From positions 62,001 through 126,000 of the IMG/VR virus record IMGVR_UViG_3300033182_000980: 64,000 nucleotides of DNA; one strand, given 5' to 3'. How positions within the stretch are numbered: position 1 is the stretch's first letter; every line of letters starts with the position of its first letter. The notes below the pieces were generated by a model. The model made no database searches, had not been told where the DNA came from, and saw only the letters and a list, made by a program, of their open reading frames with translations. This document shows, piece after piece, positions 1 to 64,000 of this stretch. The translations under genes and the position numbers were made by a program.

Positions 1-5
1 ATTAC

Positions 6-1145
6 TTGGCTGGTCAAAAGACGCTAAAAGATGTGAGCGATACATTCAAGAAAAACAGTATCAGATCATTCAAAGCAATAGAAATCCACAAGAGCCAAGC
101 GTCTCTTAAATCGGTGATTCCCGTAGAGCTAAGGGCGTATTTACCCGACACAATCACGATTGATGTAGATGAAGAAGGGTACATCAAGAAGATTAACGAT
201 ATGTTCGGAAACAAGACCTACACTTTATCCGAAAAGATCAAGTCGCAGAAGAAGCTCATCAAAAAGTACAACACAATCGTTAAGCAGATTAAGAAGGATC
301 TCAAATCAAGAGATGAGAAGGCTAAACTCTCTGCAATCATCACTTCAATCATCATGGAAACAGGGATAAGGCCAGGAAAGATCGGTAATGGGATTGTAGA
401 AACAGTAGATGATCAAGAGGTGGAAGTTGAAACATTCGGAGCGATCACGCTGAACCCTTCCCATGTTAACTTTGTGAGGGAGAACTTTGCCGAGCTTAGT
501 TTCAGAGGAAAGATGGGGACTGTAAACACTGCGGCTATCTCTAACTCTGCAATCGTCAAAGTGCTGAAAGATTATGTAGACAATGCTCTTGAGTCTGGAT
601 CTGATTACATCTTCATCACAAGTGAGGGTGAACAGTTCACCTATCAAGACCTTGTGAGATACTTTAGGATTAACTTTAAGGGATTTAAGATCACTGACTT
701 TAGGAAGCTAAGAGCAACCCAAGAAGTTTTTGACGGACTCCAAGAAGAAAGAGACTCAATGCTTCGGAGGATTAAAGAAGTAGCAGAGCTTGAGACAGAG
801 GAGTTGACCCAGCGTGTTGTTGAGATCGTAGCCGAAACGATCAATAAAGCACACGAGAGAGCACAAGTGGCTTTGAGCCATGACAGTGGGTCTACCACTA
901 AGAAATCATACATTAACCCAGAAGTGCTTTTAAGGTTCTTGAGTACAGCTTCTATGCAAAGCACTCTTAAAGAGAGCATTACAACAGGTAAGACAAAGCT
1001 CCACTTTGATCCAATGATGTTTGTTCGAGAGGCAACTCGGACAGCAAGTATGCTTATTTCTGCATCTGGAAGAACGCTAGAGAGTATAGATACAATCGTT
1101 GATATGTTAGAGCATATTTTTGACAATGGTATAGTAGAAGGTTGA
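6..1145 (+). CDS. Type IB DNA topoisomerase (frame open to the window edge, may be 5'-truncated)
   Basis: Poxvirus/bacterial TopIB catalytic residues in order: ETGIRPG (R), FRGK (K), TDFRKLRAT (R), LSH (H), KKSYI (Y nucleophile); FGAITL resembles vaccinia YGLTTL. Confidence 0.85.
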   Translation: MAGQKTLKDVSDTFKKNSIRSFKAIEIHKSQASLKSVIPVELRAYLPDTITIDVDEEGYIKKINDMFGNKTYTLSEKIKSQKKLIKKYNTIVKQIKKDLKSRDEKAKLSAIITSIIMETGIRPGKIGNGIVETVDDQEVEVETFGAITLNPSHVNFVRENFAELSFRGKMGTVNTAAISNSAIVKVLKDYVDNALESGSDYIFITSEGEQFTYQDLVRYFRINFKGFKITDFRKLRATQEVFDGLQEERDSMLRRIKEVAELETEELTQRVVEIVAETINKAHERAQVALSHDSGSTTKKSYINPEVLLRFLSTASMQSTLKESITTGKTKLHFDPMMFVREATRTASMLISASGRTLESIDTIVDMLEHIFDNGIVEG

Positions 1146-1167
1146 AACCCTAAAAAGAGGATGTGTT

Positions 1168-1791
1168 ATGACTAACATTAATGGCATCAAGAACGACCAT
1201 AATAAACAAAGAGGCAAGAACACCTTTGGTGGAGGGAATGAAAAATCTCTTTACATCCCAATGTCGGACATTGAGCAAGAGTTCATTGCTCGTCTTGTTG
1301 AACAGGGAGAAATCTTGGTTGAGTTTCATGGTTGGGGTACGGTTCAGCCTATCGTGACCTTTGGAGATAAGATCATCCATGCTCACATTAAAGTCTTGTT
1401 CCATAATGCACCGCCTCCTCCTGGCAAACCTGTTCCGTTCTTTGACATGGAGCTTCGGACTCAATCGGGGATCTGTCTATACAGACAAAAGATGCCGACA
1501 TCTTATGGGAACACACCAATCACCATCTCTAATGAAGTTGAGCTAGAGATGGTTTGGGATATAGCTCTCAAATATATTGATCCGAAGCTCATCAAGACGC
1601 TCATGCCACAGGTTACAGGGTTCACAACAAGACTTGAAGATCGGGATACTCACGACATCACGGTGACTGGTAATATGAAGCTCAATAAAGAGCAGATTAA
1701 GTCAGCTCATAGCCTTCATCAGAGCGAACAGAACATCAAAGTATATGATGAGAAGAAGCTCGCAGAGGCGATCAATAAAACCTCAAAGTAA
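1168..1791 (+). CDS. Hypothetical phage protein
   Basis: 207-aa ORF with GAGG RBS; no recognised motif. Confidence 0.7.
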   Translation: MTNINGIKNDHNKQRGKNTFGGGNEKSLYIPMSDIEQEFIARLVEQGEILVEFHGWGTVQPIVTFGDKIIHAHIKVLFHNAPPPPGKPVPFFDMELRTQSGICLYRQKMPTSYGNTPITISNEVELEMVWDIALKYIDPKLIKTLMPQVTGFTTRLEDRDTHDITVTGNMKLNKEQIKSAHSLHQSEQNIKVYDEKKLAEAINKTSK

Positions 1792-2130
1792 GACTCTATA
1801 GGGGTGATTATCCCAGGGCACTTCCTTAGCCCCCTTGGGTAAATCAACTCGCACCCTCTTATTGACATCTAAAAAGTAAACGACCTTCTTGCTAGGTAGC
1901 ACTTCATAATAGCATCCACTTAGCTGGTAAAGTTTCCACTTTAGATTTCTCTTGGCGAATAGAACTAAGCTACTAGGGAATAACTCTTCTAGTAGGTAGC
2001 CTTTTTCATCTTCATATTCTTTGATGTGGTTGTAGGTCTTTGATAACCCATCTCTTTCTACATAGATTGTTTCGTTCTTGTAGACTATAAAGGTATCATT
2101 CTCTGCCTTGTAGTTTAGGACTGTTTTCAT
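1783..2130 (-). CDS. Hypothetical protein
   Basis: 115-aa ORF filling the gap between + strand genes. Confidence 0.6.
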   Translation of the reverse strand: MKTVLNYKAENDTFIVYKNETIYVERDGLSKTYNHIKEYEDEKGYLLEELFPSSLVLFAKRNLKWKLYQLSGCYYEVLPSKKVVYFLDVNKRVRVDLPKGAKEVPWDNHPYRVLL

Positions 2131-2141
2131 AGGAAGCTCGC

Positions 2142-2807
2142 ATGAAAGTATTGATTATTAGCACAACCACACATAGGGATAAATCAACTAGTAAAATGGT
2201 ATTGAGCCACTTGTCCGACATACTCAATAAAGACCACGACATCGACTTCGTAGACGCAAACGACCTACATATTGTCCCCAACCTAAGCTGTTATTCTAGT
2301 GGGGGTAAAAACTGTGCAAGTAAAGACGCTGGTAAGTACAGATGTTGGGCACACAAGTTGAGCCATGAGAACCCCGATGAGTATAATGGCAAAGACGAGA
2401 TGGGAATCCTTTATGATGCCCTAAGCTGGTGCGACTTAGTAATATGGGGAACTAGCGTTCGATGGGGTAGTCATTCAGCTTTGATGCAGAAGATCATCGA
2501 GCGTATGAACACCCTAGAAAACCAGCAGACGGTTTATGGGGAGGAGAACCCTTTGAAGGGCAAAAAATGTGGTGTGGTTGTAACTGGACAACATTATAAA
2601 GCTCAACAGGTTGCTGAACACCTCATCACACAGTTCGGGTGGTTTGGGTTTAATGTAGACCCCTCTTATATGTTGACTTGGCAGAAATCACAAGACATAC
2701 ACCAAGAGCAAGAAGGTGATAACAACGATCCTCTTGAGGCATACCTCAAGTCTAAAGAGGGCAAAGTACAGGTAGAGAACTTCCTATCAAGCATGGAGAT
2801 CAAATGA
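2142..2807 (+). CDS. Flavodoxin-like NAD(P)H-dependent FMN reductase / iron-sulfur flavoprotein family
   Basis: MKVLIISTT start, Cys cluster CYSSGGKNC...C, DLVIWGTSVRWG, LKGKKCGVVVTG flavodoxin-fold pattern. Confidence 0.75.
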   Translation: MKVLIISTTTHRDKSTSKMVLSHLSDILNKDHDIDFVDANDLHIVPNLSCYSSGGKNCASKDAGKYRCWAHKLSHENPDEYNGKDEMGILYDALSWCDLVIWGTSVRWGSHSALMQKIIERMNTLENQQTVYGEENPLKGKKCGVVVTGQHYKAQQVAEHLITQFGWFGFNVDPSYMLTWQKSQDIHQEQEGDNNDPLEAYLKSKEGKVQVENFLSSMEIK

Positions 2808-3670
2808 GAATCGAAACAGACTTTAAGCTCGACTTTAAAGATGTGCTGTTTAAACCTAAAAGGTCTACCCTCACATCACGCAAAGAGGTGAATCTCACAA
2901 GGTCAATCAAGCTACCCCACAGTAAAAGGACTTGGGAAGGTGTGCCTATTGCTGCCGCTAACATGGACACTGTGGCTACCTTTGAGGCTGGTAAAGTCCT
3001 CACAAATCATCACATGATGGTATGCCTTCACAAACATTACACCGAAGAACAGTATGTGGATATATACGACTGGGTGTATTCCAATCAAGGATGTGGCTAC
3101 GCTCAATACTGGGCTTACTCTATGGGTATCTCCGATGAAGAGTTTGATCGTCTTGTGCGTATTCAAGATAAGACCAATGGGATGATCCTCACGATCTGTA
3201 TTGATGTAGCGAACGGATACACAGAGCGTTTCATTAAGTTTGTCGCTAGGGTAAGGGAAAAGTATCCACTCTCAATCATCATCGCAGGTAATGTGGTCAC
3301 GGCAGAAATCACAGAGCAGTTGATCCTTGCTGGTGCAGACATCGTAAAGTGCGGAATTGGCTCTGGGTGTTTCGTTGCTGGCACACCTATCCTCACCAAT
3401 AATGGACTCAAGCCGATTGAGGAAGTTGAGGTAGGGGATAAGGTAATGACTCACATGGGTCGTGAGCGTACTGTGACGAACACCTTTACCCATACCAATA
3501 AGAACCTACTCGTTAATGTGAATGGCATCAAAGCAACACCAAACCATGAGTTCTATGTGGTACACAAGTCAGACGCTGATAAGGTGAATGACGATAACAT
3601 CCATGAGTACGCAAAGTGGGTTCGGGCTGATGAGCTGACTAAAGAACACTTACTACTAGAGGTTCAATAG
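2804..3670 (+). CDS. guaC: GMP reductase N-terminal half fused to split-intein N part
   Basis: N-terminus MRIETDFKLDFKDVLFKPKRSTL matches E. coli-type GuaC; IDVANGY, IAGNVVT, GADIVKCGIGSG, then the intein start CFVAGT; ends at a TAG stop. Confidence 0.92.
   Translation: MRIETDFKLDFKDVLFKPKRSTLTSRKEVNLTRSIKLPHSKRTWEGVPIAAANMDTVATFEAGKVLTNHHMMVCLHKHYTEEQYVDIYDWVYSNQGCGYAQYWAYSMGISDEEFDRLVRIQDKTNGMILTICIDVANGYTERFIKFVARVREKYPLSIIIAGNVVTAEITEQLILAGADIVKCGIGSGCFVAGTPILTNNGLKPIEEVEVGDKVMTHMGRERTVTNTFTHTNKNLLVNVNGIKATPNHEFYVVHKSDADKVNDDNIHEYAKWVRADELTKEHLLLEVQ
3368..3667 (+). mobile_element. Split intein N-fragment (IntN, 100 aa), IMPDH-1-like
   Basis: Block A CFVAGTPILT, GLKPIEEVEVGDKV, block B TPNHEFYV; ends EVQ-stop. 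Confidence 0.9.
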
Positions 3671-3679
3671 TTTATTTAT
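3668..3679 (+). promoter_or_regulatory. Motif A (TAGTTTnTTTAT), putative late promoter
   Basis: TAGTTTATTTAT; its TAG is the guaC-N stop; upstream of the endonuclease. Confidence 0.55.
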
Positions 3680-3722
3680 ATCTCTGATTATGATGAAACT
3701 AGGTATCGGTAGAGGTAGTGTC

Positions 3723-4667
3723 ATGCTCATCACAATCAGAAAAAATAATATGCTTGTCAAAGGCTTCTCCAAAGAGGGGCGATGCAACTATGCAATGCTT
3801 GAGGACGGTTCTAAGATACAGTCCTCAAAGCTAGGTAGTATCTCTATTGAGTGTTCAGAGTGTTCTAAGCAAAGCCACATACAATGGAGAACTGCCCTGT
3901 TAAGTAAGCCTTACTTATGCCAATCCTGTGTTGTTTCTGGAGATCGTAATGGGTTCTTTGGTAAGACACACACAGAGGAGACTAAGAAAGCCCACTCTGA
4001 CTTTATGTGTGGGAGATACACGGGTGAGGATAATGCTTTTTATGGCAAGACTCACACTAAAGAAGCGAGGGAAAAGATACGCTCGGCACAAACATGGCAA
4101 AAAGGATCATCTAATCCGTTCTTTGGTAAGACTCATTCGCCAGATACGATTGAAAAGATCATTGAGGGGAACAAAGCCTATCGGGAGTCTCTAACGGAGG
4201 AACAAAGAGCTAAAACCTCAAAAAAGTTGAGTCGTACTCAAAAGGATTTCCAAAAGAGCAACCCAAAATACTACAGGGAAATAAAGCAAAGGGGAGCATA
4301 CGCTTCGGCTAAGTCTCACAAGAAGTACAAGATGAACAAGCTAGAAGAAAAGGTTTATCAAGTGCTTCAAGATCACTTTACAGATATGTTCAAGTACACA
4401 GTCATCTTAGGTCATTTGCAGTTTGACTTTGGGTGTAAGAGTAAGCGTATCTTGATTGAGGTTCAAGGGGATTATTGGCATGGAAACCCTGCTCTCTATG
4501 GAGAGGGTAAAAGACCCTTGAACAACATACAGATCAACAAACAAGCTAAGGATAAGGTAAAACAATCATGGTGTGAGGACCATGACTTTACCCTACTCAC
4601 ATTTTGGGAAAGCGATATAAACGCAGACCCTAACATCATCTTAAGAGGAGTTTTAGATGTTATCTAA
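3723..4667 (+). CDS. Free-standing homing endonuclease: three NUMOD3 motifs plus C-terminal Vsr/DUF559-like nuclease
   Basis: [42 protein letters not shown]; FDF...[12 protein letters not shown]...WE. Start at 3723 chosen from the GAGGT RBS (ORF open from 3690). Confidence 0.85.
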
Positions 4668-4791
4668 GTACAAGCTAGTAGAAATCAATACCCTAGAGAC
4701 TGAGCCTAACCCATCGGGTATCGCCTATGACCTTGAGGTCGAGGAGGATCACTCATATACGATTGGGGAGAATAGGACTGTAGTTCATAAC
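4657..4791 (+). mobile_element. Split intein C-fragment (IntC, 45 aa)
   Basis: Block [13 protein letters not shown] and block G VVHN followed by a +1 Ser. Confidence 0.9.
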
Positions 4792-5286
4792 TCTGCTTGT
4801 ACGACTCGTATTCAAGCAGGTGTGGGTTATCCACAGTTAAGTGCTGTGATTGAGTGTGCCGATGCCGCTCATGGCTTGGGTGGTCGCATCATGTCGGATG
4901 GAGGCTGTACCTGTCCTGGTGATGTAGCTAAGGCATTTGGAGGAGGTGCTGATTTCGTCATGCTTGGGGGTATGCTTGCAGGACATACCGAGAACCTTAG
5001 ACTGGATGACGAGGGTAACGCACTCTTCTATGGTATGTCCTCTGACACAGCGATGGAGAAGTATCATGGAGGGGTTAATGACTATCGTTCATCCGAGGGA
5101 CGAACCGTAGCCATTGAGCGTAGAGGTCCGATTAAAGATACTCTTCAAGATATACTTGGGGGTATTAGATCAACCTGTACTTATATTGGAGCGAGTGAGC
5201 TTAGAGAGCTGAGTAAATGCACGACTTTTATTCGTGTTCGTCAGCAGTATAATCCAGTGTTTGAGTCTAAGACGATTAAGAGCTAA
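4657..5286 (+). CDS. guaC: Split-intein C part fused to GMP reductase C-terminal half
   Basis: Own RBS (AGAGGAG) and ATG; after VVHN comes SACTTR...[22 protein letters not shown]...[28 protein letters not shown], the canonical GuaC sequence. Confidence 0.92.
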
Positions 5287-5290
5287 GTTA

Positions 5291-5340
5291 TAGTTTATTT
5301 ATGTATTCCTCTGTAAGAACCTTATCTTTACAGAGGAATA
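5291..5340 (+). promoter_or_regulatory. Motif A plus RBS-sequestering hairpin
   Basis: TAGTTTATTTAT 5291-5302; perfect 13-bp inverted repeat 5304-5316/5328-5340 containing the GAGGA RBS. Confidence 0.65.
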
Positions 5341-5344
5341 CATC

Positions 5345-5938
5345 ATGTATCTAAAGAGAGCATTACTTAACCTTGAGCGTAGGGTTGCTGATCTTGAAGC
5401 TGACCTTCAGCCTCAACTTGGTAAACCTGGTGGAGTCAAGCACACAACACAGCGTATTGACGAAGCCTTACCCGACGGGAGCCCGAAAGAAATCGAGCTG
5501 ATAGATACAGTCAATAAGGGTCAAGGGATCTCTAATCAAGACGCAAGGATTGTGTATCGCTTTGACGACTGTAATCCAGCTCTTGACGGAACGACTATGG
5601 TTAAGGGTTTTTGTGTCTCTTCTCATGGTCAGTTTAGAATGGACCAAAGAGGGATTACAGTTCGCAAGATCCAAGAGTTCTTCTTTAATCTGGAGAAGTA
5701 CCTAGAAAGGAATGAGACTAATCGGAGGACTTTCGACTTGCGAGACTCAATCAATAGAGGAATGGAAACCAAGTGGACAGATGAGCGTAGTAACAATCTC
5801 ACAGTAGTCTTTAGACTTGAGGGAGACAGTGCCAAGATCATCACTACTTATTACAAGAATAAGAAAGACCCGATCTTGACCGAGGAGAAAGACTACTCAC
5901 GCTTTATTCGACCTAGAGGTCGTAGACGAAGGCGTTAG
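5345..5938 (+). CDS. Putative BECR/DUF4258-like RNase-fold protein with a divergent coiled-coil leader
   Basis: N-terminal LLNLERRVADLEA resembles the leader; C-terminal SSHGQFRMDQRGIT...VVFRL...KIITTYY resembles the DUF4258 pattern. Confidence 0.45.
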   Translation: MYLKRALLNLERRVADLEADLQPQLGKPGGVKHTTQRIDEALPDGSPKEIELIDTVNKGQGISNQDARIVYRFDDCNPALDGTTMVKGFCVSSHGQFRMDQRGITVRKIQEFFFNLEKYLERNETNRRTFDLRDSINRGMETKWTDERSNNLTVVFRLEGDSAKIITTYYKNKKDPILTEEKDYSRFIRPRGRRRRR

Positions 5939-6342
5939 TAAGCACCTGCTATGTGTTCGATTTCTTCTTCGACCTTCATAGCAAGCATATACCAACGCTC
6001 TGCAAGGTCTTGGTAGTAGGGGTCTTTGCCTCTACTGAAAGAGGGCATCTTTTCAAGCTCACGCTCCATTTCTTGCATAGCCTTTAAGACTTTTTCTGCT
6101 GACCTACGAACAGGCGTAGAAGCTGTTCTCTGCTTGCTCTTGTACTCATTCGTGAGCCGATACTCTTTTACGAGAGCTTCATATTCTTTGTTCTGCGATG
6201 GGGTAAGACGATCTTGGTCTTCAAGGAGTTGAAGCTCATCTAACCTTGCTCTATCTTTTTTAGACATAGTGCGAGCTTGTCTCTCAAGGCGAGCAATACG
6301 ACCCTCAAGTTCACGAATTATTTCTGAAGCTGATCTTCTCAT
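5935..6342 (-). CDS. MRRSASE-leader protein 1 (unknown cargo)
   Basis: MRRSASEIIRELEGRIARLERQA; GGAGAA RBS. Confidence 0.85.
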   Translation of the reverse strand: MRRSASEIIRELEGRIARLERQARTMSKKDRARLDELQLLEDQDRLTPSQNKEYEALVKEYRLTNEYKSKQRTASTPVRRSAEKVLKAMQEMERELEKMPSFSRGKDPYYQDLAERWYMLAMKVEEEIEHIAGAY

Positions 6343-6386
6343 AGTTTGTTCTCCATTTGGTTAATATGACCACCAATGAAAAACCT

Positions 6387-6398
6387 ATAAAAGACCTA
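6387..6398 (-). promoter_or_regulatory. Motif A variant
   Basis: TAGGTCTTTTAT upstream of leader protein 1. Confidence 0.45.
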
Positions 6399-6401
6399 CA
6401 A

Positions 6402-6455
6402 ATAAAAAATGTCTCTTAAACACCCTCTGTGGCTTAGTGAGGGGTCTAAGAGACA
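6402..6455 (-). terminator. Intrinsic terminator downstream of the SSB-like gene
   Basis: Inverted repeat TGTCTCTTA (6410-6418)/TAAGAGACA (6447-6455) with inner CCCTC/GAGGG, followed by a T-run on the minus strand. Confidence 0.6.
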
Positions 6456-6528
6456 TAGAGCCTTTAGTTGAATCAAAGGCTATTGAGCGTATTCAACCAT
6501 GACTTAAGTCATGGGTCAAGGCTTTTTC

Positions 6529-7245
6529 TTAGAGCATACCGTCAAGGATCTCATCTGCATCAAAGCTAGAGTTGAAACCACCACCGCTGTTGCCTGTAGG
6601 CGAACCAACCGAACCACTCATCTTCTCACGAATCTGATCGAGAGTAAGGTCTTGAGCGATGTCATTTTGGATGTTTGCGTGGATAGGCTTAGCCGCTTCC
6701 ATACAAGTATTGAACATATCAGAACCCTTGTCGCTCAAGGTCTTGAACAGAGACTCTTTACAAGGAGCGAAAGTCATCTTGTGGAACTGTGGATCAGTCA
6801 CGGTGATTGAGATGTCATGCTGACTCAAAGGGAACTCGGAGTTGATAGACTCAAGCTGACGATACTTATCGAGTGAGAACACCCAAGTCTTGACCTCAAA
6901 CTCACCATTGGCGAAGCGAGCCTTATCAAGCGTACCATTAGCGTCTGTCGGCCAGAAGATGAGAGTAGTAGCGATTGAGGTCTTTGAGGGATTACCCGCG
7001 ATCTTCTGATACTCTGGACCATGATCGAGGAAGTATCCGACATCCTTGTGATAGAGGCGGCGACCACCCTTGAACGAGGGGTTGGTCGGATTACCATTTG
7101 CGTCCTCGAACTGAACAGCGTTGTCCTCAAGACCTGGAAGAGCCACGAAAGTCACACGAAACTTTCCCTTTTGTGGCTTCCAACGAACCTTACCACCTGA
7201 GAGGATTGGTGAAGTAGAACCGAGTGTGAAGTCTGAAAAACCCAT
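6529..7245 (-). CDS. Putative phage single-stranded DNA-binding protein
   Basis: Beta-rich core with aromatic residues, Gly/Ser linker and acidic C-terminal tail FDADEILDGML typical of phage SSBs. Confidence 0.5.
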   Translation of the reverse strand: MGFSDFTLGSTSPILSGGKVRWKPQKGKFRVTFVALPGLEDNAVQFEDANGNPTNPSFKGGRRLYHKDVGYFLDHGPEYQKIAGNPSKTSIATTLIFWPTDANGTLDKARFANGEFEVKTWVFSLDKYRQLESINSEFPLSQHDISITVTDPQFHKMTFAPCKESLFKTLSDKGSDMFNTCMEAAKPIHANIQNDIAQDLTLDQIREKMSGSVGSPTGNSGGGFNSSFDADEILDGML

Positions 7246-7425
7246 AGGGCATTCTCCTGTATATATTGCCTGTCGGCAGTTAAAGTTAAGAGCGTTAGCG
7301 AGTCATCCGAAGTGAGTGGCTCTGTTGCTCACATACTCTTATACGATATACACAAGATGTTGCCGAACTTTTCCCAAAAAACTTTCAGAGAAATAGTAAG
7401 TGCCCGAAAGAGTTGAAGAAAAACC

Positions 7426-9027
7426 TCACTTAATCTTTGGTCGGGTGTCGCATCTCTGCCTTAGAAGGTAAAGATTTGTCTCGTGTGTGTTCGCCATAGA
7501 CATGATAAAGTCGTCCATACCTAATGTAAGGCCACCCTGCTCTTTAAGCATATCATAAGCGTTCTTAAAGATGACCTGTAGGCCCTCTTCAATCAATAAA
7601 GCTCTGCGTATCGGGTCATTCATGCTGTGAGCTTCGGCTAGAGGTAAGAGGTGGTTAGCCATGAGCTGTGCTTGTTCAACAGCATTAACAGCCTCTACCC
7701 CATATGTGCCGACAATCTTTTCAGCCAGTGTGTCGATTTCTTCAATAAGAGATGTGTAAATCCTCTCCATCAGCTCATGATCACCGTAGAAGCTTGATCC
7801 TTTAACCTGCCAATGGCTCGTCCAGTGTGCAAAGTGAGCACCACGAAGAACAGCTAAGAGCATTTGAAGTATGGCGAGGTTATCTGTCCGATCACAGGTG
7901 CTCGCTCTTTTGTTGTATCTCATAAGTTCTTTCTTAGCGTTCATGGCTTCCCTTGCATCATAAAACACGATCATCTCCGAGTGATTACCAGCTATACGAT
8001 AGAAATCTTCTTTGCGACCAATGAGATCTCTACGAGCTTGAGCAATAGACACTACCTCAACATCTTTGAGCTTAACAGGCTTATCCCAAATGACCTCCTC
8101 AACAAAGCCCTTTTTAGGCTTGGTGCTGGTCTTGAACTTTAAAGCCACCATCTCCTTAGCTCTGCTTTTCTTACCCCCACTCATCTGAACGGAGTAGACA
8201 TCCCAACCCCACACACCAGAGATCGCATATACACCACCAGCACTAGGTGCGTCATCATCCATGATGTGATTAGGTCTAAGATAGCCGTCTGCGATGATGT
8301 CATCTACTCGGTTCGCATAGGTGTAGTGATAGAAGAAATCTTTAGAGAGGTTAATGTGGTAGTAATACTTGCTAAAAGCATTGGATCCGTACTCTTCAAG
8401 TTCTTCATCATCAAGCTCACCACCCTCGTGATAAATCAGTTTTAGATCACGCAAAGAGGCTTGTTTATCTATGTGTCTCTTAGCTGGAGCATCTCTCTCA
8501 TCTAGGGTGAACTCTCTCCAAGCATCTTGGGGGTCTTCTTCTAAGACAGCGTAAGATCCTTCAATCAGATCGAAGAACATTTCCATGTCCTCTCTATCGT
8601 ACCACTCGACCCGATCTAAGAAATCGTTGAGGTCTACTACGATAGCCGTCTCACCTTCGACATAGATGTTAATGGCATCAAACATCTCGGACAGAGACAT
8701 GAGGTAAGCTGGCTTACCCTCGTAAACGAACTCTAGCTCGAATGGGAGGGAATACCCTATAGAGCCTCGTTTGTGCTTCTTGTAGTATTTCTTACGATAG
8801 TCTTGGCGATTCTTTCTATAGTTGGGATCAGTTCTCATTTTCTTCCTATGCTTCTTTCTGTTTTTTCGTCTTTGGACTAGATTAGTATTTCTCTTGCGTA
8901 AGTTTTTTGTCCTAGTCCTCATACGCCTTCTGCGTTTGATCTTAGGATTAGTCCTACGCTTAGTGCCAGCCTGTAGCTCTTCAGCAAAGAGGTCATCTGC
9001 AAGTATTTCGGCTAAGAAATCACTCAT
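7426..9027 (-). CDS. Multidomain protein: basic N-region, ADP-ribosyltransferase-fold-like domain, Dps/ferritin-like C-terminal domain
   Basis: Start at 9027 (overlaps upstream stop). FYHYT....IIADGYLRP is ART-like; AHFAHWTSHWQVKGSSFYGDHELMERIY...EIDTLAEK matches the Dps ferroxidase motif. Confidence 0.65.
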   Translation of the reverse strand: MSDFLAEILADDLFAEELQAGTKRRTNPKIKRRRRMRTRTKNLRKRNTNLVQRRKNRKKHRKKMRTDPNYRKNRQDYRKKYYKKHKRGSIGYSLPFELEFVYEGKPAYLMSLSEMFDAINIYVEGETAIVVDLNDFLDRVEWYDREDMEMFFDLIEGSYAVLEEDPQDAWREFTLDERDAPAKRHIDKQASLRDLKLIYHEGGELDDEELEEYGSNAFSKYYYHINLSKDFFYHYTYANRVDDIIADGYLRPNHIMDDDAPSAGGVYAISGVWGWDVYSVQMSGGKKSRAKEMVALKFKTSTKPKKGFVEEVIWDKPVKLKDVEVVSIAQARRDLIGRKEDFYRIAGNHSEMIVFYDAREAMNAKKELMRYNKRASTCDRTDNLAILQMLLAVLRGAHFAHWTSHWQVKGSSFYGDHELMERIYTSLIEEIDTLAEKIVGTYGVEAVNAVEQAQLMANHLLPLAEAHSMNDPIRRALLIEEGLQVIFKNAYDMLKEQGGLTLGMDDFIMSMANTHETNLYLLRQRCDTRPKIK

Positions 9028-10276
9028 GGTCAGCCTTCTTTCTCCGTTTTTCGGCTCGTTGGTTCTTCTGTTTAATGGTAGAGACACCACCGCCTGGTCT
9101 ACGCTTGTACTTCTCAGGGTTCTTAGCATAGTTTTTCTTGTACTTCTTGTAAGTAGGGTTATGTTTCTTACGCTTGTAGAGTCTCTTCTGCTTCAGAAGA
9201 TTTCTACGATATTTAACCCGATACCTACGCTTGTACTTTTGAGACTGGCGTTTGGCTTGCCCCTTTTGTTTCCTCTGTCGCTTATTTCCTTTAGGTGGGC
9301 GATAGTTGTATCGGAACAAAGCGACTTTGATGAGGTCATCTCCGTCTATATCCCAATACTCGAAATCTTCAACAGAACCCATGACCCTACGCTTTAGGCC
9401 GGTTGAAGTGGATTGGTCTATATGAGGGTTTCCATACTGATCGCCTGGAATACCACTTGATCTCGGACGCTCATGGAGGGCTTTTCCATCGGGATGATCG
9501 TTTAATGCACTTGGGTCTTTCTTTGGACGATTCGCTCCACCTTGACCACTAGAGTCGGGAGGTGAGTTAATAACTCCTGGACCAACTCTTTGTTCGTCAC
9601 GACCTTCTGGATGTCCACTAGGTAAAGGAAGAACTCGATCTCTTTGAGGCTTACCGTCTTCATAATCTTCTCTTGATTTCTGTGGTGATGAAGTGTCGTT
9701 ATTGATTTGGTCTTGTCGGGTTTTATCGACCCATGTTTTGACACCTGCTAAGTCTTGTGCCGGTTGAGCCGCTGACTGTAGATAGCGAAGGGCTACCCTA
9801 CTAGCAGACGCTTTCTTCTTCTCTGTGATCTCTTTAGCTTCTTCACTGAAAGTCGGAGTATTAACAGGCTTCTTCCCACGATGTTTCGCTTCTTCACGCC
9901 TTTTCTTTTTGGCAAGCTCGGCTCGGTCTTCTTTAGACATTCCCCATGCCTTCTCTCGTGGCATACACTTGAGGGGTTTTTTGCCCCCACTTGTAACATC
10001 TGACCACTCTTTTTCACTAGATATGGCACATGGGCCAACAATGTCTCCTGGTTCATAGGTCTTGTCCTCTCCATCTTCTTTTTTGATCGTGTGTTTTACA
10101 GGTGTTATAGCAATCCAATCGCCCCATGTAGCACGATCATCGGGATCTCCACCACCATGTCCTGCAAACCAAGTACCTAACCCACCCTTACCAGTGTTCT
10201 TTTTTTTGGGGTCATCACGCTTTACGGACTCTAAATAGCGTTCAGCAACCTTTTCGATAAGACTTTTATTTTTCAT
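9020..10276 (-). CDS. Hypothetical basic multidomain protein with RVA-type motifs
   Basis: MKNKSLIEKVAERYLES; KGGLGTWF; SRVALRYLQSA; very K/R-rich C-terminus. Start inferred from GAGGT spacing. Confidence 0.75.
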   Translation of the reverse strand: MKNKSLIEKVAERYLESVKRDDPKKKNTGKGGLGTWFAGHGGGDPDDRATWGDWIAITPVKHTIKKEDGEDKTYEPGDIVGPCAISSEKEWSDVTSGGKKPLKCMPREKAWGMSKEDRAELAKKKRREEAKHRGKKPVNTPTFSEEAKEITEKKKASASRVALRYLQSAAQPAQDLAGVKTWVDKTRQDQINNDTSSPQKSREDYEDGKPQRDRVLPLPSGHPEGRDEQRVGPGVINSPPDSSGQGGANRPKKDPSALNDHPDGKALHERPRSSGIPGDQYGNPHIDQSTSTGLKRRVMGSVEDFEYWDIDGDDLIKVALFRYNYRPPKGNKRQRKQKGQAKRQSQKYKRRYRVKYRRNLLKQKRLYKRKKHNPTYKKYKKNYAKNPEKYKRRPGGGVSTIKQKNQRAEKRRKKADHE

Positions 10277-10287
10277 CGCCATATACC

Positions 10288-12183
10288 TCAAGGCCTACTA
10301 GAGATGAGTACACATTTACCAGAAGAGGGGTACTTACTCGTAAGCCTAACCCAAAGTTTTTTAGCAGTCGGATTGGTACTGCCGTTTGGTACGCAATAGT
10401 GGGGGGCAAAAACGAAAGGCTTTTTCAACTCATCCCAAATGTGTCGTATAAACCCTAAATAAAGATGATCTCCTAGCCTCTGACCTAAGAAATCTTCGTA
10501 TATCTCGGACTCGGACACAAAAGCCAAATAGATACTTGAGGTTGATCTGTCTCCCGCCTTTTCTTGAAGAACCCCTATGTCATAGTCACAAGGGCTGTCA
10601 AAGTTATAACTCCTACCCCACTCATACACAGCACCTTGAATACAACCTAGTTCCTCACCACCCCAACTTGTCCCATCGTCCTCCTGCATTTGAAGATTGA
10701 GGAAGAAAAGCACATCTAACCTCTCATGTCTGGTGTGATACTTTAAATCTACTTCCTCAAACTTGTGAGGTATAGAAGATAGTTTCAAGTATCTATGAGC
10801 CACCCTCTTTGCAGACTTCTCATAGCAGTTCTTATAGGGGCGACATGAAGCCTTTTCAGAGAAGCCCATGTCATCACAGCTTTTAGACTCACAATGCTCT
10901 TTATCCCACTTGCGTGGCATCTTGAACTCGGAGCTTTGTTTCTTCCACTTGCCCCCTAATCGCTTGTACTGAGCCAAAGCCCAACCGTTAGCATAAGCCG
11001 ATGGGAAGGTCTGAAACCCCTTGCCTTCATTGACAGGATTGACGGACTCTTTACCCCTAGAAACAGGTTTACTAGACTCACCTTTAGCTAGAGCTTGTAT
11101 CTCGGACCATAGCTTCTCATCGGTAGGTATGCTCTTTCCCCCTGCTTTCCTTAGAGGTGAAGAGTTATTGGCGAAGCCACTATCATAAGGGATAACCCTA
11201 GCACTACCGCTACCACTATCATGCACATAACCTCCGTCAAAGCCCTCGGCGGGTTTACGACCATAGGACTCGGAACGATCAAGATTTCTCGATTTGAGGT
11301 TAGGTGAGTCGGGGCTTGGGCGACCTATATTCCTCGCCCCATCACCATTTGGCATTTGAGAGCCTTCACCTTTGTCCTTAAGGTCTGTGCTTTTACCTGT
11401 GGGTGTTCCATTACTAAGGGTGCTTAACTCATCGGGTGGGCTAACCTGCCTAAAGAAATCGGCAACACGCATTTTTGCTGTTTCGGGAAACTCATTTTTG
11501 ATCTTCCTCACAGCTTTAATGTACTTTTTAGGTGCGTACTTCGCTAAGTCTTTAAGCCATGCCATAGGCTCTTTTAAATGCTTAGACCTGTATGAAGGAC
11601 GACTCGACTCACCTACAACATAAGAAACGATGTTTGCCACTTCATTTGGCTTTCTTCTCGATACGAAGTTGATTGCATTGATGGTGTCCTCTAAGCGAGG
11701 GTAAAACTCATTGTCATCTAAGCGATGGTGGAGTAGCTCACCTGTTTCTTGTCTATATTGTGGAGTCCTCTCCCTAAGACCAGGAAGCCCTGCTGTTGGA
11801 GAGTCCGCTCTCGGATCACCGTCTCGTGATCTGGTATAAAGGATTTGATATACATGAACCAACTCGTGTGCGACTACTCTATGAAGGGCTTCTGCTAGTT
11901 CTCTACCCTCATAGTTTTCTTCAAAGTAGAGAAGGTTCACATAAAGAACAGAGTTAGTTGGATCGTATTTAGCTTCAACTCTACTATACTTTTCGGACGC
12001 ACTAGGGGGTATGATCTCTACCCTCAAGTCTAAGTCCTCTACATGACCGCGAGTCCTCGGTGGTGGGGGTACAGTGACATTTTTACTAAGTTTGTCATAG
12101 ACACCGACTTGGCTTAATAAGTATTCTTCGACTTGTTCCACCACAGCTCTAGGTGGTCTTATTCTACTCGTTCTACTCTGCAT
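10288..12183 (-). CDS. Multidomain protein: HExxH zincin-like domain, PSAYANG/KRLGG module, Cys module, GNAT-like C-terminus
   Basis: VAHELVHVYQ; FPSAYANGWALAQYKRLGG; MPRKWDKEHC...GFSEKASCRPYKNCY; FLGQRLGDHLY...TNPTAKKLW. Preceded by a TAGTTTCTTTAT motif and GGAG RBS. Confidence 0.65.
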   Translation of the reverse strand: MQSRTSRIRPPRAVVEQVEEYLLSQVGVYDKLSKNVTVPPPPRTRGHVEDLDLRVEIIPPSASEKYSRVEAKYDPTNSVLYVNLLYFEENYEGRELAEALHRVVAHELVHVYQILYTRSRDGDPRADSPTAGLPGLRERTPQYRQETGELLHHRLDDNEFYPRLEDTINAINFVSRRKPNEVANIVSYVVGESSRPSYRSKHLKEPMAWLKDLAKYAPKKYIKAVRKIKNEFPETAKMRVADFFRQVSPPDELSTLSNGTPTGKSTDLKDKGEGSQMPNGDGARNIGRPSPDSPNLKSRNLDRSESYGRKPAEGFDGGYVHDSGSGSARVIPYDSGFANNSSPLRKAGGKSIPTDEKLWSEIQALAKGESSKPVSRGKESVNPVNEGKGFQTFPSAYANGWALAQYKRLGGKWKKQSSEFKMPRKWDKEHCESKSCDDMGFSEKASCRPYKNCYEKSAKRVAHRYLKLSSIPHKFEEVDLKYHTRHERLDVLFFLNLQMQEDDGTSWGGEELGCIQGAVYEWGRSYNFDSPCDYDIGVLQEKAGDRSTSSIYLAFVSESEIYEDFLGQRLGDHLYLGFIRHIWDELKKPFVFAPHYCVPNGSTNPTAKKLWVRLTSKYPSSGKCVLISSRP

Positions 12184-12212
12184 AATAAGCTCCTTTTCTT
12201 TATATTGGAGCG

Positions 12213-12224
12213 ATAAAGAAACTA
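12213..12224 (-). promoter_or_regulatory. Motif A
   Basis: TAGTTTCTTTAT upstream of the 12183-7426 operon. Confidence 0.6.
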
Positions 12225-12228
12225 TAAC

Positions 12229-12240
12229 TGTAACCCCTTA
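12229..12240 (+). promoter_or_regulatory. Motif B (TGTAACCCCTTA)
   Basis: Upstream of the ncRNA candidate and TATAAT. Confidence 0.5.
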
Positions 12241-12253
12241 GTTATTGTATAAT

Positions 12254-12510
12254 GTCGTTGGGGGATGCCACTAACCCGACAAAGCCTCTATGCTGTTGTA
12301 GAGGTAAACCACCCAATGAAAGGGTAGTGGTCGTTGTGAGTGATTCTGACCTCGCATCGTAGGTTCAATCTCAAAAGGGGAGTGCGAGCCACCAAGGTGA
12401 GATGTTGCGTCTTTCCTATATAAATCGGGCTTTACGCAGACTCAGATATGCTTGGCGAGGTCAGCTCACTTGCCCGACACCTCGGCTACTCTTAGGAGAG
12501 TCGGGGTGTT
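12254..12510 (+). ncRNA. Candidate structured non-coding RNA of unknown class
   Basis: TATAAT at 12248-12253; perfect 10-bp long-range helix CTGACCTCGC (12346-12355)/GCGAGGTCAG (12455-12464) extended by GTGAG/CTCAC; local hairpins; 3' terminator-like hairpin 12477-12509; no ORF. Confidence 0.55.
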
Positions 12511-12523
12511 TGTAACCCCTTAT
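12511..12523 (+). promoter_or_regulatory. Motif B (TGTAACCCCTTAT)
   Basis: Upstream of the 12566/CHC2 genes. Confidence 0.55.
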
Positions 12524-12565
12524 TTATAGAAACGAAGCCCCAATCTATCCAGAAAGGAATGAACC

Positions 12566-12799
12566 ATGACATCAGAAGGTTTTGCAGTTTTAGCGTTCAT
12601 CGCCCTATGTTTCGGGCTGATCTACATGGATCAAAATAGAGAGGTGTCCGTACACCTTTGCGAGTCCGAGGGCGTATCTACTTATGTGAGTAGGATCGCT
12701 CCCCCTCAAGAGTTGTCGTTTGGTGATTGCCATGAAGAAGTGATGGTCAATGAAAGATACTATCACTTACGACAAGTGATGAAGCGTGGGGTCAAATGA
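12566..12799 (+). CDS. Small membrane protein
   Basis: 77 aa, N-terminal hydrophobic helix, AAAGGA RBS. Confidence 0.65.
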   Translation: MTSEGFAVLAFIALCFGLIYMDQNREVSVHLCESEGVSTYVSRIAPPQELSFGDCHEEVMVNERYYHLRQVMKRGVK

Positions 12800-13308
12800 G
12801 CAAACGAGCTGAACGGATAAAAGAGAAGATCCCCATCCTCTCGGTATTAAGTGCCTATAACTATGATGTACATGGTCGGGATCATCAGCAACAGTTTAGA
12901 TGCGACCTACATGGTGATGGTTCGGATAACGCACCCTCGGCTCGTGTGTATCCAGAGACAAACACATGGTTCTGTTTCGCCTGTGGTAAAGTGCGAGACT
13001 CCATCGCTACGGTCATGGAGAAAGAGGGGTTAGACTTTGGTAAGGCTTGTACTGCCCTTGAACTCAAATATGGACTTGAGGTCTGGAAGTACGAGCCTAA
13101 GAAGGACATCTTTGAGGACACCTATGAAGACCCTACACGCAAGGAAATACTAGTGCGTAGGGTAGAGGGTCTATTAAACGAGAAAACCTCTAGGAGAGAG
13201 GATTATGAGGACACCTTACGCTATTGGGAGGTGTTCAATATGCTCTCCTCACTAGAGGACTCTAAGGTGCGTCAATGGGAGAAGCTATATAAGGCTTTAT
13301 CCTCTTAG
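12796..13308 (+). CDS. Stand-alone CHC2 zinc-finger protein (DnaG primase zinc-binding domain)
   Basis: FRCDLHGD...PSARVY...WFCFACG; ATGA overlap with the upstream gene; no TOPRIM domain. Confidence 0.85.
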   Translation: MSKRAERIKEKIPILSVLSAYNYDVHGRDHQQQFRCDLHGDGSDNAPSARVYPETNTWFCFACGKVRDSIATVMEKEGLDFGKACTALELKYGLEVWKYEPKKDIFEDTYEDPTRKEILVRRVEGLLNEKTSRREDYEDTLRYWEVFNMLSSLEDSKVRQWEKLYKALSS

Positions 13309-14981
13309 AAGCGACCACCGTCATCTTCTGGTGGGTTATACTTTAAGCCAAGATTTTTAGCGATGATCTCAATCGCTTCTGTGTTCTCGGCTAACATACG
13401 ACCTGCTTCGCCATAGACACCTCTAAGAACCTCATTAAACTGAGAGTCATTGAGCGTCCACATATCACGCTCAAGTTTAGCCTTAGTGGTCATAGGGTCT
13501 ACATTGAGGAGTTCTAAGATCACATCAATATCCAATGACCCCTTCTGATAAAGATTGAAGAGGGCATCGAATGTATCTTGGTTGTCTCTTAGCCCAAGTC
13601 GAGTGAAGCTAAGGGTAGGGTGTATTACAACCTCATCACCATCTTCATCTTCCTCAATGAAGCCCATGCGTCTACACATCGGTTTCAAGATGTTCTCCTC
13701 GACCATCTCTTGAAGAACCTCACGCATGAGCATATAGCGTGTGTTGATGACTTCTAGGTTGATCCTATCACCACTATAGCTTGACTCGCCCGAAAGCAGA
13801 GACTCGGTAACACCTAGACCAGCATACATTTGTCGGTCGGTCATGTCGTATTCACCCGATAGCTCAAGTAGACGAGAGTCTGCACCCATCTCCTCCCAAG
13901 AAACTTGGAAGTTAGCGATGATCGAGTAATCGGGGTCTTGGAGTGCAAGGTCAACTTGATCTCTTAACTCCTCAACATCAGCCGCGTCCATATCTTCTGC
14001 ATAAACGAGTCGGATAGGTGTCATGTGTCTTGAGGCGATTGAGGTTTGAGCCTGTCTTAACTTATCACGATACACCAAGATTCTGAGGCAACGCTCAAGC
14101 ATGGAGTGTCCACGAGGCTCATATTGAGATTTCTTACGAGCCATGTAGTAGACGAACGACCCTTGATCTGGATCGGTGTTGAGGTCAATGTTGCGTCCAT
14201 CTCGGATGGCTTCAACGACATCACCTGGCATTGAGTCTACTATCCTAAGAGCTGAAGGATCATTAACCGAAGCTCGTTCGACTACATCACGAGTCTTGCT
14301 GTCGGGGATGAGCTGGATGATCTTTTCGTTGGTGAAAGGAAAGCTCTCCATGTGGACTTGTTCGGGAGGGAGGATGCGAACACCAGTCCACCCTTTATAG
14401 TTCTTCTTGAGCCACTTGTAAGCTCGTTCATGGGAGTCCTCATATTCAGTCCACTCTGTGAAGGCAGACCCATCTTCTTTGAGAACATTCCGACCACTAT
14501 GAGTCACCTCTTGAGGCACATCTGGATTATTATCTTCACAGAAAACGAACACCTCACCGAGTAGGTTAAACTCATGTAGGATTTCTATAAGGCGGTGAAG
14601 TAGTCCGACACGCTTCGCCCACTTTTCACAGAACCTAAGTGCCTCATAAGCCATATCCCGATTACGAGCTTTGGGTAGACCTAATCTGATCTTAGAGAGG
14701 GGTAGCTCTGTATGTAGGTCTATCGCTTGACCTACGAAGGGGTCTGTTCGATAGAAGAACCTAAAATAGTTGCGTTGTTCGTCTTGGCTTTGGGGTAGCT
14801 CAAGGAAGTCAGTCGATAGCTCTGGTGAGTAGAAGTTCCCACCCGATCCCATCATAGAGCCACCTGTGGTCATAGCGACCTTGACTCTTGATTTCATCTC
14901 GGCAGGATTGAGCTTACGAGTGATCGCTTTTGATCGGGGTTTAATCTTCCCAACTGGTTTGGCTTCTAGTTCTTCGCTCAT
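13305..14981 (-). CDS. Phage portal protein
   Basis: 558 aa; RFFYRTDPFVGQAIDLHTELPLS, YEPRGHSMLERCLRIL and SYSG..INLEV resemble large-phage portal sequences. Confidence 0.7.
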   Translation of the reverse strand: MSEELEAKPVGKIKPRSKAITRKLNPAEMKSRVKVAMTTGGSMMGSGGNFYSPELSTDFLELPQSQDEQRNYFRFFYRTDPFVGQAIDLHTELPLSKIRLGLPKARNRDMAYEALRFCEKWAKRVGLLHRLIEILHEFNLLGEVFVFCEDNNPDVPQEVTHSGRNVLKEDGSAFTEWTEYEDSHERAYKWLKKNYKGWTGVRILPPEQVHMESFPFTNEKIIQLIPDSKTRDVVERASVNDPSALRIVDSMPGDVVEAIRDGRNIDLNTDPDQGSFVYYMARKKSQYEPRGHSMLERCLRILVYRDKLRQAQTSIASRHMTPIRLVYAEDMDAADVEELRDQVDLALQDPDYSIIANFQVSWEEMGADSRLLELSGEYDMTDRQMYAGLGVTESLLSGESSYSGDRINLEVINTRYMLMREVLQEMVEENILKPMCRRMGFIEEDEDGDEVVIHPTLSFTRLGLRDNQDTFDALFNLYQKGSLDIDVILELLNVDPMTTKAKLERDMWTLNDSQFNEVLRGVYGEAGRMLAENTEAIEIIAKNLGLKYNPPEDDGGRF

Positions 14982-15207
14982 GCTGATCCTTCTTATATTT
15001 TACGACAGCTTTTATCACTACTTTAAGTAGCTTGCTGTGTTTTGGGTGTCCTTCAAAGAATAATACCCAAGAGCCACCCTTACGAGTAAACACAATAGAA
15101 ATCTTTTCAAGCAACGAGTCTTTTGGATCTGATTGTCCATGACTCAGTTGCAAGATACGAGCGATGACTCGGTAGTCAGCTCTTTTTCGTTCTCTAGGTA
15201 ATGACAT
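14941..15207 (-). CDS. Hypothetical protein (overlaps portal start)
   Basis: 88-aa ATG ORF filling the gap; 41-nt overlap lowers confidence. Confidence 0.4.
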   Translation of the reverse strand: MSLPRERKRADYRVIARILQLSHGQSDPKDSLLEKISIVFTRKGGSWVLFFEGHPKHSKLLKVVIKAVVKYKKDQHERRTRSQTSWED

Positions 15208-15248
15208 ATTTTATACCCCCTCTGTTGTTAGGTGGGGATATAAAACAA

Positions 15249-15536
15249 CTATTGAGGTATATGATAACTATATGCTTCTGCCATTCGGATCATGCCGTCT
15301 ATGGTTGGATCATGGCTATTGGTATAAAACCTCAACCCCCCAAACTTTTCTTTGATCTGAACGACATAGAAGATGCCCGCATCTGGTGTCTGTATGAGGT
15401 GGCTCTGGATTTGATTGCATAAGGTATCGACCAATGGATACCAAGACTCGGACACTTCAAGATATGTCAGAGTCGGATCACCATATTCATCTGTGAACAA
15501 TGACTTCCACTTAGCGATCAACTCATCATGTGTCAT
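15249..15536 (-). CDS. Conserved phage hypothetical protein (QIKEKFGGLRFY family)
   Basis: GW-like SWYPLVDTL and QIKEKFGGLRFY motif common in phage proteins; ATG at 15536 overlaps the upstream stop. Confidence 0.7.
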   Translation of the reverse strand: MTHDELIAKWKSLFTDEYGDPTLTYLEVSESWYPLVDTLCNQIQSHLIQTPDAGIFYVVQIKEKFGGLRFYTNSHDPTIDGMIRMAEAYSYHIPQ

Positions 15537-16041
15537 TTTGCACCTCGTTGTACTGAACATAGAGTCCGTCTTGGTTGTATACCACATCCTCTACAAAGGG
15601 GTAAGATTTCTTTAAGTCCTCTAACTGACCTAAACGAATGTGAAACTTGTTCGGGTAGACGGGTTTGAACTTCAAGTATCCATTTTTATCTTCGACTAGC
15701 TCCCATTTCTCTCCTGTGTGAAGAGATGACTCATGTACACCTAGATTAAACTGAATATGGAGGATCAGCTTTTCTTTAGTTTGGGGTGTGGGCTTATCCA
15801 TGAACTCTTTGCGAGCCTTTTGGTATGACTTCCAATCCCATGTGGTAGGCACATCGCTGATAACCAGATTACTAAGGTGTTCGAGACAGGTAGACGAATA
15901 CTCGGCAACTTGAACTAAATCCTTATCCGACCCCTCGAATGAGTACATCTGTGTAAGCATAAGATGTTCATTAAGGATAGCTTCTAGTGCTTTGTTTAAT
16001 CGGTCTTGGTTTTCGGAGGTGATCTTTAAGATAGGGTCCAT
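15526..16041 (-). CDS. Hypothetical protein
   Basis: 171-aa ORF with AAAGG RBS. Confidence 0.65.
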   Translation of the reverse strand: MDPILKITSENQDRLNKALEAILNEHLMLTQMYSFEGSDKDLVQVAEYSSTCLEHLSNLVISDVPTTWDWKSYQKARKEFMDKPTPQTKEKLILHIQFNLGVHESSLHTGEKWELVEDKNGYLKFKPVYPNKFHIRLGQLEDLKKSYPFVEDVVYNQDGLYVQYNEVQNDT

Positions 16042-16054
16042 GCCTTTACCTTTG

Positions 16055-16066
16055 TAGTTTATTTAT
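16055..16066 (+). promoter_or_regulatory. Motif A
   Basis: TAGTTTATTTAT upstream of 16106. Confidence 0.6.
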
Positions 16067-16105
16067 ACCTACTTCTTTGCAGTAGAATAAGCCGAAGGAG
16101 AGATA

Positions 16106-17827
16106 ATGAGAGACAATCAGATATACCTCTACAATACCACAGTAGATGAAGCACTAGAGATACTTGGGATGGAATCTCGTAGAGACACAGCCCTCATTAA
16201 CCATGACGAGTTTGAAGTTAAGCTCAATAAAAAAGGCGACCATGTTATGGTGACTCTGTTAAGGGGTCTTGGCGACATGGACATTGATGACGGCATTATT
16301 CAGATCAAGATTGATTTTCCAGGTAAGTACCGAGATATGGAGAGCATTGATCGTGTACGAGCCGTTCTTGCACTTAATCCAAACAGCGATTGGTGGAAGG
16401 GCATCGTAGAGGAGCTTGAGGAGGGCTATCCTTTATCATGGAAAGTCGAAGAAATCTTGATTGAAACTGAAGAGCGTATTGAGAATCCAGATGAGGATGT
16501 ACTTGCTATGCTCGACCAAGCGATTGCAAGCAATCCTCGTTTTAGACTCCTTCAATCTTTCAAACAGCAAGTTTTATCTGGTCGTGAACTTTCAGAGCGA
16601 CAGATGGAGATCCTTGAGGAGAACTTAGGTTCAAGTGTTCCCTCAAACACCAATCAGATCGCTCGGATTAATGAAGCTCTCGCACTTGATCCTAGAAATC
16701 GTTTCGTTAGCCAGCTCAAGCAAAAAGCCGAGAATGGCATCACTTTGTCCGAGAGACAGATGAATGTGGTGGAAGAGATCATCGGAAGTCAGTCATCTCC
16801 TGCCGCTAAGATGCTCGCTGACCTTAAAGCCAATGCTTATCTTGAGCGTGAGGACTTTATGCTTATCAATAAAGGTCAGCGTAGGGGCATTGACTCACTC
16901 AATGATGAGGAGCGTAAGCGTTTGCGTCATCTCATCTACCGTAATGAGCGTAAGCTCGACAACACTTACTCCAAAGATGAAGTCAGAAGGCTTCTAAAGA
17001 AAGGAACAGCTATGCGTAGACTCGCTAGTGAAGTTATTCGTGATCTTGAGATGAGGATTGCTCGTCTTGAGGCAAACCTCAATCGTACTGCAAGCATGAC
17101 TCGTGAAGCCGCTGGAGATCCTCAGCTCGCTGGAGTTCGCTCAAGCACAGCTTACCATGAGGGTCGCTCAATGGCAGAGGCTACCTCTTGTATGCTTTAT
17201 CTCATCGGTGAGTCAGAGAATAAGAGCAAGTTCTACGAGATGGTCATCAACGGTTCTACCGTAGAAATCCTTTATGGTCGTCTCGGTTCTACCGGTCGTA
17301 GAGCAGATAAGTCATTCATGGACTCTTATGATGCACAGGCTTTCTTTGTTAAACAGCTCAAGTCTAAGCTCAAGAAAGGTTATGTCTCTGCATTCGCACA
17401 GCGTGGCGAGCATCGTAAGAGCGGTCCTCTCTATGGAACTTACCCAATCGGACTTACCTCTACTCCTGGACCTTGGCAGAACCAAGACATCGCTTATGAC
17501 CAAGCGATGATTACAGATACAGTTTCTGTTGTTCGTGCGGCGATTGCTTCATTCCAAGAGGACGGTATTGTTGATGAGCGAGCAATTGCTATGCTTATGT
17601 CTACACAGCGTTCACTCGGATTAAACAGGGATCAACTCTCACAAGAGTGTGCTAAAGAGATCGGTCTTGCTCTTGATCGTATCCAAGGTACAGGTCGTGC
17701 GGGTCGTCAGCCTGTTGAAGTTCGTACTCGTACTGCCATCAAGGGTCTACAGAAACTCATGCGTAAACTTGAGGGTGCTATGACTGGTGGTCGTAGAAGA
17801 GCTTTTTATCAAAAAAAAAATTGGTAA
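16106..17827 (+). CDS. Repeat-containing protein with internal MRRLASE leader and WGR domain
   Basis: Tandem ~50-aa repeats (NP..F..S.KQ....G..LSERQM..IEE); MRRLASEVIRDLEMRIARLE from 17012; NKSKFYEM...VEILYGRLGSTG...KLKKGY is WGR-like. Confidence 0.75.
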   Translation: MRDNQIYLYNTTVDEALEILGMESRRDTALINHDEFEVKLNKKGDHVMVTLLRGLGDMDIDDGIIQIKIDFPGKYRDMESIDRVRAVLALNPNSDWWKGIVEELEEGYPLSWKVEEILIETEERIENPDEDVLAMLDQAIASNPRFRLLQSFKQQVLSGRELSERQMEILEENLGSSVPSNTNQIARINEALALDPRNRFVSQLKQKAENGITLSERQMNVVEEIIGSQSSPAAKMLADLKANAYLEREDFMLINKGQRRGIDSLNDEERKRLRHLIYRNERKLDNTYSKDEVRRLLKKGTAMRRLASEVIRDLEMRIARLEANLNRTASMTREAAGDPQLAGVRSSTAYHEGRSMAEATSCMLYLIGESENKSKFYEMVINGSTVEILYGRLGSTGRRADKSFMDSYDAQAFFVKQLKSKLKKGYVSAFAQRGEHRKSGPLYGTYPIGLTSTPGPWQNQDIAYDQAMITDTVSVVRAAIASFQEDGIVDERAIAMLMSTQRSLGLNRDQLSQECAKEIGLALDRIQGTGRAGRQPVEVRTRTAIKGLQKLMRKLEGAMTGGRRRAFYQKKNW

Positions 17828-18105
17828 GAACAGCGGTTTCTAAGACCAAGATGTTTCACGATGTGAGAGAAAACCTAGATGACAATCTAGGCAGACTCCA
17901 CGACCTTCGAGAGAAGTTTGAAGATCACGAGTTTTTAAGTGAGAGTCGTGATCTTCAAAAAATCTTTAACGATGCCTCTGAAATGCTAGATAACCTCAAT
18001 GATGAAGATGTGCTTCGACCTTACAAAGACTTCTTAGATAGGTTTAATAAGATCGAAGCTATGCTCAATGAGGTTAGGACGAGATGTCTACATAGACAGC
18101 ATTAA
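17821..18105 (+). CDS. Helical hypothetical protein, possibly the -1 frame continuation of 16106 ORF
   Basis: TTG start directly after an A10 run and without an RBS. Confidence 0.55.
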   Translation: MVRTAVSKTKMFHDVRENLDDNLGRLHDLREKFEDHEFLSESRDLQKIFNDASEMLDNLNDEDVLRPYKDFLDRFNKIEAMLNEVRTRCLHRQH

Positions 18106-18158
18106 GTTTGTAGTCTTTAGATACACACTCTTTAGTAAATAAGCTAAGGAGGTGTATC

Positions 18159-18482
18159 GTGGATAACGACTCAATAGACCCTGTTGAAGTATTACAAGCA
18201 ATACTCAACAATATCGTAGCTCAGTCTGAATCTAAAGAAGACCTCATTAAGCTATGGTTTTATGTGGGTCGCATGATGGGGATAGATCGTATCTTCCCCG
18301 AAATGCAAGTGATGACTACGCCAGATGATAAGGGTGTAAATCAACCGATCCTTCTTGTCGGCACATTACATCCTCTTGTCATTGAGTATCTGACCGACCA
18401 AAAGATACTCACAGAGGACATCGCCCAGATCTGTTTAACAGAAATCAAGGAAATGGATGAGGAAGATGAGGTCTTCCACTAA
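18159..18482 (+). CDS. Hypothetical protein
   Basis: GTG start with AAGGAGG RBS. Confidence 0.75.
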   Translation: MDNDSIDPVEVLQAILNNIVAQSESKEDLIKLWFYVGRMMGIDRIFPEMQVMTTPDDKGVNQPILLVGTLHPLVIEYLTDQKILTEDIAQICLTEIKEMDEEDEVFH

Positions 18483-18904
18483 TGATGTATCGTAGAGATG
18501 GGTTGATCTTTATGACCCTAAATGATCCTCATTGGAATAACCCTAAGATCGCTAAGATCCTTCCTTATGAGAGTACAAATTGGGGTGCGTTCTCTGACCT
18601 AGTAGGGACACCTGTAGAGCGTTTAATCCCCGAAGTCTCGCATGATATACTCGACCAAGCAATGAGAGGGTTCACAACCCCTCTGATGAACCAAAACCTT
18701 AGAGAGCCTAGAGGCTGTCTAAAACTCCTTGATGTACCCAAAGATTGTGACGAAAAAGACCACTGTCTTTCGTATAACAAAGACCGATGTATCTTGGGGC
18801 ATCGTAAAATGCCAGAGTGCTTTTCACCACTCGCCACTCAATCTCTTAGACCTCTTGTTCTAGCTTGGCTAGAAGGATTCCACATAATCCGTGAAAGGGC
18901 ATGA
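18482..18904 (+). CDS. Hypothetical Cys-containing protein
   Basis: Translationally coupled (TAATG); C..C..C...C pattern. Confidence 0.7.
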   Translation: MMYRRDGLIFMTLNDPHWNNPKIAKILPYESTNWGAFSDLVGTPVERLIPEVSHDILDQAMRGFTTPLMNQNLREPRGCLKLLDVPKDCDEKDHCLSYNKDRCILGHRKMPECFSPLATQSLRPLVLAWLEGFHIIRERA

Positions 18905-19554
18905 TTATGAAATACTTTAACCACCCACCCACAATGCGTAGAGTTTATGATGACGAAGAAGCTCAAACTCAACATCGGAAAAACGCACAAGCCGATTTCT
19001 ATGGTGAGATTACGGTAAGCGACAACCACATCTACCTCTATCAAGGCATCTCTCCCAAGGCTGTTATGGAGATGGGCATCGCTATCAAGTCCATTGGTCA
19101 ACAGATCATCAACATGGTCACTGATCTTGGACTCTCCCAAGCACCTGCTATCCACCTTCACATTAACTCTGGTGGTGGGTGTGCCTTTAGTGGTCTTGCT
19201 GGAGCGAGCCATATCTTAGACTCGGACATCCCTGTGTTCACCTATGTAGAGGGTTCAGCGGCTTCTGCGGCCACGATCATGTCTTGTGTCGGGGCTAAAC
19301 GCTTCATCACAGAGCATAGCTTCATGCTCATTCACCAGATCAGCACTGGTGTATGGGGTACATACGAGAACCTAAACGATGAGAAAGAGTCTATGGACTC
19401 GCTCATGGAGATGTTGGAGTCAATCTACCTCAAGAACACCAAGATGAAGAAGAAGCAACTCAAAGAGCTTCTAAAGCGTGATCTCTGGATGAACCCTAAG
19501 AAGTGTCTTGAGCTTGGATTGGTAGACGAGATCATCAAGTACGAGCGTGTTTAA
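18901..19554 (+). CDS. clpP: ClpP-like serine protease
   Basis: IHLHINSGGG, EGSAASAATIM (catalytic Ser), SFMLIHQ (His), RDLWMNPKKCLELGLVDEI. Confidence 0.85.
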   Translation: MIMKYFNHPPTMRRVYDDEEAQTQHRKNAQADFYGEITVSDNHIYLYQGISPKAVMEMGIAIKSIGQQIINMVTDLGLSQAPAIHLHINSGGGCAFSGLAGASHILDSDIPVFTYVEGSAASAATIMSCVGAKRFITEHSFMLIHQISTGVWGTYENLNDEKESMDSLMEMLESIYLKNTKMKKKQLKELLKRDLWMNPKKCLELGLVDEIIKYERV

Positions 19555-19566
19555 TAGTTTCTTTAT
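19555..19566 (+). promoter_or_regulatory. Motif A
   Basis: TAGTTTCTTTAT upstream of 19606. Confidence 0.6.
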
Positions 19567-19605
19567 ATCACCCACATAATCAGACACTCTATTCACACTA
19601 GGAGA

Positions 19606-20145
19606 TTGATTATGTGGGATAATGATGACATCGTATTCGGGTCGTTTCAAAAGACCTCAAGCATGGACGCTGTTCTTGAGACTAAGATTTCTGATCTAAC
19701 AGATCGTGGTCGCAAGAACAAAGCTACAGCCGCCAACTTTGAAGATGGTATGCGTGTAGTGGCTCACACTAATAATGGTGTAGTCATTCCTGGTCAGCTC
19801 CCGACTGCTGGTACAAAGGGAACAGTCGTATCTGTTAAAACTGCAACAGGTGATGTGACCTCCCTTGATGGAGAGGTGTTTGTTCAGTTTGACGGACGCA
19901 ACAAGATTGATCGGATTCCAGCTAACTTTCTGCGTGTGGCAAGCATGAAGGTTGCGAGCATTGATGATCACTTCATCGTGCTAAGTGGACCTAATCTTTC
20001 AGCGAGCTTTATGAGCGTAGCAGGTGGTGAGTCAACCCTAGTGCATAAGGCGACCCAAGACCTTTGGAGCATGAAGGTGTCTGACGATGGGTCATATGAT
20101 GTAGAGCGTCTGTTTGACGACAATGGTGATCCACTTAAACTTTGA
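19606..20145 (+). CDS. Hypothetical, putative virion protein
   Basis: Preceded by TAGTTTCTTTAT and AGGAG; contains KTS/S and RVA/SMKVA/S linkers. Confidence 0.7.
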   Translation: MIMWDNDDIVFGSFQKTSSMDAVLETKISDLTDRGRKNKATAANFEDGMRVVAHTNNGVVIPGQLPTAGTKGTVVSVKTATGDVTSLDGEVFVQFDGRNKIDRIPANFLRVASMKVASIDDHFIVLSGPNLSASFMSVAGGESTLVHKATQDLWSMKVSDDGSYDVERLFDDNGDPLKL

Positions 20146-20200
20146 TTTTTAGTTATTAAATACCTCCTTTTTCCCAAACTGAACAGGAGGTATTTTTCAG

Positions 20201-20368
20201 ATGAGACTGACCTTTATATTATTATTGTGCTGTACTCTTTGCTGTAGTGAGGACTCGGCTAAACCTGTACGACTAGAAATCGAAGAGACAAATAAAGGTC
20301 GGAGAAAGAGGCACAAAGGGGATCTCCTTAACCTCTTGCATAGAGCCTCTTTGGTGAGGGTTGTTTAA
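20201..20368 (+). CDS. Small (55 aa) signal-peptide/lipoprotein-like protein not in the ORF track
   Basis: AGGAGG RBS; MRLTFILLLCCTLCCSEDS... hydrophobic N-terminus with Cys, basic C-terminus; TAA at 20366-20368. Confidence 0.55.
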   Translation: MRLTFILLLCCTLCCSEDSAKPVRLEIEETNKGRRKRHKGDLLNLLHRASLVRVV

Positions 20369-20508
20369 TAGTATTTTTATGGGTATCAAAGAATACCCCC
20401 CAACCCTCCGCTCAAAGGCTCTTAGTATGTCTCCCCATTCCTGTTCTAAATGTGGTGGTATCGTTCGTATTTTCTGCCCTATGCAGAAGAACTCTGCCCC
20501 TTGTGTAC

Positions 20509-21348
20509 CTACCCACCAAACTCGGCAAAAAGATCATCAAGATCAATCTCGTCAACATTTGTATCAATCTCCTCAAGAGGAGTCTTTACAAAGCCCTCAA
20601 TCTCATCCTCATTAGCCTTAGTGTTTGTGCCATTTAAGGGAGAGCTGTCTTTAGGTGCTTGAGCCAAAGCGACACTAAGCTCATCGTCCACAGAGATTGC
20701 TTCACGCTTAGGTTGTTCTGCTTCAACCTGTGTCATCTGGTCTGCTTGCTGGTCGATCTTCGCTTCGGCATTTTGACGCTGGGTCATAAACTGATCAACA
20801 AGTTTAGCTGTGTTGACTTCGGTGGAGATCACATTAGGGTCATCAAAGGTCTGTGAGGTGAAGGTCTTAGACCCCCATCGCTGACCAAGAGCGATCTGCT
20901 CTTGGCAGAGCTTGAGCTGATCTCGTAATCGACCTTGAAGGTCTTTAAGGTCTGTACGCTTCGCCTTGATAACCGTCATCAAGTCCTCAAGGTCATGTGA
21001 GGAAAGGGTGAGGTCATTGATCTTAGATTGGATATGAACGAGTCGGGTAGCGGCCAATGCTTCACGCTCTTTTTGAGATCGACCCGAACGCACATGGGGA
21101 TCATTAGCGATGAGCTGGGTTTGCTCGATGTTATATTCGGTCTGCTTGATCAACAGATCACGCTTGATCTTTTGGAGGTTGTGGCTGACTTCCATGAAGA
21201 TTTTTTCAGTTGATGAAAGATGCCCTCGAACTTCCGAGGTTTTGTAGTTTAACCGACTCGGTCCAAACTCAATGGGGTCTGCATCAAGCTCCACATCCAT
21301 CTCTGTTAAACGCTCATAAATGCGATCAATATACGCTTGTTCAATCAT
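20509..21348 (-). CDS. Coiled-coil hypothetical protein with acidic tail
   Basis: 279 aa, long heptad region, ends DLDDLFAEFGG. Confidence 0.75.
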   Translation of the reverse strand: MIEQAYIDRIYERLTEMDVELDADPIEFGPSRLNYKTSEVRGHLSSTEKIFMEVSHNLQKIKRDLLIKQTEYNIEQTQLIANDPHVRSGRSQKEREALAATRLVHIQSKINDLTLSSHDLEDLMTVIKAKRTDLKDLQGRLRDQLKLCQEQIALGQRWGSKTFTSQTFDDPNVISTEVNTAKLVDQFMTQRQNAEAKIDQQADQMTQVEAEQPKREAISVDDELSVALAQAPKDSSPLNGTNTKANEDEIEGFVKTPLEEIDTNVDEIDLDDLFAEFGG

Positions 21349-21692
21349 TATTTCTTATCTCCATCTAGGCTCATAAGGAGCTGACCAAAATTGTTCTTTG
21401 TGTGGCGAATAGCACTCTCACATTGTTGCCCCGATAAGATACCCGATGAGCGAGCCTGTTGGAAAGCCATGATGTTCGCTTCAAGCCCAAGTAAGTGGGT
21501 AGCCACTTTTGCGTCTTCGAGATTTAAGCCTCCCTCGACATCATTAGGCTCACCATAGTTTCCTGTTAAGGAAACGAAAACATCCCCACCACCACGAGGC
21601 ATCTTCACACATCTTGAAACCATGATCTGGGTGATCTTGGTGTTTTCCCTAATACGGCTGATCTGCTCTTTTAAATCTTTTACATCACTCAT
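21348..21692 (-). CDS. Hypothetical protein
   Basis: 114 aa, AAGGAG RBS, coupled to the downstream gene. Confidence 0.7.
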   Translation of the reverse strand: MSDVKDLKEQISRIRENTKITQIMVSRCVKMPRGGGDVFVSLTGNYGEPNDVEGGLNLEDAKVATHLLGLEANIMAFQQARSSGILSGQQCESAIRHTKNNFGQLLMSLDGDKK

Positions 21693-21749
21693 AGGGTGAG
21701 TCTCCTTTTAAGGTTGGTTGGTTCACCTACCTTTATATGAACTTACCCT

Positions 21750-22067
21750 TTAAACTCCTCTTAAGTTTACATGATGGGTGTCCACCTCATAAGAAATCAC
21801 TTGAACCCAGCTAAGGTTTGTCTCTGATAAGTAGGTTCTTATGATCTTCTCCACTTGATCAAGATCTTCTTCTATTAAGACCTTTATCCCATACCCCTGT
21901 TCCTCTGTTATCTCCTCATAAGATTTCTTGAACTGATAACCTTCTTCACTCCAATAACCGATAGTCCTGTAGAGAGTACAACCTGAGAACCTTTTGCTTA
22001 GAGCTTCACATAAGCTCTTTACATTCGTTTCATCTGTTCCAGATAGGTTGATCTCTATTAGCTTCAT
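21750..22067 (-). CDS. Hypothetical protein (possible ferredoxin-like fold)
   Basis: 105-aa ORF; GCTLYRTIGYW motif. Confidence 0.6.
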   Translation of the reverse strand: MKLIEINLSGTDETNVKSLCEALSKRFSGCTLYRTIGYWSEEGYQFKKSYEEITEEQGYGIKVLIEEDLDQVEKIIRTYLSETNLSWVQVISYEVDTHHVNLRGV

Positions 22068-22074
22068 TTTTCTC

Positions 22075-22480
22075 TAATCTCTCTCTTAGTATCTTAGAGA
22101 GATTATACCATATTTCCTCTATTTACCTAAGAGGAAATACTCTCTTTTGATACCTTATCCTTACCGATAAGGTATCTTCTATATACATATATCGTATAGA
22201 TGGATAATACGATATACTGGAAGATACAGTAAGATAAGATGATGTAGAAGCTGTAGGTTAAGATAGAGTAGAACATATAGTAGCTGAAGCTGAATGAGTT
22301 GAAGAACTACTAGTACCTGTAGGTGTACTATTAGTAGTAGATGTAGAACTTGAACTTGTAGAAGTTAAAGTTGTTGTAGTTGAAGATTTCTTAGTATTCT
22401 TTTTAACTCTAACGATACTTCGTATCTTACTATCTTTTAGAGTATACTCCTCTAAAAGATTATCTACTCTAAAGAGTATC
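22075..22480. repeat. Cluster of perfect inverted repeats in an AT-rich, strand-skewed intergenic region (candidate replication origin)
   Basis: Inverted repeats at 22075-84/22096-105, 22111-20/22130-39, 22149-59/22166-76, 22190-97/22207-14 and 22432-42/22450-60. Confidence 0.6.
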
Positions 22481-22827
22481 TAATGTAAGGATTACGAGGT
22501 AAGAGACTAGACTGATCTGGTTAAGGTATTCCCAGAATGAAACTTAACAAGTGTATTAAGTCAGTCCTTCTCCCTGGAGCATACCCAATCTCGGCTAAGA
22601 GGTTAGGGTACATATGGGCCACAGCGTATGAACAGTTAATTTTGTGTCGTTAGGTGCGTACTAGGAACTAGACTATCCCACCTAATGGTCGTTAACCATC
22701 TCCTGTCTTGATCTCACTTAAGAGGACTAGAGACTTCTCCCCAAAGGGAGGACACGAGAACCCTTATATGAAACTTACGAGGAGATGTAAAGGGTAAAAT
22801 CTATAAGGGTAAAAGAAAGGAGATTAT

Positions 22828-23415
22828 ATGCTGTTCATACATCATGGGTCGGGAGTGGAGAGAGCCTTAGCTGATCTCATGGAGGGTAAGACCCTCATCA
22901 AACCCCCCTATCAAGACCTAAAGACTGACGCTGTTAAAGAGCTAGTGGAGATGTACTCTCAAGTCTGGCCTCAAGATAACCCTCTCTTAGTAGCTGGTCC
23001 TCTTGATGAAGCGAATCCTCAAACGCTAGACATCTTGCTTAAGAGGATTGAAGAACCTTATCCCTCTGCCCCCGAACTGATCTTATGGGCTAGAGACTAT
23101 GGGTCTGTACCCGAAACCATTCGTTCAAGGTGTGGGGAGAGGTTTCATTATCAGCCCCAACCTCAACACCCACTTTATGAGGACGCTAAAACGCTCTCTA
23201 AGGCTCTTTTAGATGAAAACCTTGTCCTCGTATCAGATTGCCTCAAAAAGATCGAGAAGGGGCAATATAGAGCTTTTCTTGAAGCGTATGTGGATGTGTT
23301 AGTTGATGAGGGGTTAGTAGAGCGTTATGACGATGATCTGAAAGCAGTCCTTAAACGACCCCATGTACGCAAGGTGTGCGTATACGGCTATTTCTTAGGG
23401 TTAAAAAATGAGTAA
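22828..23415 (+). CDS. DNA polymerase III delta' (HolB)-like clamp-loader subunit, shortened
   Basis: ANPQTLDILLKRIEEP and VPETIRSRC match HolB ANALLKTLEEP and LPTIRSRC; no Walker A or zinc finger. Confidence 0.65.
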   Translation: MLFIHHGSGVERALADLMEGKTLIKPPYQDLKTDAVKELVEMYSQVWPQDNPLLVAGPLDEANPQTLDILLKRIEEPYPSAPELILWARDYGSVPETIRSRCGERFHYQPQPQHPLYEDAKTLSKALLDENLVLVSDCLKKIEKGQYRAFLEAYVDVLVDEGLVERYDDDLKAVLKRPHVRKVCVYGYFLGLKNE

Positions 23416-24340
23416 AGATGATAATGTGATGGTCTTGTACGGATCATCAAAACAATGGATTGAGCTAACAGCTAGAGACATAACGCTTGAGTATCGGGCT
23501 AATGGGTATGATGTTCGTGAGGTAGACGCTAAGACAGATGATCTCACGACAGCGTTTGAGTCGGGATTATTTGACACCGACCCGATCTTCGTAGTGCTGA
23601 CCAATCCGACTAAGGATAAGAAGCTCGATCAGCACCTAAAAGCGAGAGGGGCGAGTGAGGTCTTAGTCATTCACACGAATGATCGCTTACCGAAAGCTCT
23701 GCAAGGTTATCAGACACGCAAGCTAGATGAGCCTCAATATGAGGATCAGAAGAAAGAGTGGGCGAGCGACTGGTTGCATAAATATGCAGAGAAATATGCA
23801 AAGAAGATAGACCCTGTTCTGTGTCGTGCAGTTGTCAATCGTGTCGGGATTGATTTAGGTGCTTTGCGATGGGAAATGGTGAAGTATGTTCATGCTGTCG
23901 GGGAAGAAGAACAGATCACACCGAACATCGTGGTGAACTTGATTTCTGACTTAACAGAAGCGAGCTTCATTGATCTCTCCAATGCGATCATGGAGAGAAA
24001 CCACAAGGCTTTCATCAAGGTGTGTGAGAAGATTGAGCGTTCGTCTAAGACGGATCAGACGATGGCAGTCTGTAATGGGATCTTGTTGTCGAACTGCATC
24101 AATCTACTTGAGGTAGGTTTAAGGGTCGAAGCCAAGATGAACCTTGAGCAGATTGCAAGCGATCTGAGGAAAAATCCATATGCGATAAAAAACTTTATTG
24201 CACCCAAGATTTATTCCTTTGGAGGTGTCCATAACCTTCGTAGGCTACTGAATGTACTCTATGAGTGTGAGAACAATGTAGTCTCTGGTGGTCGAGATAG
24301 CTGGTTGAAGTTTAAGGTTGGTGTGCTTGGTATTTTGTAG
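23408..24340 (+). CDS. DNA polymerase III delta (HolA)-like clamp-loader subunit
   Basis: Size and pattern (LYG start, SGLF, GIDLGALRWEMVK, F.LSNAI, C-terminal collar) resemble HolA; adjacent to the HolB-like gene. Confidence 0.65.
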   Translation: MSKDDNVMVLYGSSKQWIELTARDITLEYRANGYDVREVDAKTDDLTTAFESGLFDTDPIFVVLTNPTKDKKLDQHLKARGASEVLVIHTNDRLPKALQGYQTRKLDEPQYEDQKKEWASDWLHKYAEKYAKKIDPVLCRAVVNRVGIDLGALRWEMVKYVHAVGEEEQITPNIVVNLISDLTEASFIDLSNAIMERNHKAFIKVCEKIERSSKTDQTMAVCNGILLSNCINLLEVGLRVEAKMNLEQIASDLRKNPYAIKNFIAPKIYSFGGVHNLRRLLNVLYECENNVVSGGRDSWLKFKVGVLGIL

Positions 24341-24440
24341 ATAATAAATACCACAAGCATAAGAGTCGCTTGGTTCTTCTTTGAGAGATCTCAAGTGCAA
24401 CTATGAGAAAAAACCGATTGAAAAAATGAAAGGAAAAGGC

Positions 24441-27101
24441 ATGGGATTCCCTTTTTCAGACCACGCATTGTCGCTATTGAACTCTTATTACATGAAAGAG
24501 TCGGACGGATCACCACAGGAAGCATTTAAGAGAGCCGCTTACGCATACACCCCCAATAAAGAGCTTGCAGAGAGAGTGTTAGGGTACGCAACCAAAGGAT
24601 GGTTCATGTTCAGTTCGCCCATACTCTCCAACGCTGAGAGTACAGGTATGCCGATTTCTTGCTTCCTCACTTATGTTCCCGACACAGTTGAAGGTCTGAT
24701 CGAACATACAGAGGAGCTACGCTGGATGAGCGTTATGGGAGGTGGTGTCGGTGGGCATTGGGATCATGTTCGCTCGGTCAGCAAAAAAGCACCTGGTCCA
24801 ATCCCTTTCCTCAAGACTGTTGACTCGGATATGGTCGCATATAGACAGGGGTCAACTCGCAAAGGTAGCTACGCCGCTTACCTAGACATTAGCCATCCCG
24901 ATGTTGTTGAGTTTATGAACCTACGCCTCCCGACTGGTGGAGATACTAACCGTAAGTGCTTCAACCTCAATAACGCCCTTAACCTCACAGATGACTTTAT
25001 GACTGCTGTGATGAATGGCGACACTTGGGATCTCATTGATCCAGCAGACCAAACCGTTAGAGACACCGTAGATGCTCGTGAGCTTTGGCAACGCATTCTT
25101 GAAGTACGCTTTCGTACAGGAGAGCCTTACCTCAACTTTATTGATGAGGCGAATAGAAATCTCCCTCAACCCCTTAAGGATAAGGGGCTAAAGATTCATG
25201 GCTCGAACCTCTGTGTCAGAGGAGATACACAAGTTCTCACTCGTGACGGTTATTTCCCGATCTCATCTTTGGTGGGTCAAGATGTTGAGGTGTGGAACGG
25301 AAAACATTGGTCGATGACCACCATTGTCCAAACAGGAGAAGATCAAGAGATCCTTGAGGTCATTCTTGACAATGGAACTACTCTTTACACGACACCTTAT
25401 CACAAGTTTTATGACCATAAGGGGGAGGTTGTAGAAGCTAAAGATTTAACTACCTCCACAAAGCTGTTGAAATTTGAGATGCCTGTGGTTGATGGTGAGG
25501 GTGATTGGGAGAACGCTTATTCTTGTGGCTTCTTCACAGGGGACGGAACATATAACCACCTCCATCAACCTGTATCTTATCTTTATGGTAAGAAGAAGGC
25601 ATTGCTTGACAGGGTATCTACACCTCTTTGTCGAGTTCGCACAGGTTCTAAGTCAAATCGCTTTTCAGTCCTCCATGACAAGTCTGAAATCAAGGCAAAG
25701 TACGAAGTGCCTCTTGGTATGTCCTTAAAGACTCGCTTAGATTGGCTTTCTGGACTCTTAGACGCAGATGGTTGCGTTGCTAGGAATGGGCTAAACCAAA
25801 GTTTACAGCTTGTGTCTACGAACCGAGAATTCCTTACTGATTTGAGTCTCATGTTAAACACACTTGGAGTTCAACCTAGAGTCTCTGATTTCATGCCTGA
25901 GAGAACGGTGGACTTTGGTTCAGAGAGGGGTGGCGAGTATCGTTGTAAGGAAGCATGGAGGGTCTTAATCAACTCTAATGACACACAAAAGTTACTTGGT
26001 TTGGGTTTGAATACTCATCGCCTAGTCTTAAAAGAGCATAAACCACAAAGGTCAGCCTCAAGGTTTGTTCGTGTCTTTAGTGTCTCTAAGTCACAAAATG
26101 CGGATACTTATTGCTTCAACGAACCAAAGAGACACATGGGAGTGTTTAATGGTGTTCTTACAGGCAACTGTAATGAGATCCACCTCCCAACAGGACCTAA
26201 TCGCTCGGCAGTCTGTTGCCTCTCTAGTCTCAATGTAGAGATGTTTGATGAGTGGAAAGACACCACCATCGTAGAGGACTTGATCGAGTTCCTAGATGAT
26301 GTTCTTCAGTATTTCATTGAGAACGCACCTCCTCAACTTGAGAAGGCGATCAAGAGTGCCGAAGCAGAACGCTCACTTGGTCTAGGAACAATGGGCTTCC
26401 ATGCCTACTTGCAAAAGAAGGGGCTACCCTTCGAGTCAGTCTTTGCTGTCTCGGCTAACCGAAAAATTTACTCGACCATTAAGGAGAGGGCAGTCGCTTC
26501 CTCTAAGCGTTTAGCAGAAATCAAGGGGGAGTATCTTGACGGTATTGGGTCGGGCATGAGGAACAGTCATCTTCTCGCCATCGCCCCTAATGCTAACTCG
26601 GCTATCATCCTTGATACAAGCCCAAGCATTGAACCGTGGAAGTCAAATGCTTTCACTCACAGGACACGAGCTGGTTCATTCTTGCAGTTCAACAAGTATC
26701 TTCAAGCTGTGCTTGAGAAGAAAGAGGGCATTGATCTTGATGAGGTGAAGCAGAGCATCATTCTCAATCAAGGGAGCGTACAGCACCTCGATTTCTTGAC
26801 CCAGCTTGAAAAGGACACATTCAAGACTGCATTTGAGATCGACCAGATGTGGATTGTGGAACACGCTTCCGTTCGTCAAGAGTGGGTGTGTCAAGGTCAG
26901 TCAGTCAACCTATTCTTCCCTGCTGGCTCGGATAAGAACTATGTCAACGCTGTTCACTTGAGTGCATGGAAGAAGAAGCTCAAGGGGTTGTACTACCTTC
27001 GCACCAACGCTGGTGTAGTTGCTGATAAGGTGAGTGAGAAGATTGAGCGTAAGGCATTAAAGGACTATGACCTTGATGAGTGCATGAGCTGTCAAGGTTA
27101 A
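24441..27101 (+). CDS. nrdA: Class Ia ribonucleotide reductase alpha subunit with intein
   Basis: FSSPILSN, PISCF, GGGVG, RKGSYAAYL, SNL|C...CNE, LAIAPNANS, QGQSVNLF, LKGLYY, C-terminal CMSCQG. Start 24441 by RBS (ORF open from 24381). Confidence 0.95.
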   Translation: MGFPFSDHALSLLNSYYMKESDGSPQEAFKRAAYAYTPNKELAERVLGYATKGWFMFSSPILSNAESTGMPISCFLTYVPDTVEGLIEHTEELRWMSVMGGGVGGHWDHVRSVSKKAPGPIPFLKTVDSDMVAYRQGSTRKGSYAAYLDISHPDVVEFMNLRLPTGGDTNRKCFNLNNALNLTDDFMTAVMNGDTWDLIDPADQTVRDTVDARELWQRILEVRFRTGEPYLNFIDEANRNLPQPLKDKGLKIHGSNLCVRGDTQVLTRDGYFPISSLVGQDVEVWNGKHWSMTTIVQTGEDQEILEVILDNGTTLYTTPYHKFYDHKGEVVEAKDLTTSTKLLKFEMPVVDGEGDWENAYSCGFFTGDGTYNHLHQPVSYLYGKKKALLDRVSTPLCRVRTGSKSNRFSVLHDKSEIKAKYEVPLGMSLKTRLDWLSGLLDADGCVARNGLNQSLQLVSTNREFLTDLSLMLNTLGVQPRVSDFMPERTVDFGSERGGEYRCKEAWRVLINSNDTQKLLGLGLNTHRLVLKEHKPQRSASRFVRVFSVSKSQNADTYCFNEPKRHMGVFNGVLTGNCNEIHLPTGPNRSAVCCLSSLNVEMFDEWKDTTIVEDLIEFLDDVLQYFIENAPPQLEKAIKSAEAERSLGLGTMGFHAYLQKKGLPFESVFAVSANRKIYSTIKERAVASSKRLAEIKGEYLDGIGSGMRNSHLLAIAPNANSAIILDTSPSIEPWKSNAFTHRTRAGSFLQFNKYLQAVLEKKEGIDLDEVKQSIILNQGSVQHLDFLTQLEKDTFKTAFEIDQMWIVEHASVRQEWVCQGQSVNLFFPAGSDKNYVNAVHLSAWKKKLKGLYYLRTNAGVVADKVSEKIERKALKDYDLDECMSCQG
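25212..26168 (+). mobile_element. Intein (319 aa) with LAGLIDADG homing endonuclease in NrdA
   Basis: CVRGDT start, TTPYHKF block B, GFFTGDG and GLLDADG motifs, ends GVLTGN followed by +1 Cys (the NLCxE catalytic Cys). Confidence 0.92.
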
Positions 27102-27613
27102 TAGTTTAGGCTAAGAACCACTCGGTCTAACAGACCATCGGTTGTGAGGTTATGGAGTCGGTGTCCTCCATCTGTTTTGATGAGCTTAACATCGCACCCC
27201 TCAAGTATATTGTCTCCATAGATACGAACGCTATCTGCAAAAGGTACGATGTCATCTGTGGGGTCATGTATGATGACCACTTGGTTTCCTTTGGGGAACA
27301 GGGTTGGCAGTCCATACTTAACACCAGCAGGTGCGAGTAAGATTGCCTTACCTTTATGGACACCATGTTGCATGAGAGCCATAGTGATCCCCCCTCCAAA
27401 GCTCGACCCGATGATGAGGTCTGGCTTGTGGGTTTCAACAGCTTCTTTAGCGATTTTGTAGCAGGTCTTGATGCAGTCTTTACGACTACGCATTAAAGAC
27501 TCTAAGGTAGCTGGCATCTGTGGAGCTACAGCACCATATTGAGTCTGACAGTACAGACCTTTAGTGCCATTTGCATCCCCCTCTAGTCCATGTAGGTACA
27601 TTACTTTTGTCAT
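27098..27613 (-). CDS. Alpha/beta hydrolase (YqiA-like esterase)
   Basis: YLHGLEG, GSSFGG nucleophile elbow, HDPTDDIVP, GGH; start MTKV at 27613. Confidence 0.8.
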   Translation of the reverse strand: MTKVMYLHGLEGDANGTKGLYCQTQYGAVAPQMPATLESLMRSRKDCIKTCYKIAKEAVETHKPDLIIGSSFGGGITMALMQHGVHKGKAILLAPAGVKYGLPTLFPKGNQVVIIHDPTDDIVPFADSVRIYGDNILEGCDVKLIKTDGGHRLHNLTTDGLLDRVVLSLNY

Positions 27614-27627
27614 TATGATTCTCCTTT

Positions 27628-29757
27628 TTAGAGGTAAAGACTCGGAGCAACTGACCCAACTTGACCGCTGTACTTGAGGAGCTTCGTCCAAGCGAACTTG
27701 AGTAGGTCTTGCTGATTAAGGTCATGGAGTAGACCACTTGAGTTGATGTTCTTCATTACATAGCTGTCGGGCTTGTTGAACCCTCGACCGTCCATGATGG
27801 TAGCCCCATCACAGGCATTATCTAGTGCCTCACTTGCTGTGATGATTTGAGCCTGTAGGTTAGCGTCTACCGACTGGTTGCGTAAGGTTGAGGGGATTGC
27901 CCTAGTCCACATAGGAAGTTGGCTTAGAACCTCATTACGAGCTTGATTAGCGATAGCCTGTGCAACCCTCGCATCACGCTCCTCACGAGTCTCTTGCTTG
28001 ATAGCGACCCCACCCTTAGTGGTAGCAGTTGAGGTCAACGCTCCACACTCATTCTCGATTGAAGCCTCGATAAGAGCCTTCTTCTTGTCGATGAGCTTGA
28101 GGACATGGAGATCCATTGCACAGTCCGATACGAGTCGGATGTACTGCAAGTTAGAAGCAGTCTGTCCGATACGACAGATACGATCCTCTGCTTGAAGGTT
28201 GAGGGCAGGATTCCACTCAAGATCACAGAAGATCATCTTGCTTGCTTTGGTGAGGGTGATCCCGACACCACCCGCCTTGATGGTACAGGCGATACCCTTG
28301 AGCATACCAGCTTGGAAGGCTTGTACAGCGTCCTCACGATCAGACTGATTGGTATCACCCATGATGACAGCCCAACCATCACGCTTTGCCATAGCCTCGA
28401 TAGGTGCTCGGTGAGCAGAGAACACGACCACAGGCTCGTTAGCCTCCTCAAAGCTCTCAACCATCTCCTCAAGGGCAGAGATACGAGACTCGGCAAGCTC
28501 GGCTCGGATGCGGCTAAACTCGCTAAAGTCGGGGATAGCGTTTGAGCCATTCTCCTTCATAGCCTCAAGCATCTTCTCGCTCATCTTGAGGAGTCGCTTT
28601 GAACCGACCTCGACAAGTACATCTTGGTAGGTCTTAGGTGGAAGGTTGGTCAAGACCTCTGTCTTGGTACGGCGAAGCATCACACGGCGGAGCTTCTCTG
28701 GTACACATGGGTTAGGAGTACCAAACTCCCATCCACCCCAACCGTTCTGGTAAGCGTTCATGTCTCGGATGAAACCCTTGAAGCCACCGAAGATGGTGCG
28801 ACCCATTCCGAAGGTGCTGACCACACCCCACAGATCGAACCCCTTGCTCAAGAGTGGAGTCCCTGTCATCGCCCAAGACCTCTTGCAGAGGTTAGAGAGA
28901 ACCTTAGTACGCTTGCTACGGATCGCCTTGTGGCTCTTACAGAGGTGAGCCTCATCAGCGATAAGGGTAGTCTGTGCAAGCACATCACGCCACGCTTGTG
29001 GCACATTCTCGGAGTCCTCACCCCACTTATCTGTAGGGGTAAACTCGGTTGGGAGGATGTCATAGTTGATGATGACAACCTCATTAGCTTGTGGGAGCTT
29101 GAACCCCTTGCGACCCTTACAAACCACAGGGGAGAGGTCTGAACGCCACTTGCGAACCTCGTTAGCCCAGTTGAGCTTGAGGGTAGCAGGACAGATGACG
29201 ATAGCACGACCACCCATCTCGATAGCCATGAGGCTTTGTAGGGTCTTACCAAGACCCATGTCGTCAGCTAGGAGACAGTTCTCGTGGCTAGAGAGGAACT
29301 TGACTCCATCAAGCTGATAGGTGTAAGCCCCCCCGTCTTTGGCTCGGCTGATAGCGTCTAAGACGGTGCTGTCTTGCTGAACCCCATCGAACCCGACAGG
29401 GAAGCTGAGGTTGAGTCTACGGACTCCCTCCATCACACGCTCACGATCCTTCGGAGCGAGTGAGACAGTCCAGCACTTGAGGTCGGCATTCCACCTAGCA
29501 CCTGGCATACCACGCAAGATGGGGAGTGCGTCTGCCTCATAGGGCATCTTGATCTCACCTTGTGCGTTGATCTCACGCACAGAGGGGGCTGACAGGAGAG
29601 CCTTGACTTGTGCTGGACTTGCGTCAAGGCACACAGAGGAGTTGCAGATGGTGGTGTACCCACCACCCTGTGGCTGATATGTGAAGCCTTGCCCCTCGGC
29701 TACAGGGGTCTTGCAGACATTACACTTCTTGGCAAACTTGTTTTTGAAAACACGCAT
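27628..29757 (-). CDS. SNF2-family (HARP/SMARCAL1-like) helicase
   Basis: LLADDMGLGKT, DEAH, TGTP, QAEDRICRIGQ. Confidence 0.9.
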   Translation of the reverse strand: MRVFKNKFAKKCNVCKTPVAEGQGFTYQPQGGGYTTICNSSVCLDASPAQVKALLSAPSVREINAQGEIKMPYEADALPILRGMPGARWNADLKCWTVSLAPKDRERVMEGVRRLNLSFPVGFDGVQQDSTVLDAISRAKDGGAYTYQLDGVKFLSSHENCLLADDMGLGKTLQSLMAIEMGGRAIVICPATLKLNWANEVRKWRSDLSPVVCKGRKGFKLPQANEVVIINYDILPTEFTPTDKWGEDSENVPQAWRDVLAQTTLIADEAHLCKSHKAIRSKRTKVLSNLCKRSWAMTGTPLLSKGFDLWGVVSTFGMGRTIFGGFKGFIRDMNAYQNGWGGWEFGTPNPCVPEKLRRVMLRRTKTEVLTNLPPKTYQDVLVEVGSKRLLKMSEKMLEAMKENGSNAIPDFSEFSRIRAELAESRISALEEMVESFEEANEPVVVFSAHRAPIEAMAKRDGWAVIMGDTNQSDREDAVQAFQAGMLKGIACTIKAGGVGITLTKASKMIFCDLEWNPALNLQAEDRICRIGQTASNLQYIRLVSDCAMDLHVLKLIDKKKALIEASIENECGALTSTATTKGGVAIKQETREERDARVAQAIANQARNEVLSQLPMWTRAIPSTLRNQSVDANLQAQIITASEALDNACDGATIMDGRGFNKPDSYVMKNINSSGLLHDLNQQDLLKFAWTKLLKYSGQVGSVAPSLYL

Positions 29758-29821
29758 TTGGATCTCCTTTTGGAGTGAGACTTGGGGTCGGCTTACTTAC
29801 CTCTCCCACACAAGGGCATAG

Positions 29822-29834
29822 ATAAGGGGTTACA
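29822..29834 (-). promoter_or_regulatory. Motif B (TGTAACCCCTTAT)
   Basis: Upstream of the SNF2 helicase. Confidence 0.55.
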
Positions 29835-29842
29835 GACATTTG

Positions 29843-29854
29843 TAGATTGTTTAT
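29843..29854 (+). promoter_or_regulatory. Motif A variant
   Basis: TAGATTGTTTAT upstream of the 2H gene. Confidence 0.45.
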
Positions 29855-29901
29855 ATGACTACAGTTTATATGCGTTTACCAATCTCTAAAAGGAGTTTAA
29901 C

Positions 29902-30456
29902 ATGAACTACAATCGCATGATCCGAAGAGTCGCTTCTGCACACATGAGGAAGCTCGCACAAGAGAAGCCAGCAAGCGTTATGTTCGCTGAAGCTGTTATT
30001 GATACGAGAGACTTACTCAACTGGTTTCAAGATCAATCTGGTCTTGATCCCGAAGCAATGGGTTGGAAGGTTGCCGCCCACCACATGACCATAGAATTCT
30101 TTGACAAGAAAGAAAAGAAAGCTCTTAAGAGAGAGGGTCGTGCAGAGTCTAACATCCTTGAGCCTTATGCTGATCTCATTGGTAAGTCTGTTATTCTTGA
30201 TCTAGTCGGTTATGCACATGACGATAAGGGCATGGCTGTTCTTGTTGAGCCTAAAGGTCCTCTAGCTCGCCTTGTTAAGAACGCTGATCCACATATCACC
30301 ATCGCTACTAATGGTGTCGGGGCTAAATACAGCAACGAGCTTCTTGCAAAGGGAGAAATCATTCCAGCTCGTGGTTCGATTCAAGCACGAGTCGGCTGGA
30401 AAGATGCTCGTTCGGGTCAAGATATGTACGATCTTCCTTGGGACTTTGGTCAGTAA
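29902..30456 (+). CDS. 2H phosphoesterase (tRNA-ligase CPDase-like) with RVA-type leader
   Basis: Two HxT motifs: AHHMTI and DPHITIA; N-terminal MIRRVASAHMRKLA. Confidence 0.75.
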   Translation: MNYNRMIRRVASAHMRKLAQEKPASVMFAEAVIDTRDLLNWFQDQSGLDPEAMGWKVAAHHMTIEFFDKKEKKALKREGRAESNILEPYADLIGKSVILDLVGYAHDDKGMAVLVEPKGPLARLVKNADPHITIATNGVGAKYSNELLAKGEIIPARGSIQARVGWKDARSGQDMYDLPWDFGQ

Positions 30457-30534
30457 AAAACTTTTTTCAAAGTTTGAAAAGAAAAATTGTCCGATCTGTG
30501 TTCTAGGGAGCGTTAGTAGTTTAGAGGTTGCTGA

Positions 30535-30547
30535 TGTAACCCCTTAT
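30535..30547 (+). promoter_or_regulatory. Motif B (TGTAACCCCTTAT)
   Basis: Upstream of 30576. Confidence 0.55.
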
Positions 30548-30575
30548 CTATCACCCCTTAGAACAGGAGGACAAT

Positions 30576-31166
30576 ATGCAAGATTATCAAGATGACGAGA
30601 AGTTCATCTTCGCAGACTTTCTTGAAGCTGATACAGCACTCAAAGGTGTCAGCGATACCTTTCGCACATACGGACTTATGTTTGAGTGTGCCATCGAGGA
30701 AAACGCTAGACAGAACCTCATCGAGCAACCAATGACCGAGAAGCGTAATGGTGTCCGAGGGATCTCCGATGAGATCCTTGAAAACCAAAACACCTTCTAT
30801 GCTGTCGGAGCGTTCCTCAAGGTCTTGCATGAGCTTGGCTTTAGGGTCGAGGAAACTGTCGAAGAAGAGTGCGACTTTTGTGGTGTGATGCTCTGTGATG
30901 AAGATCGTTTACAGATCGACATCGAGTTTAACTATGGTGAGGATATGATCGAGTATTCGATCAACTTTAATGATGAGCGAGAGCATACAGGACACACATC
31001 TGCCGAGGAGTTTTTAGAGGGCATCTTTAACGGTGGTTGGAACTTGCCTAAGCTCACAGGTGTACTCAACCCCTCTAGCCTCTACGATGACCTTGAGGGC
31101 TTTATGCGAACCTTTAGGAGATCATGGTCGGAGTATAAGAAGGTTCTCAAAGAGAAGGTGGGCTGA
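30576..31166 (+). CDS. Acidic hypothetical protein
   Basis: AGGAGG RBS; preceded by TGTAACCCCTTAT. Confidence 0.75.
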   Translation: MQDYQDDEKFIFADFLEADTALKGVSDTFRTYGLMFECAIEENARQNLIEQPMTEKRNGVRGISDEILENQNTFYAVGAFLKVLHELGFRVEETVEEECDFCGVMLCDEDRLQIDIEFNYGEDMIEYSINFNDEREHTGHTSAEEFLEGIFNGGWNLPKLTGVLNPSSLYDDLEGFMRTFRRSWSEYKKVLKEKVG

Positions 31167-31239
31167 TTTGTAGTTTTTATATTCTCTCATTGTAGGGTGG
31201 TATCAATAACATTCAACCCTATAACGAGAGGTTAAGAAC

Positions 31240-32214
31240 ATGGCAGGACTACTTGAGTTCAGTACAACTTATAAGCCATTTCAGTATCCTTGGGCGATGA
31301 ACATCGCTGAGGAACACGAGAAAATTCATTGGGGGACTTGGGAGGCGAAGCTACAGGAAGATGTGAATCAATGGAAGGGTGGTCAGATTTCTGACGCAGA
31401 GAAACAACACATCACTCAAATCCTACGCATCTTTACTCAATCCGATGTCGCTGTCGGTGGGAACTACTGCGACATCTTTATCAAAGAGTTCAAGAACAAC
31501 GAAATCAGAAATATGCTCTTGAGCTTCGCCAATCGAGAGGGGACACATCAGAGGTCATACGCTCTCCTTAATGACACTCTAGGACTCGATGTTAAGGAAT
31601 ACTCAGCGTTCCTTGAGTTTGATGAGATGCGTGAGAAGATCGAGTTTATGACCCAAGCTCCAGAGGGTCTAGGTCGTATCACCAACCTTGCCTTTGAGCT
31701 TGCTCGCTCTGTCTGTAATGAGGGCATGAGCCTCTTCTCTGCTTTCGTCATGCTCCTCAACTTCCAACGCTTCGGCAAGATGCGTGGTATGTGCGAAATC
31801 GTTGAATGGTCCATTAGAGATGAGACTACCCATGTAAATGGTATGACCCAGCTCTTTCACGCTTACTGTAAAGAACACCCTCGTGTTGTGACTGATAAAC
31901 TCAAGAGCTACATCTACACCAACTATGAGAAGGCTGTTGAGCTAGAGGACGCTCTCGTTGATCTCGTCTTTGATCAAGTTGAGCTTGAGGGTCTGACCTC
32001 TCAAGAGGTTAAGACCTATGTCCGATACCTCGCTGATCGTAGACTTCTACAACTCGGACTTAAACCCATCTTCGGTCAAAAGAAGAACCCTCTACTATGG
32101 CTCGATTGGGTCATTAGTGGAGACTCTTTCAAAAACTTCTTCGAGGGTGTCGTGTCCGACTACAGTAGTAATGGGCTTTCGGGCGATTGGGATTGGGATA
32201 AAATCACAGCATAA
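31240..32214 (+). CDS. nrdB: Ribonucleotide reductase beta subunit
   Basis: YKPFQYPWA, HW, FTQSD, REGTHQRSY, EGMSLFSAF, WSIRDETTH di-iron and tyrosyl radical motifs. Confidence 0.95.
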   Translation: MAGLLEFSTTYKPFQYPWAMNIAEEHEKIHWGTWEAKLQEDVNQWKGGQISDAEKQHITQILRIFTQSDVAVGGNYCDIFIKEFKNNEIRNMLLSFANREGTHQRSYALLNDTLGLDVKEYSAFLEFDEMREKIEFMTQAPEGLGRITNLAFELARSVCNEGMSLFSAFVMLLNFQRFGKMRGMCEIVEWSIRDETTHVNGMTQLFHAYCKEHPRVVTDKLKSYIYTNYEKAVELEDALVDLVFDQVELEGLTSQEVKTYVRYLADRRLLQLGLKPIFGQKKNPLLWLDWVISGDSFKNFFEGVVSDYSSNGLSGDWDWDKITA

Positions 32215-32286
32215 CAAGCATTTAGGCTTGTTTAAATCTTAGTCCTCAAGTACGCTTTTCAATAAATACTTTGAAAGGACACTTGA

Positions 32287-33375
32287 ATGGCTAAAGGCTA
32301 TTATGTTTATCGTCAGTTCAACAAGAGGACAGGCGAGTATTACATCGGCAAGGGTACTTACTCTGATCGAGATCCCGATGGGAGTAAGTACAAAGGCTCT
32401 GGTATCTTGCTCTTGCGTAAAATGAACGCTCACCCAAATGACTTTGAGAAAGAAATCTTAAAGGATTTCGAGAGCGAAGAGGACGCTTACGCTTATGAGG
32501 CAGAGCTTGTGGGTGAGAGGTATATCGGTGGTGCAGACCATGACCCACTTTGTTTGAACATGAACAGTGGAGGCATGGGTTCGTCCTCTAATGCTTTGAA
32601 GCATTATTACTCTAACCCTATCGTGAAGATGGAGATGAGTGAGAGGATGAAAACCTTATGGGAAGATGAGGATTATCGGGAGAAAGTTCTAGCTTCAAGG
32701 GAGGGTGAAGCTAGAGAGAGGTGGCACGAGTCTCATCAAAAGGCTCTTAAAGACCCAGAGGTGAGAGCGAGAATAAAGGAGGGGGCAAACAATCCTCACA
32801 AAAAGAAATCAGTGCGAGAGGCACAGATTAAAATGAAACCGATCAATGTCGAGAAAGACGGAGTGGAGATTGAGATCCCTAGAGGAGAGTTAGCCGATTA
32901 CTTTAGGTTGGGTTGGTCGCTTTGCTCTAAGGGTGTTGTGAACATTCACCATATGGACATTGGGATATATAGCTGTGGTCAGCATGATGTGGTGAAGCAT
33001 CTTGTGTTGGAGCATGGATTCAAGTTTGGAACTCACTATGACTTAGAGCGGGTTAACTATGATGTGATCTCTAAGTTAGCGGGTGTTCGGGAGGCCAAGT
33101 CTAAGGGTCAGATGGGGAATTGGTCTTTGAAGCCTGTGAAGCTGATTAACTTAGAGGGTGAGGTAGAGCTTGTGCCCCGTGATGTTTACTTGGACAAGTT
33201 AGAGGAGGGCTATACCTTTAAGAGTGCGAATGTGATAATAAGAAACCACACGCTCAAGCAGACTTGCGTCTTAGGCAAGGGTAGAGCGAGGAGGGTCTTG
33301 CTAGAAAGGGGAGGTTGGGAGCTTGGTAGCAAGCGAGGTTATGAGGCAGTGAGTACCAAGTCTCTTGATTTGTAG
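32287..33375 (+). CDS. Free-standing GIY-YIG (Seg-like) homing endonuclease
   Basis: YYVY...TGEYYIGKG, YKGSG, AYAYEAEL, CLN; located downstream of nrdB. Confidence 0.8.
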   Translation: MAKGYYVYRQFNKRTGEYYIGKGTYSDRDPDGSKYKGSGILLLRKMNAHPNDFEKEILKDFESEEDAYAYEAELVGERYIGGADHDPLCLNMNSGGMGSSSNALKHYYSNPIVKMEMSERMKTLWEDEDYREKVLASREGEARERWHESHQKALKDPEVRARIKEGANNPHKKKSVREAQIKMKPINVEKDGVEIEIPRGELADYFRLGWSLCSKGVVNIHHMDIGIYSCGQHDVVKHLVLEHGFKFGTHYDLERVNYDVISKLAGVREAKSKGQMGNWSLKPVKLINLEGEVELVPRDVYLDKLEEGYTFKSANVIIRNHTLKQTCVLGKGRARRVLLERGGWELGSKRGYEAVSTKSLDL

Positions 33376-33384
33376 TTTATTTAT
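33373..33384 (+). promoter_or_regulatory. Motif A
   Basis: TAGTTTATTTAT upstream of leader protein 2; TAG is the GIY-YIG stop. Confidence 0.65.
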
Positions 33385-33434
33385 TGACTCTCCATTGGTG
33401 ATCTTTAACCCTTAACCGACAATGGAGAACTATT

Positions 33435-33779
33435 ATGAGAAGATCAGCAAGCGAAGTCTTAAGAAACTTAGAAATGCGTATCGCAAGACTTGAGAAGCAA
33501 GCAGGATTCACTGTAGGGCAAGAAGTACCTTATACACTAAGAACCCTTAAAAAAGTGATGTCAGAGGGTTATGGATTCAAAGTGATAAGTGTAGGGGGGG
33601 GTTTGAGTGATACTCTTGAATACAGTTTAACCTCCGAGCAAGTGGCTAAGATCAGTTCTAGGGGGAAGGTTGATGTTATGCTAAAAAACATTCAACAAGA
33701 GCTAAAGTTCTCGATAGAGCCTAACCTAAAGAGGAAGGGTCGTAAAAACTTCATTGTCCTCACAGAAAACCCTGCTTAA
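33435..33779 (+). CDS. MRRSASE-leader protein 2
   Basis: MRRSASEVLRNLEMRIARLEKQA. Confidence 0.85.
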   Translation: MRRSASEVLRNLEMRIARLEKQAGFTVGQEVPYTLRTLKKVMSEGYGFKVISVGGGLSDTLEYSLTSEQVAKISSRGKVDVMLKNIQQELKFSIEPNLKRKGRKNFIVLTENPA

Positions 33780-33860
33780 TGGCGAATGGGCAGAGGCTGT
33801 GAGTACCAAGTCTCTCAAGTAAGGGCGAATGGGATTGGTCAAATATCTCGGCATGATTTG

Positions 33861-33872
33861 TAGTTTATTTAT
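33861..33872 (+). promoter_or_regulatory. Motif A
   Basis: TAGTTTATTTAT upstream of leader protein 3. Confidence 0.65.
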
Positions 33873-33922
33873 AGGTTCTCCATTGGTGATCTTTTAACCC
33901 TTTAACCTCATGGAGAAATAAA

Positions 33923-34249
33923 ATGAGAAGATCAGCATCAGAAATTATCAGAAATCTTGAGCAAAGAATTGCTCGTCTTGAAAGTGAAAATGCGAAGACC
34001 GCAGGTCTTATGACAGTCCACACCTTAGATACAAGTAGTCGTGAAATACCTTACGGCACAACTGAATCAGAAGTTATGAACACTCAAGACCTTCCAAGTT
34101 TGCTTTTAAAGTCTGAAGTGACCATTACAAGAGACGGACTACAAGCAATAGATAGAGACGGTCGAGTCCACACGATTGAAATCTCAAAAGACGAGCTTAT
34201 TAAAGCTCTACTACCTCTAGCTAGACCTACATCTGTTAAGATGAAATAA
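33923..34249 (+). CDS. MRRSASE-leader protein 3
   Basis: MRRSASEIIRNLEQRIARLESENAKTA. Confidence 0.85.
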   Translation: MRRSASEIIRNLEQRIARLESENAKTAGLMTVHTLDTSSREIPYGTTESEVMNTQDLPSLLLKSEVTITRDGLQAIDRDGRVHTIEISKDELIKALLPLARPTSVKMK

Positions 34250-34253
34250 GAAA

Positions 34254-35132
34254 TTAATTAAGTCTTTTTGTCAGTTCGAGATCAAACTTTTCGATTGCTT
34301 CTCTAAACTGATCTTCGGACATGATTTGACCTCTCGCTGAACCAGCGATTTGATCGTGACCCCCAGCCCTATCTCCCCACCACTCTTGAACAAGTCGTCT
34401 ACAAGATAGGTTAGGGATTGGGTCGGCAGTAGAAATCCTAATCTTCTTATATTTTTCATCGTAAGTGATGATCGCATTTTCTCCACGATAGAGGTGGTTG
34501 ACCTTTTCACCTCTTGTTCGTCTAACGATCAATCCACAGGGTCGCATCTCTACAAAAGATGACTCATCTAGCTTTTCTTGGAGGTAGATGTGAGCATTAC
34601 CCATCCGAGTAGCTAGATGACCGTCATTGAGCATTTCCTTTATGAAGTCGAACGCTTGGTAGCAGAAATCGGTCACATCGTTGTTTCGTTTGGGGTCTAT
34701 CTCTGGATGGTTTTCATTGATCCATGCGTTTAGTCCATTATAAAGAACCCAACAGGGGTGGTCTTGTCTTGCCTTGTGGATGCCATTGGTGTCGATATGT
34801 TCAGCATAGAACCAGAATACAGGATTATCCTCGAACTGATCTGTAGCTCTCATAAGCCCACCGAGAGTGTCGATGTCGATATGTGAGATGAGGGCTACTT
34901 CATCATCATTGAGCTTTGGTATGTTCGAGTCATTACAAGGGGCTGGTCTACCAAAGGGGGTAACATGGCGACCGACATAAGGAGAACCGAGAGGTTGGTG
35001 GTGAGCGGCGGTGTACTTTGTACCTTCAAGGACGAACCCCCCATATTCTGCTTCCACCGTGAGTGCAGGAGGATTTGATAATCTAAGAGTGTCGGAGGCT
35101 AACTGTGAGGTCGGGGAAAGTATAACTAACAT
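34254..35132 (-). CDS. DHH-like phosphoesterase-related protein
   Basis: AAHH, SHIDIDTLGG and C-terminal AGGHDQIAGS resemble DHH/DHHA1 motifs. Confidence 0.45.
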   Translation of the reverse strand: MLVILSPTSQLASDTLRLSNPPALTVEAEYGGFVLEGTKYTAAHHQPLGSPYVGRHVTPFGRPAPCNDSNIPKLNDDEVALISHIDIDTLGGLMRATDQFEDNPVFWFYAEHIDTNGIHKARQDHPCWVLYNGLNAWINENHPEIDPKRNNDVTDFCYQAFDFIKEMLNDGHLATRMGNAHIYLQEKLDESSFVEMRPCGLIVRRTRGEKVNHLYRGENAIITYDEKYKKIRISTADPIPNLSCRRLVQEWWGDRAGGHDQIAGSARGQIMSEDQFREAIEKFDLELTKRLN

Positions 35133-35136
35133 TTTG

Positions 35137-35148
35137 TAGATCCTTTAT
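35137..35148 (+). promoter_or_regulatory. Motif A variant
   Basis: TAGATCCTTTAT upstream of the HAD gene. Confidence 0.4.
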
Positions 35149-35190
35149 AATGAGCGATTACTAAACATATTACCTTTGAGGAGAATAGAC

Positions 35191-35784
35191 ATGAGAAATC
35201 TTGTTGCGAGAGTGGCGACAAAGTATATGAAAACAAGCTCGGAGAATCTTGAGCTTCATATCTTTGACTTTGATAACACATTGTTCCGTAGCCCCGAACC
35301 ACCAGAGTGGTGGTCGAATAAGAAAATGGGCTATTGGTTCAATGAGGCTATTAGTTTGAGTGAGCCTTTTATCCCTCAAAAGCCAAGTGGGGATTATTGG
35401 TATGGGAGCGTTGTCGGTGAGGCTAAACGCTCTATCTCTAACATGGACACTCTTGCGATCATGTGTACAGGTCGCCTTAATGATAACGGTGCGATGCGTT
35501 ATCGTGTTGCCGAGTTATTAAAGGGTAAAGGGTTGGACTTTGATGAGGTTCACCTAAAGCCAGGTACAGGATCGACATCTCGCTACAAGGCTAAACTGAC
35601 CTTTGATCTCCTCAAGAAGTACCCAAACATTCAGAGCGTGTCTGTTTGGGAAGATACTCAGAAGAACCTCGATGCCATTGAGACAGTGTGTGATCACTTT
35701 GGCGTTGAGTTCAACGCTCACCTCATTAAACCTAACCCATACCCTGTCTCTATCACCAAAGAGCAGTATGACCTGCTAAAGTAA
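35191..35784 (+). CDS. HAD-superfamily phosphatase (Swiss-army-knife RNA-repair-like HAD) with RVA-type leader
   Basis: HIFDFDNTLFRSP (DxD), CTGR, LKP, VWED; N-terminal LVARVATKYMKTS. Confidence 0.75.
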   Translation: MRNLVARVATKYMKTSSENLELHIFDFDNTLFRSPEPPEWWSNKKMGYWFNEAISLSEPFIPQKPSGDYWYGSVVGEAKRSISNMDTLAIMCTGRLNDNGAMRYRVAELLKGKGLDFDEVHLKPGTGSTSRYKAKLTFDLLKKYPNIQSVSVWEDTQKNLDAIETVCDHFGVEFNAHLIKPNPYPVSITKEQYDLLK

Positions 35785-35791
35785 GGAGTCC

Positions 35792-38700
35792 ATGATGGCA
35801 ACGCCAGATACACGAATTTTCGCTGACTTGATGAAGTTAAGTCTAGCTATGAGAGCCTATGAAGAGCTTGGGGGAGATCCCAAAGGCTTAAAGAAAGCTG
35901 AGACTATTCTTAGACGCTACAAGGGCGAGTTTGACGCTATGGTTGACACCATGATCGAATCTCTTCTTGAAGAAGGTCTACCAGGTCTTCCAGCAGGTCC
36001 TATTATGACCAAGCTCACCCAAGCTCGTAAAGGGACTTTGGATGCTGACGAAGCGATTGGTGTCGCATCAGCGATCCAAGAGGTTATGGGCTGGTTTAAC
36101 TCTCGACTTGTACAGCTAAAAGAGAGATATCCAGACAAGAGAACTAAAGAGGCATTATGTGCGATTTCTAGTGCTTGCCACGAGGACTTCATTGACCTCA
36201 ATGCTCTCCTTCAAGCACCTAGAGCGAGCCGTGCGACTACAATCGGTAAATGGATCGCTATGGCTTGTGAAGAGCTTAATCAAGCGAATGAGGTAGAGCT
36301 TGGTATTGCCGACCTCCAAGAGTCAAATCTTCTTGCAGAAGAAATCAAGAGCATTGATGCTCGTATTCGTGCTGGTAGTCTTTCCGAGGATGAGCGTATT
36401 CATCTTCTTCAAGAGCGTGAGACTAAGTTTGATCTTCTTTTGGACATGAGCCGAAACACATCGAACCGACAAGCTGTTCTTAGTGAGGCGAGTCGTATTA
36501 TCAATACCAACACAACTTTCCAAACTCGCACAGGTGAGAAGCAAGGTCTTACACCAGAGCAAGAAGAAGCGATGATGGTGAGTGGTAAGTCAATCATCGC
36601 CGCAGGTGCTGGTTCGGGTAAGACTCGTGTTCTTGCATCCAAGATTGCATATACAATCCAAGAGCTTGGGGTCAATCCTTCACAGGTGATTGCTACTACT
36701 TTTAGTAAAGAAGCCGCTGGTGAGTTGAAAAAGAGGGCATTAAAGTATTCTGACGGTGCGGCGAGAGGTCGTTATATCGGTTCTACAACCCACTCCATCT
36801 CTTACAACATTTGTAATAAAGCAAATGTATTTAAAGAGATGGAACTGATGAATGATTCTCAAGTAGTCTCTTTTGTCCAAGCGGCGATTGCACAGGTTTC
36901 TTTACTGCCAACTACTCGTATTGGTGAGGTAGAACCAAAACCTTTAATTGATACGAGTAAAGCCAGCTCCGAGACTCAACTCATTCAAGATCAGGTGGTC
37001 GAGGAAGACGACTTTCAGATCGAGTTAAAAAAGCTCTTGATTCGTACCACTCAAGCGATTGCAGATAAAGCACTTTGGGGTCAGAGTAAAGGGTATGACT
37101 GGGCTACGAGAGATCTTACTGACTTGGATAACATTGTTCAGAGCTATAGAGGGAACAAAGCCACTTTAGTACCAGAAGATCATCCAGCTTGGGACGACCC
37201 GAACTTTAGAGCCATGATTAACTACAAGATCGAATATGGTCGTGGCAAAAAGTCATTAGAGAAGGCTGGTCCGATGCCTGGATTTAATCGTTTTGCATCA
37301 CAGTATGCGACCAAAGAGGATAAGGAAGTTCCTTTGAACCAATGGTTTAATCTTGGTGTAGATCAATATGATTTGATGATGGATCGAGACGAAAAAGATT
37401 ATATGAAGTATATCGGTATCGCTAAGGCGAAGCTACAGTCTCCGACAGAGCTTTGGTTTGAAGTTAGTGAGTCTGATAAGAGCTTTGTAGCTGTTTATGC
37501 GGCGTATGAATACCTCAAGTCAAAGAAGAAGATGTATGACTTTGATGATATGCTACTTAACGCTAATAAGGTACTTGTAGAGAACCCACAAGTTTTGAGG
37601 AGGCTTCAAAGCACCTATAAGTATATCTTTGTTGATGAAGCACAAGACTTGAATCAGAGTCAGCATATCTTGTTCGGCTTAATCGCTGGACACATCAACC
37701 CTGTGACTTTAGAGGCTTATGGTGATGGTCGAATGACAGCAGACACTTATTGTTTCATTGGAGACGATAAGCAAGCTATCTATGAGTTCAGAGGAGCAGA
37801 GCCAGAAGAGTTTATTGGTATTTCAGACCAAGAGGGTGGTGAGTTTAAGACCTCTATCTTGCGTACCAACTTTAGGTCTGGTCGAAACATCGTTCGTGCG
37901 GCAAACAGTCTCATCGAGAAGAACACTAAGCAGATTAAGATGACTTGTAATCCGAACGCTTCAAAAGAAGAAGGGAGGATTTCAAGTGAGGGTTATTTGA
38001 GTACAGAAACACCTCTTTCTCCTGGTGCTGTTGAAGTTGCACAAGAAATCCGACAGCTCATTGAACTTGAGGGTTGGGATCACGAGGACGGAGAACAGCA
38101 TAAGTTCGGTATCGGTTGTCGTACCAATAAAGAGCTTTCTGGATATGCTTTTGAGCTGTTGGTTCATGGACTTCCTTATTACTCTAAGAGGGATCTGCTT
38201 GATACTGTAACAATGCTTGCTCCAGTGGAGCTGATGTCAGTTAGATCTTCTGATCCTAAGTTGAGAGCTAAGGCTTTTTACAATGCCCACAAACATCTTC
38301 TTTTCTACATTGATCGTACTTTTAATGAGGTCGTGGAAAGAAAGTCAGCATCCGCCGAGATGAACCCACTTGATTGGTACTTGACTGGAGGCTATCGTCA
38401 AATTTACACAGCAACATCACGCAAGAAGAATCAGAACGCAAAGGCTTATGCTGATATGCTCCAGTCTATCATTGACTTTAATGGTACAAATGAAGAGCTT
38501 ATCGAATTTGTAAGCTACACTGTTCGTGGTGTTGATGGTAAAAACCTCATGGAGCGTCTAGGTCGAAATCTTTCAAGGGCAGAGCTGGAAGACTTAGCGA
38601 ATGAGACTACTGGAGAGGTTAGTCAAGAAGACCTTGAGGCATATGCCGAATCTGGTAGCTCTGTTATTCATAGGGTTATGCGAGATCGTACTCTTGAGGA

Positions 38701-39100
38701 GGGTCTTGAATTCTTTATGGGTCTTAAAGAGCAATCAAAGGAAATGATGAAGAATGAAGGCAAGAAGAACTGCGTGTTCTTGGGTACGATGCACTCTTGG
38801 AAGGGATTAGAGTGTCGTGATATGTATTTGCCTATGACTAAGGGAGAGTTCCCCGATGACCGATCACCTATTGATTCGGAGCGTAGGCTTGCTTATGTTG
38901 CGATTACTCGTGGTCAAGATCGAGTGAAGGTTCTTTTCGGTCCTGGTCGAAATGAACACACAGGTGGACCATCTCAGTTTATTTCCGAGGCTTGTATTCC
39001 ATCAGAGGATTTCTTGCAGACTCGAAATGCGAGCTTCAAGGGTGCGAGCATGGAGGACTTAGACTTCATGTACGCTATGGAGCAGTATCTCGATAGCTAA
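35792..39100 (+). CDS. UvrD/Rep/PcrA superfamily 1 helicase with long N-terminal extension
   Basis: AGAGSGKT, DEAQD, GDDKQAIYEFRGA, NFRS, ERRLAYVAITR. Confidence 0.92.
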   Translation: MMATPDTRIFADLMKLSLAMRAYEELGGDPKGLKKAETILRRYKGEFDAMVDTMIESLLEEGLPGLPAGPIMTKLTQARKGTLDADEAIGVASAIQEVMGWFNSRLVQLKERYPDKRTKEALCAISSACHEDFIDLNALLQAPRASRATTIGKWIAMACEELNQANEVELGIADLQESNLLAEEIKSIDARIRAGSLSEDERIHLLQERETKFDLLLDMSRNTSNRQAVLSEASRIINTNTTFQTRTGEKQGLTPEQEEAMMVSGKSIIAAGAGSGKTRVLASKIAYTIQELGVNPSQVIATTFSKEAAGELKKRALKYSDGAARGRYIGSTTHSISYNICNKANVFKEMELMNDSQVVSFVQAAIAQVSLLPTTRIGEVEPKPLIDTSKASSETQLIQDQVVEEDDFQIELKKLLIRTTQAIADKALWGQSKGYDWATRDLTDLDNIVQSYRGNKATLVPEDHPAWDDPNFRAMINYKIEYGRGKKSLEKAGPMPGFNRFASQYATKEDKEVPLNQWFNLGVDQYDLMMDRDEKDYMKYIGIAKAKLQSPTELWFEVSESDKSFVAVYAAYEYLKSKKKMYDFDDMLLNANKVLVENPQVLRRLQSTYKYIFVDEAQDLNQSQHILFGLIAGHINPVTLEAYGDGRMTADTYCFIGDDKQAIYEFRGAEPEEFIGISDQEGGEFKTSILRTNFRSGRNIVRAANSLIEKNTKQIKMTCNPNASKEEGRISSEGYLSTETPLSPGAVEVAQEIRQLIELEGWDHEDGEQHKFGIGCRTNKELSGYAFELLVHGLPYYSKRDLLDTVTMLAPVELMSVRSSDPKLRAKAFYNAHKHLLFYIDRTFNEVVERKSASAEMNPLDWYLTGGYRQIYTATSRKKNQNAKAYADMLQSIIDFNGTNEELIEFVSYTVRGVDGKNLMERLGRNLSRAELEDLANETTGEVSQEDLEAYAESGSSVIHRVMRDRTLEEGLEFFMGLKEQSKEMMKNEGKKNCVFLGTMHSWKGLECRDMYLPMTKGEFPDDRSPIDSERRLAYVAITRGQDRVKVLFGPGRNEHTGGPSQFISEACIPSEDFLQTRNASFKGASMEDLDFMYAMEQYLDS

Positions 39101-39107
39101 GAAATCT

Positions 39108-39155
39108 TAGTCGAGTGAGGGTTAAGCGAGACTTTCCCTCACTCGGCTAGTTTCT
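39108..39155 (+). terminator. Hairpin between UvrD and RecD2 genes, probable terminator
   Basis: TAGTCGAGTGAGGG (39108-39121)/CCCTCACTCGGCTA (39136-39149). Confidence 0.55.
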
Positions 39156-39197
39156 CATAAGAGTTAAATCATATAACATGAGGAAAATGATCTCTAG

Positions 39198-41294
39198 TTG
39201 AGAAAGGTTTTCCTCGTGTTTTATGTTGCAAAAGTGTTGGGGCAGATTTTTGCTAATCCCCCTTATTATATTTTAAGATGTATCGTAGCTTCGGAGGCAG
39301 ATACAAAACCTATTGTGGTTAAAGGGAAGATCGCCGGTCCTGTCTCAAGAGGTCAAGTGTTCACCTTTCAAGGTAAAGAAACGCTCGATAAGCGTAATGG
39401 AAAAAAGAACCTAGACATCGTTCGCAATCCGATTAACCCTAAGTATTTAAAAGGTTCTGCTCTTTATAGCTGGTCGGATTGGTCAGACCCTCTCATGCAA
39501 GAGTCTATTGAGGTGATCTCAAGCCTCTCCGAAGCTGGTGTGCCTTTGAATGTCATCAACTCCATTTGGAATGATGTTCAAATGTCTCCCGACTCTATCG
39601 CCTCGAACCCTTGGTCTTTGGTCTACAAAGGTGTCTCGTTTCAAGGTGCAGATGAGATCGCTAAGACGCTACTGAAAAAAGACTTTGACCCCGAAAATGA
39701 AGGTCGGGTCGAAGCGTCTATCTTTTGGTCTATGCTTCAAGGTGTGTATCAAGGTCATTGCCACCTAGACACTAATACCGTGTTCAAAGATACTGCTGTC
39801 CTTACAGGCTTGACGAACCCGAAAGAAATCGGTCAAGTCATCAAGTCGATGAAAGAAGCAAAGCCTCCTCGCATCGTGGTCGATAAGATCCAACAAGACC
39901 CCTCTATTGGACTCTATTTGCCCTCTTATTACAAAATGGAGGTAGAGGTTGCCGAAGAAATAAAGTCGCCTCTAAGGGTCAATCCCATGCTTGAAACAAT
40001 GAGTATTGATGACATTAAGTCATACTCACGATACCCATTGACCAATACACAGCTCAAGGCTATCCAGCAAGGTCTTACAGAGCCATTCTCAATCGTGACA
40101 GGATTACCAGGAACAGGTAAGACAACTATCCTCAATACACTGTGTAAAATCCTACTTGATCGTAAAGAGAGTATCTTGCTCATTGCCCCGACAGGTATCG
40201 CCGCAAAACGAGCAAGTGCCTTAACCAATATGGATGCTTTTACAGTCCATAGAGCGTTCGGTGCTGGTCAACCTATGGACGATAAGACAGACAAGTCCGA
40301 CTATGAAGGTGTGAAGAAAGACGAAGAAAGTGGAGTTAAGGGCATTGGGAACAGCAATGACCCAAGCCGAGAGATTTGGAGGCATAACCCTCAAAACCCT
40401 CGCCCCGAATCTGTAGTCATTATAGATGAGTCCTCTATGATTGATCTTCACCTCATGTGGCGAGTGATGAAAGGTATATCGCCTAAGTGCCGAGTCATCA
40501 TGGTAGGGGATATAGCACAGCTACCCCCTGTCGGTGCTGGCTTTGTGTTGTCCGAGCTTATTGAGTCAAATGCAGTACCGAGAGAACACCTTACCGAAAT
40601 CTTTAGGCAAGGCGAGGGGAGTGGTGTTACGATTGCCGCTCACAAGATCCATGCTGGTGAAGTACCTCAACACAACAAGGATTATCAGTTTATTGATCGC
40701 TATACATCACAAGACATTCTTGACGAGATTGTGAACCGATGTAAAGAGCTTCACATGGACCAAGTAGATTTCCATGTAGTCAGCCCCACGCATCATGGCA
40801 AGGTCGGAGTCACGAACCTTAACCGAGAGCTAAGGTCGGCTTTGAACCCCGATATAGGTGGTGCTTTCATCCGAGTAGGCAACGACTCTATCCGAGTAGG
40901 TGATCGTGTGATGATTACCAAGAATGAGTATGATCTTAATGTCTATAATGGAGATATAGGTCGTATTAGGTCGATTGATAAAACAAGCGTGAGCGTACTT
41001 ATAAAGGGTGTAAAGGATCAGATCGTAGACATCCCATCTGACCAAGTAGGGAAGCTCTTGAGGCTCGCTTATGCGACAACTGTCCATAAGAGCCAAGGTC
41101 TTGAATATGACACCATCTTAATGCCTATGACCACAGATCATAGCTCAAACCTATTACAACGCTCTTTACTCTATACAGCAGTCACGAGAGCGAAAGATAA
41201 GGCTGTCTTGGTAGGGGATAAAGACGCTGTGGCTATTTGCGTTGGTAATGCGTCTAGTGGGCTTAGATACTCTAGGTTGAGGTATCGCTTTTAG
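39198..41294 (+). CDS. recD2: RecD2-like superfamily 1 helicase
   Basis: TGLPGTGKT, IIDESSM, VGDIAQLPPVG, YATTVHKSQG, LLYTAVTRAK; true start may be GTG at 39216. Confidence 0.9.
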   Translation: MRKVFLVFYVAKVLGQIFANPPYYILRCIVASEADTKPIVVKGKIAGPVSRGQVFTFQGKETLDKRNGKKNLDIVRNPINPKYLKGSALYSWSDWSDPLMQESIEVISSLSEAGVPLNVINSIWNDVQMSPDSIASNPWSLVYKGVSFQGADEIAKTLLKKDFDPENEGRVEASIFWSMLQGVYQGHCHLDTNTVFKDTAVLTGLTNPKEIGQVIKSMKEAKPPRIVVDKIQQDPSIGLYLPSYYKMEVEVAEEIKSPLRVNPMLETMSIDDIKSYSRYPLTNTQLKAIQQGLTEPFSIVTGLPGTGKTTILNTLCKILLDRKESILLIAPTGIAAKRASALTNMDAFTVHRAFGAGQPMDDKTDKSDYEGVKKDEESGVKGIGNSNDPSREIWRHNPQNPRPESVVIIDESSMIDLHLMWRVMKGISPKCRVIMVGDIAQLPPVGAGFVLSELIESNAVPREHLTEIFRQGEGSGVTIAAHKIHAGEVPQHNKDYQFIDRYTSQDILDEIVNRCKELHMDQVDFHVVSPTHHGKVGVTNLNRELRSALNPDIGGAFIRVGNDSIRVGDRVMITKNEYDLNVYNGDIGRIRSIDKTSVSVLIKGVKDQIVDIPSDQVGKLLRLAYATTVHKSQGLEYDTILMPMTTDHSSNLLQRSLLYTAVTRAKDKAVLVGDKDAVAICVGNASSGLRYSRLRYRF

Positions 41295-42484
41295 ACGAAG
41301 ATAGTATCTTCTCTATCTGCACCCGTTGAAATGATCGACACTGGACAAACCTTCTCGCTTATATAACCAACATAAGCCTTTAGGTTCGCATGGAGGAATG
41401 AGTAGTCTTGAACACCCGCTGTATTATCCCAGCCGTCAAAGACTTCCATGCCCCCCTTCAATCCAATCTTTACCTCGCTAAACCCATCGAGGACATCAAC
41501 CTTGGTGAGAGCGAGTGAGGTAAAGCCATTTAGGATTTGAGCTTCCCGAAGCATTGGTAGCGAGTTCCAACCACAGCGTCTAGCCCGACCTGTGACTACT
41601 CCAAACTCACCCCCTTGAGTCCTTAGACGCTCACCAAGTTCACCTGTGTCCTCTAACCCAAATGGTCCAGCACCAACTCGTGTGCAATAGGCTTTCACTA
41701 CCCCAATGATTTCTGCATCACGAGGTAAGGCACAGCCAATACCTGCACTAATGCCTCCTGCAATCGTAGTAGAACTTGTTACGAATGGGTATGTGCCATG
41801 TGAGATGTCGAGGAATGTACCTTGAGCACCCTCAATGATGATCTTATTTGCTCCACCATTCATGGCTTCATGGAGCTTCACAGACAGGTTGTCATAGATG
41901 AATGGTATCCAGTTATTTCTCCACTTGTTCAACTTGGACATGATTTGCTCCTGTACAAGAGGAGCTGATAAACCGCCATGAGCCATAGCGATGAGCTTGG
42001 TTTTCTCTGCCCATGTCTTTGGGTCGAGTAGATCACCGACTCTTAAACCAATGCGTCTGGCTTTATCTTCATAGCAGACACCGATACCGTTGCGAGTTGT
42101 TCCGATACGATTGTCAGATTTCTCTTCACGAGCTGTATCTACCTCAATGTGGATAGGGAGGATGAGATGAGCACGATGGTCGATGAGAACCCTCTTACTT
42201 GCTTCCTCATAACCAACCATTTTACAGAGCATATCGAACTCACCTTGGAGAACATCAAGGTTGATCGCCATACCAGCTCCGAGTACACCCTTTGCTCCTC
42301 TTAGGACACCAGAGGGGAGGAGTCGGAGCTTGTATGTCTCCCCACCAAAGATGATGGTATGCCCAGCGTTGCTTCCCCCTTGAAAACGGATGCAGTAGTC
42401 AGCGTTGCCCGACAAGAAATCAACGATCTTGCCTTTACCCTCATCACCCCATTGAGCACCGATTACAGCTATGACTTGAGTCAT
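41291..42484 (-). CDS. purA: Adenylosuccinate synthetase
   Basis: QWGDEGKGK, RFQGGSNAGHT, EGAQG, GTYPFVTSS, GEFGVVTGRARRCGW, LTKVDVLDG. Confidence 0.95.
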   Translation of the reverse strand: MTQVIAVIGAQWGDEGKGKIVDFLSGNADYCIRFQGGSNAGHTIIFGGETYKLRLLPSGVLRGAKGVLGAGMAINLDVLQGEFDMLCKMVGYEEASKRVLIDHRAHLILPIHIEVDTAREEKSDNRIGTTRNGIGVCYEDKARRIGLRVGDLLDPKTWAEKTKLIAMAHGGLSAPLVQEQIMSKLNKWRNNWIPFIYDNLSVKLHEAMNGGANKIIIEGAQGTFLDISHGTYPFVTSSTTIAGGISAGIGCALPRDAEIIGVVKAYCTRVGAGPFGLEDTGELGERLRTQGGEFGVVTGRARRCGWNSLPMLREAQILNGFTSLALTKVDVLDGFSEVKIGLKGGMEVFDGWDNTAGVQDYSFLHANLKAYVGYISEKVCPVSIISTGADREDTIFV

Positions 42485-42503
42485 TTGTATCTCCATTAGT
42501 TAA

Positions 42504-42515
42504 TAGTTTGTTTAT
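42504..42515 (+). promoter_or_regulatory. Motif A
   Basis: TAGTTTGTTTAT upstream of 42558. Confidence 0.6.
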
Positions 42516-42557
42516 TGATACCAAGCTATAAACAAGAACCTTGAAAGGAAATGCTTT

Positions 42558-43772
42558 ATGGCCTATCACTTTGATCCCGAAAGTCTCTCACGAGCGATTA
42601 TAAACGAAGCCGAGCAAACAAAAGCACTCAAGTTAAGTCGTTTATCCCATGAAGATATGGTGGGTCTACTCTTACTCACGCTTGCATATAACGAAAAATT
42701 TCACAAGCAGGTTAGAAGGCTGGAAGACTTACTTGATGCCGATGTTCTATTCTTTACATCTAACCGAAAACTTCAGAAGATGGCTCTAACCCTTTGCTAT
42801 GAACTAGAGGCGGATGGTGCGGCTATAGCTCGTGTGATCGTTAATGCTTCTAAAGATAAAAGCATTGAGGGTGCACTTAAAAGAGTTGGGCTTTATGGGG
42901 GGAGAATCCGTGAAGGATCTCATCTTGGAAGAAAAGCGTCTGCTAGACAACACCATGAAGAGATGATGGCTAAGTTTCGTATGCCTCGCCTTGATCGTGA
43001 TCGCTACACCCCATTAAAAGGAATGGAAGGCCCATTTCAGTTTAAGGGTGGAGAGATCCTTTATTATGATCCTCGTGAGGGCAAGTATTATGACCGAGAT
43101 GCTGATATGTATCTTTCAGATCGGGATGCTGACAGGATCACATCACGCACAGCCTACAAACTTGCTGGTAGTGGTTTGAAATCAGTCCAAACATTGCTTC
43201 CTGGCACAACAGACCGAGAAGCCAATCAGTTCCTCCACGCTCTATCTGCTTTGGTCGTAGACGGTGATGTCTTAGATTCACGCATACAGAAGATCAAAGG
43301 GGAGCTGGAGGTTGAGACACCCTCGCATGGTATTCACCCTAGCTCTCCTAGTTATCCAGAGAATGACTTTGTAAATGGCACAACAGGGGCTAAAGTGCAG
43401 TTAGAAATCGAGGTCGAAATGGACGACCTCGAAAGACTCGCCAAGATCAATGTGAGTGATCTATATCTGGATAATGCTAGAGCAGTCCATGCTTTGTGTG
43501 ATGCAATCACCAAGAACATCAATGGCAACATTCTTAGGAATATGGATGATGAGGAGCTTGATCTCGCTTTCGGTGAGGTACAGCATGAGGTCGAGTACGA
43601 TATACCAGAGTATCACAACCTCACTCACATTGAGATTGTTGAGCATGACTATAAGGTAATAGGCTTAGACCTTAAAGGTGATAGAGCAATCGTTGCAACT
43701 GTATTGGTTCGGGTGGAGTATGGCATCTTTGTTGAGTTCGATAAAGATGCTTGGGAAGCCGACAAATACTAA
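42558..43772 (+). CDS. Modular hypothetical protein, putative virion protein
   Basis: Preceded by TAGTTTGTTTAT; internal module MEGPF...ILYYDPREGKYYD...DMYL bounded by RKA/S and RTA/YKLA/G. Confidence 0.75.
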   Translation: MAYHFDPESLSRAIINEAEQTKALKLSRLSHEDMVGLLLLTLAYNEKFHKQVRRLEDLLDADVLFFTSNRKLQKMALTLCYELEADGAAIARVIVNASKDKSIEGALKRVGLYGGRIREGSHLGRKASARQHHEEMMAKFRMPRLDRDRYTPLKGMEGPFQFKGGEILYYDPREGKYYDRDADMYLSDRDADRITSRTAYKLAGSGLKSVQTLLPGTTDREANQFLHALSALVVDGDVLDSRIQKIKGELEVETPSHGIHPSSPSYPENDFVNGTTGAKVQLEIEVEMDDLERLAKINVSDLYLDNARAVHALCDAITKNINGNILRNMDDEELDLAFGEVQHEVEYDIPEYHNLTHIEIVEHDYKVIGLDLKGDRAIVATVLVRVEYGIFVEFDKDAWEADKY

Positions 43773-43784
43773 TAGTTTGTTTAT
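43773..43784 (+). promoter_or_regulatory. Motif A
   Basis: TAGTTTGTTTAT upstream of leader protein 4. Confidence 0.65.
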
Positions 43785-43835
43785 ACCTACCAATAAGTGA
43801 TCATTAAACCCTTAACCTTGAATGGAGAACCGATT

Positions 43836-44306
43836 ATGAGAAGATCAGCTTCAGAAATCATCAGTGACCTTGAAAATCGTATTGCACGACTTGAAGGTAA
43901 GACAGCCAACCACAATGCGAACATTAAGATCTCAACTTCCTGGTATACAGGCAGTCCAAGAGATGATGTGAGAATGATGACCTTGACTGATATAGTTGAT
44001 GAAGCTCAATCTGATTTTGAGTCTCAACAAAATCAACTTAAGGAAGATATTGAGCTAGGAGACGCTGAACGAGGTACTAACTTTAATGTCTACATTGACA
44101 TTGGATATGGTCAACTTCGCATTAACTCTGGTGCTGATGATGGAACTACTAACTATCAAGCTGGATGTGTTTGTTGTCTTTGGTCTGCTTTTGTAGCGGC
44201 AGGTCTTGCCGAGATGTCCTATCCTAATGCTTCAAAAAAACTAGCTTCCATGCTAAAAACTCGGTTAAGAGGTTTCTCGGTATCTGTGAATATAGAGAAG
44301 GCTTAA
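43836..44306 (+). CDS. MRRSASE-leader protein 4
   Basis: MRRSASEIISDLENRIARLEGKTA; GGAGAA RBS places the start at 43836. Confidence 0.85.
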   Translation: MRRSASEIISDLENRIARLEGKTANHNANIKISTSWYTGSPRDDVRMMTLTDIVDEAQSDFESQQNQLKEDIELGDAERGTNFNVYIDIGYGQLRINSGADDGTTNYQAGCVCCLWSAFVAAGLAEMSYPNASKKLASMLKTRLRGFSVSVNIEKA

Positions 44307-45277
44307 TCTTCGACTCGTTCAAGATAAGAGATAGCCATTTCCTTAGCTCCATTCGACCCCATAGTCTGCATGACTCGCTCTTTGAGCGTAAGCTCTGACC
44401 AACCCGATGTGGCTACAGCTTTCATCTTGTCCACTATGTCCTCCATGCGTTGCTTATCTTCCTTCTCACGCACCGTTTCCTCAATCTTGAATACCTCATT
44501 GGCATCTCGTACAGGAACATCGTGTCGGACGAAGTTAAGCGAATCTTTGGTGGCTTGAACCTCGATCACACAAGGTCTACGGTCTAAGTCATCAAGGTGT
44601 AAAGAGCCTCTAGTTAATGACCCGACATTAACTACCCTCGCTCCATTTAAGAGTGTGGAGATCCCTTGGTCTTTATGCCAATGACCAAAGAACCAACCGT
44701 CAACCTCTGTGTTGTCGTTGAGGAAGTCATATCCGATTATATCCTCGTTCTCGAACATAGAGCCAGTCTTACCTTGCCGAGCCAACAGGTGGCAAGCGAC
44801 TAACAGATAATCCTCGTCTTTCTTCTTTATGCTCTTGAGCCGATCAAAGTCATAGATGACCCCATGATAAGGCACACCCACCACCCGAACCTTGACTCCA
44901 TCTTTCTCAAGGTTGATTTCTACATCATCGCCAAACTGCTTGAACACCCCCGATGAGAATAGGACACCTAGAGGTTGTTCGGGTAAGTAGTCTATATTGC
45001 CATATTTCACATCGTGGTTGCCGACTAGACCATAAGTGGGGCAAGGGTAATGCTCATGTGCTTCACACGCTCTACGGACTAAACTATGGCTGTTCTTGGT
45101 GGGTGATTTAACATCAAAGAAGTCTCCCCCATCAAGCACAGCGTCAATCCCTTTATCTTTGGCGAGATCACCAATCCACTTGAGCTTATTGACCACATCG
45201 TCAGTCCAGTTTCCTGTGCGTCTGCGAGGCGTTTTATCACCCATGTGGACATCGGTTCTCCATAGTAGCTTTATCAT
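44303..45277 (-). CDS. SbcD/Mre11-like metallophosphoesterase (DNA repair exonuclease)
   Basis: TDVHMG, GGDFFD, GNHD, GHWH, NVGSLTR. Confidence 0.8.
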   Translation of the reverse strand: MIKLLWRTDVHMGDKTPRRRTGNWTDDVVNKLKWIGDLAKDKGIDAVLDGGDFFDVKSPTKNSHSLVRRACEAHEHYPCPTYGLVGNHDVKYGNIDYLPEQPLGVLFSSGVFKQFGDDVEINLEKDGVKVRVVGVPYHGVIYDFDRLKSIKKKDEDYLLVACHLLARQGKTGSMFENEDIIGYDFLNDNTEVDGWFFGHWHKDQGISTLLNGARVVNVGSLTRGSLHLDDLDRRPCVIEVQATKDSLNFVRHDVPVRDANEVFKIEETVREKEDKQRMEDIVDKMKAVATSGWSELTLKERVMQTMGSNGAKEMAISYLERVED

Positions 45278-45293
45278 AGGTTCAACCTCTCAA

Positions 45294-45305
45294 TAGTTTA
45301 TTTAT
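45294..45305 (+). promoter_or_regulatory. Motif A
   Basis: TAGTTTATTTAT upstream of leader protein 5. Confidence 0.65.
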
Positions 45306-45341
45306 CACTATACTTATATGATCAAACTAAGGAGAACTAAC

Positions 45342-46220
45342 ATGAGAAGATCAGCTAGTGAGATGATTAGAGATCTTGAGCGTAGGGTCGCTCGTCTCGA
45401 AAGACAGGCTAAAAAAGAACCACAGTGGATTACTTGGGCTTTAGAGGTTTTGGTGGAGAGTCGTGAAACTCAAGCCAAAAGCAGAGATGATCTTGAAGAG
45501 AGAAGAAACGGTCAAGTATGGGAATACTATCAAGGTCGTGATGATGTGATCTTGGTTTCTTCTGATGCAGATCGGAGTGATTACATCATTTACGAGAGTG
45601 ATGACGCTAAGATCGCTTTGAACAACGAGATCATGGAGGACATTCTTGAAAATAAGCCTTTAGAACAAATCATTCGGCATATGCCCTGGACAAAAGACAT
45701 TCTTTTAAGCACACTCAGTTTGCGTTATGGAGATCTTCAGATGTGGGCTTCCGAATGGGCAGAGGCTACTGTTGAAGGTTTAGATGATGACGAGCTTATT
45801 GAGAGGGCTGGTATGGAAGATGAGAAAGCAGAGTATGAAGAAGAAAGGGATTACTACGAGAAAAGAATGGATCCAGAAGTAGACGGTAAAATTAATCCTC
45901 TTTATTCGGACAACGCAGAAGTTATGGTCTTTGACTATAATAATATGCTTAACGACCTACCCGAAAATGCCAGAACTAAGTTGGTGGCAGAAGCAGAAGA
46001 AGAGATTAGTACGGCTCTTAAACAGTACCCTTATGAGTATCTTACAGAAGAAATGGGTTGGAGTGAGGGTCAAGTTATTCAAGCATTTGGTTCTCCCGAC
46101 AAAGACGAAATCGAAAGCATCATTGATCAGTTAGGTGCTTCCGAGAGAGAGTTTCAGTATCTCGCACCTAGTGGGAAAAGGCTTAGGACTAAACTCAACT
46201 ATGTGATTGAAGAGATCTAA
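45342..46220 (+). CDS. MRRSASE-leader protein 5 (highly acidic cargo)
   Basis: MRRSASEMIRDLERRVARLERQA; start 45342 by RBS. Confidence 0.85.
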   Translation: MRRSASEMIRDLERRVARLERQAKKEPQWITWALEVLVESRETQAKSRDDLEERRNGQVWEYYQGRDDVILVSSDADRSDYIIYESDDAKIALNNEIMEDILENKPLEQIIRHMPWTKDILLSTLSLRYGDLQMWASEWAEATVEGLDDDELIERAGMEDEKAEYEEERDYYEKRMDPEVDGKINPLYSDNAEVMVFDYNNMLNDLPENARTKLVAEAEEEISTALKQYPYEYLTEEMGWSEGQVIQAFGSPDKDEIESIIDQLGASEREFQYLAPSGKRLRTKLNYVIEEI

Positions 46221-46242
46221 GATTTCATAGAAGGACAGCAAG

Positions 46243-46842
46243 GTGATTAAGCTACAACCACTACCATACGATTATGACGCTCTTGAGCCGACCATATCTG
46301 AAAAGGCTATGAGGCTACACCACTTGTCTCATCAGCAGGGATATGTAGACAAGCTCAATAAGACGCTAGATATGTATCCAGAGATGCTTAGTCGAGTGGG
46401 CAGTTTGTATCAGCTCATCTCTAACCCAAAGTGGATACCACAAGAAATCAAGCAAGCTGTGATTGACTTTGGAGGGGGCGTTTGGAATCATGCGTTCTAT
46501 TGGAACTGTCTTTCACCTAATCCTGTTCGGTACGAGGACACCTCAAGAGCTTTTCAAGATAAGGTGAATAGAACCTTTGGAAGCTATGAGGACTTACGAG
46601 ATGACCTTATCCTTGAGGGCACTACTCACTTTGGGTCTGGTTGGGTTTGGTTGGCCGAGACTAAGACAGGTGATCTTAGGGTTTATTCGACACTCAACCA
46701 AAACACACCAATGATGAGAGGTCATCGACCTATCTTGACGATTGATCTTTGGGAACACGCTTACTATCCCGACTATGAGAACGGGCGTAAGGAGTTCTTA
46801 GAGCAAGTGATCGACAACTTATTAAGTTGGGGCTACGCTTAA
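46243..46842 (+). CDS. sod: Fe/Mn superoxide dismutase (Mn-type signature)
   Basis: LPYDYDALEP, LHHLSH, GGGVWNH, FGSGWVWL, NQNTP, DLWEHAYY. Confidence 0.93.
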   Translation: MIKLQPLPYDYDALEPTISEKAMRLHHLSHQQGYVDKLNKTLDMYPEMLSRVGSLYQLISNPKWIPQEIKQAVIDFGGGVWNHAFYWNCLSPNPVRYEDTSRAFQDKVNRTFGSYEDLRDDLILEGTTHFGSGWVWLAETKTGDLRVYSTLNQNTPMMRGHRPILTIDLWEHAYYPDYENGRKEFLEQVIDNLLSWGYA

Positions 46843-46846
46843 GACT

Positions 46847-48820
46847 CTACTTACCGATCTTTCCTAGAGTGGTTGTGATCCTATCCCAAAGCTCATATGC
46901 TCCAATAACTCGACTGTGTAGTGCAACTTTGCTGTAATATGACTTCATGTCTTGGATCTTGATGTTGTTAAGGTGTCGAAGATAAGCACCGAAAAATGCT
47001 TCATGTTGTGCTTTACATACTTCTTCAACCACATCAAGAGTCAAAGTTCGTTTCTTATCCATGAAGAAGCTACATAGTTCAGTGAAATAAGGGTGGTTTT
47101 TCATAAGATACAGTTGCCACTTATTGTTTCTGATCTCTACATAAGCTGGGTAGACATAACCACTTTCCTCAAAAGAGTCTGTAATGTTGTTCTCCGAACC
47201 TTTGACATAAGGAATCCAATAGCTCTCGATCTCCATCTCTTGCTTTGATTTCCTCAACTTGCCTTTTAACTTCCCATCTAGATCTTCGTGGCCCGTTTTT
47301 GATCGGGTTTCGTCAGACCCTACTTTTGGGTTTGTTCCTTTTTCTTTAGGGTTGGCACGAGGGGAGGGGTTAAACATAAGCTCACCTTTATCATCAGCAA
47401 CCACTGACCGAAGATGCGACTTTTTAGGTTTAAACAGGTCTTTCCATCGGTCTACCACTTTATCCAAATCTACACTTTTAGCTTTGTATCCCTTATAAGC
47501 CTCTTCAATCAGATCGGTAAGGGATTGGGGGTGGTTGTTCACAAAGAAATCTTGCACCTCAACGAGATCAATCTCGTTGTTGTCTCTATTAGAGTTATAT
47601 TCTCTCCATTGTAAACGATAGCGACCCTCATTTGGGTAGACCCCATCTGTCTTTTTCTTATCGTCAGCAAGGGGCGGTCGCACAATGATTTTTACTCTAG
47701 GTGCGACTTGATTTGCACTGATCCCCCAAGAGCTAAGTGCTCTGATACCTTTTTCAATGTTGTAAAGCTCACGAGTGTGTTCAGTCTGATACTCAAGAGC
47801 CACGAACCCTTTTTTAAAGTCTTCTTTTCTAAAGTGAGACTTTGAAAAGGACTCTCCAGAGGTAAGGCTATGGTTGTTTTTGACTTTATAGTCTTTTCTC
47901 CATTGCGTGTGGTCTTTTGTGATAATCACTTCGACCTCAAATCCATTAGGACAGGCTACTATTTCTCTTGCCTGTACATAATCTTCCATTTCTTCTAATG
48001 CGTCATAGAAGCCAAAGACTTTACTCAATCTCCATGAGTCATCTTGTGTGTAGACAGAGACTTTTAGGTTTTCGGGTAGCTCGGAGTACCTAGTATTTAG
48101 GTAAAACTTTAAGTCCCGATCAGAGAGTGAATTTCGGTTTGAATCAGTCCAAGTGAATGTAGAAGGTTCATCACCAAGAAGGATCACAACAGTACCATGA
48201 CCACTTGCTGGTCTTAGGTTGTTCCATGAGTTTGGATCGCTCCCCACCATATTGCCTAAAGGGTACGGATCTCCTTCCTCGTCAAGCAGAGGGATTATAT
48301 TTTCATAACTTCCGTTAATGAGGGTGTGAATCGGTTCTTCGACCTCATAACCATCTTCATCTACAACTCTGTGACTGAATGACTTTAAGCAAACTTGTCC
48401 GTAGTCCTCATTATAACGAAGCCAAACCATGTGCCCTTTATCTGGATTATCCTTATGCCATGATAAGAACACGACACCATGAGGATTCCACATAGTAGTC
48501 GTGATCTTTGCACCGATACCAAAGTTTTCATGGAAGTCCGAGTTTGAGGCTTTTGATGAAGAGTTCAGCTTGGCTAAGTGGTTATACATAGCTTGAGGTG
48601 TCATCCCTACCCCATTATCCTCAATCATCATTTTGTGAGTGTAGTTTACTTCTCCGTCTTTTTTGTAGATCCATTGACGAGGCTTCAACTTGATTTCGGT
48701 GGCCTCTGCTTCAATGCCATTCTGAATCAGCTCCCGAATGAACTGTAAAGGGGGGGTGTCTCGATCAATACGCTTGAGATAGTGAGTGGGGTTTGCGTCA
48801 ATTAATGGTGTGTCTGCCAT
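46847..48820 (-). CDS. GHKL (Hsp90/MORC-like) ATPase-domain protein
   Basis: FIRELIQNGIEA, IEDNGVGM, NFGIGAK, HGTVV. Confidence 0.8.
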   Translation of the reverse strand: MADTPLIDANPTHYLKRIDRDTPPLQFIRELIQNGIEAEATEIKLKPRQWIYKKDGEVNYTHKMMIEDNGVGMTPQAMYNHLAKLNSSSKASNSDFHENFGIGAKITTTMWNPHGVVFLSWHKDNPDKGHMVWLRYNEDYGQVCLKSFSHRVVDEDGYEVEEPIHTLINGSYENIIPLLDEEGDPYPLGNMVGSDPNSWNNLRPASGHGTVVILLGDEPSTFTWTDSNRNSLSDRDLKFYLNTRYSELPENLKVSVYTQDDSWRLSKVFGFYDALEEMEDYVQAREIVACPNGFEVEVIITKDHTQWRKDYKVKNNHSLTSGESFSKSHFRKEDFKKGFVALEYQTEHTRELYNIEKGIRALSSWGISANQVAPRVKIIVRPPLADDKKKTDGVYPNEGRYRLQWREYNSNRDNNEIDLVEVQDFFVNNHPQSLTDLIEEAYKGYKAKSVDLDKVVDRWKDLFKPKKSHLRSVVADDKGELMFNPSPRANPKEKGTNPKVGSDETRSKTGHEDLDGKLKGKLRKSKQEMEIESYWIPYVKGSENNITDSFEESGYVYPAYVEIRNNKWQLYLMKNHPYFTELCSFFMDKKRTLTLDVVEEVCKAQHEAFFGAYLRHLNNIKIQDMKSYYSKVALHSRVIGAYELWDRITTTLGKIGK

Positions 48821-48857
48821 CTGTGATCTCCTTGTAAGGTTGTTAGAGGTACATACC

Positions 48858-49850
48858 TTATAGGATTTGTAGTTTCTTTATATTCCTCCCCCCTTTAAAG
48901 CCTTTGGTGTTAGAAGCTATCTTGGCAATCAAATCGAGATCATAGCACCTAATCGCTTCCATCATTAGACGGCATTCAAACCACATATCCCCATCAACAA
49001 GGGGCATGAACAGGTCATGGATGTTGTCAACACCTAACATGACATCGACTCCTCCCTCTATGAGTTCCATAACAGGGGCGATAGAGTTATGGATTGGTGC
49101 GTAGTATTCTGACTGTTGCTTCATACTCAAAGCCGCACTAGGACAGACCACTACCCCGATCCCTACTTCTTGTAGTTTAGAAATCACACGCTTACGATCT
49201 TCTTTTTGCTGACACGCAAGAGAGATCGCATGGACGAGTCTAACTTGACCCTCAAGGCCATGTTCAAAGGTCTTATCAGCGACCATCTCAGACTCACGCT
49301 CTGAAGGGATGTTGTTTTGCCCTACATGAACATCAACAGGCTTGTTCATGTCTTTGGCTAGGTTAAAGATAAAGTCCATGTGTGCGAGAGGATCTTCATC
49401 TCTGTCGGGGAGTCCACCGATCACATCTGCCATCTCACAGGCTTGTACGAACATTTTTTGAGCTTCGGGTTCAAGAACACCCTCAAGAGGTTGTACCGCA
49501 AGTTGGAGGTCAAACCCTTTCTTTGCGTATTCTCTTTTAAGGTTGACAGCGACTTGCATAGGTAGAAGCCCAACGATTTGATCTGCATCAATAAATGTAC
49601 GACACTTAGATACACCTTGATAGATCATGTGTTCAATGCACCGAGCCATTCGAGAGTGGAGTGTGTACTCGGTGTATTCTTCTTTGAGCTTTCGATAAAG
49701 TTTCCACTTTTCTTGTAGGCTCGACTGAGAGAGTTTTAGACCTTCTTCGCTGATTAAATATGCTTTGTCAAAGTGTGCGTGGTGGCAAGCAAACCCACCT
49801 AGAGCATCTACTTTGTCCAAAAAAAAACTCTCTATGTGCCAATAGTTCAT
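48858..49850 (-). CDS. Amidohydrolase, cytosine-deaminase (CodA)-like
   Basis: HxH motif (CHHAHFDKA), VDVHVG, LVHAISL, LGVDN. Confidence 0.75.
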   Translation of the reverse strand: MNYWHIESFFLDKVDALGGFACHHAHFDKAYLISEEGLKLSQSSLQEKWKLYRKLKEEYTEYTLHSRMARCIEHMIYQGVSKCRTFIDADQIVGLLPMQVAVNLKREYAKKGFDLQLAVQPLEGVLEPEAQKMFVQACEMADVIGGLPDRDEDPLAHMDFIFNLAKDMNKPVDVHVGQNNIPSERESEMVADKTFEHGLEGQVRLVHAISLACQQKEDRKRVISKLQEVGIGVVVCPSAALSMKQQSEYYAPIHNSIAPVMELIEGGVDVMLGVDNIHDLFMPLVDGDMWFECRLMMEAIRCYDLDLIAKIASNTKGFKGGRNIKKLQIL

Positions 49851-49918
49851 GTGCAGACTCCTTTTGTTTTCTTTTTATACCCCGACATTTAATAGATATA
49901 AAAACAAAGGAGTTTACC

Positions 49919-52900
49919 ATGAGTACATTCGGCACAGGATCTACCACCACAGCGGGTGCGTCTATTACACTTAGAAACTTTACAGGGACGGATGGAAATC
50001 AAGCAGGTACTGATGGTCTGGTACCTGGACCAGCTCTTGCTCAAGAGGGTTATGTTCTTGGTGCTGGAGGTGATTGGACACTTGAAATAAAAGCAGTTGC
50101 TGATCCCAATGACGCTACGGAAAGGATTGCGACTACACGATTCGTTGCAAACTATGTGGCAAACGCACAGCTTGGGGGTAACGCTTTACTCTCAGCTTTA
50201 GGTGATGTGGGTATTGCTAATATAGCAGACGATCAATTCTTACAATACAATGTAGGAAATGCTCGTTGGGAAAACGCTACCCTCACCATTGGTGCAATCT
50301 CTGATGTAAATCTAGCAGGGCTTCAAGCTGGAAATACAATCGTATGGGACGCTGTGAACTCCGAGTGGATTCCAGGTCAAGGTGGTGGTGGTGGAGCGGC
50401 CACCCTTGATGAATTGGGTGATGTGACGATAGCTGGTGTCGCTAACAAGCATTTCCTTGTTCATAATGGAGCTGGTCAGTTTGTAAACAGACTTATCACC
50501 ACAACAGACCTTGATGACGGAACTAACATCGCTCTACTTGATGCGGCAAATGACTTTACGAATACCTTAACCGTCACAAATAGCGACATCATTCTTAGCA
50601 CTCCAGGTGCAGATAAAGAAATCATCATCTCGGATGGAGTTCAAGACCTTGTAGCGATTGGGAATGACGGTCCATACATTAGGTTAAGGACAGGTGATCC
50701 ACAAAAAGCTCAATATGGCGACCAAGCGTTTACTCTTGATGTTTGGGACTTCACCAATAATCTCAGAATGTGGGACGCTAACGGACAAGTCTCTTTTAGT
50801 TTCTCTCGTGGTACAGGTGATCTTAGTCTAAGTGGTGATCTCACAGCCGTAGACGCTTCTCTTGCAGGCATTGAAGCTACCTCATTGACCTCAACAGCTA
50901 ACTCTTTCCCAATCACCTTTGCTGACGCTCAAGCCTCTGCTCTTGTTCTTAAAGACGCTAACGCCAATGAGTACATGGTCTTTGACACTGATAACGATCA
51001 GATCATCAATAAGGTTGAAGCCGAGTTTGGTGTCGCTCCAGCCGCTGTCGTTCGTGTCGGGGGAGGCTATGTTAGGTTCTCTGGAGGTGGTGGAGAAATC
51101 GCTTTCCCCGACCTTGATCCCGTAGCTCTTACTCTTAAAGACTCGGCTAACAATAACATTATCACGATTGATACTGCTCAAAACCAAGTCAATCACCATG
51201 TAAAGTCTGTCTTTACTAATGGTGCAGGGAACACCCTCACAGTTCAACATAACGCCCTTACCTTTGGTGGTGGTGACGGTGAGATTTCTGCAAGCAGTAA
51301 GCTCAATGTTGTTATTAAGGATAATGAGCTTGTCGCTGATGGTGCCGCTTTCTCTATTGCTGATGATGGAGCTACCGAGTATCTGAAGATCTTTACGGAT
51401 AACGCTGACCAGAAGATTGTACTTGGTGCTGATTTACACACAACAAATCTCTTGGCAAACTCTCTTGAGTCATCAGCTAACTCTTTCTTGTTCAAGCTCA
51501 CAGGTGGACAAGCTACCTCTCTAAGATTTACAGACCTTGCTGGAAATACCGACTACCTCTCGATTGATACGGACAACGACCTCATTGAGAACCATGTCCA
51601 GGCTAAGTTCTTGGCTTCACCAATCATCTCTAACAGCTCTCTCTTGTTCAGAGATGGGGATAGTGATCTTTCAGCGACCACACACAAGCTCTCTATCACT
51701 CTTAAAGATAACGAGCTTGTTGCCGATGGTGCGGCGTTTACGATTAAAGACGGAGGGGCAACCGAATACCTTACGATCTTCACAGACAATGGGGATCAAA
51801 AGGTAGTTGCGAATGTTGATCTATATGAGGGAGCAAATAGAGTTCTTAATGTTTCTAACTCGATTGACGCTCTGAGTGATGTAGACACAACCACCAATGC
51901 TCCAGTGCCTGGTCAAGCTCTCGTTTGGGACGGTGCGAACTTTGTTCCAGGTACTGGAGGCAAGACCCAAGAAGAAATCGAGGACATCGTTGGGGGCATG
52001 GTCGCAGGTAATACCGAGACAGGTATTGCAGTCACCTATGTAGACAATGGTGCATTGGCTGGTAAACTCGACTTCGTGGTCGATGATGGTGTTGTAGGTT
52101 TCCTTGCAGGTGCTCAAAACTTTGGTGGTGATAAAACCTTTAGTGGTGCTTTGACTGCTACAGGGGATACCGATCTTACAGGTGCAAACTTTGTTCGTGT
52201 TCCAGCTCCTGTCGGGGCAACTGATGCCACGACTAAGGGGTATGTTGATACAGCGATTGCAGGTAGACAACCTCTTGAAGCCACCCTCACAGGTCTAGCC
52301 ACTATTGCACCTGTAGTTAATGACATTATTATAGCTACAGGTAATGATACCTTTGATGTGATTAACACCACAGCAGGTATGCAAACATTCTTGGGTACAA
52401 ACCTTACAATCCAAGCTGGTGCTGTTGGTGATGTTTTACGAGTAACCGCTGTGGACGGTCAAAATATCCCTACAGCGTTTGAGAACACTAAGCTCGCTTC
52501 GACTGACCTTTCCGACACTGCTGATCTCATTCTTAGAGATGGATCGGTAGCGTTTACAGGTGCTGTTGATTTGGGTGCTCAAAACATCACGAATGTTGCC
52601 GACATCGCTCTTGATACGATTTCTGCTGACAATAATACAATCACGATCAACCTTACAGACAATCAAGCATCTGCACTTAACATCACAGAGGCAGGGAACT
52701 CTTATCTTAACTTTGTGACCACAGATGCTGGAGAGAAGGTCGTATTTGGGAAGCTCTTTGAAGCACCTACTCTTTCTAAGATTGGCGACATTGAGATTTC
52801 TAACGGTCAGATCCAAACGACTAATGTAAATAACAACCTGTCCTTCAACGATAACAACCTTCTCACCACAGGTACTTTAGGTGCTGGAGCTACCACAGTA

Positions 52901-55900
52901 ACCTCGTTAAGTGTTTCAGAAGGCAATATCACCAATGTGTCCGACATTGCTCTCGACACCATTTCGGCAGACGGGGACACCATTGTAGTCTCAATGACCG
53001 ATAACCGAGTAGGTGCGTTTGAGATTAAAGAGGGCAATACTTCTTACCTTAATGTGATTACTACTAATGGTGGTGAAAAGATTGAAGTAGGACAAGCTAA
53101 CGCAGGCATTGCTCTTGATCTAACCAATGCCTCTGTCACAGCGACTACTCAGCCAAATAACCTAGTAGAAGGTAATTCGACACTTGTCGCTACCACAGAG
53201 TTTGTTAGAACAGTAGTTCAAGCTGTGGGGAATATCTCTGATCTTGATGACCTTGCTGATGTCAATCTTGGTGTTAAAAACGCTGGTCAACAGGATGAAG
53301 ATGGTGTTGCTCTCGCTAACGCTCAAATCCTTGTTTATGACGATGACGCTGGAGTTAATGACAACTCTTGGAAAAATGTATCTCTAAGTGGAGACATCGA
53401 GATCACCAACGCAGGTGTCGCTACCATAGCTGACAATGCGATTACCACAGTTAAGATCAATGATGGAGAAGTCACCAACGCCAAGCTCGAAAACAGCTAT
53501 GTGGCAATCACAGATGGGGCAAACACCGACAATCTACCTCTTGGCCAGACACTCACCTTTAACGCTGTGGCGAATGAGACAACCGTTGTTGTTTCAGCGG
53601 ATCAAGGAGCAGGTGCAGACGGTGTTGAGATCACCATTGGGCTTCCCGATGATGTGACGATTGCTCAAGACCTTACAGTAACAAGAAATCTTATCGTTAA
53701 TGGTACGACTACCACAATCGACACGACTAACCTCGACATTGAGGACGCTGTAATCCGCCTTAATAGAAGAGCAGATGGAAATATTGATGGAGCTAATGGA
53801 CATGACATTGGTATCTTCATGGAGAGAGGTACTAATGACCATGCTATCTTCTACTTCGATGAGGGCGAGGACATCTTTAAGCTAGGTACGACTACCTCTG
53901 CTCACACAGCTACCGATTTTGACGCTACTACTACCTTTGGCACACTCAAGCTCGCTACCCTCACAGCTACAAGCAACTCAACCATTGGGGGTACGCTTGG
54001 CATTACAGGTGATGTCAGCGTAAATGCTGGTCAAGCGACCATTACAGCTCAAACGGGCAACATCACCACTAAGGGTGATTTCGTTGTCCTTAATCCAGCA
54101 AATGGTAATGCTTCGATCACGATCTCTGCCGACAATGATGATGTGCTTATCACCTCGTTTGGTGGAGACATCTACTTTGACAATGAGAACCTATGGACAA
54201 CAGGTTCATTGAGTGCAGGTTCTACCTCCCTCACTAGCCTTGTTGTGAATGACGCAGGTGCGGCTGTAGACTTTAGAGTTGAGGGTGATAATCAAACACA
54301 TCTTCTCTACACAGATGGCACGAGGGATCGAGTAGGTATCAACACCAATGCACCAGATACGCAGTTCCATGTTGTGGGTGCTACGAAGCTCGTAGGTGCA
54401 TTGACCCATACAACAGGTGCTGTATTCTTCAATAGTGGTCAAGAGGACTTTGACTTCCGAGTGGACGGTGATAACCAAGCCAACCTCTTATTTGTAGATG
54501 CCTCTGCTGACTCAATCGGTATTGGGAAGAACAACCCATCTAAGACTCTTGATATTACAGGAACTGTTGCTATTTCTAGCACCCTTGATGTGTCGGGTAA
54601 GACCACACTTGCTGGTTCACTTGATCTCACCACAGGTTCAGCAACAGGTATCACCTTTAGGTCCGAGATTGGCAATAATGGAGCAGACGCAGACCAAATC
54701 TTATTGAGGGTCAATCAAGGGGGTGCTGGGCCTGTTTACAAGAGCATCAAGTGGGTAGCCGCTGATGATCGTTTCTCTATTGAGAGTTCACTCAAATCAG
54801 AGGGCAACTTTACTGTCGGGGCAGATCAGTTTACTGTTGACGCTTCAAATGGGAATACAAGCGTTGTAGGAACACTTGGGGTAGGTGGTGCAACCACGAT
54901 CAATAATGCTGGTGGTACAGCAGACCTTCTCGTTCAGAACAATGGTGCTGATGTCCTCAATGTAGATGTTAGTGCAGGTACAACCACAGTCACAGGTCAG
55001 CTCAAGACTGATGATCTTAGGGCTAAGACAGCAGACGGTGGTGGTAATGACTTCAAGATTCGCATTGAAGATAATGTGGCGAACGCTCTTGAGATTTCTG
55101 ATGCGACTAATGGTTTGTCTTTCATGGTGTTCGACACCAGAGACAATGCAGAGCTTATTAACTTCAACCAAGACATTGTGGTTAAGGGCGAGGTCAACAT
55201 TGAGCAAGCAAACGCTAATGGTATTTTCTTCAACTCTGATCTTGGAGCTAACCCCTCAATAGATGCCACTCTTATTACGATTGACGGAGGCAATACCAAG
55301 GGTGATGTGGTTCTAGGTTGGGACACATCCGACAATGCGATCAACCTCAATGCGAACGCACAGGTTCACTTACAGGGTCTTGCTGGATCAAATGCTCTAA
55401 CAATCGGTGGGGCATTGGTTGCTAATGCTACTATCGTGATGACCACAGCAGGTGCAATCACTCTTGATGGTACACTCGACTCCCCAACGATCAATACCGA
55501 TAAGATCACGGATAGAACAGCAGACGGTCTTGTTATTGAACTTGCTGATGCTCTAAATGGCAGTGCTCTTTTAGTAAAAGATGCAGGTGGGGCTAACTAT
55601 CTCACTATCAACACCGATGCACAGACCCTTACATTTAATGAGGATGTAAACTTTGATGCTTCGGCTACCTTTGACACCACAGTTGAGGTGACAGGTATCA
55701 CAACCCTTAATGACTCGCTCAAGGTCAACAAGGCTGGTTCTGATACAGGCATTATCTTTAATGCTGATCGTGGAGCAGGGGAGAACATCAACGCTCAAGA
55801 CTTTGACGCACTTCTTCTCCATGTTGAGAATGGTGGTTCTAATGCTACTGACGCTTACATCAAATGGGATGACTCTGAAAGTTCGTTCAAGATTGAGGGT

Positions 55901-57025
55901 GGTAAGTTATTCTCGGCTACCGAGATTTCTGTTGGTACAGAGGCGGCTAATGTCCTCACCAAGAACCTCACCATTGGAACTGACGGTTCAGTAGAGACAT
56001 CAGGTGAGATTACAACTAGCTCGGTAGTCAACTTCACCACAGCTTCTCAAGGTGCGATTGTCTTTAACTCTGACCTTGGTAATGTAGCACCAAATGTGGA
56101 CGATGACTTTGGTCTTACAGTTAATCGTGGCAATACCACAGACGCTAAACTTTATTGGGATGAGGGTGATGACGCTTGGAAGATCGAGACAGGTAATGTT
56201 CAAGTACAGAACACCCTTGTTGTTGACTCTGACGCGGCGAATAAAGTTGAGATTGCGGCAGGTTCTATCACGACTGCAAACGATAGTGGTATCAGCTTTG
56301 GAGCGGATAGCCTAACCACAACAGGTTCAATCACATCTGCAACACCAGCGTTAAACACCAACAGTACAATAGTGGCTACTACAGCTTTCGTTAAGGGTCA
56401 AAAGCTAGGTGACTTTGACCAAGTGAACACAGCAGGGTTCAACGCTAACGATCAAATCCTTGTGTGGGATCAAGACAATAGTGAGTTTAAGGCTGGTGCC
56501 TCTGTTTACGCCAAAGAGAATGCTATTGATGATGTTGCTGAAGCACTTATTAATGGTAGTTTAATCAAAGATGGTGATGATGGTGGTAATACAGGTGCAG
56601 ACACCATTCAGTTTACGCTTGATGACCAGAACGACATTATCAACCTCGCTCTTGGAATCTCATCTGGAAACCTAACAGATGTCTCCACAGATGCTCCAGC
56701 TAATCTCCAAGTTTTGAGGTACACGACTGAACAAGGTGCGAATCAGAACAAGTATGTACCTACAACACTTGGAACAGCGGCTGATGTTGACACAGGGCTT
56801 GATAATGGAGAAATCCCAACCCTCACAACTCACTATCTCGCAAATCAAAGCGAGACAGCAGACCTTATCCTCACAGGTAGGGTCATTGAGACTATTGACT
56901 ATGGTTCTGTTACCGAAGCGTTTGACGGTGCTACCGACTATGCCTTCGACATGAATGGTGGTGTTGAAGATTTCTCGGACACCGTTATTTATGGTTCGGA
57001 GGATTATGGGATGCTTGTAGTTTAA
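49919..57025 (+). CDS. Giant tail fibre / adhesin-like virion protein (~2368 aa)
   Basis: Start MSTFGTG at 49919 after AAAGGAG; L.DV repeats, DATTKGYVD, VATTEFV, IADNAITTVKI, DFRVEGDNQ motifs; G/A/T/D/N-rich. Confidence 0.75.
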   Translation: MSTFGTGSTTTAGASITLRNFTGTDGNQAGTDGLVPGPALAQEGYVLGAGGDWTLEIKAVADPNDATERIATTRFVANYVANAQLGGNALLSALGDVGIANIADDQFLQYNVGNARWENATLTIGAISDVNLAGLQAGNTIVWDAVNSEWIPGQGGGGGAATLDELGDVTIAGVANKHFLVHNGAGQFVNRLITTTDLDDGTNIALLDAANDFTNTLTVTNSDIILSTPGADKEIIISDGVQDLVAIGNDGPYIRLRTGDPQKAQYGDQAFTLDVWDFTNNLRMWDANGQVSFSFSRGTGDLSLSGDLTAVDASLAGIEATSLTSTANSFPITFADAQASALVLKDANANEYMVFDTDNDQIINKVEAEFGVAPAAVVRVGGGYVRFSGGGGEIAFPDLDPVALTLKDSANNNIITIDTAQNQVNHHVKSVFTNGAGNTLTVQHNALTFGGGDGEISASSKLNVVIKDNELVADGAAFSIADDGATEYLKIFTDNADQKIVLGADLHTTNLLANSLESSANSFLFKLTGGQATSLRFTDLAGNTDYLSIDTDNDLIENHVQAKFLASPIISNSSLLFRDGDSDLSATTHKLSITLKDNELVADGAAFTIKDGGATEYLTIFTDNGDQKVVANVDLYEGANRVLNVSNSIDALSDVDTTTNAPVPGQALVWDGANFVPGTGGKTQEEIEDIVGGMVAGNTETGIAVTYVDNGALAGKLDFVVDDGVVGFLAGAQNFGGDKTFSGALTATGDTDLTGANFVRVPAPVGATDATTKGYVDTAIAGRQPLEATLTGLATIAPVVNDIIIATGNDTFDVINTTAGMQTFLGTNLTIQAGAVGDVLRVTAVDGQNIPTAFENTKLASTDLSDTADLILRDGSVAFTGAVDLGAQNITNVADIALDTISADNNTITINLTDNQASALNITEAGNSYLNFVTTDAGEKVVFGKLFEAPTLSKIGDIEISNGQIQTTNVNNNLSFNDNNLLTTGTLGAGATTVTSLSVSEGNITNVSDIALDTISADGDTIVVSMTDNRVGAFEIKEGNTSYLNVITTNGGEKIEVGQANAGIALDLTNASVTATTQPNNLVEGNSTLVATTEFVRTVVQAVGNISDLDDLADVNLGVKNAGQQDEDGVALANAQILVYDDDAGVNDNSWKNVSLSGDIEITNAGVATIADNAITTVKINDGEVTNAKLENSYVAITDGANTDNLPLGQTLTFNAVANETTVVVSADQGAGADGVEITIGLPDDVTIAQDLTVTRNLIVNGTTTTIDTTNLDIEDAVIRLNRRADGNIDGANGHDIGIFMERGTNDHAIFYFDEGEDIFKLGTTTSAHTATDFDATTTFGTLKLATLTATSNSTIGGTLGITGDVSVNAGQATITAQTGNITTKGDFVVLNPANGNASITISADNDDVLITSFGGDIYFDNENLWTTGSLSAGSTSLTSLVVNDAGAAVDFRVEGDNQTHLLYTDGTRDRVGINTNAPDTQFHVVGATKLVGALTHTTGAVFFNSGQEDFDFRVDGDNQANLLFVDASADSIGIGKNNPSKTLDITGTVAISSTLDVSGKTTLAGSLDLTTGSATGITFRSEIGNNGADADQILLRVNQGGAGPVYKSIKWVAADDRFSIESSLKSEGNFTVGADQFTVDASNGNTSVVGTLGVGGATTINNAGGTADLLVQNNGADVLNVDVSAGTTTVTGQLKTDDLRAKTADGGGNDFKIRIEDNVANALEISDATNGLSFMVFDTRDNAELINFNQDIVVKGEVNIEQANANGIFFNSDLGANPSIDATLITIDGGNTKGDVVLGWDTSDNAINLNANAQVHLQGLAGSNALTIGGALVANATIVMTTAGAITLDGTLDSPTINTDKITDRTADGLVIELADALNGSALLVKDAGGANYLTINTDAQTLTFNEDVNFDASATFDTTVEVTGITTLNDSLKVNKAGSDTGIIFNADRGAGENINAQDFDALLLHVENGGSNATDAYIKWDDSESSFKIEGGKLFSATEISVGTEAANVLTKNLTIGTDGSVETSGEITTSSVVNFTTASQGAIVFNSDLGNVAPNVDDDFGLTVNRGNTTDAKLYWDEGDDAWKIETGNVQVQNTLVVDSDAANKVEIAAGSITTANDSGISFGADSLTTTGSITSATPALNTNSTIVATTAFVKGQKLGDFDQVNTAGFNANDQILVWDQDNSEFKAGASVYAKENAIDDVAEALINGSLIKDGDDGGNTGADTIQFTLDDQNDIINLALGISSGNLTDVSTDAPANLQVLRYTTEQGANQNKYVPTTLGTAADVDTGLDNGEIPTLTTHYLANQSETADLILTGRVIETIDYGSVTEAFDGATDYAFDMNGGVEDFSDTVIYGSEDYGMLVV

Positions 57026-57037
57026 TAGTCTATTTAT
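57026..57037 (+). promoter_or_regulatory. Motif A
   Basis: TAGTCTATTTAT upstream of tail fibre 2. Confidence 0.6.
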
Positions 57038-57083
57038 ACCCAACCAATATAGAAACAGATAGTCCAATTTAAGGAGTCCAATC

Positions 57084-60000
57084 ATGGCTGTAAGAAGAGT
57101 CCAACTAAGAAGAGGCACAACGGCAGACCACACAAATGGTGATGGTTTTACAGGTGCTGTCGGTGAGATCACCGTAGATACAACCACTAAGTCCATTCGT
57201 GTTCACGATGGTGATCAAGCTGGTGGTTTTGATCTCATGCGAGCCGATATGTCGAACAACCTCGCTGTTGTAGGCAATATCAACTTCACCGATGATGCCC
57301 ATGTGATTGGTGGAGACATCAACACAAATGGTCAAGGTGGAGATCCGACACACATTCTCGATCTTGGTTCTGCTGATACCACTGTTCGTGTTCGAGGTAC
57401 ACTTAATGTAGCTACTCAAACAACACAAAACGACCTCCTTATCCAAGACAAAGTTATCGTCATTGCAGATGGCACAGAAGGTCTAGCGAACAGCACAGAC
57501 TCAATCGGTATTCTTTTCACAAGAACCACAGACGGTCCAGGACCAGGGGCGGCTCAAGACCCTGCGTTGTTCTATTGGGATGAGTCCACTGATCGGTTTA
57601 GAGTTGAAACCAACAATGTTACCGAAGCCAATGATGACTGGACAGGTGGAACAGGTGCTGACTTAACACTTAAAACCCTATATGCTCAGACTTCGGTTGA
57701 TGTTAATAACGGAGACATCACTAATGTTGGTGAGATTCAGTTGGACTCGATCATTTATAATGATGATCTGAATACAATCACGATTAAGGCAAAAGACAAT
57801 CAAGCTAGTGCATTTGTCGTTAAAGCTGATGCAGGTGATTCTGAAGAATATATCTCGATTAACGCTACTAACGCTACCGAGTCTTTAACACTAGGTGTGC
57901 CTTCAAAAGAAGTTATCATTCGTGGTAATCTCACCACTCTAGGAACGAACGCAGATCCAGGTGTCAGCCACAAAATCCAAGTAGAGACTACTACTGCTGT
58001 TGCAGGTCAAGACCTCACCATTGAAGCAGGTACAACTAGTCTTGCTGGTAATACTTCGGGTGGTGATCTCATCTTGTCAACAGGTGGTGGTACAGGTGCT
58101 GGTACTGCTTCAATGCAGTTCAAGACCCTAGTCGCTAATGGTCTTACTCCAGCCGAGCGTATGCGTATTCACACCGATGGTAATGTCGGTATCGGTGATA
58201 GTGCTCCAGGTACATTGCTTCAACTATCAGGTACAGATGCTTATCTTACCCTTAAAAACACCACAGTAGAACACACAGATGGTGGAGCAGAGACTAAGAT
58301 CATCTTTGAAGATCATGGTAATAACGCTCTAGGTCAGATTGAAGTTAGTCATCAAGGTATTTTAGATGACGAGTTTGGTCAAATGATCTTCTCGACCAAT
58401 AATGACGCAGGACTTCAGACAGCTCTTACGATTGATAAAGATCAAAAGGCAACCTTTGCTGGTGTTGTTTCTGTAGCTACATCACTTGATATGACCGATG
58501 GTGCTATCGACAATGTAACTACTATTGACCTTGATAAGATCACAGACCGAGCGAATGATGGGATTATCATTGAGATCCATGATGGGCAAGCCACAGGTCT
58601 TGTTATTGAGGACACGAATGGTCTTGATTTCATCACTTGTAATGCTGCCGCAGATACAATCACACTCCATCAAGCTACCACACTTTCTTCAACACTTTCT
58701 GTAAATGGTGGTTCGGCTACTGTTCAAGCCGCTACTGGAGCAGATGCTAATCTTTACTTAGTTGCGGATAACAGTGAAGATGGTGGTGATGTTTGGAGAG
58801 TTCAAGCACCAGACGCTTCAAGAACTCTTACCTTTGCAGGTGAGAATGACGCTAGTAATGGTTATGTAGATGTTCTTACCCTCACAGGTGCAAATGCAGG
58901 GGCAGACACTTCTGCTACTGTTAAGGGAACACTGATTGTAGAGGGAGAAATCCATTCTAACACGGATCTTGTCTTCAGGGTAGATGCCGATCAAGGTGCT
59001 GTTGCTGGAGACCACTCTTTCTCTTTCAAGAATGGAGACGACTCGGAGGTTGCGTCACTCACAGAGGCGGGTGTTCTTACAGTCACAGGTGTAGCCAACC
59101 TTAATGGTGGTATCGCTGTTGACACTGACAACTTCACTGTTGATGGGGCGACAGGTGCGATTGATACTAAGAGTACCCTACAAGTAGATGGTAATGTACG
59201 AATTGGTGAAAATGGTCTTGCTGGTTCTCCTACTTTCACCATTGTAGAGCATACAGGTGGTGTGACTAAGTTCCAAGTAGCTGGTGCGACAGGTGATACG
59301 ACTATTGGGGGTACTTCGGAAACCACAGGGATTGCAACCTTTAAGGATTCCCTCGCTATTCAGAGTCAGCCGGTGAATGACTTAGGTATTCGGTTTAACT
59401 CTGATCGTGGTGCTAATAACATCAATGGTGCAGATTATGATGTTAAGGTCATTGATGTCTTTAAGGGAACTGGAAATGCGACTCAAGGTACAATCCTTTG
59501 GGACGATGACCAGTCTTCATTCTCAATCACGAGTGGTAAACTTAACTCGGAGACACAGTTCTCTGTAGGACCAATTGCGACTCCTAACTTTACAGTAGCA
59601 CCGACAACAGGTGCTGTAGCTATGGTTGGTACAGACGCTTATCTTACACTCAAGAACAATGTGGATGAGTTTAATGACGGTGGTGCCGAGACACAGATTC
59701 AATTCCAAGACCATGCAGGTCTAAACTTATCTACTATTCAAGCGTCCCATGAGGGTGCTTTAGATGACGCTAAGGGTCAACTCCTTTTCTACACTAACAC
59801 AGGAGCAGAGAATGATGAAGGTACTCTCGCACTTACTATTAGTAGTGCTCAATTAGCAACCTTTGAAGGTAATGTGACTGTAAGTGGAAATACAATCACT
59901 TTTGGCAACTCGGCTACGATTGTTAATGGTGCGGCCGATACCCTTACAATCACAGAGGATAACATCAAGTTTGCTGGTATCACCCATATCACTGCCGCAA

Positions 60001-63000
60001 CTGGTGCAAACGCTATCCTTTATATGTCAGCAGACGCAAGTGAGGATAATGCTGATGATTGGAGACTTCAGGCAACTGACGGAAACCTCTTCTCAGTTGC
60101 TTCCTACATCAGTGGTGCATATCAAGATTTCTTCTCGATTGCAGGTGATGTCAACACCTTACTCTCAACCACAACAGTAGAAGGTAAACTTGTAGTTAAG
60201 GGTGCAAGCATCTCTGGTATCACCGATGGTGATCTCGCAATCGCATCTGACGGCAACTTAACCTTCCACATTGATGCCGATAATGATGAAGCTAGTATCT
60301 TCTCATTCGTACATGGTGCAGGTGCTGGTACAGAGGTGGCTCAGATTGATGAGTCAGGTAATCTTCAAATTGATGGTGATCTCACACTCGGTGGGAACAC
60401 CATCAACAGTGGGGACGGCACTGGAACGATCACTCTTGCAAATGATGGTTCTGATGCGAAAATTGAAAGCCAACTCACAGTCATCGGTGATGGTGCTGGT
60501 ACTTCATCAATCGTTCTAGGTCAGAATGACGGTAATAACTCGGTGATCACCACCGCGGTTCGTAGTGGTGGAGATAACCTCGCAGGTAATGATCTCACAA
60601 TCATTGGTGGTGCTTCAACAGGTACTGGTGCAGGTGGTTCTATCATTTTCAAGACTGTACCAGCAGGTGTAGATGGTGGTGTCACAAATGGGTCTGTTAA
60701 TACTCTTACACTTGACTCAACAAAGCAAGCTACCTTTGAGGGCAATGTTGTAATCAAGGGTAATCTTGACATTCAACAAACAGGCACAAACACAATCATC
60801 GACTCTACAAGCCTTGTAGTAGCCGACCCAGTGATTGAGCTTGCTCGTAATGCAGATGCGGCCGCAAACGCTTCAACAGATGTTGGTTTTGTCTTTACTC
60901 GTGGTTCTGCTGAAAATCCAGCAGTCATCTATTGGGATGAGGGGGAAGATAAGTTTGTTTTTGCTACCAAGCAAGGTGCTGTTGCAGGCACTACAGACTT
61001 TAGTGTAGGCAACGCTCCTGTTGAGGCTCGTCTTGATGTTGGAACGCTCAACGCAGACATTATTACTCTTGATGACAATGACGCTACATCACTTGTCATT
61101 AAAGAGGCTGGAAACTCTTATCTTACCTTTAACACCCTTAATGCGGATCCAGGTGATGGGTCAGGATTTGAGCAAGTAGAGTTTAATAAAGTCTTTAAAG
61201 CCATTTCAGGTTCAAAGATTGGTAATCTTACTCTCGCTGATGGTTCAATTACCTCTAGTGGTGGAGCTATCGACTTTGATAATGAAAATCTTTCAACCAC
61301 AGGTACTCTCGGAGCTGGTACGACCACAGTCACTTCTCTTGATGTGACTGCTGGTGGGATTACACGAGCGGGTGCTATCAGTGGAGCGACCACTCTTGCT
61401 ACGATTAATCAGATCACTTTAGACACAACAGCCGACATCTTGTTGGCTGATAATCAAGCTACCTCTTTAGATATTCGTGAGACTAATCTTGGTTCATACC
61501 TCATGTTTGACACCCAAGATGGTCAAGCACAGGTTGTCGTTAATGAGGGTGGTGCTGACATTGACTTTAGGGTTGAGGGTGATGGCAATGCTAACTTGAT
61601 CTTTGCTCGTGCTAGTGATGATAGAGTTGGTATCAAGACAGCCAATCCTCTGTTTGATCTTGACATCACAGGTACTCTTGGAGTCAGTAGTCTTGCCGAC
61701 CTTAATGGTGGTATTGATGTTAATGGTTCTAACTTTACTGTAGATTCAGCCGGTGCTGTTAAAGCTGTAGGGACTCTAAGTCTCACAGACGCATCAGGTG
61801 GTATTCTCTTCAACTCGGACCTCACGGCAGAAAACGCACAGGGTGATGCTCCAATGCTCACAGTTGAGCGTGGTATCCTCACCAACGCAATCATTGCTTG
61901 GGATGAGACTCGTGATGAGTTTAACATCAACTCGGTATCTGGTGTTCACCTTGTAGGTAAGAACGCTTCTAACGCACTTACAGTTGGTGGAGCGAATAGT
62001 GCGGCAGGTGGTGTGACCTTTAGTGTGACCACAGCAGGTGCTGTCACCTCAATTGGAGGTATTACTGATACCACCGTTGCTTCATCTTTCGCATCGGGAA
62101 CTACCCTTGGTAATGTGACTTACAGCAATAATGAGATTGCTGGGGCAGACAATCAAGACTTGACGATTAAATCCGAGCAAGACTTAATCTTCCAAGTAGA
62201 CTCCGATCAAGTGGGCGATGTTGCTGGTAATAACTCATTCTTCTTTAAGAATGGTGGTGCTGGTACGATTCTTACTCTTGCAGAGTCGGGTGATCTCACC
62301 ACAACAGGTAATCTTACTGTTGCGACCGCTAAGAGCATTACGCTTAATAGTGGTGCGGCAGGTGCAGATGCTGACATCATTGTAGATCGTACAGATGGAA
62401 ATAATGCTATCTTACGATGGGTTGAAGCCAATGACCGATTTGAGGTGGATAACGCTACGGGTGCTTTCTACAAGCTCTTAACCGAGAACGATACGCTCTT
62501 TAACATTGATGTAGACGGTGATAATAACACCCTTGCAATATCGCAAGACCCCACACACACAATCCTCTTCAAAGGTTCTAATGTTGCGGACAATCAAGGT
62601 CTTATCTTTACACTCGATGGGGATACGATTGAGCTTGGTTTTGAAGCTACTGTAAAGATGCCTGGTGCTTTGACACTTGGTGCAGGTGATGTGACTGCTG
62701 TCAATGTGGTTGCAACCACTCAATTCTACGGACCAGAAGCGGTATTGACAAATGATCTTCAGATTAGATCGTCTGCTGATAATAGCTCTGCTAAGACTGC
62801 AATCCTTCTCAATAGCAATCAAGCAGGCAACCCTGCCGCTACCGAGGATGTTTCGATTGAGGTGGAGCGTGGTGATGACCCTAATGCCAAGTTTACTTGG
62901 GATGAGGGTGATTTGCGTTGGACTTTGACTCAAGGTCCAGATGCTTCTCAATATACGAAGGCGATTGTCACAACACAGCGTTCAGAGGGTGCTAGACCAG

Positions 63001-63338
63001 AGACTGTTGGCACTTCTAACAATGGAGGTGGTGGTGATCTTGAGTTCGGTACAGCGGTAGCGAATCGTCTTGACCTTACTGCTCAACAGCCTACTGCTAA
63101 TGAGAACGAGCATATCTACTTCCTAGATAACAATGGCACAAGTGGTACTGTTGATCTCTTTACTCTCGCAGGTACAACCTACAATGGCTACAAGATCAAC
63201 TTTGTGAACATTGATACAGTTGATATGGTCATTGACGCTAATGCGGCTCAAACCATTAATGGTCAGCTCACTCAAACCATTCCAGCAGGTGGAAATCTCA
63301 CCATCGTTGCCTTTGGTACTTCTTGGTATATCCTTTAA
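57084..63338 (+). CDS. Giant tail fibre with Mtd_N/hyaluronidase-like N-terminus (2084 aa)
   Basis: VQLRRGTTADH...FTGAVGEITVDTTTKSIRVHDG...GGF N-terminal domain; ERMRIHTDGNVGIG; modules shared with the preceding fibre. Confidence 0.8.
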   Translation: MAVRRVQLRRGTTADHTNGDGFTGAVGEITVDTTTKSIRVHDGDQAGGFDLMRADMSNNLAVVGNINFTDDAHVIGGDINTNGQGGDPTHILDLGSADTTVRVRGTLNVATQTTQNDLLIQDKVIVIADGTEGLANSTDSIGILFTRTTDGPGPGAAQDPALFYWDESTDRFRVETNNVTEANDDWTGGTGADLTLKTLYAQTSVDVNNGDITNVGEIQLDSIIYNDDLNTITIKAKDNQASAFVVKADAGDSEEYISINATNATESLTLGVPSKEVIIRGNLTTLGTNADPGVSHKIQVETTTAVAGQDLTIEAGTTSLAGNTSGGDLILSTGGGTGAGTASMQFKTLVANGLTPAERMRIHTDGNVGIGDSAPGTLLQLSGTDAYLTLKNTTVEHTDGGAETKIIFEDHGNNALGQIEVSHQGILDDEFGQMIFSTNNDAGLQTALTIDKDQKATFAGVVSVATSLDMTDGAIDNVTTIDLDKITDRANDGIIIEIHDGQATGLVIEDTNGLDFITCNAAADTITLHQATTLSSTLSVNGGSATVQAATGADANLYLVADNSEDGGDVWRVQAPDASRTLTFAGENDASNGYVDVLTLTGANAGADTSATVKGTLIVEGEIHSNTDLVFRVDADQGAVAGDHSFSFKNGDDSEVASLTEAGVLTVTGVANLNGGIAVDTDNFTVDGATGAIDTKSTLQVDGNVRIGENGLAGSPTFTIVEHTGGVTKFQVAGATGDTTIGGTSETTGIATFKDSLAIQSQPVNDLGIRFNSDRGANNINGADYDVKVIDVFKGTGNATQGTILWDDDQSSFSITSGKLNSETQFSVGPIATPNFTVAPTTGAVAMVGTDAYLTLKNNVDEFNDGGAETQIQFQDHAGLNLSTIQASHEGALDDAKGQLLFYTNTGAENDEGTLALTISSAQLATFEGNVTVSGNTITFGNSATIVNGAADTLTITEDNIKFAGITHITAATGANAILYMSADASEDNADDWRLQATDGNLFSVASYISGAYQDFFSIAGDVNTLLSTTTVEGKLVVKGASISGITDGDLAIASDGNLTFHIDADNDEASIFSFVHGAGAGTEVAQIDESGNLQIDGDLTLGGNTINSGDGTGTITLANDGSDAKIESQLTVIGDGAGTSSIVLGQNDGNNSVITTAVRSGGDNLAGNDLTIIGGASTGTGAGGSIIFKTVPAGVDGGVTNGSVNTLTLDSTKQATFEGNVVIKGNLDIQQTGTNTIIDSTSLVVADPVIELARNADAAANASTDVGFVFTRGSAENPAVIYWDEGEDKFVFATKQGAVAGTTDFSVGNAPVEARLDVGTLNADIITLDDNDATSLVIKEAGNSYLTFNTLNADPGDGSGFEQVEFNKVFKAISGSKIGNLTLADGSITSSGGAIDFDNENLSTTGTLGAGTTTVTSLDVTAGGITRAGAISGATTLATINQITLDTTADILLADNQATSLDIRETNLGSYLMFDTQDGQAQVVVNEGGADIDFRVEGDGNANLIFARASDDRVGIKTANPLFDLDITGTLGVSSLADLNGGIDVNGSNFTVDSAGAVKAVGTLSLTDASGGILFNSDLTAENAQGDAPMLTVERGILTNAIIAWDETRDEFNINSVSGVHLVGKNASNALTVGGANSAAGGVTFSVTTAGAVTSIGGITDTTVASSFASGTTLGNVTYSNNEIAGADNQDLTIKSEQDLIFQVDSDQVGDVAGNNSFFFKNGGAGTILTLAESGDLTTTGNLTVATAKSITLNSGAAGADADIIVDRTDGNNAILRWVEANDRFEVDNATGAFYKLLTENDTLFNIDVDGDNNTLAISQDPTHTILFKGSNVADNQGLIFTLDGDTIELGFEATVKMPGALTLGAGDVTAVNVVATTQFYGPEAVLTNDLQIRSSADNSSAKTAILLNSNQAGNPAATEDVSIEVERGDDPNAKFTWDEGDLRWTLTQGPDASQYTKAIVTTQRSEGARPETVGTSNNGGGGDLEFGTAVANRLDLTAQQPTANENEHIYFLDNNGTSGTVDLFTLAGTTYNGYKINFVNIDTVDMVIDANAAQTINGQLTQTIPAGGNLTIVAFGTSWYIL

Positions 63339-63366
63339 GCAACGATTTAGAATAGGAGGTTGAGAC

Positions 63367-63702
63367 ATGACTTTTTTAATAGATAACAGTCGCATTTCAG
63401 TATCAGAAGTGACCGATGACTATACTTTAGCATTGGGCGATGAGGGTAGTTTGATTCAGATCAACGCAGGTGTCGCTAAGACGATCACTATCCCTCTGAA
63501 CGCTAATGTGGCTTTCCCTATCGGCACTCAGATTAGGTTCTCACGAAAAGGTGCTGGGCAACCGATTATTTCGGGGGGTGGTGTTGTCACCGTAAACTCT
63601 GACGGAAGTCAAAATCAGATTTCTCCACAACACGCAGTAGCGACAATCGTAAAGGTCGATACTGATGAGTGGATCTTGTTTGGCTCTCTAACAGGAGCGT
63701 GA
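63367..63702 (+). CDS. Small tail-fibre-associated beta protein
   Basis: YTLALGDEG...TITIP...AFPIGTQI...GAG...ATIVKVDTDEW. Confidence 0.7.
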   Translation: MTFLIDNSRISVSEVTDDYTLALGDEGSLIQINAGVAKTITIPLNANVAFPIGTQIRFSRKGAGQPIISGGGVVTVNSDGSQNQISPQHAVATIVKVDTDEWILFGSLTGA

Positions 63703-63705
63703 TAG

Positions 63706-64000
63706 ATGACTTACTTAGTTGAAAAAGAGCGAGTCTCTACCAATACCCAGACTGAAAACTATACCCTTGCCCTCTCTGATGGTGGGGGTTTGGTTGATAT
63801 GAACAATGGTGCGGCTCGGACGATTACTGTTCCTGCTAATGGTACTGTTGCGTTCCCTCTCGGCACTCAGATTATTCTTGTGCGTAAGGGTGATGGTACA
63901 CTTCAAGTGGTGGCGGCAGGTGGAGTGACCATTAACTCTGTAAGTAATAATACTTATATATCTACTCGATATGGAGCGGCAACGCTTGTAAAGATTGCAA
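63706..64000 (+). CDS. Paralogue of the preceding gene, 3'-truncated by the window edge
   Basis: Manual translation MTYLVEKERVSTNTQTENYTLALSDGGG...TITVP...AFPLGTQI...ATLVKIA; AGGAG RBS. Confidence 0.75.
   Translation, partial: MTYLVEKERVSTNTQTENYTLALSDGGGLVDMNNGAARTITVPANGTVAFPLGTQIILVRKGDGTLQVVAAGGVTINSVSNNTYISTRYGAATLVKIA

Follow-up and report, generated by a model that had tools for sequence, protein, structure and literature searches.

A conserved, structured non-coding RNA gene outside the known RNA families in an uncultured marine jumbo phage

Few functional structured RNAs are known from phages, and for several of these, including GOLLD and ROOL, no role is known; both are Rfam families of orphan structured RNAs that are tied to phages or prophages and to which no function has been assigned. 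To our knowledge, among the well-known phage RNAs only the phi29 pRNA plays a structural part at the portal. The put RNA of phage HK022 comprises about 65 nt that form two stem-loops. Here, we describe a locus in a virus record of 375,691 bp, rated complete by CheckV, of which bases 62001-126000 were analyzed (64,000 nt, referred to as the window; coordinates are those of the window unless stated otherwise). The plus strand of positions 12260-12512 holds the gene of a conserved, structured non-coding RNA without a match among the known RNA families. Small stable phage RNAs in general have precedents; the class of this RNA is new, as all family memberships that could be tested failed.

The genome, the relatives of its portal and the marine occurrence of the locus identify the source as an uncultured marine jumbo phage; DNA of the locus is present in sequencing runs of 17 studies, chiefly marine and seawater metagenomes. 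Among the genes of the window are those for a portal protein, a ribonucleotide reductase that carries a LAGLIDADG insert, and helicases of the SNF2, UvrD and RecD types; two ORFs are longer than 2000 aa. The portal gene is located about 800 nt from the RNA and matches phrog_16240 (E 4e-32). Its nearest counterpart in the phage collection belongs to an uncultured 485-kb phage (72% identity), followed by those of an Acidobacteria phage (37%) and Bacillus phage G (27%). The proteins flanking the RNA are a 631-aa protein (p631) without a family match and a 77-aa protein (p77).

Several further features of the genome were observed. The large subunit of the ribonucleotide reductase (24381-27101, +) is split by a LAGLIDADG_3 domain, which is probably an intein or a homing-endonuclease insert. 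A 2421-aa ORF with zero Pfam matches (49760-57025, +) adjoins a 2084-aa ORF (57084-63338, +) that starts with an Mtd_N domain (major tropism determinant N-terminus); the latter was rejected as the target of a diversity-generating retroelement (DGR), as the genome has no reverse transcriptase. On the minus strand between 7426 and 12183, the 631-, 423- and 567-aa proteins have shuffled segments in common, the order and number of which differ among related phages. The homologue of the 631-aa protein at locus L031 has a HELVH motif and a long low-complexity middle, and of the three proteins the 567-aa protein alone gave a hint in Pfam, below the cut-off (DUF5856), and matched a DNA-binding PHROG. 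Nine tRNA genes (Arg twice, Gly, Asn, Tyr, Glu, Lys, Leu, Met) lie at genome positions 173376-180001, outside the window, and no tmRNA was found in the phage genome.

The original prediction had placed a sequence motif and a TATAAT ahead of a GGGGG start, and all three elements are present at the start of the RNA gene (Table 1). The motif corresponds to the box GTAACCCCTTA, of which the genome holds 62 exact copies with a stereotyped downstream part: the box is mostly followed by tCTATA(G/A), hairpins of the CTAGTGTCGAGGG type, a Shine-Dalgarno sequence within a small 4-bp hairpin (ACUCCCAAAGGAGAAC) and an ATG. The boxes of the window, at 12230, 12512, 29823 (-) and 30536, precede the SNF2 helicase gene, a 196-aa gene, and the p77 and DnaG zinc-ribbon genes; those outside the window precede many small genes, clustered at 334-362 kb. 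Box and TATAAT are kept in every homologue that spans the promoter region. The RNA would be transcribed from one of these approximately 60 class promoters of the phage itself, and its expression is probably early or middle, since the same promoter class precedes helicase, primase-like and many small genes. As a separate observation, ATATAA(A)G occurs shortly upstream of the start codons of the 631-aa gene (12198-12207, -) and the portal gene (about 14992-14998, -) and may be a late promoter distinct from the box class. Within positions 1-20000, 15 sigma-70-type promoter-like sites were counted, compared to 32.8 in shuffled sequence, and canonical intrinsic terminators were scarce. The low number of both suggests that transcription is largely independent of host-type signals.

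Two positions were considered for the start of the RNA. The usual spacing from a TATAAT would place it at 12260. The promoters of phages T7 and SP6 end in CTATAG, as does the class element, and by analogy with the position after TATA in this promoter class the RNA would alternatively start at G 12247. A Pfam search for a T7-type RNA polymerase, run without a positive control, was empty, and a GUCG/CGAC pairing predicted for the 13-nt 5' leader that would begin at 12247 is not conserved and was rejected. An oligo-dT marine metatranscriptome, in which contigs cannot prove ends and DNA carry-over is possible, was the one RNA-library run with part of the locus; a single low-depth contig of 151 nt was found on 12260-12399, with 12 more letters unaligned; it was the sole contig within 11800-13000. 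The contig fits a start at 12260 and a preferential abundance of the RNA.

Table 1. Coordinates of the RNA gene, its helices and the neighbouring promoter elements in the window.
Feature	Position	Strand	Characteristics
Promoter	12230-12253	+	class box, tCTATA variant and TATAAT
Class box GTAACCCCTTA	12230-12240	+	exact match
GTTATT	12241-12246	+	variant of the usual tCTATA element
TATAAT	12248-12253	+	invariant
GGGGG	12260-12264	+	
RNA, 253 nt	12260-12512	+	fold z, covariance-model matches, RNA-library contig
5' domain	12267-12331	+	P1 enclosing P1a and a 16-nt strand holding ACCACCC
P1	12267-12277 with 12322-12331	+	bulged A 12274
P1a	12284-12291 with 12298-12305	+	C-G to U-A compensation
Alternative local hairpin	12332-12340 with 12351-12359	+	10-nt loop
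P2, long closing helix, 14 bp	12338-12343 and 12346-12353 with 12457-12464 and 12466-12471	+	
P3	12362-12372 with 12380-12390	+	loop AAAAGGG
P4, variable hairpin	12395-12417	+	sequence and length free
Near-invariant block, 51 nt	12429-12479	+	junction strand, P2 3' strand and linker to the 3' hairpin
3' hairpin T, 15 bp	12476-12510	+	loop UUAG
Second promoter box	12512-12522	+	exact box directly 3' of the RNA; drives downstream genes

The plus strand of 12258-12515 folds with a predicted energy of -97 kcal/mol (z -3.7), and only one of 200 shuffled sequences was as good, compared to -76 kcal/mol (z -1.85) for the opposite strand. In agreement with the original prediction that no ORF covers the region, none of at least 40 aa occurs over 12184-12565. 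A 37-codon frame starting at ATG 12403 is shifted by a 1-nt indel in two of the homologues described below (L002 and L031) and has lost its ATG in a third (L003). Therefore, the conservation of the RNA is not protein-coding; also, none of the small ORFs over the RNA is conserved. The RNA is a single-copy, gene-like unit, with no second or diverged copy in the phage genome.

Homologues were collected by a search of IMG/VR via the 631-aa flanking protein, which gave 18 loci; the RNA is present in five of these, representing two distinct sequences. Covariance models were built from three (R1) and eight (R2) sequences, and R1 found the RNA once in the phage's own genome. Metagenomes were scanned with an 18-mer of the near-invariant block, which returned 13 loci, seven of them true and six chance matches in coding sequence; covariance-model scores of the seven further loci were 244-316 bits. 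In total, eight distinct RNA sequences are available, the others being 83-94% identical to that of the window. Synteny is fixed: the 631-aa gene (-) is followed by the RNA (+) and by up to two inserted small genes (+); next come the 77-aa gene, the DnaG zinc-ribbon gene (+) and the portal gene (-). The phages bearing the RNA are close to each other, with portals that are 96-99% identical.

Outside this group the RNA was not found. Searches with R1 and R2 showed its absence from the relatives L013 and L018, whose portal is 88% identical, both at the syntenic place and elsewhere in these records, and gave nothing in loci L007-L019, in four to five whole relative records and in LR745208.1; among distant relatives, they returned one 23-nt match, located inside an ORF. 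An analogous RNA within the syntenic gap of L013 was rejected, as the fold of this gap (z -0.39) is no better than that of shuffled sequences. A pattern scan of IMG/VR recovered only the five known contigs and two chance matches (L027, L028). No exact match to a 25-mer of the near-invariant block was present in one genome each of 185,579 prokaryote species, and neither megablast and blastn against 50,697 phage records nor blastn against E. coli genomes gave a match. Across the sequences searched, the RNA is confined to a narrow group of closely related phages and is accessory in nature. A strict link between the RNA and p77 was rejected, as the relative G003 has a p77 homologue and no RNA.

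The eight distinct sequences were aligned (alignment A4) and scored with a hand-set structure of 75 pairs. Pairing is possible in 97.1% of the cells, compared to 40-48% when the partners are slid. Five pairs changed on both sides, and none of 500 shuffles reached the observed values, which are drawn from only eight variants of one shallow clade. P1 is almost invariant (98.8% of cells paired) and shows G-U to A-U changes. The CCTCTA/TAGAGG hairpin that had been proposed at 12285-12304 exists and forms part of P1a, where a C-G pair is replaced by U-A. The proposed long-range helix was likewise recovered as P2, joining 12338-12353 with 12457-12471; it can pair in 100% of the cells, and is present in both the MFE and the centroid fold, with the exception that two extra pairs at its top are not conserved. 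The 3' strand of P2 is invariant and each of the four changes in its 5' strand leads to a G-U pair; no pair is changed on both sides. P3 contains three pairs changed on both sides (AAU/GUU to UUA/UAA in L029) and one further pair that occurs as U-A, U-G or C-G across the variants. In L003 another, shorter hairpin takes the place of P4, and in L037 P4 is enlarged by a 26-nt insert; some hairpin is always kept. In the 3' hairpin, 99.2% of the cells pair; G-U pairs are replaced by G-C or A-U in L036 and L033, and a C-G pair by U-A in L029. Thus, within the alignment, P1a, P3 and the 3' hairpin are supported by compensatory and wobble changes.

Not all helices of the original prediction fared equally well. 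The ATCTCA/TGAGAT helix is not supported by the alignment, in which ATCTCA (12368-12373) sits in the covarying P3 and TGAGAT in the variable P4. Similarly, TGCGT belongs to P4 and its proposed partner ACGCA to the invariant strand, where the sequence is kept in L003 even though TGCGT is absent from this variant. The ACCAC/GTGGT hairpin competes with the P1 pairing CCACTAaCCC/GGGTAGTGG; the two are near-isoenergetic once the 5' leader is added, but the changes of A to T in L003 and of A to C in L031 hit ACCAC/GTGGT and spare P1, and the GAAA loop of this hairpin is not conserved. The overall claim of an approximately 250-nt structured, independently transcribed RNA of unknown class is supported by conservation, covariation, strand-specific G-U pairs and the lack of an Rfam match, and the first three of these show that the element is real at the RNA level.

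Conservation is pronounced in the 51-nt block 12429-12479, in which a single site (12452, in L036) varies among the eight variants. By comparison, in the DnaG zinc-ribbon gene next to the RNA, 58% of the third-codon columns are variable across seven of these genomes. Judged by this comparison, the RNA is under purifying selection that is strong relative to neighbouring synonymous sites. Constraint on primary sequence of such strength means that the block is read as sequence, be it by a partner molecule, through tertiary contacts or by its own two alternative pairings. Invariant core strands amid helices that tolerate change, along with a peripheral hairpin of free length, would also be expected if the junction strands formed the active site of a ribozyme, self-cleaving or other. 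However, no known ribozyme family matches, and no sequence feature points to a cleavage site, with contigs being unable to show ends; we consider a ribozyme very unlikely.

The selection also bears on the question of whether the element functions as RNA at all. The 5' end of the RNA (G-run, loop, CCC) and the tip of the 3' hairpin resemble two standard leader hairpins of the phage; the tip (ACUCUUAGGAGAG) is similar to the Shine-Dalgarno hairpins of its mRNA leaders. Based on this resemblance, the RNA may have arisen from the phage's own leader. The same likeness (GGGGG, loop, CCC, and the tip), and the position at a hot spot of gene insertion, could be taken to indicate a decaying remnant of an mRNA leader or small gene, or a site acting at the DNA level, such as an origin or packaging site, without any RNA function. 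This is highly improbable given the strong purifying selection relative to neighbouring synonymous sites and the pairs that are kept via G-U, which are workable only in plus-strand RNA. In addition, the element is kept in eight of eight variants from many samples, with DNA in runs of 17 studies.

A column-wise search for pseudoknots and extra helices revealed an alternative local hairpin (Table 1) for which pairing is possible in all eight variants; besides this hairpin, the search returned only pairings of G-runs with pyrimidine-runs and invariant candidates. In the alternative hairpin 95.8% of the cells pair, seven of the nine pairs vary and one G-C to A-U compensation occurs (L003, L037), with a weak shuffle control (46/500). 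As the hairpin uses the 5' strand of P2, the two are mutually exclusive. For the growing transcript, the fold prediction gives this hairpin until about nt 195, before the 3' strand is made. Folds containing the hairpin lie 1.6-7.5 kcal/mol above the best fold, and the predicted best fold of L033 contains it. With the alternative hairpin formed, the freed 3' strand can fold a small hairpin of its own (GGCGAG with CUUGCC), and two loops of this state carry CUGAC and GUCAG. According to these fold predictions, the alternative hairpin may represent either a folding intermediate or a true two-state RNA.

Such a two-fold switch, in which the 3' strand is either locked in P2 or freed by the pairing at 12332-12359, would open a further possibility. 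An RNA built from leader modules could act as a decoy or sponge for a factor that reads the leaders on about 60 transcripts, an idea based on the resemblance to the leader hairpins, or the freed loops could build multimers; we regard this as rather doubtful. Multimers would also be expected of a self-assembling or packaging RNA like the phi29 pRNA, in which the CUGAC loop of 12332-12359 and GUCAG of the 3' strand pair between molecules and the gene is near the portal for that reason. The portal gene is indeed only 800 nt away, and the complementary stretches are conserved and each able to sit in a hairpin loop. However, the same pairing is possible within one molecule, as P2, and predicted to be stable, and relatives with an 88%-identical portal do not have the RNA. 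The promoter belongs to the class of replication-type and small genes and not to the ATATAAG type of portal and p631, and Rfam gave no match, the phi29-type pRNA family included if the release holds one. A packaging role is therefore hardly probable.

At the 3' end, the terminator-like stem of the original prediction was confirmed as far as the stem-loop at 12476-12510 is concerned, which is present and covaries, but the tail consists only of UUUG or UUUUG, and a terminator scan made no call on the hairpin. With this poor U tail the hairpin may not terminate transcription; the RNA would end at the strong 3' hairpin or be trimmed to it. Five of the eight variants retain an intact second promoter box directly behind the hairpin; in L003, L037 and L029 this box is degenerate. 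As a side observation, GGGGT of the 3' strand of the 3' hairpin can pair with ACCCC of this next promoter box (12503-12519, +); the resulting 5-bp hairpin with a T-rich run was called by the terminator scan and is not conserved in L003, L037, L036 and L033.

The stretch between the RNA and the 77-aa gene (12513-12565 in the window) is an insertion hot spot for small genes. In the related phages (L002:2960-3668, L031:7195-7838, L036:937-1206), it holds none, one or two extra genes (72, 122, 133 and 93 aa), the first of which has a promoter box upstream, and two DNA runs carry 743 and 1106 extra letters at this place. The next gene 3' of the RNA thus varies and is p77, the 72-aa gene or the 133-aa gene.

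The arrangement at the 3' end has to be considered with regard to a cis-acting leader, riboswitch-like, a protein-dependent attenuator or an element of processive antitermination, that sets read-through from the promoter at 12230 into the p77 and DnaG zinc-ribbon genes. In line with this, the promoter precedes a conserved domain of several helices, in which the junction strands are invariant and a peripheral hairpin is free in length, and a strong hairpin then lies ahead of plus-strand genes; a conserved hairpin competes with P2; in every variant, CGAGGU (12456-12461) is able to pair with ACCUCG (12479-12484) within the 3' hairpin; and the second promoter box is degenerate in L003, L037 and L029. 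However, the would-be antiterminator comprises 6 bp, compared to the 15 bp of the 3' hairpin; it cannot block the upper half of that hairpin, and folds in which it is enforced lie 11-23 kcal/mol above the best one. The 3' hairpin forms with either P2 or the alternative hairpin. Accordingly, membership in the terminator-antiterminator class was rejected, as there is no exclusive pair of comparable strength and no constant downstream gene. Five of the eight variants have a full promoter directly after the hairpin, one or two unrelated small genes lie between the RNA and p77 in several variants, and no riboswitch or leader family of Rfam matches. The variable downstream gene (p77, 72 aa or 133 aa) does not fit the control of one specific gene. 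A cis leader is the main rival reading, although we consider it unlikely.

The search against known RNA families, as suggested by the original prediction, left the RNA outside of all of them. At gathering thresholds, none of the 4227 models of Rfam 15 matched within the 64-kb window. At E values up to 10, only two lncRNA chance matches of 12-15 bits occurred in 12100-12650, and at E values up to 1 no match was obtained for four homologous loci. ARAGORN at default settings called neither a tRNA nor a tmRNA in the RNA region, as had been expected from the absence of recognizable signatures. With thresholds lowered to 80%, the program reported a 'tRNA-His'-like cloverleaf at about 12308-12384 in seven of ten sequences, and the string GGTTCAATC resembles a T-loop. 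This tRNA-like or tmRNA-like reading is the least probable of those considered and was already disfavoured: just two or three pairs of the called T-stem are real, and most of the anticodon stem consists of G-U pairs; the call requires GGUUC as T-arm, which according to covariation pairs with GAGCC in P3; the CCACCA string reads CCAACA or CCAGGA in other variants; the default thresholds give no call; and even the relaxed search made none in the window sequence, L033 and L029. The relaxed calls of a permuted tmRNA and of 'tRNA-His' were rejected, as they conflict with covariation or are inconsistent between variants.

Further identities were rejected on the basis of the gene content. RVT_1 had no match in the whole 375,691-bp genome and the RNA is single-copy, which excludes a retron msr-msd, a DGR template and a DRT-type ncRNA. 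The genome also lacks matches to the Cas12f1-like TNB domain (PF07282) and to Transposase_20, and a TnpB/Cas12 omega RNA and an IS110 bridge RNA were rejected for this reason. A bacterial Y RNA of the YrlA type acting with a phage-encoded Ro protein was likewise discarded, as neither TROVE (Ro) in the phage genome nor Rfam gave a match; a Ro protein encoded by the host would remain compatible. A search for antisense targets showed that complementarity of the phage genome to the RNA is limited to matches of at most 13 nt, which is about chance level.

Taken together, we favor a gene for a stable, structured non-coding RNA that would act in trans as an accessory factor, independently of the downstream genes, over a cis leader, and assign this reading a probability of roughly 0.5. 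The RNA has its own promoter and a second promoter after its 3' hairpin, occurs in eight variants at a fixed position with a near-invariant stretch at 12429-12479, has a strand-specific, non-coding fold with two conserved, mutually exclusive pairings of 12338-12353, and carries the sole RNA-library contig within 1.2 kb. Its absence from the relatives with an 88%-identical portal and from LR745208.1 is in agreement with an accessory role. Several points weigh against this reading. No candidate partner emerged from the analysis; the complementarity of up to 13 nt within the phage is that expected by chance; the poor U tail of the 3' hairpin may not allow termination; and in L003, L037 and L029, with their degenerate second box, the RNA could be the 5' part of an mRNA. 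In addition, expression is indicated by one low-depth oligo-dT contig that possibly derives from DNA, and the eight variants form one shallow clade in which P2 shows no change on both sides.

The RNA consists of a 5' domain (P1, P1a) and a central domain closed by the 14-bp P2 and containing the covarying P3, the free-length P4 and an unchanging strand of about 50 nt. The invariant strand together with P2 would constitute the surface that is read by a protein or RNA partner, and the competing hairpin at 12332-12359 could release the invariant strand, so that two working states are possible. The data show the gene-like unit, its fold, the purifying selection and the narrow distribution; trans action, a partner and two-state behaviour are what we infer, and the best-supported mechanism would be partner binding via the invariant strand, possibly gated by the two-state fold. 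The RNA is compact and clearly bounded, and selection on it is strong; as it occurs in a narrow group, its reach is limited. Its context is readable, as the promoters and leaders of this jumbo phage, which seemingly avoids host-type promoters and terminators, form a stereotyped system. If the RNA binds a phage or host factor, it would provide a handle on gene control in uncultured jumbo phages.

Among the described systems, HK022 put and other RNAs of processive antitermination are likewise promoter-proximal structured phage RNAs followed by a terminator-like hairpin; put is much shorter, and nothing in the present data on the RNA described here points to read-through or polymerase binding. 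Riboswitches and attenuators have in common with it a junction core, a closing helix with a competitor, a peripheral hairpin of free length, and a strong hairpin ahead of genes that run in the same direction. However, the alternative pairing found here spares the 3' hairpin in all energetically reasonable folds, most variants have a promoter behind the hairpin, and the next gene changes from variant to variant. The phi29 pRNA is also a phage-encoded structured RNA of a similar size class, and at our locus the portal is nearby and complementary stretches could pair between molecules, but these stretches can also pair within one molecule, Rfam gives no match, and close relatives with the same portal lack the RNA. 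With the phage's own leaders, the RNA shares the box, a similar G-run first hairpin and a 3' tip like the ACUCnnAAAGGAGA element; it differs by about 200 nt of conserved structure between these two elements and by the lack of a gene thereafter. GOLLD and ROOL resemble the RNA in being non-coding, phage-carried multi-helix RNAs with invariant junction strands. Compared to these families, to neither of which it has a match, the RNA is much smaller (about 250 nt), occurs in one shallow clade and is not located beside tRNA genes, as the nine tRNAs of the phage lie about 100 kb away.

What the first reader, a model, noticed from the sequence alone, without database searches (positions are those of the whole stretch)
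29902..35784. 2H phosphoesterase and RNA-repair-type HAD phosphatase both carry RVA leaders
Seen: two HxT motifs in 29902 and DFDNT in 35191, each behind an RVA-type leader and a motif-A variant. Established: 2H enzymes open 2',3'-cyclic phosphates, and phage 2H protein Acb1 degrades CBASS signals; HAD/Pnkp-type phosphatases heal broken RNA ends. Inference: a virion-delivered end-healing or anti-defence kit active from the moment of injection. No RNA ligase is visible in this window.
Basis: inference. Interest (0 to 1): 0.6.

Follow-up and report, generated by a model that had tools for sequence, protein, structure and literature searches.

The report
Tagged RNA-end-healing enzymes, jumbo phage
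A 375-kb uncultured marine jumbo phage encodes a cyclic-phosphodiesterase and a T4-Pnkp-like phosphatase that together can clean damaged RNA ends, and both carry a short N-terminal tag also found on head-module proteins and on an ADP-ribosyltransferase of a Pfam family defined in injected polyvalent proteins, which hints, without proving, that they travel in the virion.

Summary
Window 29902-30456 encodes a 184-aa 2H phosphoesterase. Both HxT motifs are invariant, and the fold is closest to CNPase and the fungal Trl1 cyclic phosphodiesterase (Z 12.6 and 11.2). Window 35191-35784 encodes a HAD phosphatase of Pfam HAD_SAK_1 (67.8 bits), closest in fold to the T4 Pnkp phosphatase (Z 14.3).

Each gene has its own copy of a 17-nt phage promoter-like motif and a 19-22-aa N-terminal helix with the motif RVAxxYM. 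Leaderless homologues exist, so the leader is an add-on. The two enzymes are linked: a natural HAD-RVA-2H fusion exists, as does a HAD-kinase fusion, and the neighbourhood is conserved in relatives.

The RVA motif is a discrete short peptide motif with 12 sites in the genome. Seven are N-terminal. Others lie in two head-module proteins, and one is on an ART-PolyVal ADP-ribosyltransferase. In a related huge phage the HAD homologue is fused into the head gene module.

This makes virion delivery plausible (about 0.4), not shown. The genome (CheckV estimate 100% complete) has no detectable RNA ligase, so this is a healing kit without a sealing step. An Acb1-like role is less favoured. Both enzyme types are already described in jumbo phages; the tag system is the new part.

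The parts
29839..29855 (+). Promoter-like 17-mer (TTTGTAG N4 TTTATA) 47 nt upstream of ORF A
   Evidence: matrix score 24.4; 70 genome sites vs 0-2 in shuffles
29902..29967 (+). ORF A leader, residues 1-22, with RVA motif (residues 6-17, 29917-29952). Predicted helix 3-19 with low pLDDT. Absent from homologues P0017-P0019
29902..30456 (+). ORF A, 184-aa 2H phosphoesterase of the CNPase/Trl1-CPD type. HxT motifs at 30079-30090 and 30289-30300
30576..31166 (+). 196-aa acidic protein of unknown function. Conserved between the 2H gene and RNR beta in relative L027
31240..32214 (+). Ribonucleotide reductase small subunit. A conserved neighbour of the 2H gene even in a distant relative where the 2H has no leader
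34254..35132 (-). 292-aa phage-specific protein of unknown function, divergent from ORF B. Conserved at this place in L027
35133..35149 (+). Promoter-like 17-mer 41 nt upstream of the ORF B ATG
   Evidence: matrix score 18.9
35191..35247 (+). ORF B leader (MRNLVARVATKYMKTSSEN) with RVA motif at 35203-35238. Predicted helix. Absent from homologues P0089, P0090, P0091, P0093, P0095 and P0096
35191..35784 (+). ORF B, 197-aa HAD phosphatase (Pfam HAD_SAK_1) with a T4 Pnkp-phosphatase-like fold. DFDNT at 35266-35280
35792..39100 (+). 1102-aa SF1 helicase, UvrD-like by its GAGSGKT motif (read from the sequence, not scanned). It starts 8 nt after ORF B and is probably co-transcribed. Absent at this place in L027

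Best explanation
Two stand-alone enzymes form a 3'-end healing pair for ribonucleotide substrates.

**Enzymes and chemistry**
- ORF A is a 2H cyclic phosphodiesterase of the CNPase/Trl1-CPD type. It opens 2',3'-cyclic phosphates, which are the ends left by metal-independent RNases such as anticodon nucleases, HEPN RNases and many toxins. By analogy with its closest folds the product is a 2'-phosphate.
- ORF B is a T4-Pnkp-type HAD phosphatase. It then removes the monoester, leaving a 2',3'-diol.
- The identity of both enzymes is shown (about 0.9). That they work together is inferred from a natural fusion and conserved linkage (about 0.6).

**Promoter and tag**
- In this phage lineage each gene has gained its own copy of the phage's 17-nt promoter motif. 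The same motif precedes the head and tail modules.
- Each has also gained a 19-22-aa N-terminal amphipathic helix with the peptide motif RVAxxYM.
- I read that motif as a docking tag for the assembling head, so that the enzymes are packaged and enter the cell with the DNA. This step is inference (about 0.4).

**Sealing**
- The genome encodes no recognisable RNA ligase. The kit heals ends, or destroys cyclic-phosphate nucleotides, but does not seal breaks.
- Sealing, if it happens, would need a host enzyme or an unrecognised one.
For: **Enzyme identity**
- ORF A: Pfam tRNA_lig_CPD scores 21.9 bits for ORF A, and five homologues carry a precomputed PF08302 hit. Two HxT motifs are invariant. The AF2 model has pLDDT 90.6. 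VIA-align gives CNPase Z 12.6 (rmsd 3.0 over 139 residues) and Trl1 kinase-CPD 6u05 Z 11.2, against Z 6-7.6 for other 2H enzymes.
- ORF B: HAD_SAK_1 scores 67.8 bits. All four HAD motifs are conserved. The model has pLDDT 93.3. In an unbiased search of 48,161 chains the top three are the T4 Pnkp phosphatase (Z 14.3), Pnkp1 of the Pnkp1/Rnl/Hen1 repair complex (Z 13.9) and T4 Pnk (Z 13.3).

**Coupling of the two enzymes**
- P0091 is an uninterrupted HAD-RVA-2H fusion.
- P0093 is a HAD-AAA_33 kinase fusion.
- In a relative at about 70% identity the two genes lie 2.7 kb apart, and both keep the leader and the promoter motif.

**The tag**
- Leaderless homologues of both enzymes exist. One has an in-frame stop two codons upstream of its start.
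- An HMM of the motif finds 12 discrete sites scoring 13-21 bits, with the next hit at 4.6 bits.
- Seven sites are N-terminal. Two are at extreme C-termini. Three are internal.
- The tagged proteins include the 344-aa and 1171-aa proteins encoded in the head module, just upstream of the prohead protease gene. The protease itself has a weak similar stretch (ASKYMSL; 4.0 bits, E 1.8).
- One N-terminally tagged protein is an ART-PolyVal ADP-ribosyltransferase (48.6 bits). Pfam defines that family in polyvalent proteins, which are predicted to be injected; T4 Alt, an ART of a different family, is packaged and injected (PMC5512222).
- In LR745208.1 (major capsid protein 89% identical) the HAD homologue is fused to a TopIB-like domain through an RVA-like linker. 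That gene lies between the portal and the protease.

**Promoter**
- The motif precedes the head module, the major-capsid-protein operon, a tail protein and the baseplate module.

**Precedent**
- 2H domains fused to MuF or portal domains have been predicted to be injected (PMC5512222).
- BFVD matches of ORF A include 2H domains inside actinophage 'capsid morphogenesis' and 'structural' proteins.
Against: - No data show either protein in particles, or any cleavage of the leader.
- The promoter motif also precedes non-virion genes, including the TopIB-like gene and, weakly, RNR beta. ORF B probably shares its transcript with a helicase.
- The complex test of ORF A with the capsid and scaffold-like proteins gave no verdict.
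- The phage has its own ClpP, so a degron reading of terminal tags is open.
- The 2H gene sits next to RNR genes even where it has no leader. That fits a metabolic role as well.
- No RNA ligase and no Tpt1 are found, so classical repair cannot be completed by phage genes. Healing to a 3'-OH would also make ends unusable for RtcB (established knowledge of RtcB chemistry).
- Substrate (RNA end versus free nucleotide) and product (2'-P versus 3'-P) are inferred from fold neighbours only.
Confidence: 0.45

Rival explanations
1. The two enzymes work in the cytoplasm to scavenge host RNA. RNA fragments and mononucleotides with cyclic-phosphate or 3'-phosphate ends cannot be degraded by 3'-5' exonucleases. 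The pair converts them to 3'-OH forms, which feeds nucleotide pools, and so RNR, for a 375-kb genome. On this reading the leader has another role, such as a degron for the phage ClpP, regulation or oligomerisation.
For: - The 2H gene lies beside RNR genes in the window, in L027 and in the distant L021, where it has no leader and sits in an operon.
- The phage has nucleotide-metabolism genes nearby and its own ClpP.
- RVA motifs lie at N- and C-termini, as protease recognition tags do.
- No ligase is present.
Against: - Fusions of this HAD family with a polynucleotide-kinase-type domain and with 2H, and the Pnkp fold, point to polynucleotide ends.
- The motif also occurs in head-module proteins and on an ART-PolyVal protein.
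- The leader and promoter were gained together.
Confidence: 0.25
2. The role is anti-signalling, as with Acb1 or the viral 2',5'-phosphodiesterases. ORF A cleaves cyclic or 2'-5' oligonucleotide second messengers of CBASS, type III CRISPR or related defences. ORF B dephosphorylates the products.
For: - ORF A has the 2H fold with both HxT motifs.
- Acb1 and rotavirus VP3 appear among the fold matches.
- 2H domains not associated with ligases were proposed to degrade such signals (PMC5512222).
- The genome has no ligase.
Against: - Acb1 ranks well below Trl1/CNPase-type proteins: E 1.8e-3 against 1e-5 in BFVD, and Z about 6 against 12.6 in the PDB for the nearest non-CNPase 2H enzymes.
- Known Acb1-type enzymes act alone (my recollection, not tested here), whereas this 2H is linked and even fused to a Pnkp-type phosphatase.
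Confidence: 0.12
3. ORF B is mainly a DNA 3'-phosphatase that heals DNA breaks together with the neighbouring helicases, the TopIB-like protein and the phage's LigD-like ATP-dependent ligase. ORF A is unrelated to it.
For: - ORF B is followed 8 nt later by an SF1 helicase and then a RecD2-like helicase.
- Its homologue in LR745208.1 is fused to a TopIB-like domain.
- The only ligase in the genome is of the DNA-ligase type, and the best NCBIfam model is the NHEJ ligase.
- T4 and mammalian PNKP phosphatases act on DNA (established knowledge).
Against: - The HAD-2H fusion and the conserved 2H-HAD neighbourhood tie it to ribose chemistry.
- The UvrD-like gene is absent at this place in L027, so that adjacency is not conserved.
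Confidence: 0.08
4. The leaders have no function as peptides. They are by-products of a duplicated expression cassette (promoter, 5'UTR and first codons) or of start-codon miscalls.
For: The type-1 leader family is conserved at the DNA level together with its promoter and 5'UTR in at least 25 copies.
Against: - The RVA leaders share no DNA similarity beyond the motif codons.
- The motif also occurs at C-terminal and internal sites.
- It is conserved in orthologues at about 47-75% identity.
- Type-1 copies show pN/pS of 0.35 with pS of 0.63, and serine codons switch between TCA and AGT.
Confidence: 0.05

Closest known systems
T4 polynucleotide kinase-phosphatase (Pnkp), phosphatase domain; Pnkp1 of the bacterial Pnkp1/Rnl/Hen1 system
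   Same: DxDxT HAD phosphatase. These are the best structural matches of ORF B (Z 14.3, 13.9 and 13.3). Homologues of ORF B occur fused to an AAA_33 kinase (P0093).
   Different: - ORF B stands alone and has no kinase domain. A separate AAA_33 kinase lies 69 kb away.
- No partner RNA ligase is present.
- ORF B carries an N-terminal RVA tag.
- Sequence similarity to the PHROG polynucleotide-kinase family is only marginal (E 0.007).
Fungal/plant tRNA ligase Trl1 CPD domain and vertebrate CNPase (2H superfamily)
   Same: Same fold, with two HxT motifs. These are the best matches of ORF A (Z 12.6 and 11.2). The Pfam tRNA_lig_CPD match covers the second HxT region.
   Different: - ORF A scores just under the Pfam cut-off (21.9 against 23 bits).
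- It is 184 aa and stands alone, with no ligase or kinase domains.
- It has an N-terminal tag.
- Its product regiochemistry is untested.
2H plus 'Swiss-army-knife' HAD enzymes of jumbo phages (Iyer et al. 2021, PMC7824862)
   Same: That survey describes 2H phosphoesterases resolving cyclic ends and stand-alone SAK-family HAD phosphatases removing the linear phosphate in jumbo phages. This is the same pair of families as here.
   Different: - There these enzymes are reported as generally congruent with ATP-grasp RNA ligases. Here none is found.
- No leader or tag is described there.
2H domains in polyvalent proteins fused to MuF or portal domains (Iyer et al. 2017, PMC5512222)
   Same: These are 2H enzymes predicted to be packaged and injected, and they are not associated with RNA ligases. 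BFVD matches of ORF A include such large actinophage proteins.
   Different: Here there is no fusion, and the genome has no MuF domain at all. Delivery, if any, would rest on a short peptide tag. ORF A is closer to the Trl1/CNPase type.
T4 capsid targeting sequences (internal proteins, Alt) and propeptides of phiKZ/SPN3US-type head proteins
   Same: Short N-terminal sequences shared by otherwise unrelated proteins. One of the tagged proteins is an ADP-ribosyltransferase. A prohead protease gene is present.
   Different: - There is no T4-type protease (PF03420 absent).
- No LxE or AxE cleavage consensus is evident after every tag.
- The motif also works in sequence terms at C-termini and internally, more like a docking peptide than a propeptide.
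- Packaging is untested.
Acb1 (phage anti-CBASS 2H phosphodiesterase)
   Same: 2H fold and a phage origin.
   Different: Acb1 ranks far below the CNPase/Trl1 type in fold searches. ORF A is linked to a Pnkp-type phosphatase.

Membership tests
2H phosphoesterase superfamily | Two H-x-T/S motifs | tested here: met
   HHMT (residues 60-63) and PHIT (130-133), invariant in 16 sequences
2H phosphoesterase superfamily | Pseudo-symmetric two-lobe alpha+beta fold | tested here: met
   AF2 pLDDT 90.6. CNPase Z 12.6, Trl1 CPD Z 11.2, LigT and other 2H enzymes Z 6-7.6
2H phosphoesterase superfamily | Hydrolysis of 2',3'-cyclic phosphate | not testable with these tools
   Needs an enzyme assay
Pfam tRNA_lig_CPD (PF08302) | Score at or above the gathering cut-off (23 bits) | tested here: not met
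   21.9 bits and 21 bits. Five homologues carry a precomputed PF08302 hit. Treat as the same clade by fold, not as a curated member
HAD superfamily, Pfam HAD_SAK_1 (PF10307) | Score above the gathering cut-off | tested here: met
   67.8 bits against 25.6. All 55 homologues carry PF10307
HAD superfamily, Pfam HAD_SAK_1 (PF10307) | Motifs I (DxDxT), II (S/T), III (K) and IV (acidic) | tested here: met
   D31/D33 are at least 90% conserved; T98, K138 and D160 are invariant
T4-type RNA repair pathway (Pnkp + Rnl) | 3'-phosphatase of the Pnkp fold | tested here: met
   Z 14.3 to 5uj0_B
T4-type RNA repair pathway (Pnkp + Rnl) | 5'-kinase fused or linked | tested here: inconclusive
   A stand-alone AAA_33 protein lies at genome 28203-28787, with no linkage to ORF A or B. 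The fusion exists in homologue P0093
T4-type RNA repair pathway (Pnkp + Rnl) | RNA ligase (Rnl1, Rnl2 or RtcB) | tested here: not met
   PF09414 and PF01139 give no hit, with working controls. PF09511 gives no hit, but its control was silent. The only ligase is an ATP-dependent DNA-ligase type
Acb1-type anti-CBASS nuclease | Closest similarity to Acb1 among 2H enzymes | tested here: not met
   Acb1 models at E 1.8e-3 and 7.5e-3, ranks 23 and 35. None among the top 50 PDB entries
Acb1-type anti-CBASS nuclease | Cleavage of cyclic oligonucleotide signals | not testable with these tools
   Needs an assay
Capsid-targeted (packaged, injected) phage proteins | A shared terminal targeting peptide on unrelated cargo | tested here: met
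   12 discrete RVA sites, 7 of them N-terminal. Cargo includes 2H, HAD and ART-PolyVal proteins
Capsid-targeted (packaged, injected) phage proteins | Link of the peptide to head assembly components | tested here: inconclusive
   The motif occurs in two head-module proteins, with a weak similar stretch in the protease. The HAD homologue lies inside the head module of LR745208.1. The complex prediction gave no verdict
Capsid-targeted (packaged, injected) phage proteins | Presence in virions, and processing by the prohead protease | not testable with these tools
   Needs particle proteomics. The phage is uncultured
Polyvalent / MuF-fused injected effectors | Fusion to MuF or portal domains, or a multidomain architecture | tested here: not met
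   Both enzymes stand alone. No MuF domain is present in the genome

The most novel reading that the evidence does not exclude
The RVA motif and the related 23-aa MRRSASEIIRNLExRIARLERQA leader form a sequence-addressed cargo-loading system of a Bacillus-phage-G-related marine jumbo phage. About 40 otherwise unrelated small proteins are loaded into the capsid through a short docking helix and are injected with the DNA. They include an RNA-end-healing 2H/HAD pair, an ADP-ribosyltransferase, a C39-like peptidase and DUF4258 proteins. On this reading, RNA-damage countermeasures are in the cell before any phage gene is expressed.
Probability: 0.3. Interest if true: 0.8.

Novelty: new variant of a known kind. 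Interest (0 to 1): 0.55.

Why it matters
Host defences that cut tRNA or mRNA act fast, and known phage countermeasures such as T4 Pnkp/Rnl must first be expressed. Enzymes pre-loaded in the virion would change the timing of that arms race. So far this has only been predicted for 2H domains fused to MuF or portal proteins.

Whatever its role, a short, portable peptide tag shared by dozens of unrelated phage proteins is a compact handle. It could be used to list the proteins that share this tag in uncultured jumbo phages from sequence alone. If the loading role is confirmed, it could be used to load foreign cargo into capsids.

The finding also shows a 2H plus SAK-HAD pair without any RNA ligase. 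This bears on whether such pairs repair RNA or rather remove cyclic-phosphate ends and signals.

Tried and rejected
- **Searches of cultured phages.** The nucleotide search gave only RNR matches. The tblastn search with ORF A found nothing, and ORF B hit only four uncultured huge phages. No proteomics-backed relative is available.
- **PDB by sequence.** A profile of ORF A found nothing meaningful; the fold search was needed.
- **Prohead protease type and MuF.** A T4-type protease (PF03420) and a MuF domain (PF04233) are absent.
- **Complex prediction.** Capsid protein plus scaffold-like protein plus ORF A scored 0.25, under the 0.34 mark. This is no verdict and is not evidence either way.
- **Literature.** A search for the leader strings found nothing relevant. 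The phage G structure paper is not held.
- **Type-1 leader.** A word search with residues 1-40 found only close relatives. A tblastn of a type-1 protein against cultured phages found nothing.
- **The 292-aa gene (34254-35132).** The weak DHHA1 hint (E 0.053) did not hold up: no family at E 0.01 and only unnamed phage clusters.
- **CCA-adding enzyme.** My guess that the 253-aa protein at genome 253928-254689 is one found no family support.
- **Terminators and sigma-70 promoters.** The scan around the genes was not above chance.
- **5'UTR hairpins.** ORF A and ORF B have none (z +0.7 and +0.6). The type-1 UTR pairing is weak on energy alone (z -1.1 to -1.5).
- **Big representative search.** Not used, because family scans, the word search and folds settled both proteins.

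Full report
**Setting.** The window is bases 62001-126000 of a single 375,691-bp viral contig (GC 44.9%, CheckV estimate 100% complete).
- Its major capsid protein is 89% identical to that of the uncultured huge phage LR745208.1. It is 46% identical to Tunturiibacter phage Tunturi_5 and 38% to Bacillus phage G.
- Homologues of the proteins studied come from marine metagenomes, Tara among them.
- No cultured close relative exists in the phage collection.

**Observation.** ORF A (29902-30456, 184 aa) has HHMT and PHIT, both invariant in 16 homologues.
- ORF B starts at ATG 35191 behind GAGGAG, not at the upstream TTG.
- It carries DFDNT plus HAD motifs II-IV.
- Both genes lie behind a 17-nt motif, TTTGTAG N4 TTTATA, at 29839-29855 and 35133-35149.
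- The pattern occurs 11 times in the window against 0.04 expected.
- A matrix gives 70 genome sites against 0-2 in shuffled genomes. Nearly all lie 20-60 nt upstream of co-oriented starts.

**What the enzymes are.** ORF A scores 21.9 bits on Pfam tRNA_lig_CPD, just under the cut-off of 23.
- Its AF2 model (pLDDT 90.6) matches the CNPase catalytic domain (Z 12.6, rmsd 3.0 over 139 residues) and the CPD domain of fungal Trl1 (6u05, Z 11.2).
- Other 2H enzymes score Z 6-7.6.
- Among viral models the best matches are Trl1-like giant-virus proteins. Acb1 appears only at E 1.8e-3.
- ORF B is a clear HAD_SAK_1 member (67.8 bits).
- Its model (pLDDT 93.3) was compared with 48,161 representative chains. 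It is closest to the T4 Pnkp phosphatase (Z 14.3), to Pnkp1 of the Pnkp1/Rnl/Hen1 complex (Z 13.9) and to T4 Pnk (Z 13.3).
- The pair of families is already described for jumbo phages: 2H enzymes resolve cyclic ends and stand-alone 'Swiss-army-knife' HAD phosphatases remove the phosphate (PMC7824862).

**Are the two linked?** Three observations say yes.
- Among 55 ORF B homologues, P0091 is an uninterrupted HAD-2H fusion, and P0093 is a HAD-AAA_33 kinase fusion.
- In a relative at about 70% identity (L027) the order is SNF2(-), 2H, 193 aa, RNR beta, 293 aa(-), HAD, RecD2-like helicase. The two genes are 2.7 kb apart there.
- In the window a GIY-YIG homing endonuclease, two leader-bearing genes and a UvrD-like helicase have been inserted into that arrangement.

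**The leaders.** Both leaders are add-ons.
- Homologues P0017-P0019 of ORF A start exactly where its leader ends. P0019 has an in-frame stop two codons upstream of its start.
- Six ORF B homologues also lack the leader.
- Orthologues keep the leader down to about 72% (ORF A) and 47% (ORF B) identity. In L027 they also keep the promoter-like motif.
- A profile of the motif finds 12 discrete sites in the genome, scoring 13-21 bits, with the next hit at 4.6 bits.
- Seven sites are N-terminal. Two are at the very C-terminus. Three are internal.
- N-terminal enrichment is 7 observed against 0.03 in shuffles.

**What carries the tag.**
- An ART-PolyVal ADP-ribosyltransferase carries it. A C39-like peptidase has a weaker, related N-terminus (MRRLAK...).
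- The 344-aa and 1171-aa proteins of the head module carry it. They are encoded just upstream of the prohead protease, the scaffold-like protein and the capsid protein.
- The protease has a weak similar stretch (4.0 bits, E 1.8).
- In the fusions the motif sits between domains: KTRVASRWMKAQ in P0091 and an RVA-like linker in the HAD-TopIB-like protein of LR745208.1.
- The LR745208.1 fusion gene lies between portal and protease.
- Occurrence at either terminus fits a docking peptide better than a cleavage site.

**A second leader family.** A related 23-aa leader (MRRSASEIIRNLExRIARLERQA) heads at least 25 genes.
- It comes with a conserved promoter and 5'UTR.
- Its copies show pN/pS of 0.35 at pS of 0.63, so the peptide itself is under selection.
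- Its first half resembles the RVA motif: RRSASEIIR against KRVASRYMK. This is my reading of the sequences.

**Does this mean virion delivery?** The circumstantial case is as follows.
- The tag occurs in head-module proteins, and the cargo is of the injected-effector type.
- The promoter motif also precedes the head module, the capsid operon, a tail protein and the baseplate module.
- The distant relative L021 has the leader families on other genes. Its 2H gene is leaderless and sits in an ordinary operon without the motif.
- There is precedent for 2H domains predicted to be injected as MuF or portal fusions (PMC5512222).

Against it:
- No particle data exist.
- The motif also precedes non-virion genes.
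- ORF B is probably co-transcribed with a helicase.
- The phage has its own ClpP, which allows a degron reading.
- The complex prediction gave no verdict.
- I put packaging at about 0.4.

**Pathway completeness.** The genome has no Rnl2-type or RtcB ligase, with working controls. It has no Rnl1 hit, but that control was silent.
- It has no Tpt1 and no NAD-dependent ligase.
- The one ligase is of the ATP-dependent DNA-ligase type, 0.8 kb upstream of a cluster of nine tRNA genes (Arg x2, Gly, Asn, Tyr, Glu, Lys, Leu, Met).
- A stand-alone AAA_33 kinase lies elsewhere in the genome.
- So the phage can heal 3' ends, and perhaps phosphorylate 5' ends, but encodes no recognisable sealing step.
- It keeps open the rival roles of RNA scavenging next to RNR and of signal degradation.

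**Verdict.** The healing-kit reading is well supported but the kit is incomplete. Virion delivery is a reasonable, testable inference. The new element is the tag system, not the enzymes.

Noticed in passing
window 5935-6342(-), 33435-33779, 33923-34249, 43836-44306, 45342-46220; at least 25 genes genome-wide: A repeated cassette: promoter motif, a roughly 45-nt conserved 5'UTR and a 23-aa leader (MRRSASEIIRNLExRIARLERQA) placed in front of unrelated small proteins. Pfam recognises only DUF4258 (two proteins) and HAAS (one) among 30 of them. pN/pS among copies is 0.35.
   Followed up: partly
window 33386-33450 and 33874-33938: In the type-1 5'UTR, CUCCAUUGG pairs with CAAUGGAG and so covers the Shine-Dalgarno sequence. 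An alternative pairing joins the UTR to codons 2-5. Folding energy alone is not significant (z -1.1 to -1.5), and covariation was not counted.
   Followed up: partly
window 10288-12183(-), residues 457-469; genome 53586-57101(-), 57108-58142(-), 257901-260747(-), 271122-272366(-): The RVA motif also occurs internally or at the extreme C-terminus of larger proteins, two of them in the head gene module. A weak similar stretch (ASKYMSL; 4.0 bits, E 1.8) lies in the prohead protease at residues 389-395.
   Followed up: partly
genome 15198-16274(-) (L001): A 358-aa protein with an N-terminal RVA motif and an ART-PolyVal ADP-ribosyltransferase domain (48.6 bits). It lies in a cluster of leader-bearing genes near the terminase.
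   Followed up: partly
L018 (LR745208.1) 11989-13515: In a related 485-kb phage the HAD homologue is the N-terminal domain of a 508-aa protein. Its C-terminal part matches the window phage's TopIB-like protein (genome 61715-63145; Topoisom_I 48 bits). The gene lies between portal and prohead protease.
   Followed up: partly
window 18901-19554: A phage-encoded ClpP-family protease (92 bits), in addition to the head maturation protease of the head module.
   Followed up: no
genome 171646-172593 and 173376-180000 (L025, L007): The only ligase, of the ATP-dependent DNA-ligase type (best NCBIfam model: NHEJ ligase), lies 0.8 kb upstream of a cluster of nine tRNA genes. The cluster includes Lys(UUU), Tyr, Asn, Glu and two Arg.
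   Followed up: partly
window 24381-27101, 32287-33375; genome 3255-7340(-): Selfish elements sit in or beside essential genes. The RNR large subunit is 906 aa with an intein-like insert (read from the sequence). A GIY-YIG homing endonuclease lies after RNR beta (phrog_314). The terminase large subunit carries an intein with LAGLIDADG domains.
   Followed up: partly
window 16106-17827: A 573-aa protein with a WGR domain (48 bits) behind a strong copy of the promoter motif.
   Followed up: no
P0048, P0059 (metagenomic homologues of ORF B): Some close homologues (about 82% identity or lower) carry an extra C-terminal domain of about 120 aa and unknown function after the HAD domain. The window's ORF B lacks it.
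   Followed up: no

What the first reader, a model, noticed from the sequence alone, without database searches (positions are those of the whole stretch)
33343..34249. Footprint of cassette expansion: tandem leader genes bounded by direct repeats
Seen: the last codons of the GIY-YIG gene (GAGGCAGTGAGTACCAAGTCTCT, 33343-33365) recur at 33793-33815. Each copy is followed by a near-identical TGATTTGTAGTTTATTTAT...CTCCATTGGTGATC...TAACCC..TAACC...ATGGAGAA...ATGAGAAGATCAGCA block, but the two cargoes are unrelated. Inference: duplication or recombination at the cassette followed by cargo exchange, next to a homing endonuclease that can supply double-strand breaks. This suggests how the leader spreads.
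Basis: partly seen in the sequence, partly recalled or inferred. Interest (0 to 1): 0.6.

Follow-up and report, generated by a model that had tools for sequence, protein, structure and literature searches.

The report
Homing-endonuclease scars between two leader genes
Between two small genes of an uncultured 376-kb phage lies a 77-base scar made of the ends of a second ribonucleotide-reductase gene and a second homing-endonuclease gene; it shows that this site is repeatedly broken and repaired, and that gene cassettes are swapped there between related phages.

Summary
The repeat is real: 33343-33365 recurs at 33793-33815 (22/23), nowhere else in the 375,691-bp genome. It is not a simple duplication. 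The stretch between genes A and B (33780-33856) holds 10 bases of an nrdB 3' end, the last 9 codons and stop of a second endonuclease allele, then a complete nrdB 3' end of another allele (GEWDWSNISA*). That end is the working nrdB end in relatives L009, L096 and endonuclease-free L102, where it abuts the same promoter.

Relatives show the endonuclease intact, frameshifted, truncated, almost fully deleted and absent at this one site. They also carry orphan nrdB ends and different genes in the slot: cargo C; D plus B; or unrelated genes. The "near-identical block" is a promoter (core 41 copies, 0.5 expected), 5' UTR and 24-residue leader shared by about 30 genes. Cassettes come and go as promoter-to-stop units.

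Best reading: two alleles of the nrdB-endonuclease-cassette junction were joined out of register by illegitimate repair at a homing hot spot. This is not duplication followed by cargo exchange. It resembles T-even internal-protein loci and PeSL cassettes with free-standing endonucleases. The exact order of events and the endonuclease's role are inferred. No independent contig spans 33790|33791.

The parts
31240..32214 (+). nrdB (ribonucleotide reductase small subunit), working copy; its last 11 codons (32182-32214) are the 'DKITA' allele of the 3' end
   Evidence: Pfam PF00268 E 1.6e-66; 3' end read
32215..32286 (+). spacer between nrdB and the endonuclease gene; it travels with the endonuclease in relatives
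   Evidence: Present in L009, L096, L010-L013, L107 and L110, absent in endonuclease-free L102
32287..33375 (+). free-standing homing endonuclease gene (GIY-YIG-like, 362 aa); its stop TAG lies inside the downstream promoter
   Evidence: phrog_314 E 3.9e-18; best Pfam hits SegE_GIY-YIG and GIY-YIG are below threshold; single copy; presence/absence and decay states in relatives
33343..33365 (+). direct repeat copy 1: endonuclease codons EAVSTKS(L)
33369..33384 (+). phage promoter motif of cassette A
   Evidence: core TAGTTTNTTTAT occurs 41 times in the genome against 0.5 in shuffles; 40 are followed by an ORF
33385..33434 (+). 5' UTR of cassette A, with conserved CTCCATTGGTGATC, TTAACCCTTAACC and the ribosome site in ATGGAGA
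   Evidence: conserved across about 20 cassettes; folding not significant; no Rfam hit
33435..33779 (+). leader gene A (114 aa): leader residues 1-24, then a complete small alpha/beta domain
   Evidence: stand-alone 114-130-aa homologues; model pLDDT 86, helix 5-22 plus globular domain; promoter-to-stop unit found in another locus in L089
33781..33790 (+). orphan fragment of an nrdB 3' end (GGCGAATGGG = codons G-E-W plus G)
   Evidence: identical to 33824-33833 (family D14); in runs X1 and X2 the same 10 bases after gene A run on as a full nrdB end (loose ends at 33790)
33791..33792 (+). two unassigned bases (CA) at the junction
   Evidence: read from the sequence
33793..33822 (+). relic of a second endonuclease allele: last 9 codons (EAVSTKSLK) and its own stop TAA; contains direct repeat copy 2 (33793-33815)
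   Evidence: same relic with the same left edge in run X7 behind a different gene (record 25); comparable relic (start codon plus last 6 codons) in L107, L112 and L014
33824..33856 (+). orphan complete nrdB 3' end, 'SNISA' allele (GEWDWSNISA, stop TGA 33854-33856), directly before the promoter
   Evidence: 32/34 identical to the working nrdB end of L009 and L096; same end-to-promoter junction in endonuclease-free L102
33857..33872 (+). phage promoter motif of cassette B
33873..33922 (+). 5' UTR of cassette B
33923..34249 (+). leader gene B (108 aa)
   Evidence: homologues at 70-78%, next to the same convergent 292-aa gene in L101-L104; whole cassette 33855-34259 missing in a contig of run X7 (joint 33854>34260)
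34254..35132 (-). conserved convergent gene (292 aa, no family) that closes the variable slot
   Evidence: 94% in L010, 93% nt in L096, 76% in L101

Best explanation
The window comes from an uncultured 376-kb phage. In its group, the stretch from the 3' end of nrdB to a conserved convergent 292-aa gene is a recombination hot spot centred on a free-standing GIY-YIG-like homing endonuclease gene. Originally nrdB ended directly in front of a phage promoter that drives a 'leader cassette' (promoter, 5' UTR, 24-residue N-terminal leader, variable cargo). This state survives in L102. The endonuclease entered at this junction. Where repair was imperfect, it left the recipient's own nrdB end behind as an orphan. 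The 77 bases between genes A and B are such a scar. They are the remains of a second nrdB-endonuclease junction of another allele: 10 bases of nrdB end, the last 9 codons plus stop of the endonuclease, and a complete SNISA nrdB end in front of promoter B. So cassette B once stood directly behind an nrdB-endonuclease unit. The block now upstream (nrdB with DKITA end, intact endonuclease, cassette A) came from another lineage and was joined out of register by illegitimate repair. This put two alleles of the same junction, each with its own cargo, in tandem. Shown: the composition of the scar, the allelic difference, the population polymorphism, and cassettes behaving as promoter-to-stop units. 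Inferred: that endonuclease-made breaks started the events, the order of events, and that gene A hitch-hiked with the endonuclease. The leader is most likely a shared targeting or docking helix, as in T4 internal proteins. That is inference only.
For: 1. Scar composition. 33824-33856 reads GEWDWSNISA* in frame and is 32/34 identical to the working nrdB end of L009 and L096. In endonuclease-free L102 the same end runs straight into the promoter. 33793-33822 reads EAVSTKSLK*. 33781-33790 repeats the first 10 bases of the nrdB end.
2. Two alleles. The resident nrdB has the DKITA end. The resident endonuclease-promoter junction equals the relic junction minus 38 bases.
3. Same pattern elsewhere. 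L012, L098, L109 and L111 have a DKITA working end plus an orphan SNISA end before the next promoter. The L010 endonuclease ORF runs into a duplicated nrdB end.
4. Homing cycle at one site. The endonuclease is intact in the window, L096, L010 and L012. It is frameshifted in L133 and L134, cut after about codon 59 in L135, and reduced to ATGGT plus 6 codons in L107, L112 and L014. It is absent in L102.
5. Junctions cluster. They fall in the last 12 codons of nrdB, at -36 to -21 from the stop.
6. Slot content differs. L096 (90-94% nt identical) has one cassette with cargo C. L102 has D plus B. L010 and L012 have unrelated genes with no homologue in this genome.
7. Runs X1 and X2 hold endonuclease-promoter-A as here, and gene A followed by an undisrupted nrdB end.
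8. Mosaic identity to L009/L096 versus L012 along nrdB and the endonuclease gene.
Against: No contig from another sample spans the exact junction 33790|33791, and the source reads were not available. Two bases (CA) are unassigned. 33774-33790 can be aligned to nrdB in more than one way. What follows the nrdB end in X1 and X2 (TAG CCAATGT...) does not look like the known nrdB-endonuclease spacer, so the predicted intermediate with a second full endonuclease is unverified. Nothing shows that this endonuclease is active or where it cuts. L096 carries the endonuclease together with a SNISA end, so the DKITA end is not required for immunity. Ordinary illegitimate recombination would give the same scar.
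Confidence: 0.6

Rival explanations
1. The same out-of-register join of two alleles happened, but the endonuclease is a bystander. Replication template switching or general illegitimate recombination between co-infecting phages produced the scar, and the variable slot is simply tolerant of change.
For: Leader cassettes move between loci that have no endonuclease nearby. Gene A lies beside a primase-like gene in L089 and L129-L131. The g275295 cassette lies in another locus in L093-L095. Fusions at leader remnants (L089 322-aa protein, P0006, P0030) show recombination at the repeats without any nuclease.
Against: At least six independent junctions fall within the last 12 codons of nrdB, next to the endonuclease insertion point. 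Orphan nrdB ends are found only in genomes that have or had the endonuclease. This is the pattern expected of site-specific breaks.
Confidence: 0.22
2. One reading: a tandem duplication inside one genome of endonuclease end + promoter + leader + cargo, followed by replacement of one cargo.
For: The promoter-UTR blocks of A and B are the second most similar pair of 435. The other adjacent pair (g145303/g145958) is the most similar, so neighbours do resemble each other.
Against: The relic carries a different nrdB end allele and an older junction form than the resident copy. The leaders are only 70% alike, rank 249 of 435. The end of the first unit is not homologous to the end of the second. A and B each have orthologues in other genomes and places.
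Confidence: 0.1
3. Assembly chimera of two co-occurring strains in the metagenome.
For: The genome is a metagenome assembly. The population is highly polymorphic exactly here. No independent contig crosses 33790|33791.
Against: The join is not at a shared repeat. A walk through the shared 30-base nrdB end would give gene A - nrdB end - promoter B without the endonuclease relic. Each half of the arrangement is seen separately in other samples (X1 and X2 up to 33790; X7 from 33792).
Confidence: 0.06

Closest known systems
Internal-protein (IP) loci of T-even phages and PeSL cassettes (Repoila et al. 1994, as cited in PMC2839356; Arbiol et al. 2010, PMC2839356; Comeau et al. 2014, PMC4122927)
   Same: Many unrelated small ORFs share a short conserved N-terminal leader. 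Each is flanked by a conserved promoter-containing block of about 70 bp. Close relatives differ by insertion, deletion and replacement of whole ORFs with breakpoints at those blocks. Variable genes cluster in tandem.
   Different: The phage lineage is unrelated: no T4 capsid or prohead-protease family was found (controls silent). The nearest GenBank record is an uncultured 485-kb phage at 36% in the helicase. The leader is 24 residues and helical, not the 10-11-residue T4 capsid-targeting sequence. The promoter motif is different. The stem-loop is not supported thermodynamically. Packaging into the capsid is untested. About 30 copies are spread over the whole genome.
Free-standing GIY-YIG (Seg-type) and HNH (Mob-type) homing endonucleases of T4-like phages, including mobE between nrdA and nrdB (review PMC2988022)
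   Same: The endonuclease gene sits between two genes and next to a ribonucleotide-reductase gene. It shows presence/absence polymorphism among relatives, mosaic flanks consistent with co-conversion, and a downstream promoter overlapping its 3' end. The review argues that such an arrangement favours retention of endonuclease sequence.
   Different: Here repeated, imperfect invasions left nested scars: orphan nrdB ends and an orphan endonuclease end. A neighbouring accessory cassette (A) lies between the endonuclease and an orphan nrdB end, as if carried in with it. Activity and cleavage site are unknown.
Cyclical gain, degeneration and loss of homing endonuclease genes (Goddard and Burt model; from my own knowledge, not looked up here)
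   Same: Intact, frameshifted, truncated, almost fully deleted and empty states occur at one site in one population.
   Different: The setting is a phage population, with scars that suggest re-invasion of an already scarred site.
Morons (promoter-bearing accessory genes of phages; from my own knowledge)
   Same: Each cassette is an independent promoter-to-stop unit inserted between conserved genes.
   Different: The cassettes share a coding leader and a 5' UTR as well as a promoter. They form a family of about 30 in one genome.

Membership tests
GIY-YIG homing endonuclease | N-terminal GIY...YIG nuclease motifs | tested here: inconclusive
   Residues 5-24 read YYVYRQ...EYYIGKG. The two best Pfam hits are SegE_GIY-YIG (E 0.12) and GIY-YIG (E 1.1), both below threshold. 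There is no sequence match to solved structures.
GIY-YIG homing endonuclease | Membership of a phage homing-endonuclease protein family | tested here: met
   phrog_314 'homing endonuclease', E 3.9e-18, residues 3-190
GIY-YIG homing endonuclease | Mobile: present or absent at the same site in close relatives, with mosaic flanks | tested here: met
   Absent in L102, intact in L096, L010 and L012, decayed in L107, L133 and L135. Mosaic identity along nrdB and the endonuclease gene.
GIY-YIG homing endonuclease | Site-specific double-strand cleavage of the endonuclease-free allele | not testable with these tools
   Only indirect: junctions cluster at -36 to -21 from the nrdB stop.
PeSL-type mobile regulatory cassette | Conserved promoter block flanking variable ORFs | tested here: met
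   The promoter core occurs 41 times against 0.5 expected, and 40 copies are followed by an ORF. Blocks lie upstream of A, B and about 20 other leader genes.
PeSL-type mobile regulatory cassette | Stem-loop/terminator overlapping the promoter | tested here: not met
   No terminator-like site at the blocks. UTR folds have z-scores of -1.3 and -0.65.
PeSL-type mobile regulatory cassette | Differences between close relatives begin and end at the blocks | tested here: met
   Window-L096 homology ends in the leader (33504) and resumes after the B stop (34264). L089 homology runs 33369-33772. The X7 joint is 33854>34260.
PeSL-type mobile regulatory cassette | Excised circles between two blocks | not testable with these tools
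   Only assembled contigs of other samples were available.
T4-type capsid-targeted internal proteins | Short conserved N-terminal leader on otherwise unrelated proteins | tested here: met
   30 genes share the leader. Cargoes are mostly unrelated. In the model of A the leader is a separate helix.
T4-type capsid-targeted internal proteins | Packaged in the head and leader removed by the prohead protease | not testable with these tools
   PF03420 and PF07068 were not found, but the controls did not ring either. No leader match in GenBank phages.
Simple tandem duplication | Both units derive from the same allele, and the end of unit 1 is homologous to the end of unit 2 | tested here: not met
   The nrdB end allele and junction form differ. 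The unit ends are unrelated.

The most novel reading that the evidence does not exclude
The homing endonuclease acts as a vehicle for a neighbouring accessory gene. Cassette A lies between the endonuclease and an orphan nrdB end in this genome and in runs X1 and X2, as if endonuclease plus cassette were copied together into an already scarred site (nested re-invasion). If so, homing at this hot spot spreads members of a 30-gene leader family between phages. That family may be a jumbo-phage counterpart of T4's injected internal proteins. The endonuclease recognition site may also overlap the multi-copy cassette promoter.
Probability: 0.25. Interest if true: 0.65.

Novelty: new variant of a known kind. 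Interest (0 to 1): 0.45.

Why it matters
The scar is a readable record of how a large uncultured phage gains and exchanges accessory genes. A homing endonuclease site next to an essential gene acts as an entry point, and promoter-leader blocks act as portable handles. It extends the T-even picture (polymorphic leader-bearing proteins shuffled at conserved regulatory blocks) to an unrelated jumbo-phage lineage with a new leader and promoter. It also points to a testable cleavage region, the last 12 codons of nrdB. The set of natural variants (empty, intact, decayed, scarred) could be used to reconstruct the homing cycle.

Tried and rejected
- Gene A as a truncated gene. I first read it this way because L089 encodes a 322-aa homologue. 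I rejected this. Stand-alone homologues of 114-130 aa end at the same place. The L089 protein is a fusion of three cargo modules joined at leader remnants.
- Paralogous endonuclease copy in the genome as the source of the repeat: none.
- Exact search for the relic junction in viral contigs: no match.
- Known RNA family in the block: none.
- Hairpin that hides the ribosome site: complementary segments exist, but folding energies are not unusual.
- Sigma-70 promoters or intrinsic terminators at the blocks: none.
- Function of cargo A by fold: the model is confident, but there is no PDB match at E<=0.001.
- Cargo functions by Pfam: only a WGR domain in one leader protein, and one sub-threshold hit.
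- T4-type capsid or protease families: not found, but the control genomes were silent, so this is uninformative.
- Leader in GenBank phages: no match.
- Read-level excision: not possible. The runs found hold at most 11% of the words and are kept as contigs.
- Predicted intermediate (a second full endonuclease behind gene A in X1/X2): I searched partial endonuclease proteins. This found more decay states but not that contig.
No other genetic code was used.

Full report
**Setting**

The window is bases 62001-126000 of a 375,691-bp virus record, 45% G+C. The nearest GenBank record is an uncultured 485-kb phage, 36% identical in the helicase. The genes around the finding are:
- nrdB, 31240-32214 (PF00268, E 1.7e-66);
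- a 362-aa endonuclease gene, 32287-33375 (phrog_314, E 3.9e-18; GIY-YIG motifs by eye, Pfam below threshold);
- leader gene A, 33435-33779;
- leader gene B, 33923-34249;
- a convergent 292-aa gene, 34254-35132;
- a HAD-family gene and a UvrD-like helicase.

**Observation**

The 23 bases at 33343-33365 recur at 33793-33815 with one change, and nowhere else in the window or the genome. Downstream of each copy lies a shared block. The alignment shows that copy 1 equals copy 2 minus 38 bases, 33816-33853. The block is 87% identical before the ATG. The leader coding part is only 70% identical, rank 249 of 435 cassette pairs. The cargoes have no detectable similarity.

**What the block is**

Thirty genes in the genome begin with MRRSASEIIRNLEMRIARLERQA or a close variant. 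Most are preceded by the same promoter motif and 5' UTR.
- The promoter core TAGTTTNTTTAT occurs 41 times against 0.5 in shuffles. In 40 cases an ORF follows, and many of these genes have no leader. It is therefore a general promoter of this phage.
- Cargoes are mostly unrelated to one another. One has a WGR domain.
- In the model of A, the leader is a separate helix (residues 5-22) in front of a confident globular domain with no PDB match.
- The UTR has segments complementary to the ribosome site and to codons 3-5. Folding energies are not unusual, and no Rfam family matches.

**What lies between A and B**

Read in frame, the stretch is:
- 33781-33790: GGCGAATGGG;
- 33791-33792: CA;
- 33793-33822: EAVSTKSLK plus stop;
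- 33824-33856: GEWDWSNISA plus stop TGA, followed at once by promoter B.

The last piece is 32/34 identical to the working 3' end of nrdB in L009 and L096. The window's own nrdB ends in GDWDWDKITA, as in L011 and L012. In L102, a contig without the endonuclease, nrdB ends in GEWDWSNISA, stop TGA, and runs directly into the promoter of a leader gene. So the relic preserves the empty-site junction. The resident endonuclease-promoter junction keeps only the TGA of it.

**Relatives**

A scan with nrdB found 494 related stretches. Further scans used the endonuclease, A, B and an nrdB-end pattern.

| Relative | Identity to window | Arrangement |
|---|---|---|
| L096 | 90-94% nt | nrdB(SNISA) - spacer - endonuclease - promoter - leader - cargo C - 292-aa gene; homology ends at 33504 and resumes at 34264 |
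| L102 | nrdB 87% aa | nrdB - D - B homologue (78%) - 292-aa gene |
| L010 | nrdB 90% aa | endonuclease ORF runs into a duplicated nrdB end, then a promoter and genes absent from this genome |
| L012, L098, L109, L111 | nrdB 87% aa (L012) | DKITA working end plus an orphan SNISA end, with the first 11 bases of the spacer, before the next promoter |

The endonuclease is frameshifted in L133 and L134 and cut after about codon 59 in L135. It is reduced to ATGGT plus its last 6 codons in L107, L112 and L014. Identity along nrdB and the endonuclease gene switches between L009/L096-like and L012-like.

**Cassettes as units**

- The homologue of A in L089 matches 33369-33772, promoter to last codons, and lies in a different locus. 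Other A homologues lie in still other places, with no nrdB fragment behind them.
- A is complete, not truncated. Stand-alone homologues of 114-130 aa end at the same point.
- The 322-aa L089 protein is three cargo modules fused at leader remnants. P0006 and P0030 are similar hybrids. This shows recombination within the leaders.

**Contigs of other samples**

- X1 holds endonuclease-promoter-A at about 94% identity.
- X1 and X2 hold gene A, its stop, T and GGCGAATGGG. They then run on as an undisrupted SNISA end. Relative to them, the window has 43 extra bases (33791-33833).
- X7 holds the relic from 33792 behind a different short gene, followed by 9 bases and the 292-aa gene, without cassette B.
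- Another X7 contig has gene A followed by an nrdB end with an internal 18-base deletion, and then a promoter.
- No contig crosses 33790|33791.

**Interpretation**

The junctions of orphan nrdB ends fall between -36 and -21 from the nrdB stop, next to the endonuclease insertion point. They are seen in this window (twice), X1/X2, X7, the L012 group and L010.

The scar is best read as the remains of a second nrdB-endonuclease junction in front of cassette B. The block nrdB-endonuclease-cassette A from another lineage was joined to it out of register. One ordering of events is:
1. a first invasion that left the SNISA end;
2. a second invasion that brought in the endonuclease with cassette A;
3. 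a deletion that removed most of the older endonuclease.

A single illegitimate exchange with a short templated filler fits equally well. Endonuclease-made breaks are the likely trigger but are not shown.

GIY-YIG homing endonucleases have a nuclease domain tethered to a DNA-binding domain that contacts 30-35 bp, and their targets have separate binding and cleavage motifs (PMC3664794). From memory, I-TevI cuts about 23-25 bases from its insertion site. That geometry would fit a cut inside the nrdB end.

Endonuclease 3' ends persist in the relics here and in L107. This may reflect the overlap with the downstream promoter, as argued for T4 embedded promoters (PMC2988022). That is inference.

**Comparison with what is known**

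The closest described system is the T-even internal-protein loci with PeSL-like blocks, which combine a conserved leader, a promoter block and shuffling (PMC2839356, PMC4122927). In T4 a conserved capsid-targeting sequence sits on diverse injected proteins (PMC3012670). Free-standing endonucleases at nrd genes are also described (PMC2988022).

The case here differs in lineage, leader, promoter and copy number, and in having nested scars. I therefore rate it a new variant of a known kind, of moderate interest.

Noticed in passing
whole genome; in the window at 6342(-), 17012, 33435, 33923, 43836, 45342: About 30 genes share the 24-residue leader MRRSASEIIRNLEMRIARLERQA on mostly unrelated cargoes. 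Many lie in tandem arrays (145.3-148.5 kb, 195.3-198.8 kb, 280.9-282.5 kb of the genome). There is no Pfam or named PHROG family, and no match in GenBank phages.
   Followed up: partly
L089:3423-4391; proteins P0006, P0030: Tandem leader genes can fuse. The 322-aa protein of L089 is cargo A plus two other cargo modules joined at leader remnants (LSLLEKQSG). P0006 has an A domain followed by LERRIAQLEGRTAG and another cargo. P0030 has an insertion inside its leader.
   Followed up: partly
window 33385-33449 and 33873-33937, and other cassettes: The start of the 5' UTR (CTCCAT / TCTCAT) is complementary to the ribosome site (ATGGAG) or to the start-codon region (ATGAGAAG). TGATCT is complementary to AGATCA in codons 3-5, and cassettes lacking one mostly lack the other. 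Folding z-scores are weak, so a role in translation control is only a lead.
   Followed up: partly
window 3668, 5291, 12224(-), 16055, 19555, 33373, 33861, 42504, 43773, 45294, 48870: Promoter core TAGTTTNTTTAT occurs 41 times in the genome against 0.5 expected, and almost always 10-50 bases before an ORF. It is a phage-specific promoter class of unknown timing.
   Followed up: partly
L110 (oriented as): nrdB pieces at 393-971 and 1935-2315: In this relative nrdB is interrupted after about codon 197 by roughly 960 bases. This is possibly an intron or another mobile element. No Rfam family reached threshold.
   Followed up: partly
window 17012-17824: A leader protein with a WGR domain (PF05406, E 4e-13). 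It has a paralogue at genome 281768.
   Followed up: no
window 3939-4352; genome 22205-22273(-) and 340167-340301(-): Further possible homing endonuclease genes: a weak phrog_314 match, HNH_3 over threshold, and HNH just under. None is next to a leader cassette.
   Followed up: no
window 29902-30456 and 35176-35784: Possible RNA-repair genes. One has a weak match to the tRNA-ligase phosphodiesterase domain. The other is a HAD domain of the 'Swiss Army Knife' RNA repair family (PF10307, E 1.5e-18).
   Followed up: no
window 32489-32498 and 33340-33349: The endonuclease gene contains TATGAGGCAG twice, at codons ~68-71 and ~351-354. The L135 truncation ends at the first copy and the window's relic starts at the second, so this short repeat may guide internal deletions.
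   Followed up: no
L009:5148-5806: The closest relative by nrdB (98% aa) has two extra leader genes between the 196-aa gene and nrdB, where the window has none. This is another variable slot, on the other side of nrdB.
   Followed up: no
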